A stretch of 64,000 nt of DNA from Adineta vaga. Lineage: Eukaryota; Animalia; Rotifera. The position numbers and the translations under genes are program-made. Each line of letters begins with the position of its first letter. The stretch's first letter is position 1. The notes below the pieces were generated by a model. That model was not told where the DNA came from. It ran no database searches and saw only the letters and a list, made by a program, of their open reading frames with translations. The stretch is from the NCBI GenBank assembly GCA_021613535.1, contig CP075493.1, positions 16,616,001 through 16,680,000 of the forward strand, in the 5' to 3' direction. Below are positions 1-64,000 of the stretch, one piece after another.

Positions 1-2422
1 AGTGGCGGTTGTAATATTACTGGTGACCTTGATGGTTTTATCAAAAACACATAATAAAATTCCATACGTAACATATAGCACAACAACATCATCACCATCA
101 CTATCAACAATAACAACAACGACAACAACAGCAGCAACAACAACGGCAACATCAACGACAACAGCAACAATAACAACAACGACAACAACAGCAGCAGCAA
201 CAACAGCAACATCAACGACAACAGCAACAATAACAACAACGACAACAACAGCAGCAGCAACAGCAACAACAACAATAACAACGACAACAACAACGGCAAC
301 ATCAACGACAACAGCAACAATAACAACAACGACAACAACAGCAGCAACAGCAACAACAACAATAACAACGACAACAACAACGGCAACATCAACGACAACA
401 GCAACAATAACAACAACGACAACAACAGCAGCAGCAACAACAGCAACATCAACGACAACAGCAACAATAACAATCACAACAACGACTGAATTCGTATCAA
501 AAATTCAAAGTCAGAAAAAAATTTTATACAAATTGTTTTCGACACGATATGTCTTAGAATTTCCTTTTGAAAAAGTTCGCGATCCAGGTCGATCAATCCC
601 ACGTTAGCTCTTATCGAATCGGACTATATTGATATAATTCTATAGGTGCCGAAGACCTTAGTCTACTATCTCTAAAAAGAGCGCTCGTAAAATTTGCAAC
701 AGTTGACATTTTGCCGACGGAATCCAAGATAATTTTGTCAGCTGGAACCCTTCTGAATTCTATTTCTACACGAACACTAAGAGAAAAATCAGAGACTCTA
801 AATGAATCTTTTTCTTCTATCCGTCGACGACGGAAATTGACGAAAAAGGAATAATGAATTTTTCTATAATCAAAAAGCGTGTTTTTTGAATCTAAGTATC
901 TGTACCAGTGAACATGTTACAATGCTAAAAAATAGTTTTTATACTTAAACTAATATGTCTCACACGATACTGAAAACGTCATTGAACAGCTATCTATAAC
1001 GCTCGATTATGACTCTTGTTCACTGCTTTATAATATCCTGATCAATGTCTTTTCTAAATAAAACTATACTAACGAAAATTTTCAGCATTAAGTAAGTTTT
1101 ACCTAATATATGTGAATTAATATACTGTAAAGAATTTTTATCGTTACAACAATCAGTAAATACGTATATTGACACTGAATTCTTTATGTAACTGATATAC
1201 TTCAAAATCAAGTCGGATGATTTTCATTAATTCTGTAGTTCATGTTGATTCGACTTTAAGTCTAGATCATTCACTTTTACTTTGCTCTCTATTCACATGC
1301 CACAAAATTCAAAATAGTTAAAACTTCAGTCTGAATCCTGAATTAATGCTCCATTTATATTTCGTATTTCAATCATGCGTTAGTATTTTTCTCGTAATTC
1401 TGTCTTGTATGATTATCAATAATATTATAATTATACTGTTCTTTTTTATTGATTACTTAGCATCAACAACTCAAATCGTAGTACCATCATCTTGCTCTAT
1501 TCCAGCTACGAACGCCGAATGGAACCAAGAAAGTACAATTTTGGTAAATCCTATTGGTCAATGTCTTTCAAATGACTATGGACTTTGTGGAGCACGAGAT
1601 TTCTTTATTGATAATATTCATGATAACCTTTATGTTGTCGATACAGGAAATAACCGTATTCAAAAGTACTCATTAACTGAACCATTCGATCCTCAACAAG
1701 GTGCAATTGGTATAACTGTTGCTTCCAAAGGTCTCATACAACCTGAAAGTATTTTTGTTGATAGTCAGACAGAAGATATGTATATACTAGATCATAAGAC
1801 GAAAATAATAGATTCCTCATATGATCCAGCCTATCGTGTTCAATTATGGAAGAAAAATGATGAAACTGGAAAACTTTTATTGGGTGAAGTAGCAGAATAT
1901 AGATATGGAGCGCATTCACATTTAACATTGGATAAAGAAATGAATATTTATGTTGCAACAAGATATTATATAAGAAAATGGCTATCATCGACTAACTATA
2001 CTCGGCGAGTGATTGTAGCAGGAAAGAGTGAACAAAGTGCATATGGAGCAAGTGATTTATGGGATCCCAGTTATTTCGGTTTTGACAATAATTTGACATT
2101 ATATATTGCCGATTGGCAAAACAGACGAATTCAGAAATGGTTGTTTAATGCAAATGAAGGTATTACCATTACGAGCAATCCAACATATGTTTATGGATTA
2201 GCAATAGATTGTAATGGATATCTTTATTATAATAATGAGCTCGACCGATCGATTTATCAAGTCAATTCGATAAATAATACGAAAACCATAGTTATTGGCG
2301 ATGAAAGTCGCTTTCATAAGATCAAACCTACTGGTACAAGTGTCCTAACATTTGATAAATTTGGTAATATTTTTGCTATTGACATGCCACGTGTAGTTGT
2401 TAGAAAGTTTTCACTTTTATAA
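1..2422 (+). CDS. NHL-repeat beta-propeller protein with N-terminal TM segment and Thr-rich mucin-like stalk (5' end outside window; exons about 1..490 and 1461..2422)
   Basis: Hydrophobic AVVILLVTLMVL followed by poly-Thr. Acceptor ttacttag|c at 1460. NHL motifs LYVVDTGNNRIQKY, LYIADWQNRRIQKW, FDKFGNIF. Joining of the two exons is inferred; the donor was not located. Confidence 0.8.
78..487 (+). repeat. (ACA/GCA)n coding low-complexity repeat with higher-order units
   Basis: Repeated acaacagcagcaacaacagcaacatcaacg blocks encoding TTTAAATTATSTTT. Confidence 0.9.
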
Positions 2423-2539
2423 GACTAATTTGTTGTAATTATCATTCATTCAATTAGAAATATACATCACATCTCTTTTAGTATCAAAATAAAAATATTC
2501 AGTTTTCATGCGTCTTTGACAATATCTGTATATACCGTT

Positions 2540-2594
2540 CTTGAGGGTGGGTGTGGGTGTGAAAGATGAGGAGATACCAACACCCACCCTCAAG
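2540..2594. mobile_element. Telomere-repeat hairpin mini-element (core GAAAGATGAGGAGAT)
   Basis: cttgagggtgggtgtgggtgt-core-accaacacccaccctcaag with inverted arms. Confidence 0.8.
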
Positions 2595-3299
2595 TAAGAG
2601 TTTTTACAAATATTTGATAATATGGAATCTTTAAACAAGAAAAAAAGAAATTATATTTTACTTTATTGTTTATAAGTTTTCCTAGAAGAACATATTGATT
2701 TTCATACAATTGTAATGACATAATTGTATCATTTGATTTTGTTAATGTACTATTTATCCAATTGTTTTTATTTGGTTTTAGATTTTTAACCATTATACAT
2801 AATTTCAGTTCAATATCAGTAAATTGTCGTAGAGTTTTTATTTGTTCTTTAATTTTGTCCATATTATCTGTCAATAAGACTCATAAAACATATTTTTCAA
2901 GCCATACAATTATTTCAACATATGTACCAAACTGTTAATTATTGATATATTCTGATACATTTGACTTGAATTGATATTCAGTTAATGATTCTATCTCATT
3001 TTTATTCATAATACCAAATTGCATCCTCAAGATGTAAATATTTTGAAACGTAATGTTTTAAATATTTTGCTAACCGGTTGATGATCCATATATTTCTTAC
3101 TTGTTTGATTCACATAAGGATCTACGAAGGATGATGAACGTGATTTTAATTCATTTTCTACTTTTTTATTTATGGAATATTGACTTTGAAGAATATTTTG
3201 AACACGAGATATTAAATCTTCATAAACAAATGAAGTTGCTATTTGAGAAATAACAGAAGTCATTGCCATATGATTTGTTATCTTTAATCAAGTAGAATT

Positions 3300-3367
3300 A
3301 TCTAAAAGAGGGTGTATGGGTGTTCGTGTTGACTGTAACATCATACTCACACCCACACCCTCAAGAT
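3300..3367. mobile_element. Telomere-repeat hairpin mini-element (degenerate)
   Basis: gagggtgtatgggtgt...cacacccacaccctcaagat. Confidence 0.7.
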
Positions 3368-3476
3368 TCTGAAGATAAATCCTGATGAGATAAATAAATG
3401 TCTTAATAACTGATTAAAAGATCTTAAATATGATTGATATAAATATAATACCGAACAATATCAAAAGTTCACTCAT

Positions 3477-4121
3477 TTACATCATTGGTGGTGCTACTAC
3501 GTTCGGTTGGATATGCAGAGTTTTCATCACAAATGTCTTCAAGGGATCTGTAAACAAAAATAAGCAAAATATTGTTGATACAGTTGCCATTTCCAAAAGT
3601 ATATAACCTATCTGATCATGATATTTTACTGGAGTAGTAAAGAACGACATTACTATCTTCACTAATATTACAATACGACGAATCATTTTCAGCTCTCGTT
3701 TGGTTCGTGCTAAAGTGTTCGATGTGATCACGTTATTGGTCATCTTTTTTACATATTGAATTAACTTAAAATATATCAACAGAAGCATTGAAATTGGAAC
3801 AGTATAATTCCATACGGTTCCATAAATAAGTAGAGACAGATAGACGAAGTTGTATTTGACAGATTTGATTTTCCGCCCTATATGTAATCTCATTAGTAAG
3901 AACACCTATAAAAGGGCATATAGTGCCGGATAGCCATGTTAAACAAATGAATAGACTTTGATATCCAACTGATTGAAACAATAGATGATTAGGATGAACA
4001 ATAGTCATATATCGATACAGAGCTTGCAAGAAAAACGAGAAGTTCAAAGCACAAAAGGCGGAATGAAAAATATAAACTCTAGCGATGCATAATGAATCTT
4101 GATAGTGTATTTGTTTGAGAT
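3477..4121 (-). pseudogene. 5'-truncated, frameshifted rhodopsin-like GPCR
   Basis: DLKQIHYQDSLCIA..NFSFFLQALYRYMTIVHP (TM3), ENQICQI, RELKMIRRIVIL, FTDPLK (TM7), split over two frames. The 5' part ends at the hairpin at 4120. Confidence 0.8.
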
Positions 4122-4182
4122 CTTGAGGGTTGGTATGGGTGTGGGTAAGTGTGAATACAAGAAACCCACATCCACACCCACA
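4120..4182. mobile_element. Telomere-repeat hairpin mini-element, right end truncated, at a gene junction
   Basis: atcttgagggttggtatgggtgtggg...acccacatccacacccaca. Confidence 0.75.
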
Positions 4183-4612
4183 AAAGTTATTTCCTGATCC
4201 TGGTTTTGAAGCACCCCGAATTCTTCGTGAACTACCGAACTCAGATGATTTCTATTTTGATACTGTTGGACAGGTCAAAATCGATCGATGGCCAAACGGA
4301 CGGGTGACTTTAGTAGGCGATACAGGTTACTCTCCTTCTCTACTCACTGACACGGGAGCAAGCATGGCTCCTGTTGGCGCTTACATTCTTGCCGGTGAAC
4401 TGTCACGCCATCAGGATTACAACGAGGCATTTAAGCAGTATGAAACATGGATGCGTCCTTATGTAACAAAAACTCAAAAATCATTCCTGGGATTTTACGC
4501 CTCGATTTACCAAACACACGCACTGCATAAGACATGTACTATTGAAAGTAGACTAGTCTATTCTTGTTCACGTGCATTACACATTGAATTATGTTTTGGT
4601 TTGGTAAAATAA
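4183..4612 (+). pseudogene. C-terminal fragment of a bacterial/fungal-type FAD-dependent monooxygenase (FAD_binding_3-like)
   Basis: DFYFDTVGQVKIDRWPNGRVTLVGDTGYSPS..GASMA.VGAYILAGEL...YE..MRP (GD motif). The N-terminal GxGxxG region is absent. Confidence 0.8.
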
Positions 4613-4674
4613 ATCCTGTCCTAATCGACATTATTTGTAAGTGTCGAAACCCCTAAGAGATTAGGATCAGCTAC

Positions 4675-4860
4675 AGATCTCATCAGATGGCTTTGTCGCT
4701 TAAAAATGATTTGAATCTAATTAATTTCAGCTTAAAAAACTAAAACTAGTCAAATTATAATCAAAATCCAGTAAATTACTCTGTTATAAGCCAGAGTTGG
4801 CTCAATTCAACTAGAAATAGCTAATTTAAATCTGTTTTAAACTACGAAGCCATCTGATCA
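4675..4860. mobile_element. MITE with atcagatggctt / aagccatctgat inverted ends; a related end occurs at about 63281
   Basis: Inverted terminal match; cagtctcatcagatggctt recurs at 63281-63299. Confidence 0.55.
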
Positions 4861-5052
4861 CCTCACGTCAAAAAATTAGACTAAACGGAAATCTAGGACA
4901 TGCAGTCTCAAATGCCGAAATAACCTTTCGATTTTGGCATTACTGAACATTTTTTTATAGCATACACATGCTTATAAAGAATATTTAATTTAAAATTAAT
5001 CAAAATACAAAGCACTGACATAAAATCGTAGGTTAGTTCTTCAAGTTTTCTT

Positions 5053-5980
5053 CTAATTAATGACGATTGTATGTAGGCAACGCTTTATTTGTTCTTTCCA
5101 ATATTGTCGAACTTCATGAGTATAAATAAATATATCCACTACTTGAATAATAACAGTAAATGTAGGTGGAATTTGTAATACATTATACAGCCAGTCTGGT
5201 ATTCTGAGATCTCTCATAGTTAAAGCAATATAAAGTGGTCCCCATCCAAAAATAAATACAATAAATAAGAAAAGTATATGTTTGAGTAGTTTTATATCTC
5301 GACGATTTTGTTGATGACTTGTATCTGTTCCAGTTGCAACACTCATCGTGACCGCATGAACACGTCGAGTGGATAATCGAACAAAAATCACAATAATCCC
5401 ATTGAAAATGATGTTGAAAATCACAGGAAGTATGACTATGAGGGATAGAGTATAAAACCAAATCCAATTGGAGAATCCAGTGCCACCGTCACATCTCTAC
5501 AAATACTAGCGAGATAATATTTTTTTGTTTCACTAATTTTACCTTTATATTAATAAGTAAAATTGGTATTGTCACAAGTAAACTAAAAATCCATTGTGCA
5601 ATTATTGATAAATACACCCAAGCTTTACTTTTAAAAAATCGTTTCATTGGAAAACATATTGTAAAACAACGACTAACAGTAATGACGCCTAGAGAATGAA
5701 CTACTAAACAATTGACGAGCTGTCCAACAGATAATGTAAGTGCACATAAGATGGGAGTTCCATAAAGAATGCGTGTACTGAATATACTGGATGTTTTCTC
5801 TATAGCCCAATATATAGTACACATGAGACAAGTTAAACAAAAATTTGTCGTCAAAATATTATTTGTAGTATGAAAACGTTGGATAAAAATGATTGTTAGA
5901 AGATAAAGTAATGGAAATGGAACAATAAGAATGAAAAGGATAGCTTGGATAGTAAGAACAATAAATGCTATATCTACCAT
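5053..5980 (-). CDS. Rhodopsin-like 7TM GPCR, 2 exons (5980..5543, 5496..5053)
   Basis: Seven hydrophobic segments; RFHTTNNILT, SRCFTICFP, RRDIKLLKH, FIFGWGP. A 46-nt GT-AG intron (5497..5542) joins the two ORFs in frame. Confidence 0.88.
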
Positions 5981-6630
5981 GTTTATGTAGTTTTTCAAAT
6001 AGATTGTAAACGCAAAATAATGATGTTCGTATAAAAAAAAAGTTCTTTTCTGGGACTTTTATATATTAGTTCAATGAAGTAGAATGTTCTATTATTTTAC
6101 GCATTCATGAATCTAACAGAAAAGATAATTTGATAAAAGTATTTTTAATCGTCTATTTAAATATAGTAGTTGTGATGATTTTAATGGTAAAGCTATACGC
6201 ACGAAGAGAACGATAAGATTTTACTTCTTTTTTTTTCAAGAATCGTATCATTTGATATAAAACACCCGATTATAAACTCGTCTGCCATGAAAAAGGAAAG
6301 AAAAGATCGTATAAAAAAAACATCAAGCTGTACTGAGCAGCAAGGATAATAAATGGATGAATCATTAGATTTCTTCTCAAAATATGTATTTTATAATCAT
6401 TTATAGATCATGAAATCGAAGTTCTTGTGAAGATAAATCGTCATTCGTGACTTGTAAAACAAGCCATTGATAGTTTAGTAAAGTCACATACATTATACTT
6501 TTACAATCATAATCAATTGTTTGCTTATGTTTACCGCTGTTGTCAATCCAAAATAGTTTTTTGTTATTCCATGGTACAAGAAGAAATTCTCCTACTGGTA
6601 AAGAAAGTAGATTATGGGAATATTCCTCAC

Positions 6631-6849
6631 CACTGGCGGCGCGCCATGTAGGCGAAGGGAAGCAATTGGTTCTTATTAACTTTCTCCAAATTACTGAATT
6701 TTGAAAAACAAGGTCAGTTTCATTTGTCTGACTCTGGTTACTCTGTAGTCAGTTTTCATGAACAATAGTTGAAAGTCAAAAATTTCTCGTTACTGTCGCC
6801 TGAAAAATCTAATTGCCTCCCCTAGACAACTGAGCTTGCGCCGCCCATG
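6631..6849. mobile_element. hAT-like MITE
   Basis: cactggcggcgc ... gcgccgcccatg inverted ends, internal GC-rich subterminal motifs. Confidence 0.5.
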
Positions 6850-6899
6850 CTCTTATCCTAACACTCTCGCGATCTTTTTCTAGACCGAGGGAAGCCCAA

Positions 6900-7195
6900 T
6901 GGAAAGTTTGGCGATCTTAGCTATTATAGAAACCGAATGGATAGCGAAGAGGCAGACAAACAGACAGAAACATACTACTTTATATATAGAGATATTGAGA
7001 AATTTTTCTGTAAGTCAGCAATGGTACAACCGATTGAGCTCATCTTCGAACTCGACCGAGATATTGATGAAACAATTATGTGTACAAAATTTCAGCTCAA
7101 TCAGATGTAGTTCTGAAGAGTTATTGAATAAACGGCGGGCCGGACGGACATACTGACCGATTTTAGTAGGGTACTCACTTTTTGAGTACACAATG
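6900..7195 (-). mobile_element. Helitron/Helentron-like non-autonomous fragments
   Basis: Minus strand reads TCTCTATATATAAAG...GTCTGTTTGTC (Helitron-type 5' end). A second segment (gtgtactcaaa..gagtac..tatctcggtcgagttcgaagatgagc) recurs at about 45570-45722. Confidence 0.55.
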
Positions 7196-7616
7196 AATGG
7201 AAAATTATTCTTAATATGATAAAACACTTCTACATCAAGTGGTTTTTTTGATCAAATAAATTCTTGAGCAAAAGTATGAACATCTTGTGGTTTAGATAAA
7301 TCACAAATATGTAATTCAACATTATGATTATTTGTTTCTTATATGATTTCATTTTGAACTTCCGCACCACGGTTTTTATCCCGACATACCATGTAAACAT
7401 GTGCATTATACGTTCAGCACATTCTGATGCAGCTATTTTTCCAAAACCTGATCGATTATATTTTACAATACCTTTAAGACCAAATGCTAAACCACAATAT
7501 ATAAACATAAGAGTGAATGAATCGAAAATAATATCTTTCTTTTCAATAATATAAGAGGAAGAGATAAATGACTAAAAGATCAACGAAACAGCAACATAAT
7601 GTATAGATGTCACACT

Positions 7617-7678
7617 ATCTCAGGGGTTTTGGTAAAAATCTAGTTGATAGTTATATTCTATATTCACACTCTCAAGAT
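7617..7678. mobile_element. Highly decayed telomere-repeat hairpin element
   Basis: atctcagggg ... cacactctcaagat termini. Confidence 0.45.
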
Positions 7679-7729
7679 TTAATATATAATGCTGACAAAA
7701 AATTGAAATGAAAAAAAAGTTTAAATATT

Positions 7730-10700
7730 TTATTCATCTCTGGATGCTTCTGGCATAGGAAAATTAGTGTCTACAGTTGTTGATATTTCTGGTTTTGATT
7801 GTTGTGATACAGAAGCACTATTTCGTTTCCTTACTCGTCGATTATCTGCTACGTTATTCGTTGATTCTTGTTGCTCTTTAATAGATGGAGGATCTGTTCG
7901 ACCCATTTTAACACGTGCCATTGCACCCATAATCCAATCGAGTGAATCAATTACCTATAGATATAAATATATATAGTAATATTGCATTTATCAAAGGTAC
8001 ATACTTTATCCAGACGATTATCAACGTGATTTACTCGATCACGAAGATGAGAAATATCTATCTCCATCGATGCAGATTTGTCATTAGTTTCAGTTTGAAT
8101 TCGTGTAAGAGTATTATTTAATTGATCTATACCAGATTTCAAATGCTTTGTCTCATCGTTTGTTGTCGTTGAAAGTTCAGATCTGCAAACATTAATGGTG
8201 GCAATATCTTTTATTTAATTATATTACTTACGAAGTATCTGTGGCTTTTTCATTCGAAACATCATCTGTTTGTGCATCAAACAATCGTCGAACATAATCA
8301 TTGGTAGAATATCGTTCAAATTCTGACCATGCGTCATCAGTGCTGCTATGAATTGGGATCATTTCTAAAATAAATAAACAATCAGATTATACAATTTTGA
8401 ATAGAAAATTGTACTAAAATATCGTGTATGTGTTTTGTTTCGACAACGGAGTTTACGGTAACACCATCGACAGATCTCAAACAATGAAATAAGAAATGTA
8501 AATGGAGGAAATAATTCTGGTCGACCATAATAATCCCGAACTAAACCACAACGATCATACGCCCAAATATAATTTGCTTGTTCTTGTACATTATTTATTG
8601 TAAAACTAAAAACATACTCATTTATAATATTATATTTCAATTCAATTTACCTAAACAAAGCAATGAGTAAATTGAGCAAAAGAATATTAACGAAAAGCAT
8701 ATGAAAAGCGAATAAGATCTGAGTCGCTATCTTAGTACCATCATCTGGTGTATCTACATAGATGAATTCATTCGATATTTATTTTATATATCAATTTTAC
8801 CATTCAAGTTTGAAAGTTCATCATCAAAACTACCAAGAATGAAATAGTAAACTGGTGAAACAATTTTTCTAAAAAATTCTCGACCATCAAAATCAATTGT
8901 ACCATAAGCTGTCATGGCTCTTGATGTCACGCCATAACCAAGTATAACAACTACAATGATGACGGCAAAAAATAACAGATCATTTGTCATTTTTCGAATC
9001 ATAACCAATTTTGGACCTAAACGAGGAAAAATGGTGATAAAAAGAGTCGAACGAATAAACCACAGTTCAAGATCATATGCTAAGACGATTCTTGCAGCTC
9101 CAAATGTCTCTGCATCTTTGAGAACGAAACGTAATATAAGTCCAATATAGAAAAGAAAATATGCTGGTAGAACTATACACAGATTAGAAGATCGATTCTT
9201 TAAATCTAAATAGGTCGATATTTTGCTTTTCCAAGATGTCGCATCTTGAAAAAAGAACTGGAAATAAATTAAAAAAACTAAATAGAATTGAAACGAATTA
9301 TTATGTATTAACCTGTCGAATATCTTCTAAGAGCATCGTAGTTACGAATATAATAGTTAATATCTCAGTCCAGTGAATATGTGAACTATTTTCTGAAGAT
9401 GGATCGAATGCATAGAGCATAAAATAACTGAAGAAGAGCAGGAATAGTATATAACCAAACTGTAAATTCCGGAGAGACTAAGATGAAAGAATATTTTCGA
9501 TATTAAAATGATCTTACACAAGTATAACAAAATTTAACTATTGGACAATTATGAAAATGTAGAAACTGTTTATATATTGGTTCATCAGTTTGATAATCAT
9601 CTCCATAGTTAATACCATATTTTTTCAATCTAAAATGATGTATAAATAAATTGAAATTTCATTCATAAATATTTTTACTGTCGTTTATTTGTTGATCTTT
9701 TGATTGTCTAATAATGAATATAAAATAATACATATAGATTTCTATAAATTTATTAATTTACTTCAATTTCTAATTTATTTGTTTGATCTTTCTTAAAATA
9801 TTTTTCATATGTTGAAGTAATAACTTGTGCAAAACCAATTGTTAACAAATCAATAGTAAGAGGCAAACGTTCTTGAGCTGGATCAATTTTATCATACCAT
9901 ATATTTGTTAATAAAGCTTTACAAGCATCTTCATGTAAAAATTTCTTATCATCAGCAGCAATAGCCATTTGTAAACATGTCACTTCTCCATAGAGATTTA
10001 CACGACGCATGATCAATTCACAAACTTGTTCACGATCATAAAGATACGAACAACGTACACATTCAATGGCATACATTTCAAAATCGTCTGCTTCTAATTT
10101 AAGTTTCGCCTTTGAATCTTCATCAGATGCATGTTTTATAAATGATTTAAGAATTTTCGAAGCAATAAGTGCTGAACAGATACGTGTCTTTAATTGACTA
10201 AGAAATATTTTTGCCATATCAAGTCGATGAGTAAGTATACACCATAAAAATAAATCACGACAAATATATTCACTGTCGAGCCTATTGATACCCATTTCAG
10301 GTGTTATTTGATATTTATTACTCGAGGATTCATGATTATATAATGGTTTCATAAAATCTCCAATCAAGATTTCAAGTATATCAGTTAAATGTATTTCTTT
10401 TGTGAAATCCAGATGTTTATTTACTTTCTCAAGAAGATACAATGGATCGTTCTAGAAGAATAAAAGAATTTCTTTTTAGAGAAGTTTGAACAAATTCAGC
10501 TTACATTTTTGCGCATAATTTTCGAATATAATTCTTTTAGATAAAGTTTCCATGATGTATCTGAAATACTCTTTTTTTCATCCGCAGTAGGAGTAAATAA
10601 AATAGCCAAGTCAATTCCAAGTTTGGTAAAATTACTAACAAACACCACTAAATTTTTATTAAGAGCATCAAAAAATAATCTTCGATTTTCTTGATTCTAA

Positions 10701-13700
10701 AAAAATGAACAATAATCATACAATGGTGTATTATATTACAATTTGAATTTAGAGAAAAAAAAGAGACTTTATTTCGAACTGAAAGTAATGGATTTAGGGC
10801 GCCAGAAAACTAGTCTATTATATCTATCAATTCATGTCCGCAATCCAATCCTTTTACATTCATCTAGAAGACTAGGGTACTAACGACGCTGCGAAACTCA
10901 TAAAATGACTTCATTGTTATTCTATGATGATCGGCAGTGTGTATAGGTCCACTCTTCATAATCAGAGTCTGAACAACTATTTTCATCGAAGAAAAAATGA
11001 TTCAATATGAGTGAGACTGAAATTTCTTGGACGAAGAAATTAGAACATATATGAATTCATGAAGTTTTTTTCGTCTTGTAGGGTCTTCAAATTTATCGAT
11101 GATGTTGGTAGAGTCTGTTGATTATTATGAGTTTTGTTGTTTTCTTTAGTCGCCCAGGGCGAACGTTCCGGCATCTTGAACCGGCAGGAATCCACGGGAA
11201 AACAATAATTTTCCCGCCATATCCAACAAGTAAAACATTGGAAAATGGAAGCAGTATTCCGGTCGGATTTTCCCGCTAAATTCCAACCGTTTTCCGACGG
11301 AACGAAATAGAAGTTGGTCAGAAAACAGCGGAAAAAATCCGAAATTATCCAGTTCGGAATACTGCTTCTATGTTTCTGCCGGAAAGCAAATTGTCCGACC
11401 GATTCCGAACAGTACACGTTTGACCTGGGTCCCTAAATTCCCTTGGTCCTTCTCAGGTTCACGAATCCAACATAGAATCTGATTGGATCCGAATACGGGA
11501 TTAGTGGGTCTAGGCCTTAGTCCCCTTAGTTTTTGCAGTTATCTGGAAGTTCTAATGGTTAGAAGAGTGATGAGGGTAACATCTGATTGAGAGACAATTT
11601 ATTGGTTTTAATTCAAACGACTATTCGTAGGAAAGATAATGTTTCTTGGTATATTCATCGTGAAAGATGTTGATTTGTTGGTTCCCTTAATTCTCGCTTT
11701 AAATATGTGTACGAAGGTTGATTTTTTCCAAAATTCATTTTGTAATATAAAAGACCATAGACTCCCAAAAACACAAAAAAAATCGATGAATAACTTACTT
11801 TTTTCGTATCTTTCCAATTCATTGCATTGTTAATTAAATAATTATCAGTAATGCTCCATCGAAGTGCAAGACGCATTTGATTATCGATTCTCAAACTATT
11901 TTTATCCGTTAATTTCGAAAGATTTTCTCGTGCTATAAATAAATCATAAATGAATTCCAAAAGGAAAATAATTAACTAACCTTGAACCATCGCTTCATAG
12001 ATCTTACTTTCCAAAGATTGGGATAGATTTATATCATAAATATGAATTCGATCACGTAAACTTGGTGTTAAACAACTTACAAACCAATATACATTTTGTG
12101 CAAAAAGTTTTTCTTCATCCATATCTAATAATTCTCCTACCGGTAATTTCTTACCGATAATATTGTACTCTTTCTGTCTCATACTGTGATAAAGTTTTCG
12201 CAAATCTTCAAAAATCTCTGTACGCATACTGCCGAATGGATTCGAAACTTCTCTTAAACTAAATAATAAAAACGAATAATTAAATTCATCATTTCTCTTG
12301 TTATATTTACTTACGTAGTCTTTTCAAATGAATAGTTAAGAAAATGTGCATCAATATTGTCTTTGACATTACTTTCGTTCTCATCAGATTTGAAAATAGC
12401 TATAAGAAATTTAGGAATTGACTGATGATTCGAAAAGCAAAAGGGTTAGAATACTTTGAGACAATTTAAAATATTTGCACATTATTGTCGCTAATGGTCC
12501 ACTTTGCTGCGTTATAGAAACAAAAGAATATATATGTATAAGTTCTGTATATAATAAAAATATTTCATACATCAATAATAAGAACAGGAATCATCTGTTT
12601 CAAATCAGTATATATCGGTTCAAGACTCTGAAGATCAGCTCCGGTAAGAATCGTAACTAATGGTACTAAATTGAAAAGAGACAGTTATACGATATTTTAT
12701 ATATATATAATAATGCTGACTTTTGCGATGCGCTCCGCCTGATAAATGTCTTGCCAGTTTTGAAGCAAAATCACCTGTATCCACTGAACCATGGGTACCA
12801 TCATCAAAAAAAATATATTCTGTAAGATTAGGTTCTAATTTGCATCGAGCAAGTGTTGTATGGTACAAAGGTTTATCATTGTCATTTCTAACATATAGAA
12901 TTGGATAAAGATTTTCAAAAGAAGTTGTACTCACGAGCTGTGCACACTTTTGATAATTTCAATAAAACCAAAGGCTGCGGGTTGAATTTTTGGTGGATCA
13001 ATAATATTACCCCATTTACCAACTCCAACTGCTCTGATGTTTATCTCGGGGTTTTTTATTCTACTTTTATAAATAATTTCACCAATCAATTGTGAAATTG
13101 TATCTTCTTTGTAACTATTCGTGATAATACACGCATCTGAAATTAAATCAAATATTTTCTTGTCACTTTTCAATACTCTTATATCTCCTACCGGATGCTA
13201 TAGCAGCGTCTAAAATTCCTTTCAACAATGCTTTCTCTAATTTGACATTCAATAGAGAACTTGTATCGCTCAACATACGTATAATCAAACCCGGCACATA
13301 TATATTCCATACGTTTAGTAACACTAAACAAAGTCGATCAAAATCTGTATTAATAGCACAACGTAAAAACTATAATACAAAGCAAGAGAAATCAATGTTA
13401 TTTTCAGTACAAAGATTGTATACATACAGGACTATTCGATTGTGGTAAAGCTTGAAAGAAACTGGTAGGTTTACTCTTGGTATGTTTTTGCCAACTCCAC
13501 TCTACCTTCGAGTGTTCATATGTGATATCAATATTGGTATGATTGGATTTATGTCGATTACAGACACAATATTTGTTGTCAACTCTACTCAATAGAATTT
13601 ATTTAATTGATAAATAGTTGATGATACATACTCTCGTGGAATAAACGTCGTACATATTCGTTCTTCAAATTGTAATTTTGCAATAGACGCGTGCCAACGT

Positions 13701-13780
13701 GATGATCCGTTCTATATTTCAAACTAGGATAAGAATGACACAATAGAAACAGAATTTATGCTACGTACGTTTTCAAACAT
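7730..13780 (-). CDS. TRPM-family cation channel, multi-exon: SLOG/MHR1-2, MHR3-4, 6TM, TRP box, coiled coil; no NUDT9H
   Basis: N-terminal W..F..RIC..FIP and CVC; AVGVGKWG; LEPNLTEYIFFDDG; DLFLWCIL; CSALIASKIL; TCLQMA; LLTNIWY; FGPKLVMIRKM; NILLLNLLIALF; W.YDR. Splice sites were traced for several exons, e.g. ATG 13780 with intron 13712..13768. Confidence 0.92.
11153..11429. mobile_element. CACTA/EnSpm-like MITE in a TRPM intron (CCCAGG..CCTGGG ends, CGGA/TCCG-rich)
   Basis: cccagggcgaacg ... cgtttgacctggg. Related right ends at 43899-43909 and 47358-47368. Confidence 0.65.
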
Positions 13781-14163
13781 TGAATTCTTTAAACTGAATG
13801 ATGCTTCGGCTTGTTAACAAAACAAGATTATGATTTTTTTATTATTAGCTGATGAAAACAAAAATTTAACTGTGGTGAATCCCATTTTGTAATAAGAAAC
13901 AAAAGCAAATACAACACACACATCTATGTGATCATGATCAAAAAAGAGAAAGAACCCTTATTTGTATAAACAACCATGAATAATTCCAAGGTTTCGTTTG
14001 TACGATGTGGGTAAATACACAGTTTGATTTTTCTAACCCAGAAAAGAGAAAGAATATTTATTCAAACAATCATTTCAATTTCAATTACGTAGTTGTCTTT
14101 CTCTTTGTATAGAAGCCTCTTTACTTGTCTGTATTTGATTTTTTGTTTATAACAGCGAAAAAG
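13781..14163. promoter_or_regulatory. Putative bidirectional promoter between the TRPM and TIR genes
   Basis: About 380 bp separate the divergent start codons. Function is inferred from geometry only. Confidence 0.45.
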
Positions 14164-16232
14164 ATGAGTAACGATACTGTAGACAAACGTCAACACTTTG
14201 ATGTTCTTCGAAACATCGAAAACTGGTTAAAAGTATTGACTAATCCAAAAAATCTTAACACGACAATGAAGTTATTTGAAGATGAAGATATCAAGGAAAT
14301 TGGTGATTGTTTCTCTGAAAATTTAAAGAAAATATTTGCTGTGTTAATGCCGACGAAACGTGCACAACTTCTCATTATAACATTTACAAGATTAATTCAT
14401 ATTTATGATGCCGATCAGAATGAATACATTACATCCCAACCAGCATTTTTATCTGTGACTAAAACTATTGTAAACGATATTTCTAACCTAATGAATCCAG
14501 ATGAATACGCTGATTATCATACAGAAATACTCAATCTACTTTTCAAGACTTTTGCAAAAGATAATTTTCTCATTCATTGTCTTCAAGAATTCTTTCCAAA
14601 TAAACCAATATCAACTACAAGTAAGTTTAAATTACCATCATTGTTAAAACAGATTTAGCTATATGATAGATTACATTTAGACTTTAACAGTATAACGATT
14701 ATTTAGATCCCGATGTGAACAACAAACAACGTTCACAAACGACTTTTGATGATATCAAAGATTGTCTATTACAGTTAATCGAACTGGCTTATGATCCTCG
14801 AGAAATAACTACTCTTCAATCTGCAGAAGATTTCAGTCACAATTATCGATCTCTGATAGAATGGTTACTTGCATATACCGATGAGTTTCTCAATTGTTAT
14901 GATGAGCATGTTGACTCCGAATCTCAACTCGATAACATCGATAATATATTCGGTATAATAATAAATTTAGCTGACATAATTTCGTTAGTACCGATGTTTA
15001 TTGACGCTAAATATGCCGAAACGACTGTTAAATGGTTAATACAACCATCGTTACTTGATTTTATTTATCAATTTGGAGAAAGCATTATGCGGCTTATATA
15101 CAATCTCTCCAGACATAAAAAAGGTTTGAAAAAATTGCGAGAAATTGGAACATTTAAGATTTTGATGGAGCATAAGGAGCTTATAAAGAAAACAGGTAAT
15201 CCCGATTTAATCGAATCATTTGGCATGCTATTAATTGCGTTAGCAAGAAATGACGATGAAGAAAAACAAAATGAAGATGTTATCCTACCAGTTAGTGCCA
15301 ATCTTTTCGAGAGTATCAAGAAAGCTTTCAGTAGTGAAGACTGGAGACATGATGGATGTCATTTGTCCGAATATCTTTATTCACTTCAAGGTGCATTTTC
15401 AAACAAAACGATTGTCCAACATATATTGGGTGATTCAAACCATGTGAAAAAAGATAATATTCAAATTTTTATAGAACTTTTCCGTTCCAATTATGGTCTA
15501 TTATTTAATCAAGATGTAAATGATCTCGAGAAGCTTGTTGTCAAGTCTTTATTAAATATTATTTTGTGCATTTCGAATTATAAAGAATATCGTTCTGTAC
15601 TAACTGATGATGTTTTTTTAGGCGTTATTATTGAAAGTCTTTCTAAACAACCTAGACAAGCTGTTGCCAAACGAATTTGGTCAAATCTTAACCATTCTGA
15701 AAATTCAAAATCGTTTTTAAATAAATTAAAAAAAGACAAAACAACAGAGATCTATATTAGTTATAACTGGACTGATGGAGAATATTGTCGTAAATTTGTT
15801 AAGTCTTTACGTGAACAGAGAAAATTTTCAATTTGGGTCGATTATGAAGAAACAGATGAAAATGAAGATCCTTGGGATTATGTAGCGCCAGTTATTGAAT
15901 CTGCGACAGTAATTATTATCTTAGCATCGAGTGCTTATGCTTATAGTAAACATAATCGCCAGGAATTAAATTATGCAATGCGATCCGAATTATCCGGCGA
16001 GAAAAAAAATTTTATCGCCGTCAATATTGAACCTACATTTCATTTTGATCCATTGCGGATAAACGATTCGTTAACAGTAGATGAAATCTTATCGAATGGG
16101 GATAGTATCGAAACATTGGCTCTTAAAACTGCTGTTCACATAGATCTTTTAAAGTGCAAAACACAAGTGTCACATTCGAGCTCATCTACCACTATCAGTA
16201 CCATTCAATCAATTGTTTGTACTCTCATGTGA
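14164..16232 (+). CDS. ARM/helical-repeat + TIR (TIR_2-type) protein with C-terminal CaaX; exons 14164..14620 and 14707..16232
   Basis: TIR motifs IYISYNW, SIWVD, IESATVIIILAS, S..NRQELNYA. ARM-like LIYNLSRH. Ends CTLM*. An 86-nt phase-1 GT-AG intron joins the ORFs. Confidence 0.88.
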
Positions 16233-17206
16233 ATAAACAGAACACTAGTTTTCATTTCGTAGAATCTTACATGATAACTTTGCGTATAAACATTAATCAT
16301 ATTTTTCCTATCTGGTGATATTTTTTCCAACTGTAAAACCTTGTTTTACTTGTATGTTCAGTATGATCGAATATAGTTTGAATGAAAGAATAATTCACTT
16401 TCCTCTCAATGTTGGAAATTTATTTTCTTGCTAAAAATATTATTTTTGCCTTGAATCGAACTATATATAAGACGAACATATAGAGAAAAATTTTAAGTGA
16501 AAAAAATGCATATGTTATTTACAAATTTTATTTTTTCTCATCGTTCTGGTCATTTTACTTCCCCAGGTACTAAGGGTGCGACCTGTGGAACCTACACTCC
16601 ATTATACATCGATCTATACTTGTTGTAATGGGATAGTTAAATTTGGACAAAGTTTTATACGTAGTAAATAGACTATCATGTATAGTTTTCAATATTTTTT
16701 TGCCTCCGTTATAAAGATTTTGATCTTTTATCAGTTTTATTCTATTATTTTAATCATGAATAAATATTAAGATATCATTATCATATATCACGAGTTTCTC
16801 ATTTTGAAGATGAGGATAATCACGCTCACACGTTCTGTTTTAAATTGCTATTGTCTCTCGTACGCGATCATATTTCATGAATTTCTAAATATAATTTACG
16901 TAGAAAACTATCGAATGATTCAAGATTGATAACCATACGAAGAAATATTATCAAAATTATTCGCTTCTTTTATTGTTGAAATTTTCTTGATGACAGGACA
17001 TTACCAGTAACGTTATGACCTAGTAGAACGATATAAAATATATTATCTTCAACTTGATGACACATAATACGATACAGAAGATGGATTTAGTTTTTCTTTA
17101 TATTAGATATTCTCGTTGATCTTTTCTTTCTTCAAAACACTTCTACAGAGATGTTTCATCTGATATTTGTGTTTATTTCTCTTCTGTACGATGTTGAAGG
17201 GAAACC

Positions 17207-17271
17207 ATCTTGAGGGTGAGGGTGGGTGGGTGTGGGTTAAATTGAATAAGTAACACCCACACCCTCAATAT
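17207..17271. mobile_element. Telomere-repeat hairpin mini-element (core TTAAATTGAATAAGTAA)
   Basis: atcttgagggtgagggtgggtgggtgtggg-core-cacccacaccctcaatat. A similar core occurs at about 59302. Confidence 0.8.
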
Positions 17272-17434
17272 GGGAATTCAGTATCCGATTCCGATTCTAT
17301 TTCGCCTCACAGATTTGTGAAACCACCACCATCATTATCATCTGTAACTTCTACGGAGCTTGTAAGTTCAAATCGTACTCTGGAGAAGTCATCATTCAAA
17401 CTGCTCATATGACTTTGTGAGTGGCCACTTGCCT

Positions 17435-18939
17435 CCCATGTAAACATTTTTTGGGTCAAAACGCGGTTCGAGCGCGTGTCGAACGCGTCTAAATTGAAGC
17501 AGTTGAGCGCGTCTTGACGCGTCCCTGGTGAAACAATCGAGGCGTCTAGATGCGTTCCATGATAAACTGCATCTGAACGCGATTAAAAAGTGATTGCGTC
17601 TAAACGCACTTCGATTTGGAGCTGCGTCCTCCATGAAACAATCGGGGCGTCTAGACGCGGTTCAGTTAAATTTAAAAATTAGGCAAAAAATCGATCAACT
17701 CATCTCAGATTCGAACAGAGTCGCCATCCACATTATATCCTGATGGTCTTAGCTTATCCTAGCCTATGATTTGAATTTTTAACTTACGTGACGAGAAGCG
17801 GATTTGAACATGTGAACCATAGATCAGAAGTCATGAACATACACCATTGAGCCATACTTACTCGAAACATATTCTTATTCAAAACGATATCTATTTGATT
17901 ATATACTTTTGAACTTAAAGACAAAGATAATAATATTCACATCTACCTATGGAGAAAACGTAATACGCTGTTTTACTTTCGTTTTCAATAATTAGCAAAT
18001 CATCTCAAATAAAATTTCATATTTTTTGTCTTCCCTGACTCTAATTATATTCGAAATATTGTTTACAAATATAGATTTTGAATGTGAACTAGATAAATCA
18101 CATACATACAACTAATGAGTTCTAGCTGAATTATTAGATTTGACTGCAACAAAAGATATAAATTGGTTGTTGAAAAATACTTTTAAACACAAATAAATGA
18201 CGATTTCTATCTAATTATTCTGTTTTCGATCTAACATAAATATTTTCCGATTAAAAGTATTTTCAAATAGAAAACTTTCTCTATGTATTCAAAAGATGTA
18301 AATACATGGTATTTTTTAAGAGGAGTTTTGATCTAGATTACTAAAAGCAAACGCATTGAGACAGATTTTAGAAAATTATTCGCATCTAGATGCGTTTCTA
18401 GACAATTCAAGCTGCAACGCGACGCGACTAAATTATTAAACGCACATCGACGCTCAGAAATATTTTTAATAGGTGCGTCTAACCGCGTTTCGTACAGAAT
18501 TCTTAATGAGATGTACCTTAAATATTCTCAGTTGCGTCTAAATGCGTTTGGAAAACGTTTTTAGCCGCAATCAGACGCTACTTCATACAAAAACGCGTTG
18601 GGTTGCGTTTCATATAAGTTTTAGGTGCGTCTAGATGCGTTCCAGATGTAGTCGCGTTTAACTGAGGTTATGTTTCTCGATAGAAAACGCACCCAAACGC
18701 GATTCTACTAACAAATGCGTCTAGATGCAGCTCTAAATTCTTTTAACTGCGTCTAAACGCGGTCGTGTAGGGAATCGCGTTCAAATACAAGAAGAAATTA
18801 TTTTCTTCTGCGTTTAGTCGCAGTTGTATACAGATACGCGTTTGAACACGATAAATTTGAATTTAAACCGCGTCCAGATGCAATTTTCGAAAGCATACGC
18901 GGCTGAACGCGTTTATTCTGCGTCTGGTGTTTACATGGG
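17435..18939. mobile_element. Non-autonomous CACTA/EnSpm-like DNA element
   Basis: 12-bp TIR cccatgtaaaca / tgtttacatggg; dense ACGCG/GCGTCTAGA subterminal repeats at both ends; no coding capacity. Confidence 0.75.
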
Positions 18940-20409
18940 TATTACTCTTGGAAATGAGTTACTTAAACCAACTCCAGTATTACCTCCGAGTCCAAATCTT
19001 TGATATGTTCTTGAACCTCGAAAGCTACGTCTTCTAGTTGATCTGAGATCATCAGTCTGAAGACTTCCATACCCTTGAACATCGTTCATTTTAGTTAAAT
19101 ATATTTTGATACTATTTTCTCCGTGTAAGATTGAATAAATAATACTGCGGTTAGAAAATCGACGTTTTATATGTTTATACATAAAAGAACAAAAGACCAA
19201 ATTACATCAATCCATGTGTTTTCATTCACTTGGAAGAGAAAAATAATATTATTTCTTTTGACAATATTGTCATAGAAATTAGAAACTTTATTATAAACGA
19301 TACAAAAACAAATGTATGCAGTATATACTCATATCAAGACAACATACTTATCTCTTTTCTTAAGGAAAAACATTAAAAAATTCTTTTTTAATCAATCGAT
19401 AGAGCGTGTTTCGCTCTATTTTTCTGCGTGAATTGTTCATTCCCTAACTCTTTATAAGTTAGTAAATTTTCGAGAAAAAGCATTTTTTCTTGCCACTCGC
19501 TGGTAGCAATAGTCGATACCTTTGTCCATATGCATTTTTTCACGTGTTTTTTCTCATTCTTTTATTACGTTTTCTTCTTCTTATCGCGTATGACGATTCT
19601 CTCTCACATATCTTCTATTCCAACAAAATCAATTTATTGTGCTATGTAACCAAATTTAGATAAATCAAAATCTCTATATTTTCAGTTAGTTGGATTTTCC
19701 GTTTATTTTTAATGAAAACTTGTTTTTTTCTTTATAAAGACTATGGTATTTATAAACTATTACCATTAGGTATTGATCCAACTCCAACACAAAAAATTAT
19801 GGGATATGAATTGTCATGCAGTTAGAATTTAAATATTTTGTAATAACAATTCATGAAAAACTTTTGTACTTTTTGATTTTTTTCTCGTGACTAGAAGTAA
19901 TTAAAGAAAAACTTTTTTTACCATTAGAAAGCCCGTTTGATGCTCTACAAAATCTGTTCATGGAGCATTTCCTTTGAACAGCAACATTCGCAGGAAATTA
20001 AGATTTAAATGAGTTCACTCCAAAGTCAGGGTCCTTTTATGTAACAGCGTTACGCGATAAAAAAATCTTTCTAGGAGTTCAAAAGTTTAATCAAAAATAC
20101 TCATTTTTATAGCATAAATAGAAGAAGACAAGCTGCATCGAATAGTGTTTCTGGAAAGGAAGTGAACTAATACAGTCCAAACTTGGCAGATTGAATGATG
20201 TAAAATATAATGATTAAAAAATATCGGTATTTGTAAATTTTTTGAAAGAGTGTGCACATATTTCGCAGTATTGATACGATATATAGTTTCATAAAGAATC
20301 TAAACTAGACGTACACCGGAACAGCATAAGTAATTTTATATTTTGAAAGAAAGTCTTTCGAATTCCGTACTCTACAAGAGTATATTCCACACTATAAGAT
20401 TATTGAACA

Positions 20410-22169
20410 TTAATTCATATTTGCTGGCTTATCTTGAGGGTGTGGGTGTGGATGTGGGTGTGAAAGAAGAGGAGATACCCACACCCACACCCACACCCTC
20501 AAGATGCTACCATATGTATTAGCAAGATTCGGATGAAATGGTGGAAGATACTTTCTGTTAATTTCAAGAGCTTTCGTGTAAGAAGATAGTGCTATTGAAT
20601 AATCTCCTAATGATTGATAATTATTGCCAAAACTACGATGAATAACAGACTCCAATTCAACATATTTTACTGGAAGTAAATTTTGGAGGATATCAAGAGC
20701 CTTTTTATAGTATGATGATGCCATGGAATAATCATCTAAGGTATGGTATACCATGCCAAGACTATTGTAAACTTGAGCTACTAGTGGATGATTGGGTGAA
20801 AGGACTTTTTCTATTGTTTCAAGCATATTTTCGTACCACAATAATGCAGTTGAGTAATCTCCAAGAGATGCATATGCTGTAGCACTGTTAAGGAAAAGAA
20901 CAGGTAGAGACGTAGCTATTTCTTTTTTACTACTGTTCATCAATGTCTCAAACAATGTGTTATAGATTTTTAAAACTTTTTCAAATTGTCCCATTTTAAA
21001 CATTAAACCAGCCATACGCATCCATCCCGATCCATCTCCAATTTCTATCATATCACCTAAGTGAAAGATAGTGTGCATTGAAAAAAGAATTTCTTTTTCT
21101 GATTCAGCATAGAAACTAATATCATCCAAGGCAGCAAATGGAACTGACGATATGGATGGATCAATTTCTATTTGAAATAGAATTGCTACCACATTGGGAT
21201 TACCTCGAGTACTACGAGCAAACAACAATGAAACTTGTTGATCAATACTTGTCGATAAAAAGTTGTTAAAAGATAAAAGAGCACCTTTGTTGTTTTTCAT
21301 CTTTTCAAATTCTTCACGTGAAACTCCTTATCCTCGATAAATAATTGTTTTCGTCATTGAATTATTTGTTGAATGAACTCGTTCGATCTGTCGATGAAGA
21401 TCTTGAATAAAAAATGCCATTTTAATAATCATTTCGATATTTTGTTGTCTCAAAGATTGATTCTTTCGTATACCACCAAATAGGTGAATAAAGTTTGTAA
21501 TCACGTTCAAATATGTTAATCAAATCCAATAACATATGATTATACGCATATTCTCCACGACATAGACTTATAAATTCATCTTTTGCTTTTTCATCAAATT
21601 TCATTTCTAAGATGACTTCTTTCAATATTTGTGAATGCATAAATGATTGATCCAACTGATCGATGTCATATCATTTTCAACTTTATAAATGATACATTTT
21701 AATGCATGACAGATTGTATCCATATCAGAGAATATGGCTTGCACTTTTTAACCTTGTTTTGCATCATATTCATATCGAGTTTTACCATAATCATATACAT
21801 AAATAACCTTTACTTGATGAATATCGTTGAACAGTTGTAAAATCCATTGACTAAGATCGGCTGAGATAATCATGAATACTGTCTGATCTTTCAAATCAGT
21901 ATTCTTGAATATTTTCACAGAATTACACAAACAGCAAAGTTTATCAATAAACAAACTTATGTTTCCATTAGATTCACATGTGTTCATACCCAACCAGATA
22001 ATACAAAAGGAATCGGAAAAATGTACTCGAGGAAATCTTGATACAATATACTTTGGTTTTTCAATGGTACTGACACGATCAATCGGATGAACCGATGAAT
22101 TCGAAATTGTGCTGATTGAACTGAAGATGATTTGCTCACATGCACCGTGGTTTCCAAAGCGTGTTCCAT
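20410..22169 (-). pseudogene. ART (ADP-ribosyltransferase)-TPR pseudogene
   Basis: DQLDQSFM, SPIWWYTKE, IYRG, FNNFLSTS, SEKEILFSMHTIF and TPRs, broken across several frames; a hairpin insertion sits at its 3' end. Confidence 0.88.
20431..20505. mobile_element. Telomere-repeat hairpin mini-element, best-preserved copy (core GAAAGAAGAGGAGAT)
   Basis: atcttgaggg(tgtggg)n-core-(acccac)n-accctcaagat with a perfect terminal inverted match; lies inside TPR coding sequence. Confidence 0.88.
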
Positions 22170-24000
22170 GACGATATTCTACGACCTACGGTAAGTTTTA
22201 ATCTTGCTTATTTTTATTTGTTCAGTGCAAAATAGATTTCACGTTTGTTACACCGATGAATTGACTATTGCATGTATATTTAAAGAGTCCACATGTTGTT
22301 GCTTTCTTGCTTCAATACTCTTTTTTGTATTTATTGCCTCAGATTTTCTTTTTCTTTTCTTCTGTTCGTTTGTTTTTTATGTGGTAGGAATATTCACTCT
22401 TGCAAATAATATAATGTTTTCATGTTACAAATTCAAGTAAATTTTTCTAAACAGGAATATGAGAACATCAATATAATATATACAATGTTCGTTTTTCGAA
22501 ATAAAATACAAATATTCGCTATACATAGGACGAAAATAATTAATAATCCTTATCGATTATGAGCTTAAGCCTCTCTTTCGTTCACTTTTGCATAGAATCA
22601 CAGAATTACAAAAAATAAGGTAGATAAATATATAATAAATACTGCTTAGAATTAGAAGTGTGTACAGTAAATTTTATAATTTAAATTCAAAGACTTAAAG
22701 CCAATAAATCATTTAATCCTTGACGTAAACATTTACCATATGTTTATTCGTATTTAATAGAACTTCAAAAAGCTGATGATATACCAAATCAAATTCAATT
22801 CTTATTATTTCGTGATTTTTTGTTAAATCAATTTGTTCACTTAAAATTCGTAACATTCTATGGTATATTTTCAAATGAAATTCTTCGACTAACAATTTCG
22901 ATCCTATGTTATATTCATGATATCTATTCGTCAAGAAAGGAAGCTTTGATGCTACTGCATTGTTTCGATTATTTCACTGTACGCCAAATCTTCGTCATTT
23001 AACTACTCATATTGATACTACTGACGGGGAACATGCATTTCGTTGGAGGAAAGTTGTTTTTTTTGTTGACTTTTTGAAGAAATGGAAAGAGTGCTTTACG
23101 CAGAAGACACTCTTAAGTGTGAATAAACATCAGTCGAGGGTGAAATGAGTCGTTTCGATGAGTGTTACTTGTAAGTTCTAATTGAGAAAAAAAAACCAGT
23201 ATAAGAAAAGAGATAAGAAATTACCTTTTCAAAGTAGTGACTCATGCTTGGAAAAAAACCCAGTATAAGAAAAGAGAAACAAAAAGTTACAAAAATCATT
23301 AACAATCAGTGAATTCTATGTAATTTCGAACAGCTTGCGAAAGTGACAGCAACATGTACTAAAACAATAAGAAATTCATTTCTTTTCTTTGATCTGTATT
23401 CAATATTATACTTTTACTCTCTGTTATGAACCCAAATGGCTGCCTTCCGGTTTTGAAGTTTTCATTCATGAGAACAATCGTCTATGGTGCTCCCTTGAAT
23501 TCCTCACTACTACTACTTTTTCTATTTTTTACTCCTTAATTTCATGTGTTTTCTATCTTTCCCCACTTATTATTTTCATTACCTTAATTTGCTCTTTTTT
23601 CTCGTCTCTACTATATTAGCTCGCTTCTTCTTTGTTATCAGAAACATTCATTAGAGCGCCTCAATGACGTTTTCCATGGAGCTTCTAGCATATGAATCCT
23701 CTATATTATCAGATGTATTATCTTAGTAGCTTGTTTTTACTAAGATATGTCTTTGTAGCTGTCGTCTCATATATTTTTGTTTTGTTTCTAATGTATTGAA
23801 TAGTAGATAGTAGTTTATAGGAAAGAAGAACAAATATCATTACAATATTGCAACGTCATCATATTTTTTATTCTGTTCTCCTCTTTCGTTCCTATGTTGT
23901 CGTTGCTCGATAGCTTATACGGTATATATTTAGTGGTATTTTTTCTTTCTATCTCTTTTCTTTTTAATCGCTAAGATGGAGGTTCTCTTATGTATGTTGT

Positions 24001-24060
24001 GTATGTGTGTGAGTGTTGATATAGGTGTTGTTAAAGAGCAGACACCTACACCCACACCCC
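24001..24060. repeat. Degenerate telomere-repeat hairpin
   Basis: gtgtgagtgtt..taggtgt..acacctacacccacaccc. Confidence 0.45.
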
Positions 24061-24973
24061 AGTTTTTCCATCCCATTCTGAAGTTATACCAAAATACGTC
24101 TCTTTTAACATCCTAGGCGTAGATAAGATCAAACAGCTCGAGCAACAATATGAATGCTCTATCTCTGAAGTGAAGAAACGTTAATATCTAAGTAACTTTT
24201 ATTGAGTTTTGGTTTCGGTCGGCGTTATCCGCTGGCCCGCCCTCGTCCTTTATATGTACATAATTTAGCTGAATTTTTCGAGTTGCAACACAAATATGAC
24301 GGTGAATTGATTAGAATTATAAAATAACGTTCTCTTTTCTTTCTTCTTCCTAGAAAATTGTTTTTGTCTTCAAAAGAATTCTTTAATGAAGAAGAAGAAC
24401 ATATTTCAAAGAGTTATTTCTCTGTAAATATTTTGTTGTTCTTTTTAGTCACTTTCTGTTATTCAGAATGTGTTACAGATAGCTTATGCAATTACACTGT
24501 TTTCGTACAACATGACTTTTGCTCTTTCTTTCTGGCTGAGGTCGTATCGGCGAAAGAACGAGGAAGACATTTTTGTTTTTGATTAAAAGGATTTTTCCTA
24601 CCTGAGAGTTTTTTCCTTGCTATTAAAGGTAAACGTAAATATTCAACAAAACGTTTTCAAAAAACAAAGCTAAGCTTGCAAGCAGACAGAAATCTGTTAT
24701 CCTTTTTACAGCGGCAGCAGTGTAAAAAACGACAATAAGCAAGAGCATGGCTGTTAGGGATGTATATCTTTGACAGCTCGTTCCCTTTCTTTCTTGTGAC
24801 GTTTCTTTTGTTGTAAATTTTATCACTTATTTGTTTTGTAAAATGATCTTGAATTCAAACCAAAAGTCTGTCCCTTGTCCTTTCAACTATTTCCTATATC
24901 TCTCTTTAAATCTCTCACTCGTTCTCTCGGTTTTCTAGATCTAAAACCTTACCATTAATAAAGAGATTCAACA

Positions 24974-25249
24974 ATGGCTAATAGACCGTCACGTTCACGT
25001 ATGACAGAAGATGACGCTGAACCATTGATCGTCGCACAGGGATATAAAAAAGCGAATCTTCGCCTTCACGGTAGAGCTGTTTATTTCAATCCAAAGCAAC
25101 CAAGTAATCTTCAATATATTACCTACGATGTGGACGGACATAATGGTGGTGTCTGGAAAGCTGGAGATAAGAAGTGGGCTGAGGGTGGAGGTAGAAGCAC
25201 GAGTCGAAGCGGAACCTATGACGAAAATTTGAAGAAAATTGGAAAGTAA
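24974..25249 (+). CDS. Stand-alone Ntox21-family (CdiA-CT / colicin E3-like) RNase toxin, 91 aa
   Basis: GYKK...HG..VY...YITYDVDGHNGGVWK...RSGTYDENL matches the DxDxH, NGGxWK and RxG[ST] hallmarks. ACAATGG start context; AATAAA downstream (about 25316 and 25339). Confidence 0.85.
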   Translation: MANRPSRSRMTEDDAEPLIVAQGYKKANLRLHGRAVYFNPKQPSNLQYITYDVDGHNGGVWKAGDKKWAEGGGRSTSRSGTYDENLKKIGK

Positions 25250-26002
25250 TTTAGTTTTTTATAATTATTTTATACGTGTTTGCTTACTATTCTCTTTATA
25301 TTCCTGACTCTTATAAATAAATATGATATCCAAATAAGAATAAATTTTATCCTTCAGTTATAGCAGTATGTTAGTTTCGAACAAGGTTGTGGGGTGCAAG
25401 TGGGGGAAGAAGTCATAGAGCCAAAACCTCCTAATTTGTTTATGAGAAAAGATCAAAAGAGAGAGAAAAAGAAAGAAACCATCACATAAATCTCTCATAT
25501 AAATTCAAAAATGAAAATATTGTTTAATAATTGATGTGCGTTTCTGGTTTGAAAAGAAGAGAAGAGAAAAAACAAAAGTATTTCTAGAGGTTGAGGGTGG
25601 GTGAGTTAGAGAAAGAAATATGAAAGAGTTTGATGTAAGATGCAAAAGATTCGTTCGTCCACGAAAAGATAAAGTTAATCATAAGATATATCCACTTAGA
25701 TATGCTCGAATAAGTACGAGAAACTTATCCGAAAAGATCATTAAATCAGAGTAGGAATCGAACCTACATCTTCCGATAACCGGTCGTTTCTGATGTTTGG
25801 TGAACGTTCTGACTATTTTGTCTATGTCACTTTTGTATTGCTTTGCCTTATTATTTGTGCCTCTGGTGTTTATATGCTTATCATTTTAATCGAGTGTGCT
25901 TATGCCGTGTATGCTTTTGCGTTTAGATGACAGTATTTTGACCTTTATTGTTCGTGTATCGCTCTCAGACACGGTATGCAGTGGAGCTCTAACGCTCTTT
26001 AA

Positions 26003-27585
26003 CACATCCGAGGCGATGTGAGCCACCGGTGGCTCACACTGTATTTTAACGAGAAAATGACTTACAAAATAGATTTTTTTGTGATTTTCATAGCAGAAAG
26101 TGATAGTTAGTTCTACATCTATTCCGTCTATAGCACTAGTTGATCTATTTTATTATGAAGAAAAATGCTTTTCATTAAAACAATCAGAAGAAAAAGTTTT
26201 TACTCTCTTTGCTGCTGTTGCACTCGCTTCTCTTGATTGTTGTTGTCTAGTCTTTTTATAGCAACCGACACATCTTCTTCGGACATTGCGTGCAGGCCCT
26301 TTCATTTCTTCGAGCAGGTGATCAAGTGTGTTTTCGTTTTCTCTGGCTTGTTGACTGTTGTCTTGGGCCAGGTTTCAAATTTTCATATGGTTCACCGAGA
26401 AGTAAAGATCGTACAAGACTTTCACGAAATTGCAGCATGGTCATATTGTTTGTGTCATAAAGTTCTTTATAAATCACATATGCATTAACTATTGAAGTTC
26501 CAAATATCAGTTCGAATGCTACCTTTTGATACCATTTTATAGACAGTCTGAGGCATGTATAATATGCTGAGAGTTGGTCAGATACATCTATACCTTTTTT
26601 TTCCTTCATTATAATCCAGTACAAACTGTGGCTTCATAATACGTTCATTTAACTTATTTGTTTTCGCTGTATCTACCACGGCTGTTGAATGTGATGGTTT
26701 TGTAGATATCATCAAGACATCTCTTTTATCTTTCCACTTGATCAGTTTGATACATTCTTTGCTCTGAAGAAAGATCATTTACCAATTGCATTACAATTGT
26801 TTCAGTATGACTTTGACCTGCTATTGAACTCTGCTTACCAGTATAAACCATAAAATTCCAAGTATATCCTGTTATAGTTGCCACCTTGTATATTTTCACT
26901 CCGTATTTATGAGATTTACCAGGAATATATTGTTTGAAGAAAAGTCTGCCTCTCCATGGCACCATTGCTTCATCAATAGTAATAGTTGAACCGGGAACGT
27001 AAACTGACATAAATCTGAGTTGCAGTAGGGTCAAAAGTGGTTTCAGCTTGAACAATCTGTCTTGATCTTCATGTTTCTCCTCATTGTTTGAAAAATGACA
27101 AAATTTGAGAAGTAGTTCAAATTTATCTCTTGACATGGCGTTTTGAATAACTTTGGAACCATACAACTTGCTTTTGCTTCAATAATAATTACCAAGAATT
27201 TTAATATTTCTTCGCAAGTAGTTGGTTTCTACTGAAGAGTTTTTGCTCGTTTGGTAAGTTCGTGAGCTTGTAAGTGTTGTTGTGCATATCGATTAGTTTC
27301 ACAAACCATCAGGTTAATGATTTCGTTAGTGATGAAATGACGATAACAATCAATAGGATTGGTTGCATTATATTTCGAAGTTACAGTTACTTCTTTGACA
27401 ATTCCATAATCTTCTTTAAACTCAGCATCCGATTCTGTGATACATGTAGCAAAGAATCGATCACAAACAACAATTGATGACAGCATAGCCGTTATTTCGA
27501 GCACATGGTCTACACTAAAATGAATATTTTGCTTGTACATGTAATGAAAATAAAATTTCAAACTGAACCACTCTTCATCTAACAT
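26003..27585 (-). mobile_element. Decayed piggyBac (PGBD4-like) element with frameshifted transposase; one terminus retained
   Basis: ETNRYA, MSRDKF, TIDEAMVPWRGR..KQYIPGKSHKYGVK, KWKDKRDV, GIDVSDQ, KWYQK. TTAA at 25999-26002 followed by a terminus containing the palindrome gtgagccaccggtggctcac. Confidence 0.88.
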
Positions 27586-27737
27586 ATTTAAGTTAGTGAG
27601 ATTGACGACAAATACTCGTTATGAATTTTCAGTCAAACTAAAAAAACCTATCTGGAAGTTTCATATATAAAAAATCAGAGAGTCTTTTGTTTGTAATGAT
27701 GATGAATTATTTTCATCGATCATTAGTACTATTCATG

Positions 27738-28076
27738 AGCTGTCTAATTTGAATTCGAATATAAATGAAGAGTCAGGTGCTCCATAGAACTTCGAAAATA
27801 AATGAAGACAACGAGAACTAAAACTTCCCTGTGTAATAGACATGCATTTAGTTCTGATTGTATGCATTTCTAGTGTTCACATGAAAGCCCTTACGAAAAA
27901 GTAGGAATAGATTTTTTCGGTTTTTTTCAGTTATAATCCAGATATGCAGACATATCTATATATTAATGTGATTTATAAGTATGAATAACTAAATCTACGT
28001 CTTTATTCAGAATAAGTTTTACGCTCAGATGTATTTTCAAAATGTCCATTTATATTCGAAGTCGAATTAGACAGCT
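27738..28076. mobile_element. MITE with 30-bp TIRs
   Basis: agctgtctaatttgaattcgaatataaatg versus catttatattcgaagtcgaattagacagct. Confidence 0.75.
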
Positions 28077-28080
28077 ATTC

Positions 28081-28137
28081 CTTGAAAGAGGGTGTGGGTG
28101 TACCTCTCTCTCTCTCCAGCTTCCTAACTCACACATT
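28081..28137. repeat. Degenerate telomere-repeat hairpin
   Basis: cttgaaagagggtgtgggtgt ... ctcacac. Confidence 0.4.
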
Positions 28138-28376
28138 TTACCATCATCCGGTTTTATGATGAATCATGCTAACAACATTTATCTCATAAAATAAATGTTA
28201 CTGTTGCTATGTAATGCTGTTTTATAACCATGTATCATTGATAAATGCGTCAACTATCAACAGAGAAGCAAATATTCTTTATAAAGTATTTACGATTGAG
28301 TCATTATCTTATCAGTTTAGCGCGTGTGTATGCATATATATACTAGATTCTTACTTTTACTTTTGCAAACATTAAC

Positions 28377-30233
28377 ATGAAGTTGATAATAATTTTCTTC
28401 TTTATTTTTTGCTGTTATTTATCAACATCACATTCACAAAACTTATATCATTGTGATTTTGAAGACAAATGTGAAGATTTTCTATTTGATTCTTATTGGA
28501 TTGTCGAAAATATTTCATCACATATTGATCATACATATGGAAATCTTTCTGGTCATTATATCACATATACCAATACATCGACATCAACTCCATTAACTAC
28601 ATTTCGTACACGAAATTGGGTATATACATCGGCAAATTTTACCACCTGTCTCACTTTATGGATTTATTCTGGTCCAGGTAGAGTTAATTATGAAATTCAA
28701 ATGGCTCAGGGTGATGATTTACAAACTCGACTTCCTGTCGGAAACATTGGAATGAATTTGGATGATCCACAATGGCGTAGTATGACCATAGAAATGCCAT
28801 ATGTTAGTCATTATATTCCTTATATTGTCTTGACAAATATTACAAGCAAATTAGATCTTGATGATATTTCCGTTTCATCATGTCCGACCACAAGACCTAT
28901 TCAGCCAAAAATAACGGTATTATCTTGTGATTTCGATGAAAATTTATGTCCTGAGCTGTTCTCATTACCTTATTATACCTATAGTTGGTCGGTTGTTGAA
29001 GCCCAACTTGCACATAATTATACATCAGATGCACCGATCGTCGATTACTCTATGAATGATACACAAGGTATTTTCAAAGTTGCGATTGATTAAATCATGT
29101 TCTCTTCTTTGTTCTAGGTCATTATATTTGGGTTAACAATTCCCGTTCGTCACAAAAAGGTGTTAGTGGTTATCTCAGTACCAAAGTCTTTAATTTTACA
29201 CGAGATGATCCGACGTTTTGTCTCAGTTTTTACTATTATGGATATGGTATTCCTGTAGAAAATCGTCAACTATCAGTATTCGCTTTGACCAATGGAAGTA
29301 AAACATCCTTGGAAAAAATTTGGCCAATAAATCCAATTGATTATAAATATGCAGTCAATCAATGGTGAGTGATCAAATCGAAAGTAAAATATATTTAATA
29401 CCTTTCTTTCGATTAGGACATGGGCATATGTCTCATTACCAATTGGTACTTATTCTCTTCTATTTCGTACAGAAACAAATCATCCTCAAAGTGGTTCATT
29501 CACTCTCGATTTGATCGAGATCAGTTCCTGTGAGTATCTTCAAAGATATTTCTATGGTATTTCCAATCTGAATTTTACTTGCGATTTTGATTCTTCCGCG
29601 GATTATATGTGTGGTATAAGTAATGATATGGCTGGTCTTCAACCACAATCTACAATTGATTTTACAGTACAATCACCGAGAACTATCGACGATCGAGAAC
29701 TTGGTCCAACAGAATCATCTGGTTATAGTGGTCCAAACTTTTTGTATTGGTCACGTTCAGGAAGTAGTCCAACATCTGTAACGAGTGGACAATTCAAAAC
29801 ACCTTTACTGGAAACTAGTCCAGATATGTGTGTTCGATTTTCTTATTTCATTAGTTCACCTGATGACCTATTCGATGAACCAAATATGAAACTCGAAGTA
29901 CTAACTTTAGGTTGTGCAAATGAAACTATTCGAACTGTTAAAGTAGATAACACTTATCGATGGGAAATGCTCACTACAACTTTAGATAATATTATCTGTA
30001 CTCAATCGATTTATTTTCGAATCACTCAACAACAACCAACAAGAGCAGCTGTAGCGATTGATGATATAACGATTGGATCATGTTTTGGACTACCTCCGTT
30101 GACGACTACTACTAGTACTCGTCGACCGTCGACTACTACACTTTTTAACAAAACTTCATCGAATTATGTCAATTCTATTTTTCTGATGATAATTTTAATT
30201 TTTCTCTTGAAAATACATTCAAGTAATTGTTGA
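28377..30233 (+). CDS. Secreted/GPI-type protein with three MAM domains; exons 28377..29067, 29118..29364, 29417..30233
   Basis: Signal peptide; CDFE, DHTYG...GHY, CLSFYY, LDDISV / AIDDITI motifs; Thr stalk; hydrophobic C-terminus. Canonical GT-AG sites. Confidence 0.88.
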
Positions 30234-30399
30234 GAGTGAGAAGGTGGACTTATTTTTTTCATAAATTGTGGAATCGTGATTTGATGCGTTATAGCGTTTT
30301 CCGGGAAATCCAAATTTGGTATACAGATAGATAATAATTTCCTAGCAGACATATTAAGGAAATTAGGGATGTGAAAGTACTTGGATGCCTTAGATATTT

Positions 30400-30468
30400 A
30401 GGGCACATAAGGCATATAGGGCATATAGGGCATATAAGGCATATAAGGCATATAGGGCATATAAGGCA
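30400..30468. repeat. 9-bp tandem repeat (GGCATATAR)n
   Basis: Seen directly, about 7 copies. Confidence 0.9.
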
Positions 30469-31000
30469 CCGACACCCACCCCGCACCCTCACTGAGATAT
30501 ATCCCTACCGACACCCACCCCGCACCCTCACTGAGATATATCCCTACCGACACCCACCCCGCACCCTCACTGAGATATATCCCTACCGACACCCACCCCG
30601 CACCCTCACTGAGATATATCCCTACCGACACCCACCCCGCACCCTCACTGAGATATATCCCTACCGACACCCACCCCGCACCCTCACTGAGATATATCCC
30701 TACCGACACCCACCCCGCACCCTCACTGAGATATATCCCTACCGACACCCACCCCGCACCCTCACTGAGATATATCCCTACCGACACCCACCCCGCACCC
30801 TCACTGAGATATATCCCTACCGACACCCACCCCGCACCCTCACTGAGATATATCCCTACCGACACCCACCCCGCACCCTCACTGAGATATATCCCTAGAC
30901 ACCCACCCCGCACCCTCACTGAGATATATCCCTACCGACACCCACCCCGCACCCTCACTGAGATATATCCCTACCGACACCCACCCCGCACCCTCAAGAT
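30469..31000. repeat. 39-bp tandem array (about 13.6 near-identical copies) ending in the hairpin-element terminus CCCTCAAGAT
   Basis: Unit ccgacacccaccccgcaccctcactgagatatatcccta; one unit near 30897 lacks 2 bp. Confidence 0.95.
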
Positions 31001-31079
31001 TACATAGAGATTCTAGTGATTTCAGATCAATTCTATACCAAATGCCACGAATTCTGTTGAAGTTTTGATTATTTTGAGT

Positions 31080-31198
31080 CAATTCCAGTCAGTTCTAGAC
31101 CAATTCCAATTCCAATTCTTTTCGGTTTCGACCAATTCCAATTCTAGAATTGGAATTGGAATTGGAATTGGAATTGGAATTGGAATTGATGCATGCCT
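31080..31198. repeat. (CAATTC)n / (GAATTG)n inverted hexamer repeat, probable MITE end
   Basis: caattccaattcc ... gaattggaattgg ... atgcatgcct. Confidence 0.6.
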
Positions 31199-31199
31199 A

Positions 31200-31572
31200 A
31201 ATACAATTATATTATATTTTCATCTTCTTATTCAATTTCTTGCTAAATTTATTTTCAGCTTTATTTATTATATTTGGATCTGCTCGACAAGGATCATTAA
31301 TACAAAAAAATCAAAATTATAAAGGACATGTTTGTCAACAATTTAAAGAACATAAACAATTAATTATTAGTCCTATCATATTATTAATTTTATCAATGCC
31401 TCGTTTAATTATTTCATCATTATCTGGATGTATAAGAACATCACAAAATTTATGGTTATATCTAACGTCTTATTTATTCCTTTCATTTACACCATCAATG
31501 CTTATTTTTATAATCTTTGCCGTACCTTCAAATACATATATGAAATCATTTCAAAACTCTTTTATACCTTGA
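31200..31572 (+). pseudogene. 3' fragment of a GPCR-like gene (TM5-TM7)
   Basis: QFKEHKQLIISPIILLILSMPRLIIS..C....WLYL.SY..SFTPSMLIFIIF.VPS..Y; no upstream exons visible. Confidence 0.7.
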
Positions 31573-31753
31573 CGATGTTGAACTCATTAATAATTGATTG
31601 TTTTTTTTAATATTTATTTTAATTCAGCAACCTACCTTACGCAATATTGTATTTTTCTTTCAAAAGTACTTATGATAAATAACGCTCGTCGAGACTGAAT
31701 TCTCTCTAATTAACCAACATTATGTCTGCTTTGAGTGAGCTTTAAAAGCTTTC

Positions 31754-31811
31754 GTGGTCGTGGGTGTGGATGTGGGAAAAGAAGAAAGATATCCACACCC
31801 ATATTCTCAAA
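31754..31811. mobile_element. Degenerate telomere-repeat hairpin (core related to the 2540 and 20431 copies)
   Basis: gtgggtgtggatgtggg-aaaagaagaaagat-atccacacccatattctcaa. Confidence 0.65.
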
Positions 31812-32557
31812 TTCGTACGCACTAGTCAACAATAGCAGATTATTCTCAAATGAAAATGAATATTATTAATGATTTATATGGTCAAGATCCTCAACCTTTA
31901 CTTACAACAACAATACCATCATAAAGACCTTAATTGAAATATTCTTTCATCATTATCGATACAACAGAATTTAAGTTCAAGGTTTTTTCATATCTATATC
32001 AATTATATTGAATAGTAGGGAACGTGGATATAAGAGTTGATGAGGAACAGACATCTACACCATAGATTTACTTTGTCAAAGTTTCAAACGATAACTTTCG
32101 TTTCAAAAATATTTGATAATTAATTAAAAGAATAAAACAATATTTTTTATAATTTGATGATGATGATAATAATTTAATATATATTCTTGAATTTTTTTAT
32201 GATTGTCATATCATGTGTGTGTTGTAGAAAGGGATAAGGTTTTTCAAATAAATTGTTGATATAAAAAACTTATTTATCAAATAATCTACGTCCTGTTGTT
32301 GAATACGACGGAATAAAATATGTGACAGAACGTTTTTTACAAATATTAGAGTGAAAAATAATTATAAAACGAACTGTATAGTATCAAATCTCAAATGAAA
32401 TTCAGCTTTATGTGTGATCCATTAGTTAGTAATGGATCTCACTGAAATTTAATGTCTTAACTCAATTAGTCGACTAGAAGAATTATCTCAATTTCAATTT
32501 AGCGTTATAGTGTGAGTTATCACTAATACTAACAATGAAAGCTGGCACAATGTTCTT

Positions 32558-32970
32558 TTATTCCCTCGACTGAAAGGAGGGTCATGTCGAAAAAAAGTGG
32601 TCAAAAAACGAAAATGCGTTTGTGTGTCTGTCGCAGGTCAAAGGTCAAAGGGCAAAGGTCAAAAAAACATTTTTTTCAAAATTCCTTGAAACGTTCAAAA
32701 GTGATAATAGGATGGGTCTAGGTCGAGTGTGAGTGAGGGGGGGGAGGATAGTAGGGGGTGGGGTCAAGGGTCAAAGGTCAAAAAAACATTTTTTTCAAAA
32801 ATCCTTAAAACGTTCAAAAGTGATAATAGGATGGGTCTAGGTCGAGTGTGAGTGAGGGGGGGAGGGTAGTAGGGGAGTGGGGGTCAAGGGTCAAAGGTCA
32901 AAAAAACATTTTTTTCAAAGTTCCCTTAATAGTCGAGAGAAGTCGATCTGCGACGGATTCTGTGGTTAAA
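32558..32970 (+). mobile_element. Helentron/DINE-like non-autonomous element with an internal duplication of about 120 bp
   Basis: 5' attccctcgactgaaaggaggg stem, GTCTGTC tract, (AGGTCAA)n, inverted agtcgag near the 3' end. A second 5' end occurs at 33410-33515. Confidence 0.6.
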
Positions 32971-33573
32971 CAAACAAGTTTTCAATATTCTAGGGTTGTT
33001 CATTGACACAGCGGCTTTTAATAATGAACTGGAACCGAGGTTAGTGTTTCATGTCGTAACTTTGCTGTTATTCGCTGCCCTGGCCTTGGATTGTGGGTAG
33101 CTCATGTTTCTTCGTTCCACATTTCTGGTGAATTGTAGGTCTTTCGATGCTTACCTGTGGACTAATATAAGATTATATCAGGTTGGATACTGACGCAGTC
33201 AAAAATCCTCTAATAGTTTGGATAAACGACACTGTTCAATCAGAGTATCTAGTGCGATCCATGAGTAAAATGGGGAAACTATGCAAGTGAATGAGAAAGA
33301 TCGTAGGCAAAAGACCACCGTATAATGGTTAAATATGTGTGCACACGGGAGCGGCTAGTCGCGAGTGGCCGATCGGAGAGAGGCCGACGAACGACTAGGC
33401 GTTTGTTTAATTCCCTCGACTGAAAGGAGGGTTTTACCGAAAAGAATGGGGTCAAAAACTCAAATTTGTTTGTTTGTCTGTCGCAGGTCAGAGCTCAAAG
33501 TTCAAAGGTCATCCATCAAAAAATTTTTATATTGCAAGCGTATCCTATACTTTAATAAGAGGGTACCCATAGG

Positions 33574-36492
33574 CAGGCCCGTAGCCAGGATTATTCTAAA
33601 GGGGGTGCCCTTAATTAAAAATGTGCATTGTCACTTTTTTCTTGTTATGTATTAAATATATACAGAAAACGTTTGTGAACATTGTTGAATAGATCCTTAT
33701 TTAAACGCTTTATTCAAATATTGGAGTGAAAGATACATGTATCGTGTTTCAATATATCTTTTTATTTCGTAATGTAATGACAAAAACAACTGGTTAGTTA
33801 AATAAACTACAAAAACATAGTATTGCTTAGATGTTTGTTAATTTCATTCGACGTTTATCTTTGCAAAAAACTTTGATAACTTCTTCGACATCCAATTTTG
33901 ATGCGATATCATGATGAATGTGAATCAAAGCTAGATTGCTTAATCTTTCATCACCAATACTGTTTCTCAAACTAGTTTTAATACGTTTCATTGCTGAAAA
34001 TGATCTTTCAGCAGTAGATACTGTAACTGGTAATACAGCAAACAATTCGAATAAACAAAACAAATTAGGATAGAATGATCGAATGGATAATAATACATTT
34101 AATGAATCAACTACATTAGATGGCCTCTCGGCAATGGAAATTTTCTTCCACTTGTACTGCCACATTTCAAATTCAGCCATTAACACGTTCATATCATTCG
34201 ATGGTATATCATCTTTGTAAAAATCAAATGCTTGTTTTACATCATTAAATTCCTTGTCGACAACATACGAAGGTAATAAATTGGATATATTAACTAAAAT
34301 TGTTTGATGTTTGCTGAATCGATTTCCAAGTTCGGTTAATGTCGTTTCAATAAATTTTTCATAGATATTTTTTAAATAGGCACTAATATTTGTATATTTA
34401 TTCGTTCTTGGAAGAGTAAGCATGATATCATTATCACCTGCAAATTGTTCCAGTTCCGTTTCAAGTTCATTAAATTTTGTCGGATCATATTTTAATTCTG
34501 CAAGGTATAATGCTGCTTCTTCAATGTTGTTATAGCATTGCGCTAAGTCATAGTTTTTGCTTTGAAGCATTTCTGTATATGGCTTTAAAATGGCAAAAAC
34601 ACGTGATACGACGAAGAGGTAGATGATAAAGTCTGCATCTTTAATACACTTGAAATATGCACGAGCATTTGCACTTGTTTCGGCATCAGCACTCTCTATC
34701 AAGTATTCCAATGCAATCATGACACTAGTAAAAAGTTGTTTGAAGACCAAAACAGAAGTAGCTTTTTCCACCCAGCGATGTTCGACCAATTTGGCGAGCT
34801 TCTGTCGTTTACTGTTGCAAACAGTAGCTTCCACAGCCTTTTTTAATAAGTTTTGCCTTTTCGGCGAACCACTGATGAATTTAATTATTGCTTTGAGTGT
34901 TCCAAAAAATAATTTTATAATTTTGTCATCACATGCATCACAAATAGCAAGATCGAGTGAGTGACTAGCACAATGTACATAAAGTGCGCTAGGTGCTGTA
35001 TCACAAATTAATTTCTGAACTCCACCGAGATGACCAGACATAACTGAACATCCATCATATCCTTGACCTAAGTTAGTTGAAAATATGTCAGAATTATTAA
35101 TGGAATCATTTGGAAGCTTACCTCGCAGATATGTTAAATCAAGACCAATTGAACGTAAGTACTCGATAATCTTGTCAGAAATTCCTTTAGCTGAACTATC
35201 AGCGATTGGTGTAAAACCAATAAACTCTTCTTTAATCTGAATTTGATTATTATCATAACATATGTAACGAATCGATAAAGATAATTGCTCTGTACCACCA
35301 ATATCTGCTGTTGCATCAACTATAATCGAGTAAAACTTCTTTTCATCAATAACACTTCGAATAATTTTTTCTCTTATCATCCCACCACAAATTTTTATTA
35401 ACTCATTTTGAATCTCGGCGCTCATATACATGGCATTTTTGGAGCAATTCTTGACATGTTGTTCCAACGTTATATCACCACTGTCAATTCGGAAAAGTAT
35501 TAATTCTTTGAAATTACCTGAAAGAAAACAAGGTATTATAGGAATATTTCCTATTAAAAGTAATTACCTAGGCTTTGTCTGTGTTCAAACGGAATACCAT
35601 CATCATCATCGCCTCTAAAAGGTAAATTCTGTTTACCAAGAAATAAAACACATTTTATAATGCTTGCTAAAATCTTTCTGTTCGTAGCCACTTGTTCTTG
35701 ATCTTTTTTATCTAGTGTATGATCGATAGCTTTTTCTGGTGTTGAGTAATTGATAATAAAATTTTCGGCTTGTTCTTTGGAAAATGTATGATAAGTAGAT
35801 TTTTCATGAGCTTGCAATTCTTCATGTGCACTGTGTAATGATAGAAGAGGTTTGGAAACAAGTTGACCAAGAAGAGTTTTTGTTCGATCAGATGAAGACC
35901 ACTTCCGTTTGAACAGAACACAGTAACGACAGAAAACACCACAAGAAACATGGGAATAACTTAACCATGAATATCTGGATAGCCATGATATTTGACAGAC
36001 TGATCGCATCTTTTTATGTACGAGAACTTTAGGAAATTTGTAATTATCCAATGGTGCCCATGAATTCATTAATGCATCATGAATTTCAGCAGGTGATGTA
36101 TCATCTTTACCGACAAATAAACCGATATCATTTTTACTAAATGAGTGAGCTTGTGTATTCGTTAAAGTTTCATGGTCGTTTGACTTGAATCTTTTCGAAT
36201 TAAACGAGTTATCGAGTGCAACACATGTTGCTATATTTGATTCACCAAGAACTACAGGTACCGTTTGTAATGGTTGAGATAAATCGTTTTGTGAAGGACC
36301 AAGAGATGTCGAATTATCTGTTGTTCTCTTATTTGAATTAAAAAAGTTCGAAATATTTAATTGTTTGCTCATCTACAAAAGAAAACCGTCGTTATTTGTA
36401 AATTGTCAAAGTGAATTACTTAAATAATATTTTTTTTAAAATCCAAAGGGGGTGCCCGGGCACCCTATTCACCCCCCCTGGCTACGGGCCTG
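33574..36492 (-). mobile_element. hAT DNA transposon with 16-bp perfect TIRs
   Basis: caggcccgtagccagg / cctggctacgggcctg enclosing a transposase. No matching 8-bp TSD. Confidence 0.92.
33827..36372 (-). CDS. hAT transposase (PRKRIR/ZMYM1-like, TTF zinc finger + dimerisation domain); introns 35518..35567 and 35068..35121
   Basis: WLSYS...GVFCRYC, H..S..H, FRG, GNF, IQNELI, SIIVD, EQLS, GQGYDG, HCASHSLDL, HRW, AERSFSAMKRIKT.LR. Appears intact after splicing. Confidence 0.92.
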
Positions 36493-38375
36493 GCTTCTCT
36501 TCGAAGGTGATCTCTCTTAGGTGGTAATGTGCAATTCTTTAATTCTTCATCAGTAAAAAGTATTTTCAAGATTTTACGAGCAAAATCCACAGGATCTTTA
36601 GCTATGGTTTGTGCAAGATCGATTCCATTAACAATCTAAGAAAAAACTAGCTAAACATAGTTCTTGCTTTGCTTGAAAAATTTATTAAACCATACGCATG
36701 TCGTTGTATGGGTGTTATTACTTTGACCACGATATTGACTAAGTAACTTTTCATTCTGTGAAAAAAATATCAGCTACATGTTATTTTTGTTTATTCTGTT
36801 TTATCATACCTTTAATGTATCTAATCCTACATGTGTATCAACCTTCTTTTCTACTTTATGTAAAGCTTTCATGATGTTATTTTGGAAATCGCCGAAATTA
36901 TTCTCAAACTGTTTGAGAAAATCTACAACATAAACAAGCATGATTTTGATCTTACAGGTATAGTTTAACTTTTACTTACCTTGAATATTTTTGTCATCTG
37001 TTTTTACGACACTTACTACAATATCTTCTTGGTGGCTGCTTAGATTATTATCTATGAAAGATATAAAGTACATCTAGTGTGGTGAAGATGACTAAACATA
37101 CTATCAACACTAATTCGTCGTGGTCGTTTACGTGATTGAATTATGGGTTGATTTGATTTTCGTTTCTCCCCGTTAGTTGTTAACTTATCACTAACATGAC
37201 GAGAACCACCAGGAAGAGTGGGACAGATGATCGATGTATTTTCTTCGTCTTTATCACTTTCAACATATGCAGCTGAAATAAAATCTACTGCACTGCAAAC
37301 AAGTCGTTTAGCTGTATTTCTAAGGGAGCTTCACTATCAAATATATGTATAATCATATTATTTTATTCAATAGACCCCGACAAAATACATTTTCTCAACA
37401 GATCAATAATTTTAGTCTTCCAAATGATAGTGCATGTATGAATCGAATAGTCTCACCAATTTCGGCTACATATAACGAATTCAAACAACTTCGCATGAAT
37501 CATCTTACATATTATATTTCATAAATGACAACGAGACGAATCACATTTTAGATGCCACTATTCTAGAAGGTAAATATTTTGCATGCAAGTGTCATACAAC
37601 AAAGAAGAAAGATTAATAAGCAGTTCATAATAGCTGACACTTTGCGGAACTTTATTCTTCTTACCACTTCGAAAATAAAAATTTTCTCTGATAGAATCCT
37701 ACACCGAATTCAGTTCTCGTTTTTGCTGCCATTTATCTAATTTACTATAAAATCATTAGCGTGACACCTGTTCATTCTTATCTTTCTTCTGCATAAGAAC
37801 GCTATAATCTATAAGTAATTATTCAACATACTTACTATCTTGTTCAGATGGTGAAGAACTATTATCTATTGACTTATTTCGTAGAAAATTCGGCAAAGGA
37901 CATGTAGTAGTTCTTCGATTATCATGAGTTGATGACAGCAGATCAAAGCCATTATTATCAACATGAATTATCTCATTGTCTTAAATAAACATACATGCAT
38001 TTATAAGAGACATAGAATAGTACTTACTTTGATCAATGTCGAAACTTCCTTGAGACTCTCGGGTTCTATTTCTAAGTGTAATTTCACATTCCTGAAGTGT
38101 ACCTGAAAAAGTAGAAAATTGATTTTATAGAAATAGATAAATCCGAACAATTCAATATAGTTACCAGATGTAATAATAGTGGCCACAGTTTTTTTTCCCT
38201 GAATCATCACAGATGCTGTATTACTTGAAGTTTTTTTAATACTGCTATTCATTGCAATATTAAAGGAATCTGTAGCGTCAAAATATAGCAAATGGTGAGT
38301 CGGATGGATAAAATCATCACTCAGTGAAAACTTCCGAGGCGGGTGTCGAATTCGTTGTTCTCGTTCAACAGCCAT
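36493..38375 (-). pseudogene. Multi-exon BEN-domain-like accessory gene of the CACTA/EnSpm-like element, truncated by the hAT
   Basis: Minus-strand exon reads DPVDFARKILKILFTDEELKNCTLPPKRDHLRR up to the hAT TIR; many short introns. Confidence 0.55.
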
Positions 38376-38685
38376 AAATCAAACAATTCTGTAATCTGTA
38401 AAAAGAAAAACATGTCTTATGTAAAGCTTGAACTATTGTTACTCTAAACAAACAGTAACTGATTTCGTCTGTGTTCTTGAAAAATATTGTACATTTTCAA
38501 TAGGAATAACGAAATAAAAACAGAAAGGCTTCCGTTATTATATCAGAGATAAATGTCAGTGATGTCATATGTACCTTTATAAATTAATAGTATTTGATCG
38601 ACGTAATGAATTAAAACAATATCTACAATGTATTAAAATCATAACATGAGAAACTTTTCTTGAAGTCATATCAAACATAGATTGT

Positions 38686-41600
38686 TTAATCATGTTCGTG
38701 ATAAACGAATACGGGTGAAACATAAAGTAAATCATTTTCTTCTACAATGATACACATATAAATAGAACTGTTAACATTGACTACATCGTATTCTACAGTT
38801 TCTTTTTCTAAAACACAAAAAAGATTATCGATAGGTTCTGCCAAAAGAGCGTAATAAGGAGACGAGATAAAATGGTCGGAAAATCGTTTCTTGTTTTTAT
38901 GACGTTTAACGATAGCATATTGATCATTACCACAGGACATATACACTAACACAGCGCCAAATAATGAACCATACTTAATAAAATATGATATAGAAGATTG
39001 TCGTTTTTGATAAGCTAAAGAATGAAAACAACTTTTTTCTTGTCCATTAATCGACGATAAAATCTTGAACAATTTCTAATATTGAAACAACTACAAATTT
39101 TGCCATGGATATTTGGTAAAATCTTTGAAAATTGAGCAACAAAATTGTTCATTTTAAAATGAATCTTGTAGAAACTGACAATACCTCAATGCAAAGTCAA
39201 CCTAAAATTTGAATAAGTTCATCAGGCCTTGTTTCAGTACTTAAGTATCTAAATTTTATCTTCCATGACCAATACTTATGAAAACTGTTATTATTCAGAA
39301 ATTCCGTTAAATATTTACCAAGTATCATGGTATACTGTAAAGAAAACTATTTCAATGTAAAAACGTACGTTGAGATGAAAAACAATTTGTTCACCCCAAA
39401 ACCGTGATCCATGTTTGTATTTAGAAACGGCACCAATAATATCTTCTAGATGAAATGTATTGATATTGCATAAACTTCCGTGCCTTTTGTACATGTCAAT
39501 ATAATGCGAGTGGAGATGAAGAACAAAGTTGTTTTTGCTTGTATAATATGAATTATGATCATTATAAAATGTAGTTAGTAACACATTTGCTCTGTCAGCT
39601 GTTTCACGACCAAACGAACTAGGACCATGAAGCATCTAAAAGTGAATATTTCGTTTTATTATTTTTCTTCATGACGATGAGAAAATGTTTGATTTTATAG
39701 CTGTCTATATTTTGATCACTGATTCTTAGGACTTTATACATGAATGAGACAGAAAATCATCAGTTACACAAGGAATTATAGCTTTCTTTTTAACAAGAGG
39801 AAGTAAGAAATAGTAAGAAAGTATGCGAACAAACTGTTATTGTCTCTTTGTGCATTCTTTAGCTATCTTTGATGATGTATCAGTGAAAATGTATTTAATC
39901 ACGTAGAAATATCATGTTAGGGTAATTAACTCTTGCATATTTTCTTAAATGATTCTCTATATGAGCAAAACATTCCTTATTCAACTTGCTCGAATGCATA
40001 GATTATTGAGGAGGTATTAAATTGAATAATATTTGTTCGAAAATATGAAATAGTTTCATATGATTACTTACGCGTATGCCAATAACGAAGAGAGCTAGAT
40101 GAGCAAATTTGTCAGGATTCACTTTGCTTCGAAACATAGGTAAGGCACAGAAAAAAAGAAAATTTCGCATTTCGATAGCTCTAAAACATTCAATGAAGAA
40201 AGGATATTCTCAATCATAGATTTATACTTGTGATGTCCTTCACCAAATGATTTGATTTTCCGATTAAAATGATGAGGAAATTTTTGAGAATGCATCTGTT
40301 GATCTAATTGTTGTCGTTGCGCAGGTTTCATTCGTTTATAAAGGTATTTACATACCATTTTCCCTTCACCAAGCAGAGATACGTGCATATAATCAGTAAT
40401 TATTGATTTTGGTAAAGGAATATCAACTATATCTTGAAAAACAGATAAACCTAACCGGCCGAAAATTTTTTTTTCGATATTGTACAGCTTGTTTTGAGTG
40501 GTCAGTAAAACTTACTGAATCTCTCATGCTAATTGATTTATCGTAATTATATTGCACCTTATTATCGATGTAACTCCCTTCGATCATACAATACCAGCAG
40601 CAGTAATAACCACCATGTGAGTTATGGTTAAGTGCTAAACTGAGCGCTGGGCAATCACCAATCAAACCATATATCTTCAACATCATTCGTGCACCTGATT
40701 CAGTTGGAAATCCTGGAAAAATACACGTGATTAACCAAGATATGATAAATAAAGAAAAAAAGCAGTCTCATGATTTTTAAGAGTGGTTTGGAAGTCAAAA
40801 CGATAATGTTTAGAAATCAACGCCCATATTGAAAATAATCGAAAACATCTTAAATAAACAAGATCGACGTGCCATTTTATATTTTAAATCTCATACTCGC
40901 ACTAATACACAATGGATTAGATCTATGCTTAATAATAGTGAGCGATTGTTTCATTTGAAAGAACTGTATCTACTTAAAAGATTAATGTATACCTGCTGAT
41001 TTGATACGTTTGAGTTGTCGAAGAGTTTGAGTTAACCATAAATCCATAATTGGTTGTTGTTTACTTATCCATATAGACAATATTAAATTATTTCGTCTTT
41101 GATTTCGTACAGGTGGGGGAAGCTCATTTATTGAACAGGTTAGTAACCACATTGGTTGATTACTTGATTTACTTAAGCCAATACCATCAATATGTAAAAC
41201 TATACTAATAAATGGATAATCAATTGATTCAGAGAGAATTTTATAATTTTGATTATGTACTATATCATTGTTTTCATTGATAAATACATTTTGTGAGAAA
41301 ATATTCCGATAATCATCAATAATAGTGGATAAGCGGTCATATGTTTGAGTAAACACCCGTTCTTGAGAGACATCGAAATCTAAAGCTAAATGTTTAGACC
41401 CACTTTCTCCGCATATTGAACATATTTTAATTGTTTTCGGTAAATCTTTACCACATTTGATACACAATACTCTTTTTGTATATAAATCTTCAACTAAACA
41501 GAAAGAAAAAAGATATAGGAACTCGACGATGAAAACAGATTAAATTAGTAAATATAATGAGAATGAATCATCATATAAAAAGCATTCGACAGTGTTTTTA

Positions 41601-42560
41601 TTTCGGTCAGATTTATAGAATAGATATATGCAAGCATAAATTGTATATAAGCAGATAGACAGATAAACATCAATTTCTTAGAAAACAGAGTTTTCACTAG
41701 TGATGAAAAAAAAGCATTTTTTGTCTTTAATAATATTCGTTCTGTTATTTTTCTTTGTTCTTTTTTATTACAATTGAAACTGAACTTTTCTTAATTCGTT
41801 ACGATTCGATCAGATATCATTTAAAGAAGTGTTGCACCTAATACACAACAATTGATAAGAATTCTCATCAGCAACTCATTACCCATAACAGGCAGAAATT
41901 GTCATTTATACAGATTATTTCTTTAGCATAACGTAAGATCGAAGGTAGCTTTCAGATAATATGTTTATTAGCAGACAATGATAAGATTCATGACTATAGT
42001 CGTGTAGAATAACAGAAAACGATATTACCTGATAAGAAATCGAGTAAACCATAATAAGTGTTTGGTAAATTATGCGGCTGTGGAAAACTGTTGTTAAATA
42101 ATCGAGTTAATTCTTCTGCATGAATTTTAGACAAGTTAGCTTTTCGAATGAATTTAATCAAATCTTTGCAAAAACTAAACTTGTCAATTGACGTGTAGGG
42201 ATGAAGTTTTAACGACTGTTTCTTCAATTTGTCTCAATGAATAAGAGAATTATATCCATCATCTTCATGGGACGACAAATGTACACCCATACTTTCGCCT
42301 TGAACCAATGTTATCTCGGAAGAGACCATTTCTGGCGAACACAATCTGAAAGTTGATTTGACTGAGTTATTTTGTTCCATTAGATTTAAATGCGTCGAGT
42401 TCAGATTCTCCAGAATAAATGGATCAATATTTGCTGAATTATTTAACGGAATTCTTCTGTAAGGTTTCTCACGTGCACATAAACGTCTAACGTTGTTCAT
42501 ACGTAACCGATTCATTTTTTGCTGCTTAGCAAATTCGAGAGCGACATCGATTTCATCCAT
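38686..42560 (-). mobile_element. CACTA/EnSpm-like transposase gene, multi-exon, with a frameshift near 40465
   Basis: CxxC..CxxC, LHIDGIGL..S....WLL...NELPP..R, GDCPA....NH...GYY.C.YC, DYMH...LG, LHLHSHY....HGSL. Termini not located. Confidence 0.8.
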
Positions 42561-43574
42561 GGCTTAATATATCAATGATAAAATTTATTGAATCTTCTTC
42601 ACTGGAATCTGAAATAAAAAGATGCTAAATCACAACTTCTCTTCCAACTTTTTTCGATATAAAATTCCACACCCACCCTCGAATTCGAATGCCACGTCGA
42701 ATATAGTGATTTAAAATCCATTCCTTAAAATACCAATAATATAGTACCGGATAAAAGATGATTCTCGATAGATGTCAGATATCACCCACAGAGTTGAATG
42801 TTTTTGTAAATGGTTCTCTGTTCTAATAAAAACTAATATACTTCGTATTCATGCCTTCTGCAATTCGAGCATACCAATCACAAAACGCATAAACGCTACT
42901 GAACATCAAACTTCTAGCACCTAACTACGTCAGATATGCTTTAGCTCAATATTATTCCGAAAACTTCCGACAAAAAGATATACTTTGGACTCTTTTCCCC
43001 TAATTCAAAAATTGTTATGACAGTCACTTATAACCTTCGAAAAAAGGACATTCATATAAATTACCTTTATCCATTGTAAACCTTACTAATTTACATCCAT
43101 CTTTTCAAATATTAACTTTTTCCTCATATTAATAACTTTCCGACTATCCGTCACATATTTCAACTTTCTGTCCATATATATTACAATCAATCTCCATCAG
43201 ACCTCAAATGCTAGCTACGCTTGATCACCAATCATTCTTACATAGATTAAGCTACATGATATTACCCCACTCACCAATTCTTCCTTCATATGACCTCTAT
43301 ACGTGCTAACATACAAAGATAATATTTGATAGCATGAATAAAAAATCCTCTGTGGAAATGAACCGCATGGTCCAAACGTTCGTAGAAAATATCTTTGCGT
43401 TCGATTAAAAATCTGATTTTAATCCTCTCAAAAATCCGATTTTAATCCTCTCAGAAATCCTCCATGAAAACGATTCGCGCAGTGCAAAATGCTCCAAGAA
43501 AACAACTTGTAGGTTGGATTAAAAGTCCGATTCTGATTCTTTCAAAAATCCATAACATAATACGGCGAATGCAT

Positions 43575-43909
43575 GTTAGGTTGGAGACGAGAATGCAAAT
43601 CGGACTATAAACTGTTTTTCATGTAGAATGGCGCAATTAAAAAAAGGGATCGGAATGGTGCGGAAAATCGCGATTCCGAATTGTCGGAAAATCTGTTCGG
43701 GATCTGCTGGTTTCCTTTCGGTTTCCGATTTTTCGGCCATGGGCGGAAATTTTAGGTTTTTTTTCCGCATGATTACGATATTTTCCGTGAGGATATGATC
43801 GGAAACGAACGGATTTCGTCCGATGAATTCCGATCTGGAACACTGCTTCGATGAAATCCCTGGAAGGTGCTGGAACCGGTTGGTTCCGGGCCGGATTGTT
43901 CGACCTGGG
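43575..43909. mobile_element. CGGA/TCCG-rich CACTA-like MITE
   Basis: Ends in ttcgacctggg like the copies at 11429 and 47368. Confidence 0.55.
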
Positions 43910-44584
43910 AAAAATATCAAAAAATTTCTTCGAAATCGCAAAGTATTTCATCCGGATTTCCAAACATCCGACTAGATTATATACAAATTGAATGATCGGA
44001 CCACTAAAATGCAAAATATTTCTGCGGGATACAGTAACATTAGGCATAGACTCCACTGAAATCTATCTTAATTCCACTGTTATTGTTAGCTTCTTTCTCG
44101 AGCTGATGTTTATTCACGAAAAGATCTCTCCGTGTACATAAAAACAGTCGGTTATATACCGACTTAGAAGATAGATAGATAAAGAGAGATAGAGAGAAAG
44201 AGAAAGAGAAAGAGAACTACGATCCCTGAATGAATCAATCGAGGCCCGTACCGCTAACAGTTATCCTCCTGAATTATACTAGTAATCTATTAAATATCAT
44301 GATAATTGCGACTTGAAAGCTCAGATGACACCAGATTTCATCAAATTCCTGCATACAACCACTAAATAACACCTGGATTACATCCTATTTCGAAAAGATT
44401 ACAGTGGAATCACCTTGGATTACACCATATTCTTCAAATAAAGAACGTAACTAATCAATGCTTTCCACACGCATGATACTAATGAGTTAAGATTGCCGCC
44501 ATCTGTAACCTCATTCCTAGGTATTGATACAGGATTCCTCAGACAGTGTTGCTCTATATAGACAGAGAAGTAATTCTCCTTTCA

Positions 44585-44885
44585 GGCACCTGTAATGGGT
44601 ACTATGAATTACAAACCTCTGTAATCGGTAGCATGGATTACAGATATCTGTAACTAGTAGTTTGGATTACAGTTATCTGTAATTAGTAGTTTGGACTACA
44701 GGTTGCTGTAATCTGTAGTAGGGATTACAGCAATCCGTAATCCGATTACCTGTAACTTGGATTACAGGTAGGGCCCTCAAATGATTGAGGTGCCACGTCT
44801 ATATATATACCTAGGGGTGTAATCCAGATTACTGTAGTCCAATTACCGTAATCCAAATCTGGTTCACTGGAATACGTAATCTGAA
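44585..44885. repeat. GTAATC/GATTAC-rich subterminal repeat clusters (DNA transposon ends)
   Basis: Many tgtaatc/gattaca motifs in both orientations. Confidence 0.55.
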
Positions 44886-45070
44886 TGTTAGATACTGCGC
44901 TGAGAATGATAAAAGGACTGTTGTATATGTATTAATATGAATGGAATTTAAATTACGACAGGTGGAAATATATACCGAGCTGATTGAATAATGTCTAGGC
45001 TAGATGGGAGTTGAGAGTTGGACAGCAAGGGATAGTATATTCATAAAGAATGTAGCTTATGTAGGAGATT

Positions 45071-46052
45071 CAGAGGGAAAAGTACGGAATCATGGACTCC
45101 TGGATCCCCAAGAATTCTATTGGATTCGAGTGATTCCATAAGATTCCAAATGCTTCTAAACACTTCCAAATGATTCCAATTGATCCTTTAGAATTTCTAA
45201 GAATTCGTTATAAGTTCATAAGTTTTTTGTTCGACATGTTGCTAAAATTACTAAAGGTGGTGATTCGCATCGCCTTCCAACTTTCATATGGATATGTTAT
45301 CTTTAATTTTTTCATACTAATCACTAGTAGTAATGAATACATGTGTCGATGACTCGTTATTTATTTCTTGAGTTATAGTCAAGGAGTAAAGAGCGAAATT
45401 CTGGATTTCTGGAATTCTGTGAAATCCGATGAAATCAAGAATTGTGGAATTTTATAATTTCCATGAATTTCGGAAAGCATCATGAAGAATTCATGTGAAT
45501 CCATGAACCACAATGCCGTTCTCTCTCGTTACTTTATTGCCAATCCTCATTCTATTACCAAATGTAATTTTAGTGTACTCAAAGAGAGTACACTACTAGA
45601 ATCACTCAGTGTGTTCGGCTGTCCGTTTCCACGATAACTTGCGAAGAGAAAGTCATATTGTATTTAAATTCTCTATACAGTTTAGTCTCATTAATATCTC
45701 GATCGAGTTCGAAGATGAGCCTCATTGAAGAAGCTATTTCTCAGTTATTGCAAAAATACTAATGTTTCTCTTTGATTTCCCTATGTTTTCTAATACACTT
45801 TTTCCAATGCACATAGCCCTCGAATAAAATCCGAAGTTTTCACATTCATTAGATAAATATTCAAATTCAAACATCGCTCGTTTTCATTTTAACGTTCCTA
45901 AACTACATTTTTTGTACTCGCGCGTTTACTGATGTTAAACTAATATATATCAAAAGAAATAATCTGTAAATTGAAGATTCTGTTTGATTCTATTTGATTT
46001 CAGCAGTCCATGAGATTTCAAAGAATTCCGGATTCCGTACTTTTTCCCTTGG
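45071..46052. mobile_element. Non-autonomous DNA element with TIRs, containing a nested Helentron-like segment (about 45570-45722)
   Basis: agggaaaagtacggaatc / gattccgtactttttccct. Confidence 0.65.
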
Positions 46053-46874
46053 CTATTAAATGAGTAGTATGTAGGTTTTTTACAATTTGCATTAGAAAAA
46101 CGAAAACCAAGCTATATAAAAATTTACTATTTGATAATCTATATAGTTATCAATTATGTTTTCTGAAAGCAATGATCAATACACGATTTGATATAGTCAT
46201 GAAGTAGTTTTTACAAAAAAAGAGTTATCATAGAATCTTTGATTGTATCAAAATTTTATTAAATACACGATCACTGTTAGTTAGCAGAGGTAACTGATCA
46301 TATGAATTTCAATCGATCTTCTCCAATGAAAATTATTTTATGTTGGTCAAAAATTAATTGAAATGTTTAAAAACATTAAAATTTGATAAGAAGGATAAGA
46401 TAGCCTGAAAAATTCAAATTACTTACTGAAAACGTCAGAATTCCCAAAAATTGGAGATTCTATAAGATATACTAAAAACCTGTTGGTATCAATATTTAAT
46501 TATTAGTTTTATATCGATGATTTTGCCAAGATTCTTGATATTTTCTCATAATATCTAATATTTTTCAACTGATTTTAATCAGTCTTATAATTGTCTCGAA
46601 TTGTTATTCAGTCAATATCGATGTCTTTAGTGTAAATAATAAAAAATCTCGAATGTTTTCAATTGATTTTTCTTTCAGAAATCATTTTCTTGATTTTCTC
46701 TCTATGTGTTGATGAGCAGTAGTGTCATAAATTTAAAAAACAACTGATCATTACTCACGAACATTGTTTAGTATTGAAGCAATTATTTCCTCGATGTACA
46801 AATGACTATTTGTAAGCATCAACCTTTTCTGATTACTATATTGTTTGATATAATCAAAATCATGATGATTATTA

Positions 46875-47368
46875 GGCCCGATTTGCTTCACAAATTGTAT
46901 TCAGACGATTGTAAAACGAGATTATTGGATAATATTTCTTTCTCAGAAGTATAATCGTTATACTGAATAAGGCACGAAACTTTCCGGTTGTTTCCGACAT
47001 ATATATATGACTGTTTCCTGTCGGATGTGTCTTTGCGGACAGTAATGGAATCCGATGAGTTCCGATAGCAGTAACTAAACGGATTTCGGGTGAAGTCCAG
47101 CATGGTGTAAAACTGTATATTCTGATAATTTTTGGACATTGGATCATTTTGGATTCGATCTGAAACAGTCGGATCCTGGAATTGGATGTGGTCGGGTCCG
47201 ATTATATAGATTTTGTCAGAAATTACTGAATCCGATGGACGGAAATCAAAGGAATATAGCGGATCACATCGGATTCCGGTGAGATCTATCCGACCGAATC
47301 CGATCATCCGTATTACAACGTATTTGAAGGGTGTCCGACAGGATCCGATGGACACGTTTCGACCTGGG
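46875..47368. mobile_element. CGGA/TCCG-rich CACTA-like MITE
   Basis: Repeated atccga/tcggat motifs; ends ttcgacctggg. Confidence 0.55.
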
Positions 47369-49381
47369 TGAATCTGTATGAACAGTAGCTGTACAGTGCT
47401 TAGTTTTACAAATTCAATATAACTTTGATGATGTTTGTTTATCAAACTTGTAGATAAAGCCATTTTCAACCAATTGTCGATAATCTTTGTTGGAATTAAT
47501 AAAGGATATACCATTAGCGTTGCGAACCATTATTACAGATGAACAAGTAGACGAATAAATGGATGAAGAATCAAATGAAGAATATGATTGCAATGCCTAA
47601 AAACAGGCATTTATATATGACCGTCGAACAAAGCAGACGATTGTATTCTTTGTTACTTCGTATTCTGCCCTGGTTTGTTTATATTCTTGCTTTGTTCGAT
47701 ATTCTAGAATGTTCGTTCAGCTGCAGAAGATCTTATTGGAAGTAGCTATGAACTAATCGAAAAAGTCAGTCTGATTCGGTTCGAAACACAACGCAATGTG
47801 TATCAAAAGAAGTCATTTGATTGCGACATCTTCGAATTTTGGATATTTCACTCGATCGATACTTTCTATTCGATCAAAGTTTCTTCGATATTAGTTTTTC
47901 GATCTTTTTTCTTCGATGTTTTTTTTCGACGTTTTTTTCTTTCGGTCTTTTTTCGTTCGATGTTTTCACATCCATTCAAACACGCAAGCAAACACGCGAT
48001 TATATCAAACACAAGAATAACTATGCTCTCATCGCAAATATGTTGTAAAGAGCAAATAAAAAGAAAAAGAACACCATATACGTATATAAACGCGCATAAA
48101 TTGTATTCGCACCACATTTAACTCAGGTTATCTTCGTTAGATTTTTTTTATAGAAGTTGACTTTTATTTGAGTTTATATGAGATCATAGCTCGAAACTTA
48201 CTGCACCACTCAAGCTTTAATTCCATTCATATCAATTTATTATTCAATATTGCATACTTTCCAACGTTTTCTACTTGGGGACTACGTATACAAAGCTGGG
48301 TCAAACTAGAAATTAAGTCTTTTTTATGGTAATCGACAGAAAGCATCGAATGCAACGCAAAAAAAAACAACGAGAATTATCATTTAGCGACTATTTTTAG
48401 CCGATCTATAGCTGATACCAGTATCATGTAATTAACTGAGAAATTTCCAACTCTGAGGATAGCGGAACAGAGAATTTTTCTTTTTCGTTGAATATTTTTT
48501 CGATCCTGAGTGTCATCATATCCTCCGTTTAGATACGAATGACAAGAAGTGAAGTAGTATGGCAAGAAACAGAATATGTAAACTACGGCTTGTATGGCGA
48601 CACCAGCTTACTTTAGGACATACGAGTGTCTTATTGTCTCTTAGAAATAAACCAGTCCTTTACGCATCGGAAGATCTGCAGGTTTCTTCGCTTTTGGGGA
48701 TGCTCTCAATGCTTCTAAAGTTTCGCAACTTCAGAAAGTTTGCAGAGTCCACGGCTATTTTATAGTTGATATTCATGCAAAATTCGCATAAAGTTAACGA
48801 TTTAACTAAAAAACATGTTACCTTTTTATACATTTTCTCATGGATATTTTGGTTTAGCTTTTGAAGAGTTCAAAATTCAGAATATCTTTCCTAACTGGAA
48901 AATCGATACTTGATTTTTAAACTTTCTTGAATATAGTGTTTTCATAATATTTATTGAGTGTTGGATTCATATGGTCGTTCCTAAGATATTCTCTTCTATT
49001 GTCAATCATTCATTTTCTGTTTTACAGTGCATATGAAAGAACTTAGTATTTCTTTCAGTTCTGAGCGAATCCAGGAATGTTGACATTAAAAACAGAAAGA
49101 AATATACATACGAAACACGCACAAAGTCTCATTGGAAGTGAAGCAAATATCGGACATCTCGGTGATCACACGAGGAAAGGGCGAGTAGCACATTCTGATT
49201 TTCTAAAGTAGATTCTCAGACAAAATAAGTGAACACGTAGTAAGAATTATAATATGAACTAAAATACAAATAGTTTTTAGGATGTTTATAAAAATTATGT
49301 TAGGAAATCCAATAAATCTTATCTGAAGTTTTTTATAGATTTGTACGAATTATTTTCTAATTCATTGACGTCATAGATTCA

Positions 49382-51961
49382 ATGGATACTATAGACAGAC
49401 CAAATCTCGAAGATTTTACAATTATATGGCTTAGTGATAGTGCAAATTCAAATAACGTACAAAATGAACTTCGTGAAATAATCAATTATGTTAAAATATT
49501 TCATAATGTCGATCAATGCATTGAATATGTTTCAAAAGCAGTAGATGACAATATATTTATTGTTCTGTCTGTAAGTACACAATCTATCCTTGAAACAATA
49601 CATGATTTAAAACAAATTGAATTAATTTATATCTTTCCTGCTGAGACTATAAATAACTCTGAATATGAGAAATGGTCAAAAGTTGTTGGTATTTTTATTA
49701 ATAAAGAGACATTACTTCGAAAGTTAACCAAGGATATTGAATTACGTATGAAAAATTCTCTCATTTCAATAAGCATATTTAGCATCAACTCAACAATCGA
49801 AGAAAAGTCAACGCGTGAAAAATATGAAGCATCATTTCTGTGGTTTCAATTAGTATTGGAAGTCTTGCTTCATTTACCTCAAAATAATCGAGGTATGAGT
49901 GAAATGTTAAATGAATGTCGCCTACAATATGCAAATAATCAAAGTCAAATTGACAGTATTAATGATTTCGAAGCCAATTATAAAGCAGATAAAGCAATTT
50001 GGTGGTACACACGAGATTCATTTGTTTATAGAATAATAAATCGAGCACTTCGTACGCAAAATATTGATATAATTTTTAAATTTCGGTATTTCATTACAGA
50101 TCTGTATACACATTTATTAGAGTTACATAAAGAGTTTTTAGAATCGTTGCCACCCATAGAAAGCGATAATGATAAAGTGTATCTGGATGTTTATCGCGGA
50201 CAAGCTATTTCACCGGATGAACTAAACAATATAAGTAAAAGTATTGGAAAGTTAATTTCAATGAATACATTTCTATCGACAACAATGAATAAAGGTCTTG
50301 GCATGGTTTTTGCTGGTGTTGATCGTCCAATAAATGATCCGAAACGTTCAGTTTTATTTCATATGACAGTTGATACGAGTATACATACATTTCCATTTTA
50401 TATCATTCCAAATAGTGCAGAAGATGAAGTATTATTTTCAATGGGAATAATATTTAAGATTGATTCAATTGAACAAAATGGCAATATGTACATTGTCAAA
50501 TTAACGTTAAATAATGATGAAAACAAAGATATTGAACAATTTATTGAGTTTTTAAGGAAAGAAATCAATCACTCAGATACAACACTCGCAACACTGGGAA
50601 ATTTTCTCGTTTATTCAAATGAGTATGATAAAGCTGAGACATATTATCAAATATTATTAAATGAACTTCCATTAGATCATGAAGATATACCAACAATATA
50701 TAACAATATTGGTTTAGTTTATGATTTGAAAGGAAACCATACACATGCATTACAATATTATAATAAAAGTCTTGCTTTTCTAGACAACGTGACACAAGAT
50801 AAACAATCATCACTTGCATTACACTACAATAACCTTGCAGCAACTTATTTTGCTAAAAAGGATTACGATACAGCGATATTATACTATAATATGACTCTCA
50901 AAGTTCAAACAAATCTGGCTGATTTAGCTACTACATACAACAATTTAGGAACACTTTCACGTGAAATTGGTGATTTTGATTCAGCATTGAAAAGTTTTAC
51001 AGTGTCACTTGAAATGAGTTTAAAATGCCTTCCAATTTATCATCCAGACTTAGCAGCAACCTACGGTAATATTGCTACTGTTCAACTTCAAATGGAGAAT
51101 TATGAAGAAGCATTAATAAATTACAAAAAAGCGCTTGATATTGCTCTAATAAGCATAGCAAACGATAATTCATGCATTGCACTACTTCACAAGAATATTG
51201 CTTTAATTTATTACATTCAAAAGAATTATGATGAAGCATTAAATTACTTCCAGGAAGCTCTTAAGCTTGAACTTTCACATGAGTTTTTATCCCTCTCAGC
51301 TATTCATAGTGATATTGCGGAGATCTATCATAAAAAACATGAATACGATCTTGCACTACAAAGTTATAATGAATGTTTGAATATTCAACTAAATCATCTT
51401 CCCCCTCACCTCGAAGATCAAGCCACAACGTACAGAAATATTGCTTTAGTTTACAAATCAAAAAATGATCTAACACAAATTATAACTTATTACAATAAAT
51501 GTCTGGATATTTATAAAATGATACTTCCTTCTAATCATCCAGATTTATCATCTTTATATCATGATTTAGCAATGACTTATCACGAAGTCCGAAATTATGA
51601 AGCAGCAATCGTAGCTCTTAAGCATGAACAAGAATCTTTACCGCTCGGTGATTCACATATTCCGATGACATATGAAAATCTTGCAATCAATTATGATGAA
51701 ATAAGTAAAGATTATTATTTGAATGGAAATTATCAACAGGCAATAGATACATTAAAAAAAAGCCTACATATTCAATTACAACAAACACCTAATGATGATG
51801 AGTTAATTTTGTTAATAAGCAATGATATTGAATCAATTACAGCAGAAATGAAAAAAGACAGAACTAAACGTAGAACAGTATGGTCCTGTTTCTCTCTTCC
51901 TTTGTCCTGCTGCTCACCACGACGGACTAAAACAGTAAGACGAAACAGGAAACAAAAATAA
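49382..51961 (+). CDS. ADP-ribosyltransferase (R-S-E clade) + TPR protein, 859 aa, single coding exon
   Basis: AIWWYTRDSF, NRALR, VYRGQ, FLSTT, AEDEVLF, followed by about 10 TPRs (YNNIG..Y...G.Y..AL..Y.K.L). Confidence 0.92.
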   Translation: MDTIDRPNLEDFTIIWLSDSANSNNVQNELREIINYVKIFHNVDQCIEYVSKAVDDNIFIVLSVSTQSILETIHDLKQIELIYIFPAETINNSEYEKWSKVVGIFINKETLLRKLTKDIELRMKNSLISISIFSINSTIEEKSTREKYEASFLWFQLVLEVLLHLPQNNRGMSEMLNECRLQYANNQSQIDSINDFEANYKADKAIWWYTRDSFVYRIINRALRTQNIDIIFKFRYFITDLYTHLLELHKEFLESLPPIESDNDKVYLDVYRGQAISPDELNNISKSIGKLISMNTFLSTTMNKGLGMVFAGVDRPINDPKRSVLFHMTVDTSIHTFPFYIIPNSAEDEVLFSMGIIFKIDSIEQNGNMYIVKLTLNNDENKDIEQFIEFLRKEINHSDTTLATLGNFLVYSNEYDKAETYYQILLNELPLDHEDIPTIYNNIGLVYDLKGNHTHALQYYNKSLAFLDNVTQDKQSSLALHYNNLAATYFAKKDYDTAILYYNMTLKVQTNLADLATTYNNLGTLSREIGDFDSALKSFTVSLEMSLKCLPIYHPDLAATYGNIATVQLQMENYEEALINYKKALDIALISIANDNSCIALLHKNIALIYYIQKNYDEALNYFQEALKLELSHEFLSLSAIHSDIAEIYHKKHEYDLALQSYNECLNIQLNHLPPHLEDQATTYRNIALVYKSKNDLTQIITYYNKCLDIYKMILPSNHPDLSSLYHDLAMTYHEVRNYEAAIVALKHEQESLPLGDSHIPMTYENLAINYDEISKDYYLNGNYQQAIDTLKKSLHIQLQQTPNDDELILLISNDIESITAEMKKDRTKRRTVWSCFSLPLSCCSPRRTKTVRRNRKQK

Positions 51962-52090
51962 AAGCTTTCCTATGATCATCTTAAGAGACGGTCCATGAGA
52001 TAATCGAGCATTACGTATAGAGGCTATACTCTCGAAATTTTTTACCCCCCCCCTCCCTTTTTTATGATCTTAAATGCAAGAGCATCACTC

Positions 52091-52270
52091 AAAGGGTGTG
52101 GTGTGGGTGTGGGTGAGGGTGAGGGTGTGAGTGTGGGTGGGTGGCTGGGTATGTGTGTGAGGGTGTGGGTGTGGGTGATAGACAGATGTATTACTCACAC
52201 CCTCACCCACCCACACCCACACCCACCCACACCCACACCCACACCCACCCACACCCACACCCACACCCTC
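52091..52270. repeat. Long telomere-repeat hairpin: (TGTGGG/TGAGGG)n - GATAGACAGATGTATT - (CCCACA)n
   Basis: Arms of about 80 bp in inverted orientation, seen directly. Confidence 0.88.
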
Positions 52271-52927
52271 TACTTCTTATACATACGTCAACGTAGAAAA
52301 TACTATAGTCGGGACTGTCAACAATTAAAAAGTACAGTGTGACATATACTGAACGCAGATGCAACGTTTTAAACGTCGATATTTCTAAATCAACATCAAA
52401 CACTGTCACTACTTTATTAATTCATATAACAACATAACATTATTTATTTATAAATCAAACGATTTGCTTTGAGATGGTACATGAGATTGCAATTGTTCAA
52501 GGATGAAGATACAGTAGAGATTATAAGAGAATCAACAACGGAGAATGGCGTAAAATTGCGATTGACATAATCCTATGATCATAATTCACACGCTCAAATC
52601 ATGCGTGTGTAGTGTGCTTAAAATGCAACATATTTATCACCATTTATCTTTTCATTTAATAAGTGAAAAGAAAAAGCACTCATTATAAGCAGAAGAGTAT
52701 AAGAAGCAGATGAATTGATTTCTAAACATCTTTTTCTTCAGTTATGGTTGAAAGTGATCATTTAGTTAAAGTAGAAGGTATAGCATTGACATAAACAAAT
52801 CGTTGAATAATTGATTTACGTCTTTTTGTTTGTTTTCTTTCGTCGCATTTGTTCAATTTCTTGTTGCTTTGGATCAATACGAAAACAATATTTCAGAATA
52901 TCCATTGTAATCACAAACAATGCCACA

Positions 52928-54574
52928 GGCTATTTCCATGGTACTTGTGACACGAAATACACAACATTCACCAAAACGTTTGAAACTTTCAGGGCTCGTG
53001 TAATAGTCACTTCTAAGACTTTTTTGCTCTTGGACAAAAGTTATACGATGTCTTGTTCAAGAGTTGTAGCCCAAACACCAAACACCCTCCGGAACGATTT
53101 TTTAAAGTATCTAATTCTTTATAACACTGCTAGTTTTGCACTACTTTGTGCTATAGAGATTCTGATGATAGATTTGGATTCCTCATCATCAGGGCTACCA
53201 GAATCACTATTTTGAGAAAAATTTTGGACTCATCTCTGAACGACGGAGCTCTGGAAACCCCTTTCAACAGCCGAGTATTCCAGGCTCAAAAACTCCATAA
53301 ATAGAGAACTCTGAATTTCGCGAAGTATCTCATTTGATAGAGAATCAAAAGATCTATCGAACCATATGTGCGCCGTCGGGCGGGAGTAAGATTTCACCGA
53401 GATAGGGTCTCCATAAAACTGATATGGGTTTTTGAAAAATCATAAACTCTTTTTTGTCAAATTGAACCAAAAATATCAGAAAAAACTTTATTATATGGAT
53501 CATGGCGTAGTGGTACATAGAAGATCGCTTAGATCCATCAAGATTCTACAAAGGTCTCTGGAGAACTATCTCAGATCTATACTATTTTCCATTGATACAT
53601 GTATTAATAGATCAGTACTGCAATGTTAATACTTTAATTATAAGAAAAGCGTGGTTCTGCAAGTACGAGAAGAAAAAGAAACCGCGGAAGAACTTGTTGA
53701 AGTGCGAATGTTTCTGAGTCTGAGCTACTGAATAATGGAACACATACTTGAAGAAACAAACCAAACCACACACAGAATCGAACAAAAAAAGAGTAGGAGA
53801 TAAAATAACATAGAACAAGGGAAGGCCAGTTAGACGAAAAGGCACAGTTTTAAAGGCATGATCAAGTAATCTTCTGCTACCCTTTCGCATCATTTTCAAA
53901 TTCTTACGTGGTTTCAATAAAGTTAGCACCAAGGTAATTCTCCAGAGACCTTTGTAGAATCTTGATGGATCTAAGCGATCTTCTACGTACCACTACGCCA
54001 TGATCCATATAATAAAGTTTTTTCTGATATTTTTGGTTCAATTTGACAAAAAAGAGTTTATGATTTTTCAAAAACCCATATCAGTTTTATGGAGACCCTA
54101 TCTCGGTGAAATCTTACTCCCGCCCGACGGCGCACATATGGTTCGATAGATCTTTTGATTCTCTATCAAATGAGATACTTCGCGAAGTTCAGAGTTCTCT
54201 ATTTATGGAGTTTTTGAGCCTGGAATACTCGGCTGTTGAAAGGGGTTTCCAGAGCTCCGTCGTTCAGAGATGAGTCCAAAATTTTTCTCAAAATAGTGAT
54301 TCTGGTAGCCCTGATGATGAGGAATCCAAATCTATCATCAGAATCTCTATAGCACAAAGTAGTGCAAAACTAGCAGTGTTATAAAGAATTAGATACTTTA
54401 AAAAATCGTTCCGGAGGGTGTTTGGTGTTTGGGCTACAACTCTTGAACAAGACATCGTATAACTTTTGTCCAAGAGCAAAAAAGTCTTAGAAGTGACTAT
54501 TACACGAGCCCTGAAAGTATCAAACGATTTGGTGAATGTTGTGTTTTTTTGTCACAAGTACCATGGAAATAGCC
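52928..54574. mobile_element. Foldback-type DNA element: near-perfect inverted repeats of about 638 bp (52928..53565, 53938..54574), CACA on both flanks
   Basis: ggctatttccatggtacttgtgac ... gtcacaagtaccatggaaatagcc; the same ORF peptide appears on both strands. Confidence 0.92.
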
Positions 54575-54659
54575 CACAATTATCATTGCTAAAATTACAA
54601 CAAAAGCAAATGATTTTGCGACAATTCAATAAATAATAATTCTTGGAACAACATGTTGA

Positions 54660-56211
54660 CATTCCTGTTATACTACAATGACCTAGACATGGAAAATGTT
54701 CTCATTTGTAAACTGCGAAAAGAAATTTTATCCTGATTTAGACAAGTTTTTTTTTTTTTACAAAGACGTCGATCGAATTGACAATTTTTACCGAAGAAAT
54801 CCAATGGACATGAACAGTTATCATCTTGATTATTATTTAGATTGTTCCAAGTACCAATAACTGTTGAATTTTTACATGGAGATACAACAAAGAATAACGA
54901 GTTTGAATGACCTAATAAACAACAAATTAATTTTTCTAAAAATGAAAGAAAGAGAAAATTTGTCAAGTTATATACTTGGATGTTTAGTCAAAAGTGAAAA
55001 ATTTTTTCTCTGTTGTTGTATATTGCACAGTTGTTGAAGTTTCTGTTTCAAAATGAAAATCATGTTTATGCGCAGTCGTTACTAAAATAGAAAAATGATC
55101 ATCACAAAGAATAGCAAATTCGCTTCAGAAACTTCACTTTATTCCAAGACTTACCACATGAACGATTTGTCAGATGAAACTTCTGAATACAATGATTAAA
55201 TTCATCCGCTACATACAAATTACCAACACTATCAAAACGAAATGAATACACTTTGTGAAGTTCATTCGATCCCGATCCCACTTTTCCACTGCAACCAACA
55301 ATACAAACAAACTCATTATTTTTTACTCGAATTATACGATGATTCATATTGTCTGCAATGTATACAAAATCATTGCCATCAAGTATTACATCTGTTGGCA
55401 AACTTAAAAACAAGTTCCTTGGAGTATTCTTTCCTGCCACTGTAATTCCATTCAATTCTTCTGGCCGAAATAGTTAAATTCTTCCAGTATTAGCATCAGC
55501 CACATACAAATTAAAGCTAATATTCAATTATCGTTGTGGCTTGATATTTCGTGTAGACCAAATGAGAATTGCGATTATTAGAATAATCAGATACATAGAT
55601 TGTATCATTTGAATTAATCAAAATACGATAAGGCTTTCGATATATTAAACTGTTGCTGACAAAAGTAGTTGCATACTGATTCCATGTTGTGCATGCAGAA
55701 AGTTTTGGTTGATTGTATGGAACTATAGAGAAAAGATAAGCAAATTTCAAAAATGATTAGAAAATTTTTCACGATATTACTGCAAACAGTGTTTATGTAC
55801 TTCGTGCAAAAAATTTATCCTATAAATATTCACACAAAAAAGCTATTTAAAATTAAATTTTTAGAATGACTCAAATATGATCTGTTGCATTGACTGTCAA
55901 TTAGAAAAGAAGAAATTTATTCAGATTCGATATTAACTGGCACAAATCTTTCTCATCAAGTTGAAAAGTGTCCAAGATGCTCCTGAAAAGAACGACAGAA
56001 GAATGAAATACTCACTAGGATGGTTAAGAAGACGTTGAAACTTTTGTACTCGATGACTTGACCAGTCACTAACATACAGTGATCTGATGCTATCAAATGC
56101 TGATGAGTGGAGGCTATTCAGTTGATTTCTTGCCCTTCCAGTCGTTCTTGTACAACCAGCAATGCAAACTGTATAGCTTTAACAGCAGCTTTGAATTTCA
56201 TCCATGTTGAT
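54660..56211 (-). pseudogene. NHL-repeat + EGF-like gene, fragmented
   Basis: PYNQPKLS.C.TWN..A.TF, YIADNMNHRII, FDSVGNLYVAD..NH.IQKF, CSCP..FFGKNCQ; stops and frameshifts; the piggyBac abuts its 5' side. Confidence 0.75.
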
Positions 56212-56215
56212 TTAA

Positions 56216-58698
56216 CCCTAGTAGTACCGGCCTATTTTTAACAATATTTCAGCGACATATGTTTTATAAACAATTTTTTTTCCTTTTTTTGATTAGTTTT
56301 GTGCTGTAATAAGCTATTTCTGTATATGACTTGATAGAAAAATGGATATAAATTTCTTTATTTTGAACAAGCTATACAAAAAATACGTTTAACAGAATGC
56401 TCATTACAAACAAATGCGGAACAATTACAACATTGAGTTGAAGTCTTTTTATCCATAGAATAATCACAAAGTGAGCAGCGTTTTCGTTTCGTTTGAACAG
56501 AATTTTTATCCACTTCTCTTAAGTTTGTTTTTGTCACAGGATAACCAACAATAGCTAATGCATTTTGAATGTCTTTGTTCAAAAATTTCGCATTTTTCGA
56601 ACGAGAGTCCAACAAGTATGATACTAAGCTGAGTCCTAATTCTTCCAAGAATAATCGACGTTTATGTTTTTTATTTTTATTCCATTCAGGATTTTTCGTC
56701 TTCCAGATGACCAGAGCATTTATTGCAGCAATGTCTATCATTCCATAAAAGATACAAAGCGGCCATCGTTTAGTACCTCTTTTTACCTATAGAAAAAATA
56801 ATACAAAAACGTCTTTAGAAAATTATTTTTACCGTATATTTATGACACATCTGATCAACAGTATCGACAGCTCCTTTTGTTTTATTATAATCCAAAATAG
56901 CAAGTGGCTTTCCGGTTTTATTGTCCACTTGATTATCATGATGTTTCGAAGATAACAATAAGACTGCTTTGTTATGTTTCGGTACATACGAAACTAAAGT
57001 TAAACCATCTTGAAAACCAAAAAGTGAAGAACCTGCTTCACGATTTTTGTTTGATTGAAATTCTATAGGTAATTCTGGTTTATTTTTTCGTAATGTACCA
57101 ATAAGAGTAATCTTTTTTGTCTGCAGTTCTCTAGCTAATGGAACGCTTGTGAAAAAATTATCCATTGTCACGTTCGTATTTGAGCCGTAAAGGGGTTCAA
57201 GCAGTTCTAAAACTACTTTGGTACCTATATGTGATTGCCTTTGTTGATCCGGTTGTCGTCCGATGTAAGGAAATGCATTGAATACATAATATGAATCTAC
57301 ATCAACACATAACCAGAATTTTAATCCATATTTATCAGTTTTTTTGGAATAAACTGACGAAAAGGACATCTTCCTCTAAATGGTAATAACTGTTCATCAA
57401 TAGTAACATTTTGTCCTGGAATATAACATGTTTTTAAATTATCTTGAAAATACGACCAGATATCTCGAATCGCTGCAAATTTATCTGTTCTTTTTCTTTC
57501 TTCTCTTGTTTTTTTATCATCAAATCGTAAACAAGAACTAATTTTTTGAAAACGACTTCTTCACATCGTGGCTTTAAATACTGGAGATTCCAATGGACTT
57601 CTTCTCCATAAACATTTTATGTTTCTCTTCGATTGATGTAATAAGCCGGCAAGTAACAAAAGACCAATGTAAGCTTTCAATTCTATCATTGTTATTTCTT
57701 GTGGTTTTTCATTGGAAGCAATGTTTCGAGTATATTCCATGTTAGAATAAGTCAAAATTTTTTGCGTTATTTTTTTGGACATAAAACAATTAAATGTATC
57801 TTCAATAGATGAAGCATCTTTAGTAATTTTGGTAAGCCCAGATATTTTAATAGGATTATTTGGATGGTTAGTTTTTGTTAAATGATGAGGAGCTGATGAC
57901 CAGACCATCCCAGAGCTGGAGCTATATGAAGTTTTTGTGATAGAATCGTCATTTAATTTAGGATCTTCTAAATCAATTTCATCATCATCTTCTGATGTTT
58001 GACTTTCGTGATCTTCTGTTTCTGAACCACTATCTTGATTTTCAGAATCGTCACTATCACTATCACTTTCATCTTCATTCAAATTGTCCATAATCTATAT
58101 TATAGTATTACAGATGTTGGATAAAAGTTATATAAGAAAAAAATTCAATCTAAAAGTCACATATAAATTGAGAATTAGATAAACTTGATTCACTTGAAAT
58201 AATATATTAGTATGTAAAATTGAAAATAAAATCCGATTTTTTTCCATGATTTTAAAACGTTCAATATAATATCTTAATTTTATTATCCAAAAAATATAAA
58301 ATAAACAAAACAAGTTATATCAACGATATATGTGGTCTACCACGATATCAGTCATCCATCGTCGTCATTGGATAGCTTAAAACCACCAAAAAATTGCTTT
58401 TAGTCGTTTGGACATATATATTCAAATCGAATTCTTATATGAGTCATTGGATTATTTATGGCAAGTTTCATTTTTTTTCTTTTCTTTCATACACATGTAA
58501 TAGAGTAAAGAGATATTCTTATACCAATAGGTTATAGTGATAGAGAAATTAAATATATGTTTGTTCATATTCAACAATATGTATATAGTGAAGATAGATG
58601 CGATGTGCTGCTAAAAATTGGAAAAAACAAATTATTTTTAGCATATTTTCAAATTTTTGAAGGAGGGTCAAAAATGACCCTGGCTGGTACTACTAGGG
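56216..58698 (-). mobile_element. Full-length piggyBac transposon with TTAA TSDs and 17-bp TIRs
   Basis: ttaa|ccctagtagtaccggcc ... ggctggtactactaggg|ttaa. Confidence 0.95.
56358..58091 (-). pseudogene. piggyBac transposase with a nonsense codon (about 57561), a frameshift (about 57360) and an intron 56787..56832
   Basis: TIDEQL.PFRG, KYGLKFW, DNFFTS, GTLRKNK, YNKTKGAVD..DQM, KRWP, C-terminal Cys-rich domain. Confidence 0.9.
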
Positions 58699-59280
58699 TT
58701 AAATATCAATTAAAAAGAATCAACAAATGATGTATTTGATTAAACAATAATATATTTGATAAATTAAATAATTATTACAATAAACAATAAGAAAAATGTC
58801 GACGTTTCGAGGATTAACTCCTCATTATCAAGACAAAAGAAAATTCAGTATGTGAAAGAATATGACGTGTGATAGGGAAAAGATAGCGAGAGAGAGAACA
58901 GAGAGATAACAGAACGAAAGAGAAAAAAAAGAAGAAAAGGATAACTTATCACGTTGCTTCTACTAGACGAAACGTTTTAAAGTTATCACCTCAAGGAATG
59001 AAAACAGATTTGTGTTATAATACACAACTAGAATCTATCCGCTGGTGGTGAATCACCCGTTGATTTTATCTTGACTATAGGTTTATACGACTTTAGACCC
59101 ACAGGATATATTATTAATGGTGCAGAGGTGATCGTTCTATTCAGAGTTGTTTTTGGACTATCAGTTAGTAAAGATTCTTTTATTAATAACTGATAGTTTT
59201 TATTATCTCTAGCTATTATATCAAATTATTCCAATCAATTTTAAGATGATCATTAATTTCATGTTGTTCGACTGATGACT

Positions 59281-59332
59281 GGGTGTGGGTGTGAATGTAG
59301 GTTAAATTGAATGAGTGACACCCACACTCAAG
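59281..59332. mobile_element. Telomere-repeat hairpin (core related to the 17207 copy)
   Basis: gggtgtgggtgtg..gttaaattgaatgagtga-cacccacactcaag. Confidence 0.7.
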
Positions 59333-59522
59333 TTACGACACCCTTCCATCCTACCAAAGGGACTTATCAATTAGATATGAGTTACTAATCAACTTATGAG
59401 TCGAAACGTGTCAGCGAAACAGTTAATCAAACGTAGTAGTGGACTGTACTTTATGGAGCTATCGTACTGTTTCGAAAAGAGATTTTTTATATCATGAGAT
59501 TCGTTTGCACGAAATGAAGAAA

Positions 59523-59592
59523 AATTGCGGGTGTAGATGTGGATGGGTGTTACTCCTCTATACACACCCTCAGCCACCCACATCCCCAAGAT
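59523..59592. mobile_element. Degenerate telomere-repeat hairpin (core TTACTCCTCTAT)
   Basis: attgcgggtgtagatgtggatgggtgt ... cacccacatccccaagat. Confidence 0.65.
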
Positions 59593-59613
59593 GGTTGCTC
59601 TAAAACGTTGAAT

Positions 59614-62600
59614 CTAAAGCCGTCTCCATTGCAATTTATTTCTCACAAATTCAATCGATTCTCTAGATGATTGCAAGTGCAGATGGTCTGTAGGTAAACA
59701 GATTTGTTCAATTTCAAGGGCACATTCGAGAAAGGGTAGTGCCTTAGAATATTCAGCCATTCCGACATAAGCTCCTCCAACATTATGATAAGCGGTAGCT
59801 AAATCGAGATGATTGCTAGGGAGATTGACCTTATGAATTTCTAGTGCTTTCTCGAATGCTAGAAGTGCTTTCGAATAGTCACCGAAGCTGAATGACATCT
59901 GCGCGACGGCGTTGTACGATGAAGCCAGACTAGAATGGTTTGCAGGGAGAATGCTTAGACGCACTTCCAATGCTTTTTCATACGATAGGAGCGCTTCTGA
60001 ATATTCTTTCATACTATAGTACGCCCGACCAATATTGTCATACGATTTAGCAAAATCCATATGGTGTGAAGGAAGACTTTGTTTACGCACTTCAAGGGCT
60101 TTCAGAAAAAAAGAAAGTGCCTTTGAACAGTCATTCGTTTTGGAATACACTCTGCCTATATTGTCATAGGGTTCAGCGAAGGATCGATGGTTAACTGGAA
60201 GACTTTGCTGAAAGATGTCCAGTGCTTTGTGGGAGGAGAAAAGCGCTTTGGAGTACTCTCCTAGTGCTGTGTATACCATGCCGATCTTGTTGTAGGCAGT
60301 TGCTAACTTAGGATGAGTTGGTGGAAGACTTTTTTGATACATTTCTAGCACTTTCTCATGAAAAGAAAGTGCTTTCGAGAGTTCACCCAATTCTCCATAC
60401 ATTGTACCGATATTAGAGTAGGACGCGATCAGCTCAGGATGATCAGAAGTATAAGCTTTTTCGAATATTTCTAAAGCTTTTTCGAAGAAGGCCAGTGCTT
60501 TTGAAAGTTCTCCCGTATACTCATAGACAAGACCAAGATTATTGTAGGACGTACCTAAGTCAGAATGATTCTGAGGAAGAAGGTTTTGACGAATTTCCAA
60601 CGCTTGTTCTAAGGACAAGAGTGCTCTACTATGATCGCCCATACAATAAGCCACAGTACCGATGCTGTTGTAAGTGGAAGCCATTTCCAGATCATTGGCT
60701 GGAAACATTTGTTTTCGAATTTTCAGTGATTTTTCAAAAAATAGAAGAGCCTTCGTATAGTCTCCTATACAGTTATATGCGTGACCGATATTGTTGTAGC
60801 ATGAAGCCAGGTTGGGATGATTCTCACGAAGAACCTTTTGATAAATTTCAGCGGCTTTTTCGTGGGACGAAATGGCTTTGGGGTATTCACCTAATGTTGT
60901 ATACACCGAGCCGATACAAAGGTGCAAAGTACCCAAATCAGGGTGACTTTCGGGAAGCATTTTTTGGCTAATATCCAGTGCTTTCTCGTAATAGAATAAT
61001 GTTTTGGAATAGGCACCCAATTTCTCGTTCAAGACACCAATGTTAATGTATGCTGAGACCAGGTCCGGATGAATTGGAGGACGACTCTTTCGATTTATTT
61101 CCAGCACTTTCTCGAATAATGATAACGCTTTGGAATATTCACCCAATTTGTAATATGTACTAGATATGTTACTATATGAAATAGCCAAGGATGGATGAAT
61201 GGAGGGCATCGTTTGTTGGCGAATGTCAAGTGTCTTCTGGAAACATGAAAGCGCTTTCGAGTATTCTCCCGTGTATATCCACACAGATCCGATGTGACTG
61301 TAGCAATCAGCTAGACGAAGATCAGTTGCAAGAAGACTTTCTTGGTAAAGTTGAAGAGCTTTCTTGTGACAGGATAGCGCTTGTGAATAATCACCCATTT
61401 GACTATATAGCGAACCCGTTCGATTGAGATAGCAGGCTAAACTGGTAGGGGTCTGTGTGTTTGTTCTTTCTATGATTTCTTTGGCTTTTTCGAAAAATGA
61501 TATTGACTGCATATAATCACCTTGACCACGTTTGATGTGACCTAACTGCTCATAGAGGTGTGTTTTGTCATTATTATCCTTTGTCATCTTATCAAGCAGC
61601 GTTCGACACATCTCTTCAGCCTGATCATATTCACCCAATTCGATGAGTAAGCTGCTCAGTCGTGACCAACTAGCTGATTCGCGAATACCTTCACGCATTC
61701 GATCCAGAAGAGCAGCAAGTAGAGGATCGCCATCACTGGTCAGTTGAAGTTTGACATGCCAAAGTCGATTCGTGGTGTCCAATGCATTGACTTCGACGAT
61801 ACGAAAAACAGTATGCATGGAGAAGAGAATCTCTTCTTCCGATCCAAACTGACTAACGTCAGATACAGAAGCAAAAGGAACTGTGGCAAGGGAAGAATCA
61901 ACACTCATTTCAAAGAGAATTCCTATTAAAGGGGAATTCATCTGATGGCTCTCAGCAAAGCAAAGAGAGATATCTCGGCTCGTACTAGTCGACAAGAAGC
62001 TGTTGAAAGAAATTAATCCACCTACTGTTCTGATCAGATTAGCGAAGTCTTCTGTCGATAATCCTTGTCCTCGATAAACTATGAACGGTTCCTGTTTGTC
62101 CTTAAATTGTTCCTCATGCATTTGCTTGATGTGTCGATGAAGATCGCTAACGAAAAAGCCCATATTGATAATAGTAATGGTATCCAGCTTGCGCAAAGAC
62201 TGATTGAGCGTCGAATAGAGAAAGGATTCTTTTGAATACCACCATACAGGCGATTTGGTATGATAGTTCTGTTCAAAGTCCGCGAAAAACCGAAGTTGAA
62301 AATCGTTACCAGCGAACTTCTTATGGCAATTAACAACGAAGTCTTTTAGACATTGTTCGTCGTAGTGGGCTTCAAACAAGATTTCTTTCAGGATCTGAGT
62401 GTACATAAATGACTGATCTAGTTCATCTAAATTTTCACTAGAGATCTCATCCACTGGGACAAAACTGATCGAAATAGTATTTTGATCATGTTGCCGCGCT
62501 GCTTGTTTGAGTGATTCACAGATGGCGCCAATATTTAAGAAAATATCCTCTACTTTGTGCCAGTCTTTTACTAGTCGTTCATGACTTTCCGTCTTGTTGC

Positions 62601-62937
62601 AAAGAATAAATATCGAATTGAGTTGTAACACATCGTGAATAAGAGGTATGAGGTGTTCACTGAGTTCACCAACTATAATCATCAGGACTTCTTCATCCGT
62701 AATATCAGTGAGGAAATCGATGCATTGATCAATATTTGTAAATATATCCATTCTATTAACAGTATGTTGCAGCTGAATGATCGAGTTGTAATAAGTATCG
62801 TTTGACTCATCGATATTTTCATCAAGCCAAATGAAGCGAAAGCCTTGCGTAGTATCTTGTCGCCGCCGTCGGCTAGTTGTGATGGGAAAACGCTGATCCA
62901 ATTCTGTCTTCCGTGCGAAGGTAGAATCAGTAACCAT
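59614..62937 (-). CDS. ADP-ribosyltransferase (R-S-E clade) + long TPR array, 1107 aa, single coding exon
   Basis: FIWLD, SPVWWYSKESFLY..LN..LR, VYRGQG, FNSFLSTS, SEEEILFSMHTVFRI, then about 16 42-aa TPRs. Confidence 0.93.
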   Translation of the reverse strand: MVTDSTFARKTELDQRFPITTSRRRRQDTTQGFRFIWLDENIDESNDTYYNSIIQLQHTVNRMDIFTNIDQCIDFLTDITDEEVLMIIVGELSEHLIPLIHDVLQLNSIFILCNKTESHERLVKDWHKVEDIFLNIGAICESLKQAARQHDQNTISISFVPVDEISSENLDELDQSFMYTQILKEILFEAHYDEQCLKDFVVNCHKKFAGNDFQLRFFADFEQNYHTKSPVWWYSKESFLYSTLNQSLRKLDTITIINMGFFVSDLHRHIKQMHEEQFKDKQEPFIVYRGQGLSTEDFANLIRTVGGLISFNSFLSTSTSRDISLCFAESHQMNSPLIGILFEMSVDSSLATVPFASVSDVSQFGSEEEILFSMHTVFRIVEVNALDTTNRLWHVKLQLTSDGDPLLAALLDRMREGIRESASWSRLSSLLIELGEYDQAEEMCRTLLDKMTKDNNDKTHLYEQLGHIKRGQGDYMQSISFFEKAKEIIERTNTQTPTSLACYLNRTGSLYSQMGDYSQALSCHKKALQLYQESLLATDLRLADCYSHIGSVWIYTGEYSKALSCFQKTLDIRQQTMPSIHPSLAISYSNISSTYYKLGEYSKALSLFEKVLEINRKSRPPIHPDLVSAYINIGVLNEKLGAYSKTLFYYEKALDISQKMLPESHPDLGTLHLCIGSVYTTLGEYPKAISSHEKAAEIYQKVLRENHPNLASCYNNIGHAYNCIGDYTKALLFFEKSLKIRKQMFPANDLEMASTYNSIGTVAYCMGDHSRALLSLEQALEIRQNLLPQNHSDLGTSYNNLGLVYEYTGELSKALAFFEKALEIFEKAYTSDHPELIASYSNIGTMYGELGELSKALSFHEKVLEMYQKSLPPTHPKLATAYNKIGMVYTALGEYSKALFSSHKALDIFQQSLPVNHRSFAEPYDNIGRVYSKTNDCSKALSFFLKALEVRKQSLPSHHMDFAKSYDNIGRAYYSMKEYSEALLSYEKALEVRLSILPANHSSLASSYNAVAQMSFSFGDYSKALLAFEKALEIHKVNLPSNHLDLATAYHNVGGAYVGMAEYSKALPFLECALEIEQICLPTDHLHLQSSRESIEFVRNKLQWRRL

Positions 62938-64000
62938 GTATAGAGAACAAATAACAGAATGTTGTTCGCGTAGTGTAAAAACAGGTTATTTTTTCTACTC
63001 CTGATGTTGACGATGTTGTTGCTTGAAGTTTTTCATCTTTCTCTCTTTCTGCGCCGAAAGCGTTGTTATGAAAGAAAACAAACCGAAGATCGAGAAAAAT
63101 CTATTGTCAATGATTCAAATGAAAATAACATTGGTCGAGGGCAACTCGCTTAACACTCGACTGATTCTTTTATCGGTCCAGTGAAATACTGAGCAATCAC
63201 AGATTCCAAAGAAAATCAATTGGGTGTGGTGGGTGTGGGTGTGAGCAATATCCGCCATGACCGGTTTCGACTGAATTTCACAGTCTCATCAGATGGCTTA
63301 TTGATTCAAATATAATCAAATGCAATTGACGTCTAGTTTAATCCTGAAATCAAAGTAAATATTAGGATAATTTTATAATTGATGCATTTAAAGTGTGTTA
63401 TCTGAATTGAGAAAGCAGAACATAGACTATATTGATTTTCAAGAATGGATGACTTAAATGATAGATGTATATGAAACAAAGATAGAATTAGATTGTATTG
63501 ATTGGAAGGGAGAACTAACATATGAAGAAATAGTTGAATTGAAAGAATGTCTATAGTCTGGTTGATAATTTAGCTGCTGTCTTGTTATTTTCGTCATTCA
63601 TATATATCACTCTATATTGGATTTTTGGATGTTTGTATATCCAGTAGCAAGCAACTATACTATCCCGGGCCAAAATAAAGTTAAGTGTTGCACTTTTCGT
63701 TTTCAAAATGAACGAAACTGAAAAGCGCCATAAAGTGAATAGGAAAGAGCAGGCCTCTCAGTATTCTTAAGACTTCTTCTATATTATTCGTGTGACTAAA
63801 GCTATTTACTATCAGAAAAGATAGCGCTTGAAATTCTCTACAAAACCATATATGACTTGGTCTAAAAACTATTTTATATACATTTGAAAAAAAATGAAAA
63901 TTAAAGACATACAAAAGACTGTAAATAGATGTAATGAATCATCACGCAGTGCATCAAATTTTTTATCACTAACTTCACCCTATTATGGAAATAAAATACA

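Follow-up and report, generated by a model that had tools for sequence, protein, structure and literature searches.

A conserved head-to-head pair of a TRPM channel gene and an ARM-TIR gene in bdelloid rotifers, a candidate TIR-to-SLOG signalling module

In the window (the whole stretch of Adineta vaga DNA analysed here, 64,000 nucleotides), a multi-exon TRPM channel gene (7730-13780, minus strand) lies head-to-head with an ARM-TIR gene (14164-16232, plus strand), about 380 bp apart. These gene positions bear out the arrangement claimed in an earlier note on this DNA. The pair recurs across bdelloids, and its conservation suggests that the two genes form a bdelloid-specific signalling module, in which a nucleotide made by the TIR domain would gate the linked TRPM through its SLOG domain. 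We give this reading a probability of roughly 45%; its enzyme activity, product, SLOG binding, gating and role are what we infer from the observations below.

The ARM-TIR gene is represented by the public gene model P0001 (A. vaga I4U23_005418), which starts at ATG 14164 on the plus strand, as had been proposed. Exon 1 (14164-14619) encodes 152 residues of N-terminal helical repeats, identical to residues 1-152 of P0001, and is followed by an intron with a GTAAGT donor at 14620. Exon 2 (14706-16232, stop codon 16230-16232) continues with the other armadillo-like repeats and then encodes the TIR domain and a C-terminal CaaX tail. The ORF 14715-16232 on the plus strand matches Pfam TIR_2 (9e-14), and the TIR domain itself (15747-16154, residues 500-635 of P0001) is supported by this match and by VIA fold matches. 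The AlphaFold model of P0001 (pLDDT 78) predicts an ARM solenoid at about residues 47-487, a linker of about 15 residues and then the TIR. In this model the TIR fold is closest to those of NADase TIRs: the best VIA match is the TIR of SPARTA TIR-APAZ (Z 16.4, rmsd 2.4 over 134 residues), followed by AbTir (Z 14.9) and RUN1 (Z 14.5). With the whole chain, Foldseek ranks SARM1 and TIR-1 first; ARM proteins give Z values of about 15, to be read with the tool's caveat for helical repeats. The predicted N-terminal armadillo-repeat domain is the one expected of the SARM1 family. No tandem SAM domains were found by Pfam, and only a low-confidence linker (residues 485-494) separates ARM and TIR. The putative catalytic glutamate, E572 of P0001 ('...NRQELNYA'; GAA codon 15963-15965), aligns with the catalytic Glu77 of the SPARTA TIR-APAZ (residue number from Table S5 of 10.64898/2026.04.20.719644) and is kept in every linked copy. 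The retention of this residue, noticed earlier in the window, thus extends to the whole linked family, and the TIR may be regarded as a putative NADase. An exhaustive protein search returned rotifer relatives and weak TIR-only matches, and nothing else. RNA-like runs of A. vaga contained no contigs of either gene.

The ARM-TIR protein ends in a CaaX box, C-T-L-M (16218-16229, plus strand), a predicted farnesylation signal. Orthologues and paralogues keep this tail as CILM, CTIT, CTMM, CSIT, CTIM or CTIA, and it is also present in many environmental copies. With such a box, the protein is probably held at the cytosolic side of a membrane through the predicted prenylation. P0001 splices the CaaX box away, leaving a tail with a pLDDT of about 33. 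One ARM-TIR sub-lineage has in its place an S/T-W-V tail, which resembles a PDZ ligand.

The channel gene of the TIR-linked TRPM clade (7730-13780, minus strand) has about 19 exons, an uncertain 5' end and a stop codon at 7730-7732. Nineteen conserved stop-free exon segments extend from 7733 to 13755. They share 41-80% amino acid identity with a paralogous locus on contig 5 and are also conserved at the Rotaria, A. steineri and environmental loci, which is consistent with an intact gene. Together with the Pfam and PDB matches, they confirm the multi-exon TRPM gene previously read on this strand. ATG 13780 opens a reading frame of only 18 codons before a stop, and a start there would require a splice. 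Exons T03-T08 (11979-13369) correspond to the N-terminal SLOG or MHR1/2 region, as judged from a match of T03 and from the families of the Rotaria orthologues. Exon T11 (9756-10451) contains the MHR3/4 'TRPM2-like' domain typical of the family (PF25508, Pfam 1.9e-30); among solved structures it matches 62 TRPM chains, the best being human TRPM2 (6mix_A, 8e-20). Exons T13-T16 (8368-9477) encode the transmembrane segments, the 'GPKLVMIRKM' S4-S5 region, the pore and the TRP helix, with matches to TRPM5 and nvTRPM2. For the transmembrane exon (8787-9326) the E values are 1.6e-10 with TRPM5 and 5.6e-10 with nvTRPM2, and the TRP-helix exon (8368-8646) matches nvTRPM2 residues 1083-1142 at 1.7e-8. 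The window gene has the six-transmembrane pore module followed by a TRP helix that is expected of the TRPM family. Exons T18-T19 (7733-8214) form a coiled-coil-like stretch and a tail, with weak coiled-coil-type Pfam matches only. No NUDT9H was matched by Pfam in the last TRPM exons or in the ORFs past the stop at 7730, and the Rotaria orthologues (1056-1264 aa) have only LSDAT and TRPM2 families on record, with no NUDIX. The channel thus ends after its coiled coil, as the earlier note had it. One TRPM intron contains about 960 bp of extra DNA (10697-11657) that is absent from the paralogous locus B, where the flanking exons are only 24 bp apart; the ORF 11040-11417 within it has no Pfam match.

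The SLOG domain would be the receiving end of the module. Exon T03 (13166-13369, minus strand) matches positions 3-61 of LSDAT_euk (PF18139) with an E value of 1.5e-4, a weak match below the single-exon cut-off, and its profile aligns to nvTRPM2 residues 111-167. Full-length Rotaria orthologues of the linked TRPM carry both PF18139 and PF18171, and we count the N-terminal SLOG (LSDAT_euk, MHR1-2) of the TRPM family as present. Exon T08 has no sequence match to solved structures, profile search included, and the same search detects no match to solved TRPMs for the part of the SLOG that covers TRPM2 Y295, R302 and R358. Two loops are remodelled. At the first glycine loop, the linked clade has 'I-S-D-x-x-S' in place of 'V-T-G-G-A-K'. 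At the second, in exon T04 (12982-13137, minus strand), the window gene reads 'IIT-N-S-Y-K-E-D-T-I-S', whereas TRPM8 and other rotifer TRPMs keep 'T-G-G-x-x-x-G'. The clade version, 'T-x-x-Y-K-E-E/D-S/T', is one residue longer, and in the window gene the loop is followed by a conserved G-K-W-G-N. Both remodelled loops are clade-specific and strictly conserved within the linked TRPM clade. The second loop corresponds to the Gly-rich β5-α3 loop of TRPM2 MHR1/2, which clamps ADPR (PMC6759353) and is not kept in the linked TRPM. Replacement of both glycine loops counts against a simple TRPM2-like ADPR pocket, and in the new acidic second loop a phosphate binder is not obvious from the sequence. 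However, the strong conservation of the remodelled loops within the clade points to a retained binding function.

The spacer between the two divergent genes (13781-14163, about 380 bp) was inspected and is presumed to be a bidirectional promoter shared by both. It contains the 10-mer AGAGAAAGAA twice (at 13945 and 14045), with weak motif-count statistics. Across the pairs, divergent TRPM/TIR spacers are short and conserved (about 400-900 bp), and some have been invaded by transposons, yet the genes were not separated.

The divergent pair is found at all three A. vaga loci of the linked TRPM clade (the window and two more), and also in A. steineri, R. magnacalcarata, Rotaria socialis (two loci) and three environmental bdelloid lineages. 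In total the head-to-head arrangement is kept in at least eight lineages (Adineta, Rotaria and uncultured bdelloids), with TIR identity down to 35%. In the reciprocal test from the TRPM side, five of five metagenome contigs with upstream DNA, representing two distinct lineages, carry a TIR head-to-head. One Rotaria TIR paralogue has lost its TRPM neighbour. No such pairing is seen at the remaining TRPM loci, some 30 in number, or for ARM-TIR relatives that are more distant. The earlier note had asked whether the linkage exceeds chance, is conserved in relatives and is accompanied by co-diverging trees. A TIR lies within 8 kb at 3 of 33 A. vaga TRPM loci against 0.46 expected (P about 0.01). 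Conservation across genera is a stronger argument than this genome-wide enrichment, and concerns only the pair: flanking genes beyond it are not conserved between lineages. In a tree built on exon T11, the linked TRPMs form one clade (support 100/99, stem 0.99); the linked TIRs likewise form one clade (100/100), and the two trees have the same topology for shared taxa. In both, A. vaga locus C groups with Rotaria, and therefore the two genes had already duplicated as one unit when Adineta and Rotaria diverged. dN/dS values of 0.16-0.52 indicate purifying selection on both genes. Retention of the pair across lineages, with matching trees and flanks that are not conserved, argues that the linkage is selected. 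Co-divergence is nevertheless expected for any neighbours that duplicate together, and shows retained linkage, not a biochemical link.

We propose that both genes would be expressed from the short shared divergent promoter. The first would yield a SARM1-like ARM-TIR protein without SAM domains, anchored by its CaaX tail at the cytosolic face of the membrane, where the ARM solenoid would restrain the TIR until a trigger is sensed. Through its conserved glutamate the TIR would then act on NAD+, by cleavage or cyclisation, to yield a nucleotide of the ADPR type (ADPR itself, cADPR or an isomer). The clade-remodelled cytosolic SLOG of the TRPM would be the receptor for this product, whose binding would open the channel to the entry of cations. 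In immunity or stress, the result would be a Ca2+/Na+ signal or the death of the cell. Several published observations are in line with such a scheme. Production of cADPR is reported for many TIR domains of animals, among them rotifer ones, and a cADPR-making A. steineri protein clusters with a distant relative of the linked TIR family (10.64898/2026.04.20.719644, a 2026 preprint). TRPM2 MHR1/2 binds ADPR and 8-Br-cADPR (PMC6759353), SARM1-made cADPR raises axonal Ca2+ in mammals (PMC8704956), and the ThsA SLOG superimposes on that of TRPM2 (10.1101/2021.01.06.425286). Against the mechanism, pure cADPR reportedly does not activate TRPM2 (PMC8949931). The sensor-enzyme/receptor-channel pair suggested in the earlier note is partly supported: the linkage, the glutamate, the ARM-TIR architecture and the enzymatic-type fold speak for it, and the replaced glycine loops speak against a simple TRPM2-like ADPR pocket. 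By analogy, the pair might be an animal counterpart of the bacterial TIR-to-SLOG immune logic, with the specific NAD-derived messenger of a membrane-anchored ARM-TIR sensor read by the remodelled SLOG of the linked TRPM; we advance this only tentatively. Paralogous TRPM/TIR pairs may have diverged into insulated communication channels.

The same observations can be read otherwise. The two proteins could be co-regulated partners in one response, with no direct small-molecule link: the bidirectional promoter would serve genes that the same cells require, for instance in a programme of immunity or cell death, while the TIR depletes NAD+ or is a signalling adaptor and the channel answers another cue. 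In a variant with the order reversed, Ca2+ entry via the TRPM would activate the ARM-TIR. The short, conserved divergent spacers fit a shared promoter, the SLOG nucleotide loops are not conserved in the linked TRPM, and a Rotaria sordida TIR assayed in a published screen did not only signal but depleted NAD+ (10.64898/2026.04.20.719644). However, co-expression alone is rarely enough for a pair to stay linked over several duplications and a deep split between genera when all other flanks turn over, and the conservation of the remodelled loops speaks for a retained binding function, so that we regard pure co-regulation as rather unlikely. The linkage could also be neutral, two members of large families having become neighbours once and not yet been separated. 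All pairs do descend from one ancestral pair, hence from a single origin event, and the genome-wide enrichment is modest. This explanation nevertheless appears very improbable given the survival of the arrangement in so many descendant lineages at such TIR divergence while the flanks differ everywhere, the transposons that entered spacers without splitting the pair, and the purifying selection on both genes.

A physical complex would explain the strict pairing of paralogues through co-evolving interfaces. In this 'chanzyme in trans', the farnesylated ARM-TIR would dock on the cytosolic face of the TRPM through its ARM repeats and take the role of the fused NUDT9H or kinase domains of TRPM2, TRPM6 and TRPM7. 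ARM solenoids are protein-binding scaffolds, the CaaX tail is predicted to place the enzyme at the membrane, the S/T-W-V tail of one sub-lineage would be an alternative means of targeting to membrane complexes, and every duplicated channel retains its own TIR partner. The ARM domain of SARM1, however, is an autoinhibitory ligand sensor and not a docking module, and we consider such a complex improbable.

Animal genomes contain few gene pairs that are conserved and duplicate together, and we know of no reader of a TIR-made signal in animals. The recurrence of the pair across bdelloids, the matching trees, the glutamate kept in all copies with a TIR fold nearest to NADase TIRs, the CaaX tail and the clade-specific SLOG loops are new here. 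The pair nominates a specific receptor, and the linked TRPM with its clade-specific SLOG pocket is a concrete candidate for sensing TIR-made NAD-derived signals in an animal. The CaaX box, missed by public annotation, adds a predicted membrane-localisation element. If the proposed module is correct, a TIR-made signal would for the first time have its cognate receptor in an animal, the linked TRPM would be gated by a 'private' ligand, and TRPM channels would gain a gating partner of a new type, supplied in trans. Both the TIR/SLOG logic of bacterial Thoeris and the connection between SARM1 and Ca2+ would then also apply to a defined module in an animal. TRPM is not mentioned in the 2026 preprint on cADPR production by animal TIRs (10.64898/2026.04.20.719644).

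Compared with SARM1 and C. elegans TIR-1, which are ARM-SAM-SAM-TIR NADases, the rotifer protein has the same N-terminal armadillo solenoid and C-terminal TIR with the catalytic glutamate. It differs by the absence of SAM domains, with a linker of only about 15 residues between ARM and TIR, so that SARM1-type octamerisation is not expected; moreover, sequence identity is about 12% and the rotifer protein has a C-terminal CaaX box. Its gene is also physically paired with a candidate channel gene, which to our knowledge is not the case for SARM1. Relative to TRPM2, including Nematostella nvTRPM2, the linked TRPM belongs to the same family: its MHR3/4 exon is closest to human TRPM2, and nvTRPM2 gives the best alignment for its SLOG and TRP-helix exons. 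TRPM2 channels, nvTRPM2 included, are gated by ADPR through the N-terminal MHR1/2 SLOG, whose cleft is the orthosteric site in TRPM2 (PMC6759353). The linked TRPM, in contrast, has no NUDT9H, has both SLOG glycine loops remodelled, and has Ile or Leu aligned to the Asp of the S3 'N-x-x-D' Ca2+-site motif; its clade stands on a long stem apart from other rotifer TRPMs. With type I Thoeris (ThsB TIR and ThsA SIR2-SLOG) and its membrane-effector variants, the rotifer locus shares a catalytic-Glu TIR encoded beside a SLOG-bearing effector, an adjacency conserved in all the lineages counted above. In bacterial Thoeris, the effector is activated when its SLOG binds the product of the TIR. However, the rotifer genes are a eukaryotic divergent pair and not an operon, and the effector is a TRPM cation channel with a SLOG of animal TRPM descent, not a SIR2 NADase. 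'Thoeris-like' is therefore an analogy of logic, and no sign of common descent or horizontal origin was found. Finally, Table S2 of 10.64898/2026.04.20.719644 contains fusions of TIR and SLOG from tardigrades and from the flatworm Macrostomum (A0A1D1V4B3, A0A9X6NDW2 and A0A267GNU3). These also combine a catalytic-Glu TIR with a SLOG in an animal, there in one predicted polypeptide rather than in a gene pair, and would be, by analogy, a 'Rosetta stone' for the rotifer pair.

The TRPM channel gene and the ARM-TIR gene of the window are arranged head-to-head, about 380 bp apart. The ARM-TIR gene lies on the plus strand and is covered by the public model I4U23_005418 (P0001, 687 aa), in which translation starts at ATG 14164, exon 1 comprises 152 codons up to a GTAAGT donor at 14620, and exon 2 runs from about 14706. 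The ORF at 14715-16232 carries the TIR domain (Pfam TIR_2, 9e-14). On the minus strand, conservation with relatives delineates the TRPM gene as 19 stop-free segments between 7733 and 13755, and this gene was analysed exon by exon throughout. The start of a SLOG domain is detected (LSDAT_euk, 1.5e-4), together with an MHR3/4 "TRPM2-like" domain (1.9e-30), whose best solved match is human TRPM2 (8e-20), and transmembrane segments with the TRP helix (TRPM5, 1.6e-10; nvTRPM2, 1.7e-8). The C-terminus is coiled-coil-like, and no NUDIX-like sequence was found beyond the end of the gene. Conserved exons, Pfam and matches to solved structures thus bear out the earlier note, which had described a multi-exon TRPM gene devoid of NUDT9H, divergent from an ARM-TIR gene about 380 bp away. 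The description holds overall, and the ARM-TIR start at ATG 14164 agrees with P0001; the proposed TRPM start at ATG 13780 is unproven, since it opens only 18 codons ahead of a stop. A word-indexed protein search with the MHR3/4 exon (9756-10451) returned fragments only, none containing the SLOG exons. Two features of the channel introns were also observed. The exon at 8787-9326 lacks a short intron that other clade members carry after "F-G-A-A-R", an apparent intron loss. The intron at 10697-11657 contains about 960 bp of additional DNA relative to one of the sister pairs (locus B, described below), and a 33-nt stretch of it (11240-11272) also turns up on unrelated contigs of RNA-like runs, suggestive of a dispersed repeat.

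Scanning the complete A. vaga genome (source assembly AT-rich, 100.8 Mb in six contigs) in six frames revealed some 33 loci of the TRPM family and some 90 with a TIR. Only 3 of the approximately 33 TRPM loci have a TIR gene within 8 kb, all of them divergent, for an expectation by chance of 0.46 (P about 0.01). These are the window, on contig 1, and two loci of contig 5, at 2.09 Mb (locus B) and 4.98 Mb (locus C). Compared with the window, the channel exons of locus B are 41-80% identical and its TIR protein 54%; for locus C, the figures are 59% (MHR3/4 exon) and 37% (TIR protein). Both sister loci hold further ARM-TIR sequence. At locus B, the channel and the main TIR gene flank a second, fragmentary copy (L002:2621-3725; contig 5, about 2,092,600-2,093,700), which is interrupted by in-frame stops, has lost its middle part, retains the Glu at the catalytic position, and looks like a decaying tandem duplicate. 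At locus C, an extra ARM-TIR gene lies downstream of the channel in the same orientation (L004:7560-8744; contig 5, about 4,991,560-4,992,744); it is 24% identical, ends in C-I-L-L and belongs to the unlinked outgroup family.

The pair was then surveyed from the TIR side, by inspecting the neighbourhoods of TIR homologues for a TRPM(-)/TIR(+) arrangement. It is present in three Rotaria magnacalcarata assemblies (spacer of about 850 bp), in Adineta steineri, on an uncultured bdelloid contig, and at two R. socialis loci, one with a 630-bp spacer and one with transposon sequence inside the spacer. A transposase-like gene takes the place of the channel beside one R. socialis TIR paralogue, and no TRPM neighbour was found for distant ARM-TIR relatives (24-30% identity; Didymodactylos, Rotaria sp., environmental). 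In the reverse direction, starting from the channel, 12 metagenome contigs were retrieved with an MHR3/4-exon profile; all five with sufficient upstream DNA, representing two distinct lineages, have a head-to-head ARM-TIR gene. A channel of the linked clade is also present in Didymodactylos, on a contig too short to reach its neighbour.

Several local variations accompany these loci. In some assemblies of A. steineri, the TIR gene is followed downstream, in tail-to-tail orientation, by another channel gene of the linked clade (L016:7991-12134; L042:16522-16839), of which assembly L041 has only a small fragment; the pairs may form a tandem array, or the haplotypes may differ. One R. socialis assembly has a retrotransposon (RT, RNase H, integrase; L007:1-1982) upstream of the TIR gene; in other assemblies the TRPM channel is found on that side, 3.7-8.4 kb away. 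One 7tm_1 GPCR gene is close to locus B (L001:1-2169), and a 39%-identical one is beside the unpaired R. socialis TIR paralogue (L014:12753-15993), which may be a coincidence in a large family or a relic of older synteny.

Trees were built for both partners. In the MHR3/4-exon tree, which took in 14 unlinked A. vaga paralogues (at most 38% identical to the window exon, all outside the linked clade), the TIR-linked channels form a single clade (100/99, stem 0.99). The linked TIRs likewise form one clade in the large-TIR-exon tree (100/100, stem 1.34), separate from unlinked relatives. Shared taxa have the same topology in both clades: {window, locus B, A. steineri} versus {R. socialis-2, ((R. 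magnacalcarata, R. socialis-1), (A. vaga locus C, environmental))}. Since locus C falls with Rotaria, duplication of the pair as a unit predates the Adineta/Rotaria divergence, and the head-to-head arrangement was kept in all descendants examined except one. Thus the linkage beyond chance, its retention in relatives (Adineta, Rotaria and environmental bdelloids) and the co-diverging trees that the earlier note had proposed to look for are all observed. Co-divergence is the ordinary behaviour of linked neighbours; what is informative is that the pair was retained. When flanking ORFs were compared all against all, no other neighbour proved to be conserved between lineages or genera. Given the conservation across lineages, the trees and this flank control, we reject chance co-location. 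Values of dN/dS (0.16-0.52) indicate purifying, if fairly relaxed, selection on both genes. We are highly confident that a selected, co-duplicating TRPM/ARM-TIR gene pair exists in bdelloids, and we found no paper describing such a linkage.

In the AlphaFold model of P0001 (37 homologues, pLDDT 78), an armadillo-type solenoid extends to about residue 480 and is joined to the TIR domain by a short linker. Searched as a whole chain with Foldseek, the model best matches human SARM1 and C. elegans TIR-1. Orthology with SARM1 is ruled out, as the model leaves no room for SAM domains. Taken by itself, the TIR domain has enzymatic TIRs as its nearest structures: SPARTA TIR-APAZ (Z 16.4, rmsd 2.4, 134 residues), AbTir and RUN1. 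The Glu that had been read as catalytic, within Q-E-L-N-Y-A, does align with the SPARTA catalytic Glu77 and is found in every linked copy as well as in the outgroups. Searched exhaustively, a set of 1.84 billion representatives yielded only 155 relatives; of the ARM-TIR relatives looked up by name, every named one is bdelloid, and weaker TIR-only matches include a chytrid fungus protein. Animal TIRs, rotifer included, have been reported to make cADPR in a Glu-dependent manner (10.64898/2026.04.20.719644). The A. steineri protein tested there, A0A814VN55, sits in a cluster represented by a Didymodactylos protein, itself a distant relative (29%) of the linked ARM-TIR family; no accession of a direct orthologue turned up in the supplement tables consulted. 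The cADPR result therefore connects to the linked family through a distant member only.

The genomic ORF of the ARM-TIR gene ends in C-T-L-M before the stop at 16230. Orthologues and paralogues end in C-I-L-M, C-T-I-T, C-T-M-M, C-S-I-T, C-T-I-M or C-T-I-A after a conserved Q-S, and distant family members also terminate in CaaX-like tails. P0001 splices this end away after H-I-D-L-L-K and adds a 52-residue tail with pLDDT of about 33 (16154-16232 and beyond). Because the unspliced end matches the orthologues, the annotated last intron of I4U23_005418 is probably an error. The predicted CaaX signal would allow prenylation of the ARM-TIR protein and bring it to the membrane, the same place as the channel. 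One linked-TIR sub-lineage (L015:10223-11518, L050:365-1669, L003:6385-7830; P0013, P0016, P0020, P0025, P0026, P0031, P0036, P0040) has instead a Q-T-G-S-x-x-x-S-T/S-W-V tail, which looks like a class I PDZ-binding motif. The locus C TIR has a distinct A-N-Q-M tail.

On the channel side, the first two SLOG exons, used as profiles, can be aligned with nvTRPM2 and TRPM8 at E of about 0.05-0.07, the gene being otherwise established as TRPM. Loop 1 of the domain reads V-T-G-G-A-K-x-F in TRPM2, TRPM8 and several unlinked rotifer paralogues (L026, L028, L039), whereas the linked clade has I-S/G-D-A/T-x-S/T. Loop 2 reads T-G-G-x-x-x-G in the others and T-x-x-Y-K-E-E/D-S/T-I-S, one residue longer, in the linked clade. 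This second loop (β5-α3) clamps ADPR in human TRPM2, whose ADPR cleft binds 8-Br-cADPR too (PMC6759353). Both loops being replaced, the linked-clade pocket is not TRPM2-like. The remodelled loops show tight conservation between Adineta and Rotaria, consistent with a binding function that was kept but differs from that of TRPM2. The exon spanning the region of TRPM2 Y295, R302 and R358 gave no sequence match to solved structures, either singly or as a 7-sequence profile. At the S3 Ca2+ site (N-x-x-D), a weak local alignment places Ile or Leu opposite the Asp across the linked clade. Orthology with TRPM2 is ruled out, as NUDT9H and the ADPR loop are both absent.

We consider a producer-receptor module the most likely mechanism, with a probability of about 0.45. 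The ARM solenoid would regulate a membrane-anchored TIR, which would convert NAD+ to an ADPR-type nucleotide; the cognate SLOG domain of the channel would read this nucleotide and the pore would open. Neutral linkage appears improbable: the pair is retained across lineages, whereas flanking neighbours differ.

Two further explanations accept the partnership. The genes may encode co-regulated partners with no direct ligand link, a less likely reading that we nevertheless place ahead of the remaining rivals. Among 9 spacers compared, the best 10-mer was present in 5, where the null reached at most 4; R. magnacalcarata and R. socialis-1 are close relatives, and the signal is too weak to claim a shared cis-element. 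A purine-rich 10-mer, AGAGAAAGAA, occurs twice in the 408-bp window spacer (13945-13954 and 14045-14054), inside a direct repeat of about 35 nt, although the entire 64-kb window contains no more than 3 copies. Locus C, Rotaria and one environmental locus have it in their spacers too, which makes it a candidate for a common cis-element on weak statistics. As to expression, four RNA-like runs gave only spurious overlaps of 20-33 nt and so no sign of transcription, which does not prove silence, and none of the listed records containing the locus is marked as RNA. Alternatively, enzyme and channel might form a physical complex; the putative shared membrane location would accommodate this, and we regard it as unlikely, though less so than neutral linkage. 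The module reading could gain independent "Rosetta stone" support from the TIR+SLOG fusions of tardigrades and Macrostomum listed in Table S2 of the preprint (10.64898/2026.04.20.719644), a candidate lead.

If the module reading is correct, the pair would resemble known systems in its logic rather than by membership. It would work like Thoeris without being a member of it, and like the SARM1-Ca2+ axis, to which it does not belong either. Its channel is a TRPM, but not TRPM2.

Follow-up and report, generated by a model that had tools for sequence, protein, structure and literature searches.

Introduction

The closest described relative of the locus presented here is the C-terminal toxin of CdiA from Enterobacter cloacae ATCC 13047 (CdiA-CT-ECL), whose active site is given in the accessible part of a review as D203, D205, H207 and K214 and which cuts 16S rRNA at A1493/G1494 (PMC9086364). 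Colicin E3 and CdiA-CT-ECL are reported to share their cleavage site (PMC9304027), and colicin E3 also cleaves the 18S rRNA of isolated eukaryotic ribosomes, as stated in the accessible portion of another review (PMC4639596). The Ntox21 family is described with a lysine, a [DS]xDxxxH motif, a second lysine and RxG[ST], and the available text of that source lists it for bacterial phyla only (PMC3482391); as of 2022, no eukaryotic ribotoxin of this kind had been reported (PMC9304027).

Foreign genes are common in bdelloid rotifers according to the accessible part of PMC3499245, hence transfer alone is ordinary in these animals, and an excerpt of PMC11258130 describes the upregulation of foreign genes in response to a fungal pathogen. 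More than half of bdelloid transcripts carry a 23-nt spliced leader (PMC1925144, accessible part). An initial annotation of a 64,000-nt stretch of the Adineta vaga genome (hereafter the window) had pointed to an orphan Ntox21 domain standing as an animal gene of its own; the structure, expression, kinship and possible function of this gene are considered below.

Results

Gene structure and transcription

The intact 91-aa ORF was confirmed, with the stretches YITYDVDGHNGGVWK and RSGTYDENL and the C-terminal KKIGK (Table 1), and its start reads TTCAACAATGG, a eukaryote-like context as had been noted, preceded by a stretch free of ATG back to the acceptor. The product is small and basic (computed pI 9.7). 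Its coding sequence is intronless and has a GC content of 43.5% as compared to 33.1% for the window, with a GC3 of 34% that falls inside the 18-38% range of six neighbouring ORFs. The predicted absence of a signal peptide held, the best 11-residue hydropathy in the first 35 residues being 0.21 as against 2.74 in P0029, a relative from Adineta ricciae, and no delivery domain was found in the protein by Pfam search or in its structural model, the mRNA having no ORF but that of 91 aa. One Ntox21-scoring copy is present within the window, and the exact protein was not found in a collection of 15 billion proteins. No informative repeats or inverted ends were found around the gene, a Rfam search over 21000-29000 gave no match and ARAGORN found no tRNA.

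Table 1. Positions within the window of the toxin-domain gene and its transcript features (L001, independent metagenome contig).
Feature	Positions	Strand	Remarks
Pyrimidine-rich tract and trans-splice acceptor	24881-24938	+	AG at 24937-24938, conserved in L001 together with the tract
5' UTR after the spliced leader	24939-24973	+	35 nt, without ATG; covered by RNA contigs
Single-exon CDS, stand-alone Ntox21 (CdiA-CT-ECL-type RNase) domain	24974-25249	+	91 aa; RNA contigs without joint
Predicted active-site codons (D52, D54, H56, K62)	25127-25159	+	alignment to 4ntq_A
3' UTR; AATAAA at 25316-25321 as likely poly(A) signal	25250-25337	+	ends of RNA contigs

At least half of the words of 24850-25360 occur in 14 of the 24 listed sequencing runs. 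Expression was assessed in four presumed RNA runs from two studies, whose contigs were aligned to 22500-26300, while the evidence on expression leaves out six RNA runs of environmental origin (word shares 0.06-0.10). Each of the four runs (4/4) contains one contig that spans 24937 to 25331 or 25337 with no mismatch and no joint; three have no further cover in the 3.8 kb, and run X11 adds three short unrelated pieces. Short pieces of 25689-25786 match abundant unrelated RNA contigs of this run, and the same interval holds a tRNA-T-loop-like word on the minus strand that neither ARAGORN nor Rfam matched. None of the words of 24850-25360 was present in two further RNA runs of the same two studies (X22, X23), an absence that could be compatible with condition-dependent expression.

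In the contigs of three of the four RNA runs, position 24937 is preceded by CTTACCAAG, which together with AG equals the 11-nt 3' end of the spliced leader known from rotifers, GGCTTATTACAACTTACCAAGAG (PMC3795323, Table 1); the fourth run has four other extra letters. The chance of nine given letters matching the leader end at this place is about 4e-6, and the window holds no exact copy of the 11-mer and one match with a single mismatch, for 0.65 expected by chance. The upstream pyrimidine tract ending in AG, previously proposed as a UTR or trans-splice acceptor, is thus an acceptor in use. The 3' ends fall at 25331 in the two runs of one study and at 25337 in the two runs of the other, 10-16 nt beyond the AATAAA at 25316, as judged from contig ends that carry no visible poly(A) tail. 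Of the AATAAA signals mentioned in the initial annotation, which are located at 24957, 25316 and 25339, the one at 25316 fits, whereas that at 24957 is probably irrelevant because it lies inside the 5' UTR and reads AATAAC in L001. Between spliced leader and 3' end the mRNA contains the 91-aa ORF and no other, and this ORF is therefore not an exon of a longer protein. The toxin-domain gene is expressed by the host, with mRNA ends of host type.

Domain identity, fold and active site

The assignment to Ntox21 was borne out by a match to Pfam PF15526 of 65.6 bits (cut-off 25; E 5.3e-18), covering residues 23-90 and profile positions 7-70 of 71, while NCBIfam returned no family for the protein. 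Against the PDB, a profile of 99 relatives retrieved 4ntq_A at E 1.4e-14 and no other match under 0.6; a single-sequence search gave 4ntq at no better than E 0.45, the profile being needed for a strong match. The AlphaFold2 model (pLDDT 84) consists of a helix at residues 12-21 followed by an antiparallel sheet. In the VIA fold comparison this model ranked 4ntq_A first (Z 7.4, rmsd 2.4, 67 aligned residues, 33% identity), a moderate score that nevertheless exceeds by 2.8 that of the second-ranked structure, the colicin E3 cytotoxic domain (4V5K; Z 4.6, rmsd 3.5, 74 aligned, 11% identity). Foldseek likewise placed 4ntq_A first with probability 1.00, but at an E-value of 0.028. The predicted structure thus supports the kinship to the E. 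cloacae CdiA-CT that had been claimed from sequence.

In a pairwise alignment to 4ntq_A, residues D52, D54, H56 and K62 match D203, D205, H207 and K214, reported for CdiA-CT-ECL in the accessible part of PMC9086364. The family motifs are present as K26, T50-x-D52-xxx-H56, K62 and R78-S-G-T81, the threonine at T50 occurring in 4ntq as well. A terminal RxxD was not found, the window copy ending in KIGK at a variable motif outside the reported active site; KKIGK had been read correctly in this place and is private to the window copy. KIGD ends 8 and RIGD 3 of the 17 full-length cytosolic-type proteins described below, and among 79 bacterial loci RIGD occurs in 47 and KIGD in 10. The 91-aa protein is a member of Ntox21 and is not part of a polymorphic toxin system.

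A bdelloid family

The gene is no orphan, contrary to the initial annotation, since other bdelloids, namely Adineta steineri, Rotaria socialis and R. magnacalcarata, possess stand-alone relatives of 91 aa. A first protein search gave seven matches among nine candidates (62-82% identical, 70-91 aa), the relatives from named bdelloids lie on contigs of up to 544 kb, and UniRef labels the rotifer relatives automatically as 'Novel toxin 21 domain-containing'. Across 17 full-length cytosolic-type proteins, several of them near-duplicates, 51 of the 91 positions are invariant, with 14 of 17 in residues 48-64 as compared to 21 of 47 in residues 1-47. D52, D54 and K62 are kept in 17/17, with H56 serving as alignment anchor, and both the RSGTYD strand and a basic N-terminus (N3, R4, S6, R7, R9) are invariant in the cytosolic-type family. 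A tryptophan follows the catalytic lysine in 32/32 rotifer-type proteins and in 1 of 79 bacterial loci. Such retention across bdelloid species of two genera, with a conserved catalytic core, is what would be expected of a domesticated toxin.

Other family members depart from this pattern. P0006 from Rotaria socialis is a divergent second cytosolic-type paralogue (about 60% identical to P0001, found on 15 contigs) with a long tree branch. P0007, P0025, P0026, P0197 and P0239 either miss residues 33-53 or have an unrelated C-terminus after residue 72, and these gene models may reflect either damage to the copies or errors of intron prediction.

An independent metagenome contig, L001, carries the same gene with matching flanks (93.5% identity over 2042 nt) and departs from the window sequence beyond 25578. 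The two coding sequences differ by 18 non-synonymous and four synonymous changes, a dN/dS of 1.34 that is not different from 1 (p 0.79) and gives no sign of purifying selection on the window copy, and non-synonymous divergence is 8.5% vs. 4.4% in the flanks (p 0.016; one DNA pair). At the 15 residues that differ, the family majority is found at nine in L001 and at two in the window (sign test p 0.065), so that the window copy appears from the alignment to be the more derived of the two. Its changes include A76T, where alanine is present in 15/15, and D91K, and none of the 15 touches the active site. The fast evolution of the window copy, seen in one DNA pair, is compatible with positive or relaxed selection.

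A four-cysteine sister subfamily and putatively exported forms

A wider search (363 matches at E 0.001) revealed a sister subfamily whose domain has four cysteines, including P0029, P0028, P0037, P0118, P0194-P0196 and P0245. Its members have threonine in place of D54 in 15/15 proteins and keep D52, H56 and K62 in all 15, while the residue equivalent to D54 is aspartate in 77 of 79 bacterial loci. P0029 has 97 aa, is 54% identical to the window protein over 69 residues, starts with a hydrophobic signal-like stretch and has a predicted fold that resembles 4ntq (Z 6.1). In P0245, an Adineta vaga model, a PAN region is joined to the second half of a four-cysteine Ntox21 domain, which may be a mis-joined gene model.

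Longer forms were also found. In P0145 and P0231 a signal-like start is followed by two CBM_1 modules and an acidic linker, then by a middle region and, at the C-terminus, by the four-cysteine Ntox21 domain. P0244, another long form, shares the middle region (42% identity), which has no Pfam or Atlas match in these proteins. The layout of the three resembles a targeted eukaryotic toxin architecture. In P0030, P0200, P0201, P0203, P0205 and P0208 (112-113 aa) a signal-like N-terminus directly precedes a bacterial-type Ntox21 domain, and stand-alone exported forms may also exist outside rotifers. Viral contigs contain five Ntox21 loci with 36-42% identity to P0029.

Bacterial relatives, origin and missing immunity gene

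Bacterial relatives are spread over many phyla (79 loci retained after 167 of 187 pattern matches had been confirmed) and occur, for example, as C-termini of Rhs and PAAR proteins; the best are about 50-57% identical to the 91-aa protein, and the Atlas matched a bacterial Ntox21 cluster (0.91). An ORF of at least 60 aa starts no more than 60 nt after the toxin stop in 71 of the 77 assessable bacterial loci (79 examined), where an immunity gene is usually found. At the rotifer gene, as had been stated, no adjacent immunity ORF is present, none lying on the same strand close to the 3' side of the stop and the first in L001 being 535 nt away; an inhibitor may be encoded elsewhere, unlinked to the toxin gene.

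In a phylogeny of 136 rows and 79 columns, midpoint-rooted, with many open forks and with bacterial rows picked by similarity to the query, the 20 rotifer-type rows formed one branch (100/94). After removal of the shared loop (97 rows), support against named bacteria was 81/80 and a single change was found in 98% of the bootstrap trees. One origin of the rotifer-type proteins is therefore likely from the alignments, leaning on the shared loop. All eukaryote matches with an organism name are bdelloid, among database matches that mostly carry no such name, and other eukaryote hosts may exist. Since the relatives span many bacterial phyla and all named eukaryotes are bdelloids, the direction would be from bacteria to bdelloids. 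An old transfer in this direction is likely on the distribution of relatives, which also supports the bacterial origin put forward when the gene was first noticed.

Neighbourhood of the gene

The Pfam neighbours in the window are of animal type or transposon-derived: TRPM, TIR, TPR, NHL, MAM, DDE_Tnp_1_7 and hAT. Two broken DDE_Tnp_1_7 transposase genes, which we take to be piggyBac-like, are located at 26153-27585 (-) and 56358-58091 (-), and a hAT element at 33827-36372 (-). A 30-nt inverted repeat (27738-27767 and 28047-28076, 93% complementary, 279 nt apart) is possibly a MITE. Genes with TPR repeats lie at 20410-22169 (-), 49382-51961 (+) and 59614-62937 (-); the last has a weak ART match (E 3.9e-5), the other two are similar to it N-terminally by eye, and the one nearest to the toxin gene is in pieces or multi-exon. 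A TIR_2-domain gene occupies 14164-16232 (+). Taken together, the TIR_2, NHL, TPR and MAM genes suggest that possible defence and signalling families are abundant in the window.

Discussion

The reading that we favour, at a little short of an even chance, is that a bare Ntox21 gene was likely acquired once from a bacterial polymorphic toxin and likely kept as an active RNase that would cut the decoding centre of microbial small-subunit rRNA. Only the toxin tip would have been captured, with an ATG, a splice acceptor and a short N-terminal stretch of basic character added to it, and the protein would still cleave metal-independently at the site equivalent to A1493/G1494, as CdiA-CT-ECL does. 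Its targets would be microbes eaten by or invading the rotifer. As to its role, for which an antibacterial or translation-shutoff effector had been put forward initially, we infer activity, target and route, and see slightly less than even chances that the protein is an active, metal-independent rRNase that serves in defence, with ribosomes of bacterial type as its most likely target. A preference for ribosomes of this type would account for the tolerance of a cytosolic protein that has neither signal peptide nor antidote; such selectivity is, however, not given, because colicin E3 is reported to cut 18S rRNA in isolated eukaryotic ribosomes (PMC4639596). Delivery is the weak point: with neither signal peptide nor translocation domain, the protein has no evident route into an intact bacterium. 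The four-cysteine sister forms could be exported versions of the same weapon. A wider scenario, which we regard as possible yet on balance doubtful, has one captured toxin tip giving rise to a bdelloid ribotoxin family, in which a cytosolic antidote-less form and exported four-cysteine forms, some with cellulose-binding modules, would all cut the decoding centre of invaders.

A serious rival, although we consider it unlikely, is an active ribotoxin directed at eukaryotic-type ribosomes. These could be the rotifer's own, in which case the toxin would shut down translation or kill the cell when it is infected or stressed, or they could belong to invading fungi or oomycetes. The signal-less cytosolic form is made beside host ribosomes, the nucleotides of the decoding centre are described as universally conserved (PMC9304027), activity of colicin E3 on the 18S rRNA of isolated eukaryotic ribosomes is reported (PMC4639596), and the two CBM_1 modules and signal-like N-terminus of P0145 would suit walled eukaryotic targets. 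However, the mRNA is present in four runs of two studies and no antidote is adjacent, hence a self-active toxin would need a brake.

Exaptation to a task other than that of a weapon (for example in the general turnover or the binding of RNA, or in digesting ingested RNA, its specificity being weak or altered) appears quite improbable. While the invariance of the four active-site residues and of the RSGTYD strand in the cytosolic family speaks against it, and the parallel exported and CBM1-fused forms would fit conflict better than housekeeping, it accords with the rotifer-specific loop after the catalytic lysine, with the invariant basic N-terminus, with the replacement of D54 by threonine in the sister subfamily, and with the mostly metabolic enzymes among expressed foreign bdelloid genes in the accessible part of PMC3499245.

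It is also conceivable, at a low probability, that the family is functional in other bdelloids and that the window copy is decaying under relaxed selection. The dN/dS of 1.34 against L001, the non-synonymous divergence above that of the flanks, nine changes off the family majority and the loss of the terminal aspartate would be expected in this case; nevertheless no stop or frameshift has arisen, D52, D54, H56 and K62 are unchanged and the gene is still transcribed and trans-spliced, divergence faster than in the flanks is easier to reconcile with positive selection than with drift, and a terminal lysine is found in bacterial members as well (RVGK, KVGK). Bacterial contamination or an assembly chimera, suggested by the intronless structure, the elevated GC and bacterial relatives about 50-57% identical, is hardly credible and already largely refuted by the rotifer spliced leader on the mRNA, the recurrence of gene and flanks in L001, relatives on long contigs of named bdelloids, a GC3 in the range of the neighbouring ORFs and the lack of an immunity ORF.

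Returning to the favoured reading of a defensive RNase, the rotifer protein shares with CdiA-CT-ECL the Pfam family, the predicted fold and the D-x-D-x-H...K site (4NTQ), and differs from it in the lack of an N-terminal delivery region and of an adjacent CdiI, in the trans-spliced mRNA, in an extra helix after the catalytic lysine and in the rotifer-type KKW loop. The cytotoxic domain of colicin E3, second fold match of the rotifer model, belongs to another Pfam family and comes with receptor and translocation domains and an immunity gene, all of which the rotifer protein lacks.

To our knowledge, few bacterial toxins have been domesticated by animals, and those best known attack cell walls or DNA. 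Insect cdtB is reportedly a further bacterial toxin domain kept as a host gene. The Dae effectors of ticks act on peptidoglycan from outside, a target absent from animals. As in the rotifer, these amidase effectors are a bacterial toxin domain retained by the host, in the accessible text of 10.1101/2020.04.10.036376; unlike Dae, the putative rRNA target of the rotifer enzyme is also found in the host, and the window copy has no signal peptide. An rRNase of the decoding centre would be more difficult to domesticate, its target being shared by the host. Other genes acquired by bdelloids are likewise foreign, placed among animal genes and host-expressed, and those described in the accessible parts of PMC3499245 and PMC11258130 are mostly metabolic or biosynthetic enzymes (NRPS/PKS, RNA ligases, glucanases), unlike a toxin domain. 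A search of main-text passages and of 13 of the 16 supplement files of PMC11258130 gave neither Ntox21 nor PF15526, and our literature search found no paper on a rotifer Ntox21, although supplements and subscription papers may list members.

A domesticated decoding-centre ribotoxin would be new. Should the protein spare 80S ribosomes, selectivity can replace an immunity protein; should it cut them, the rotifer must hold some brake. It would possibly be an offensive RNA weapon beside the ligases for RNA repair whose induction by bdelloids in response to fungi is described in PMC11258130. If the proposed function is true, the family would represent eukaryote-encoded counterparts of colicin E3 and CdiA-CT-ECL.
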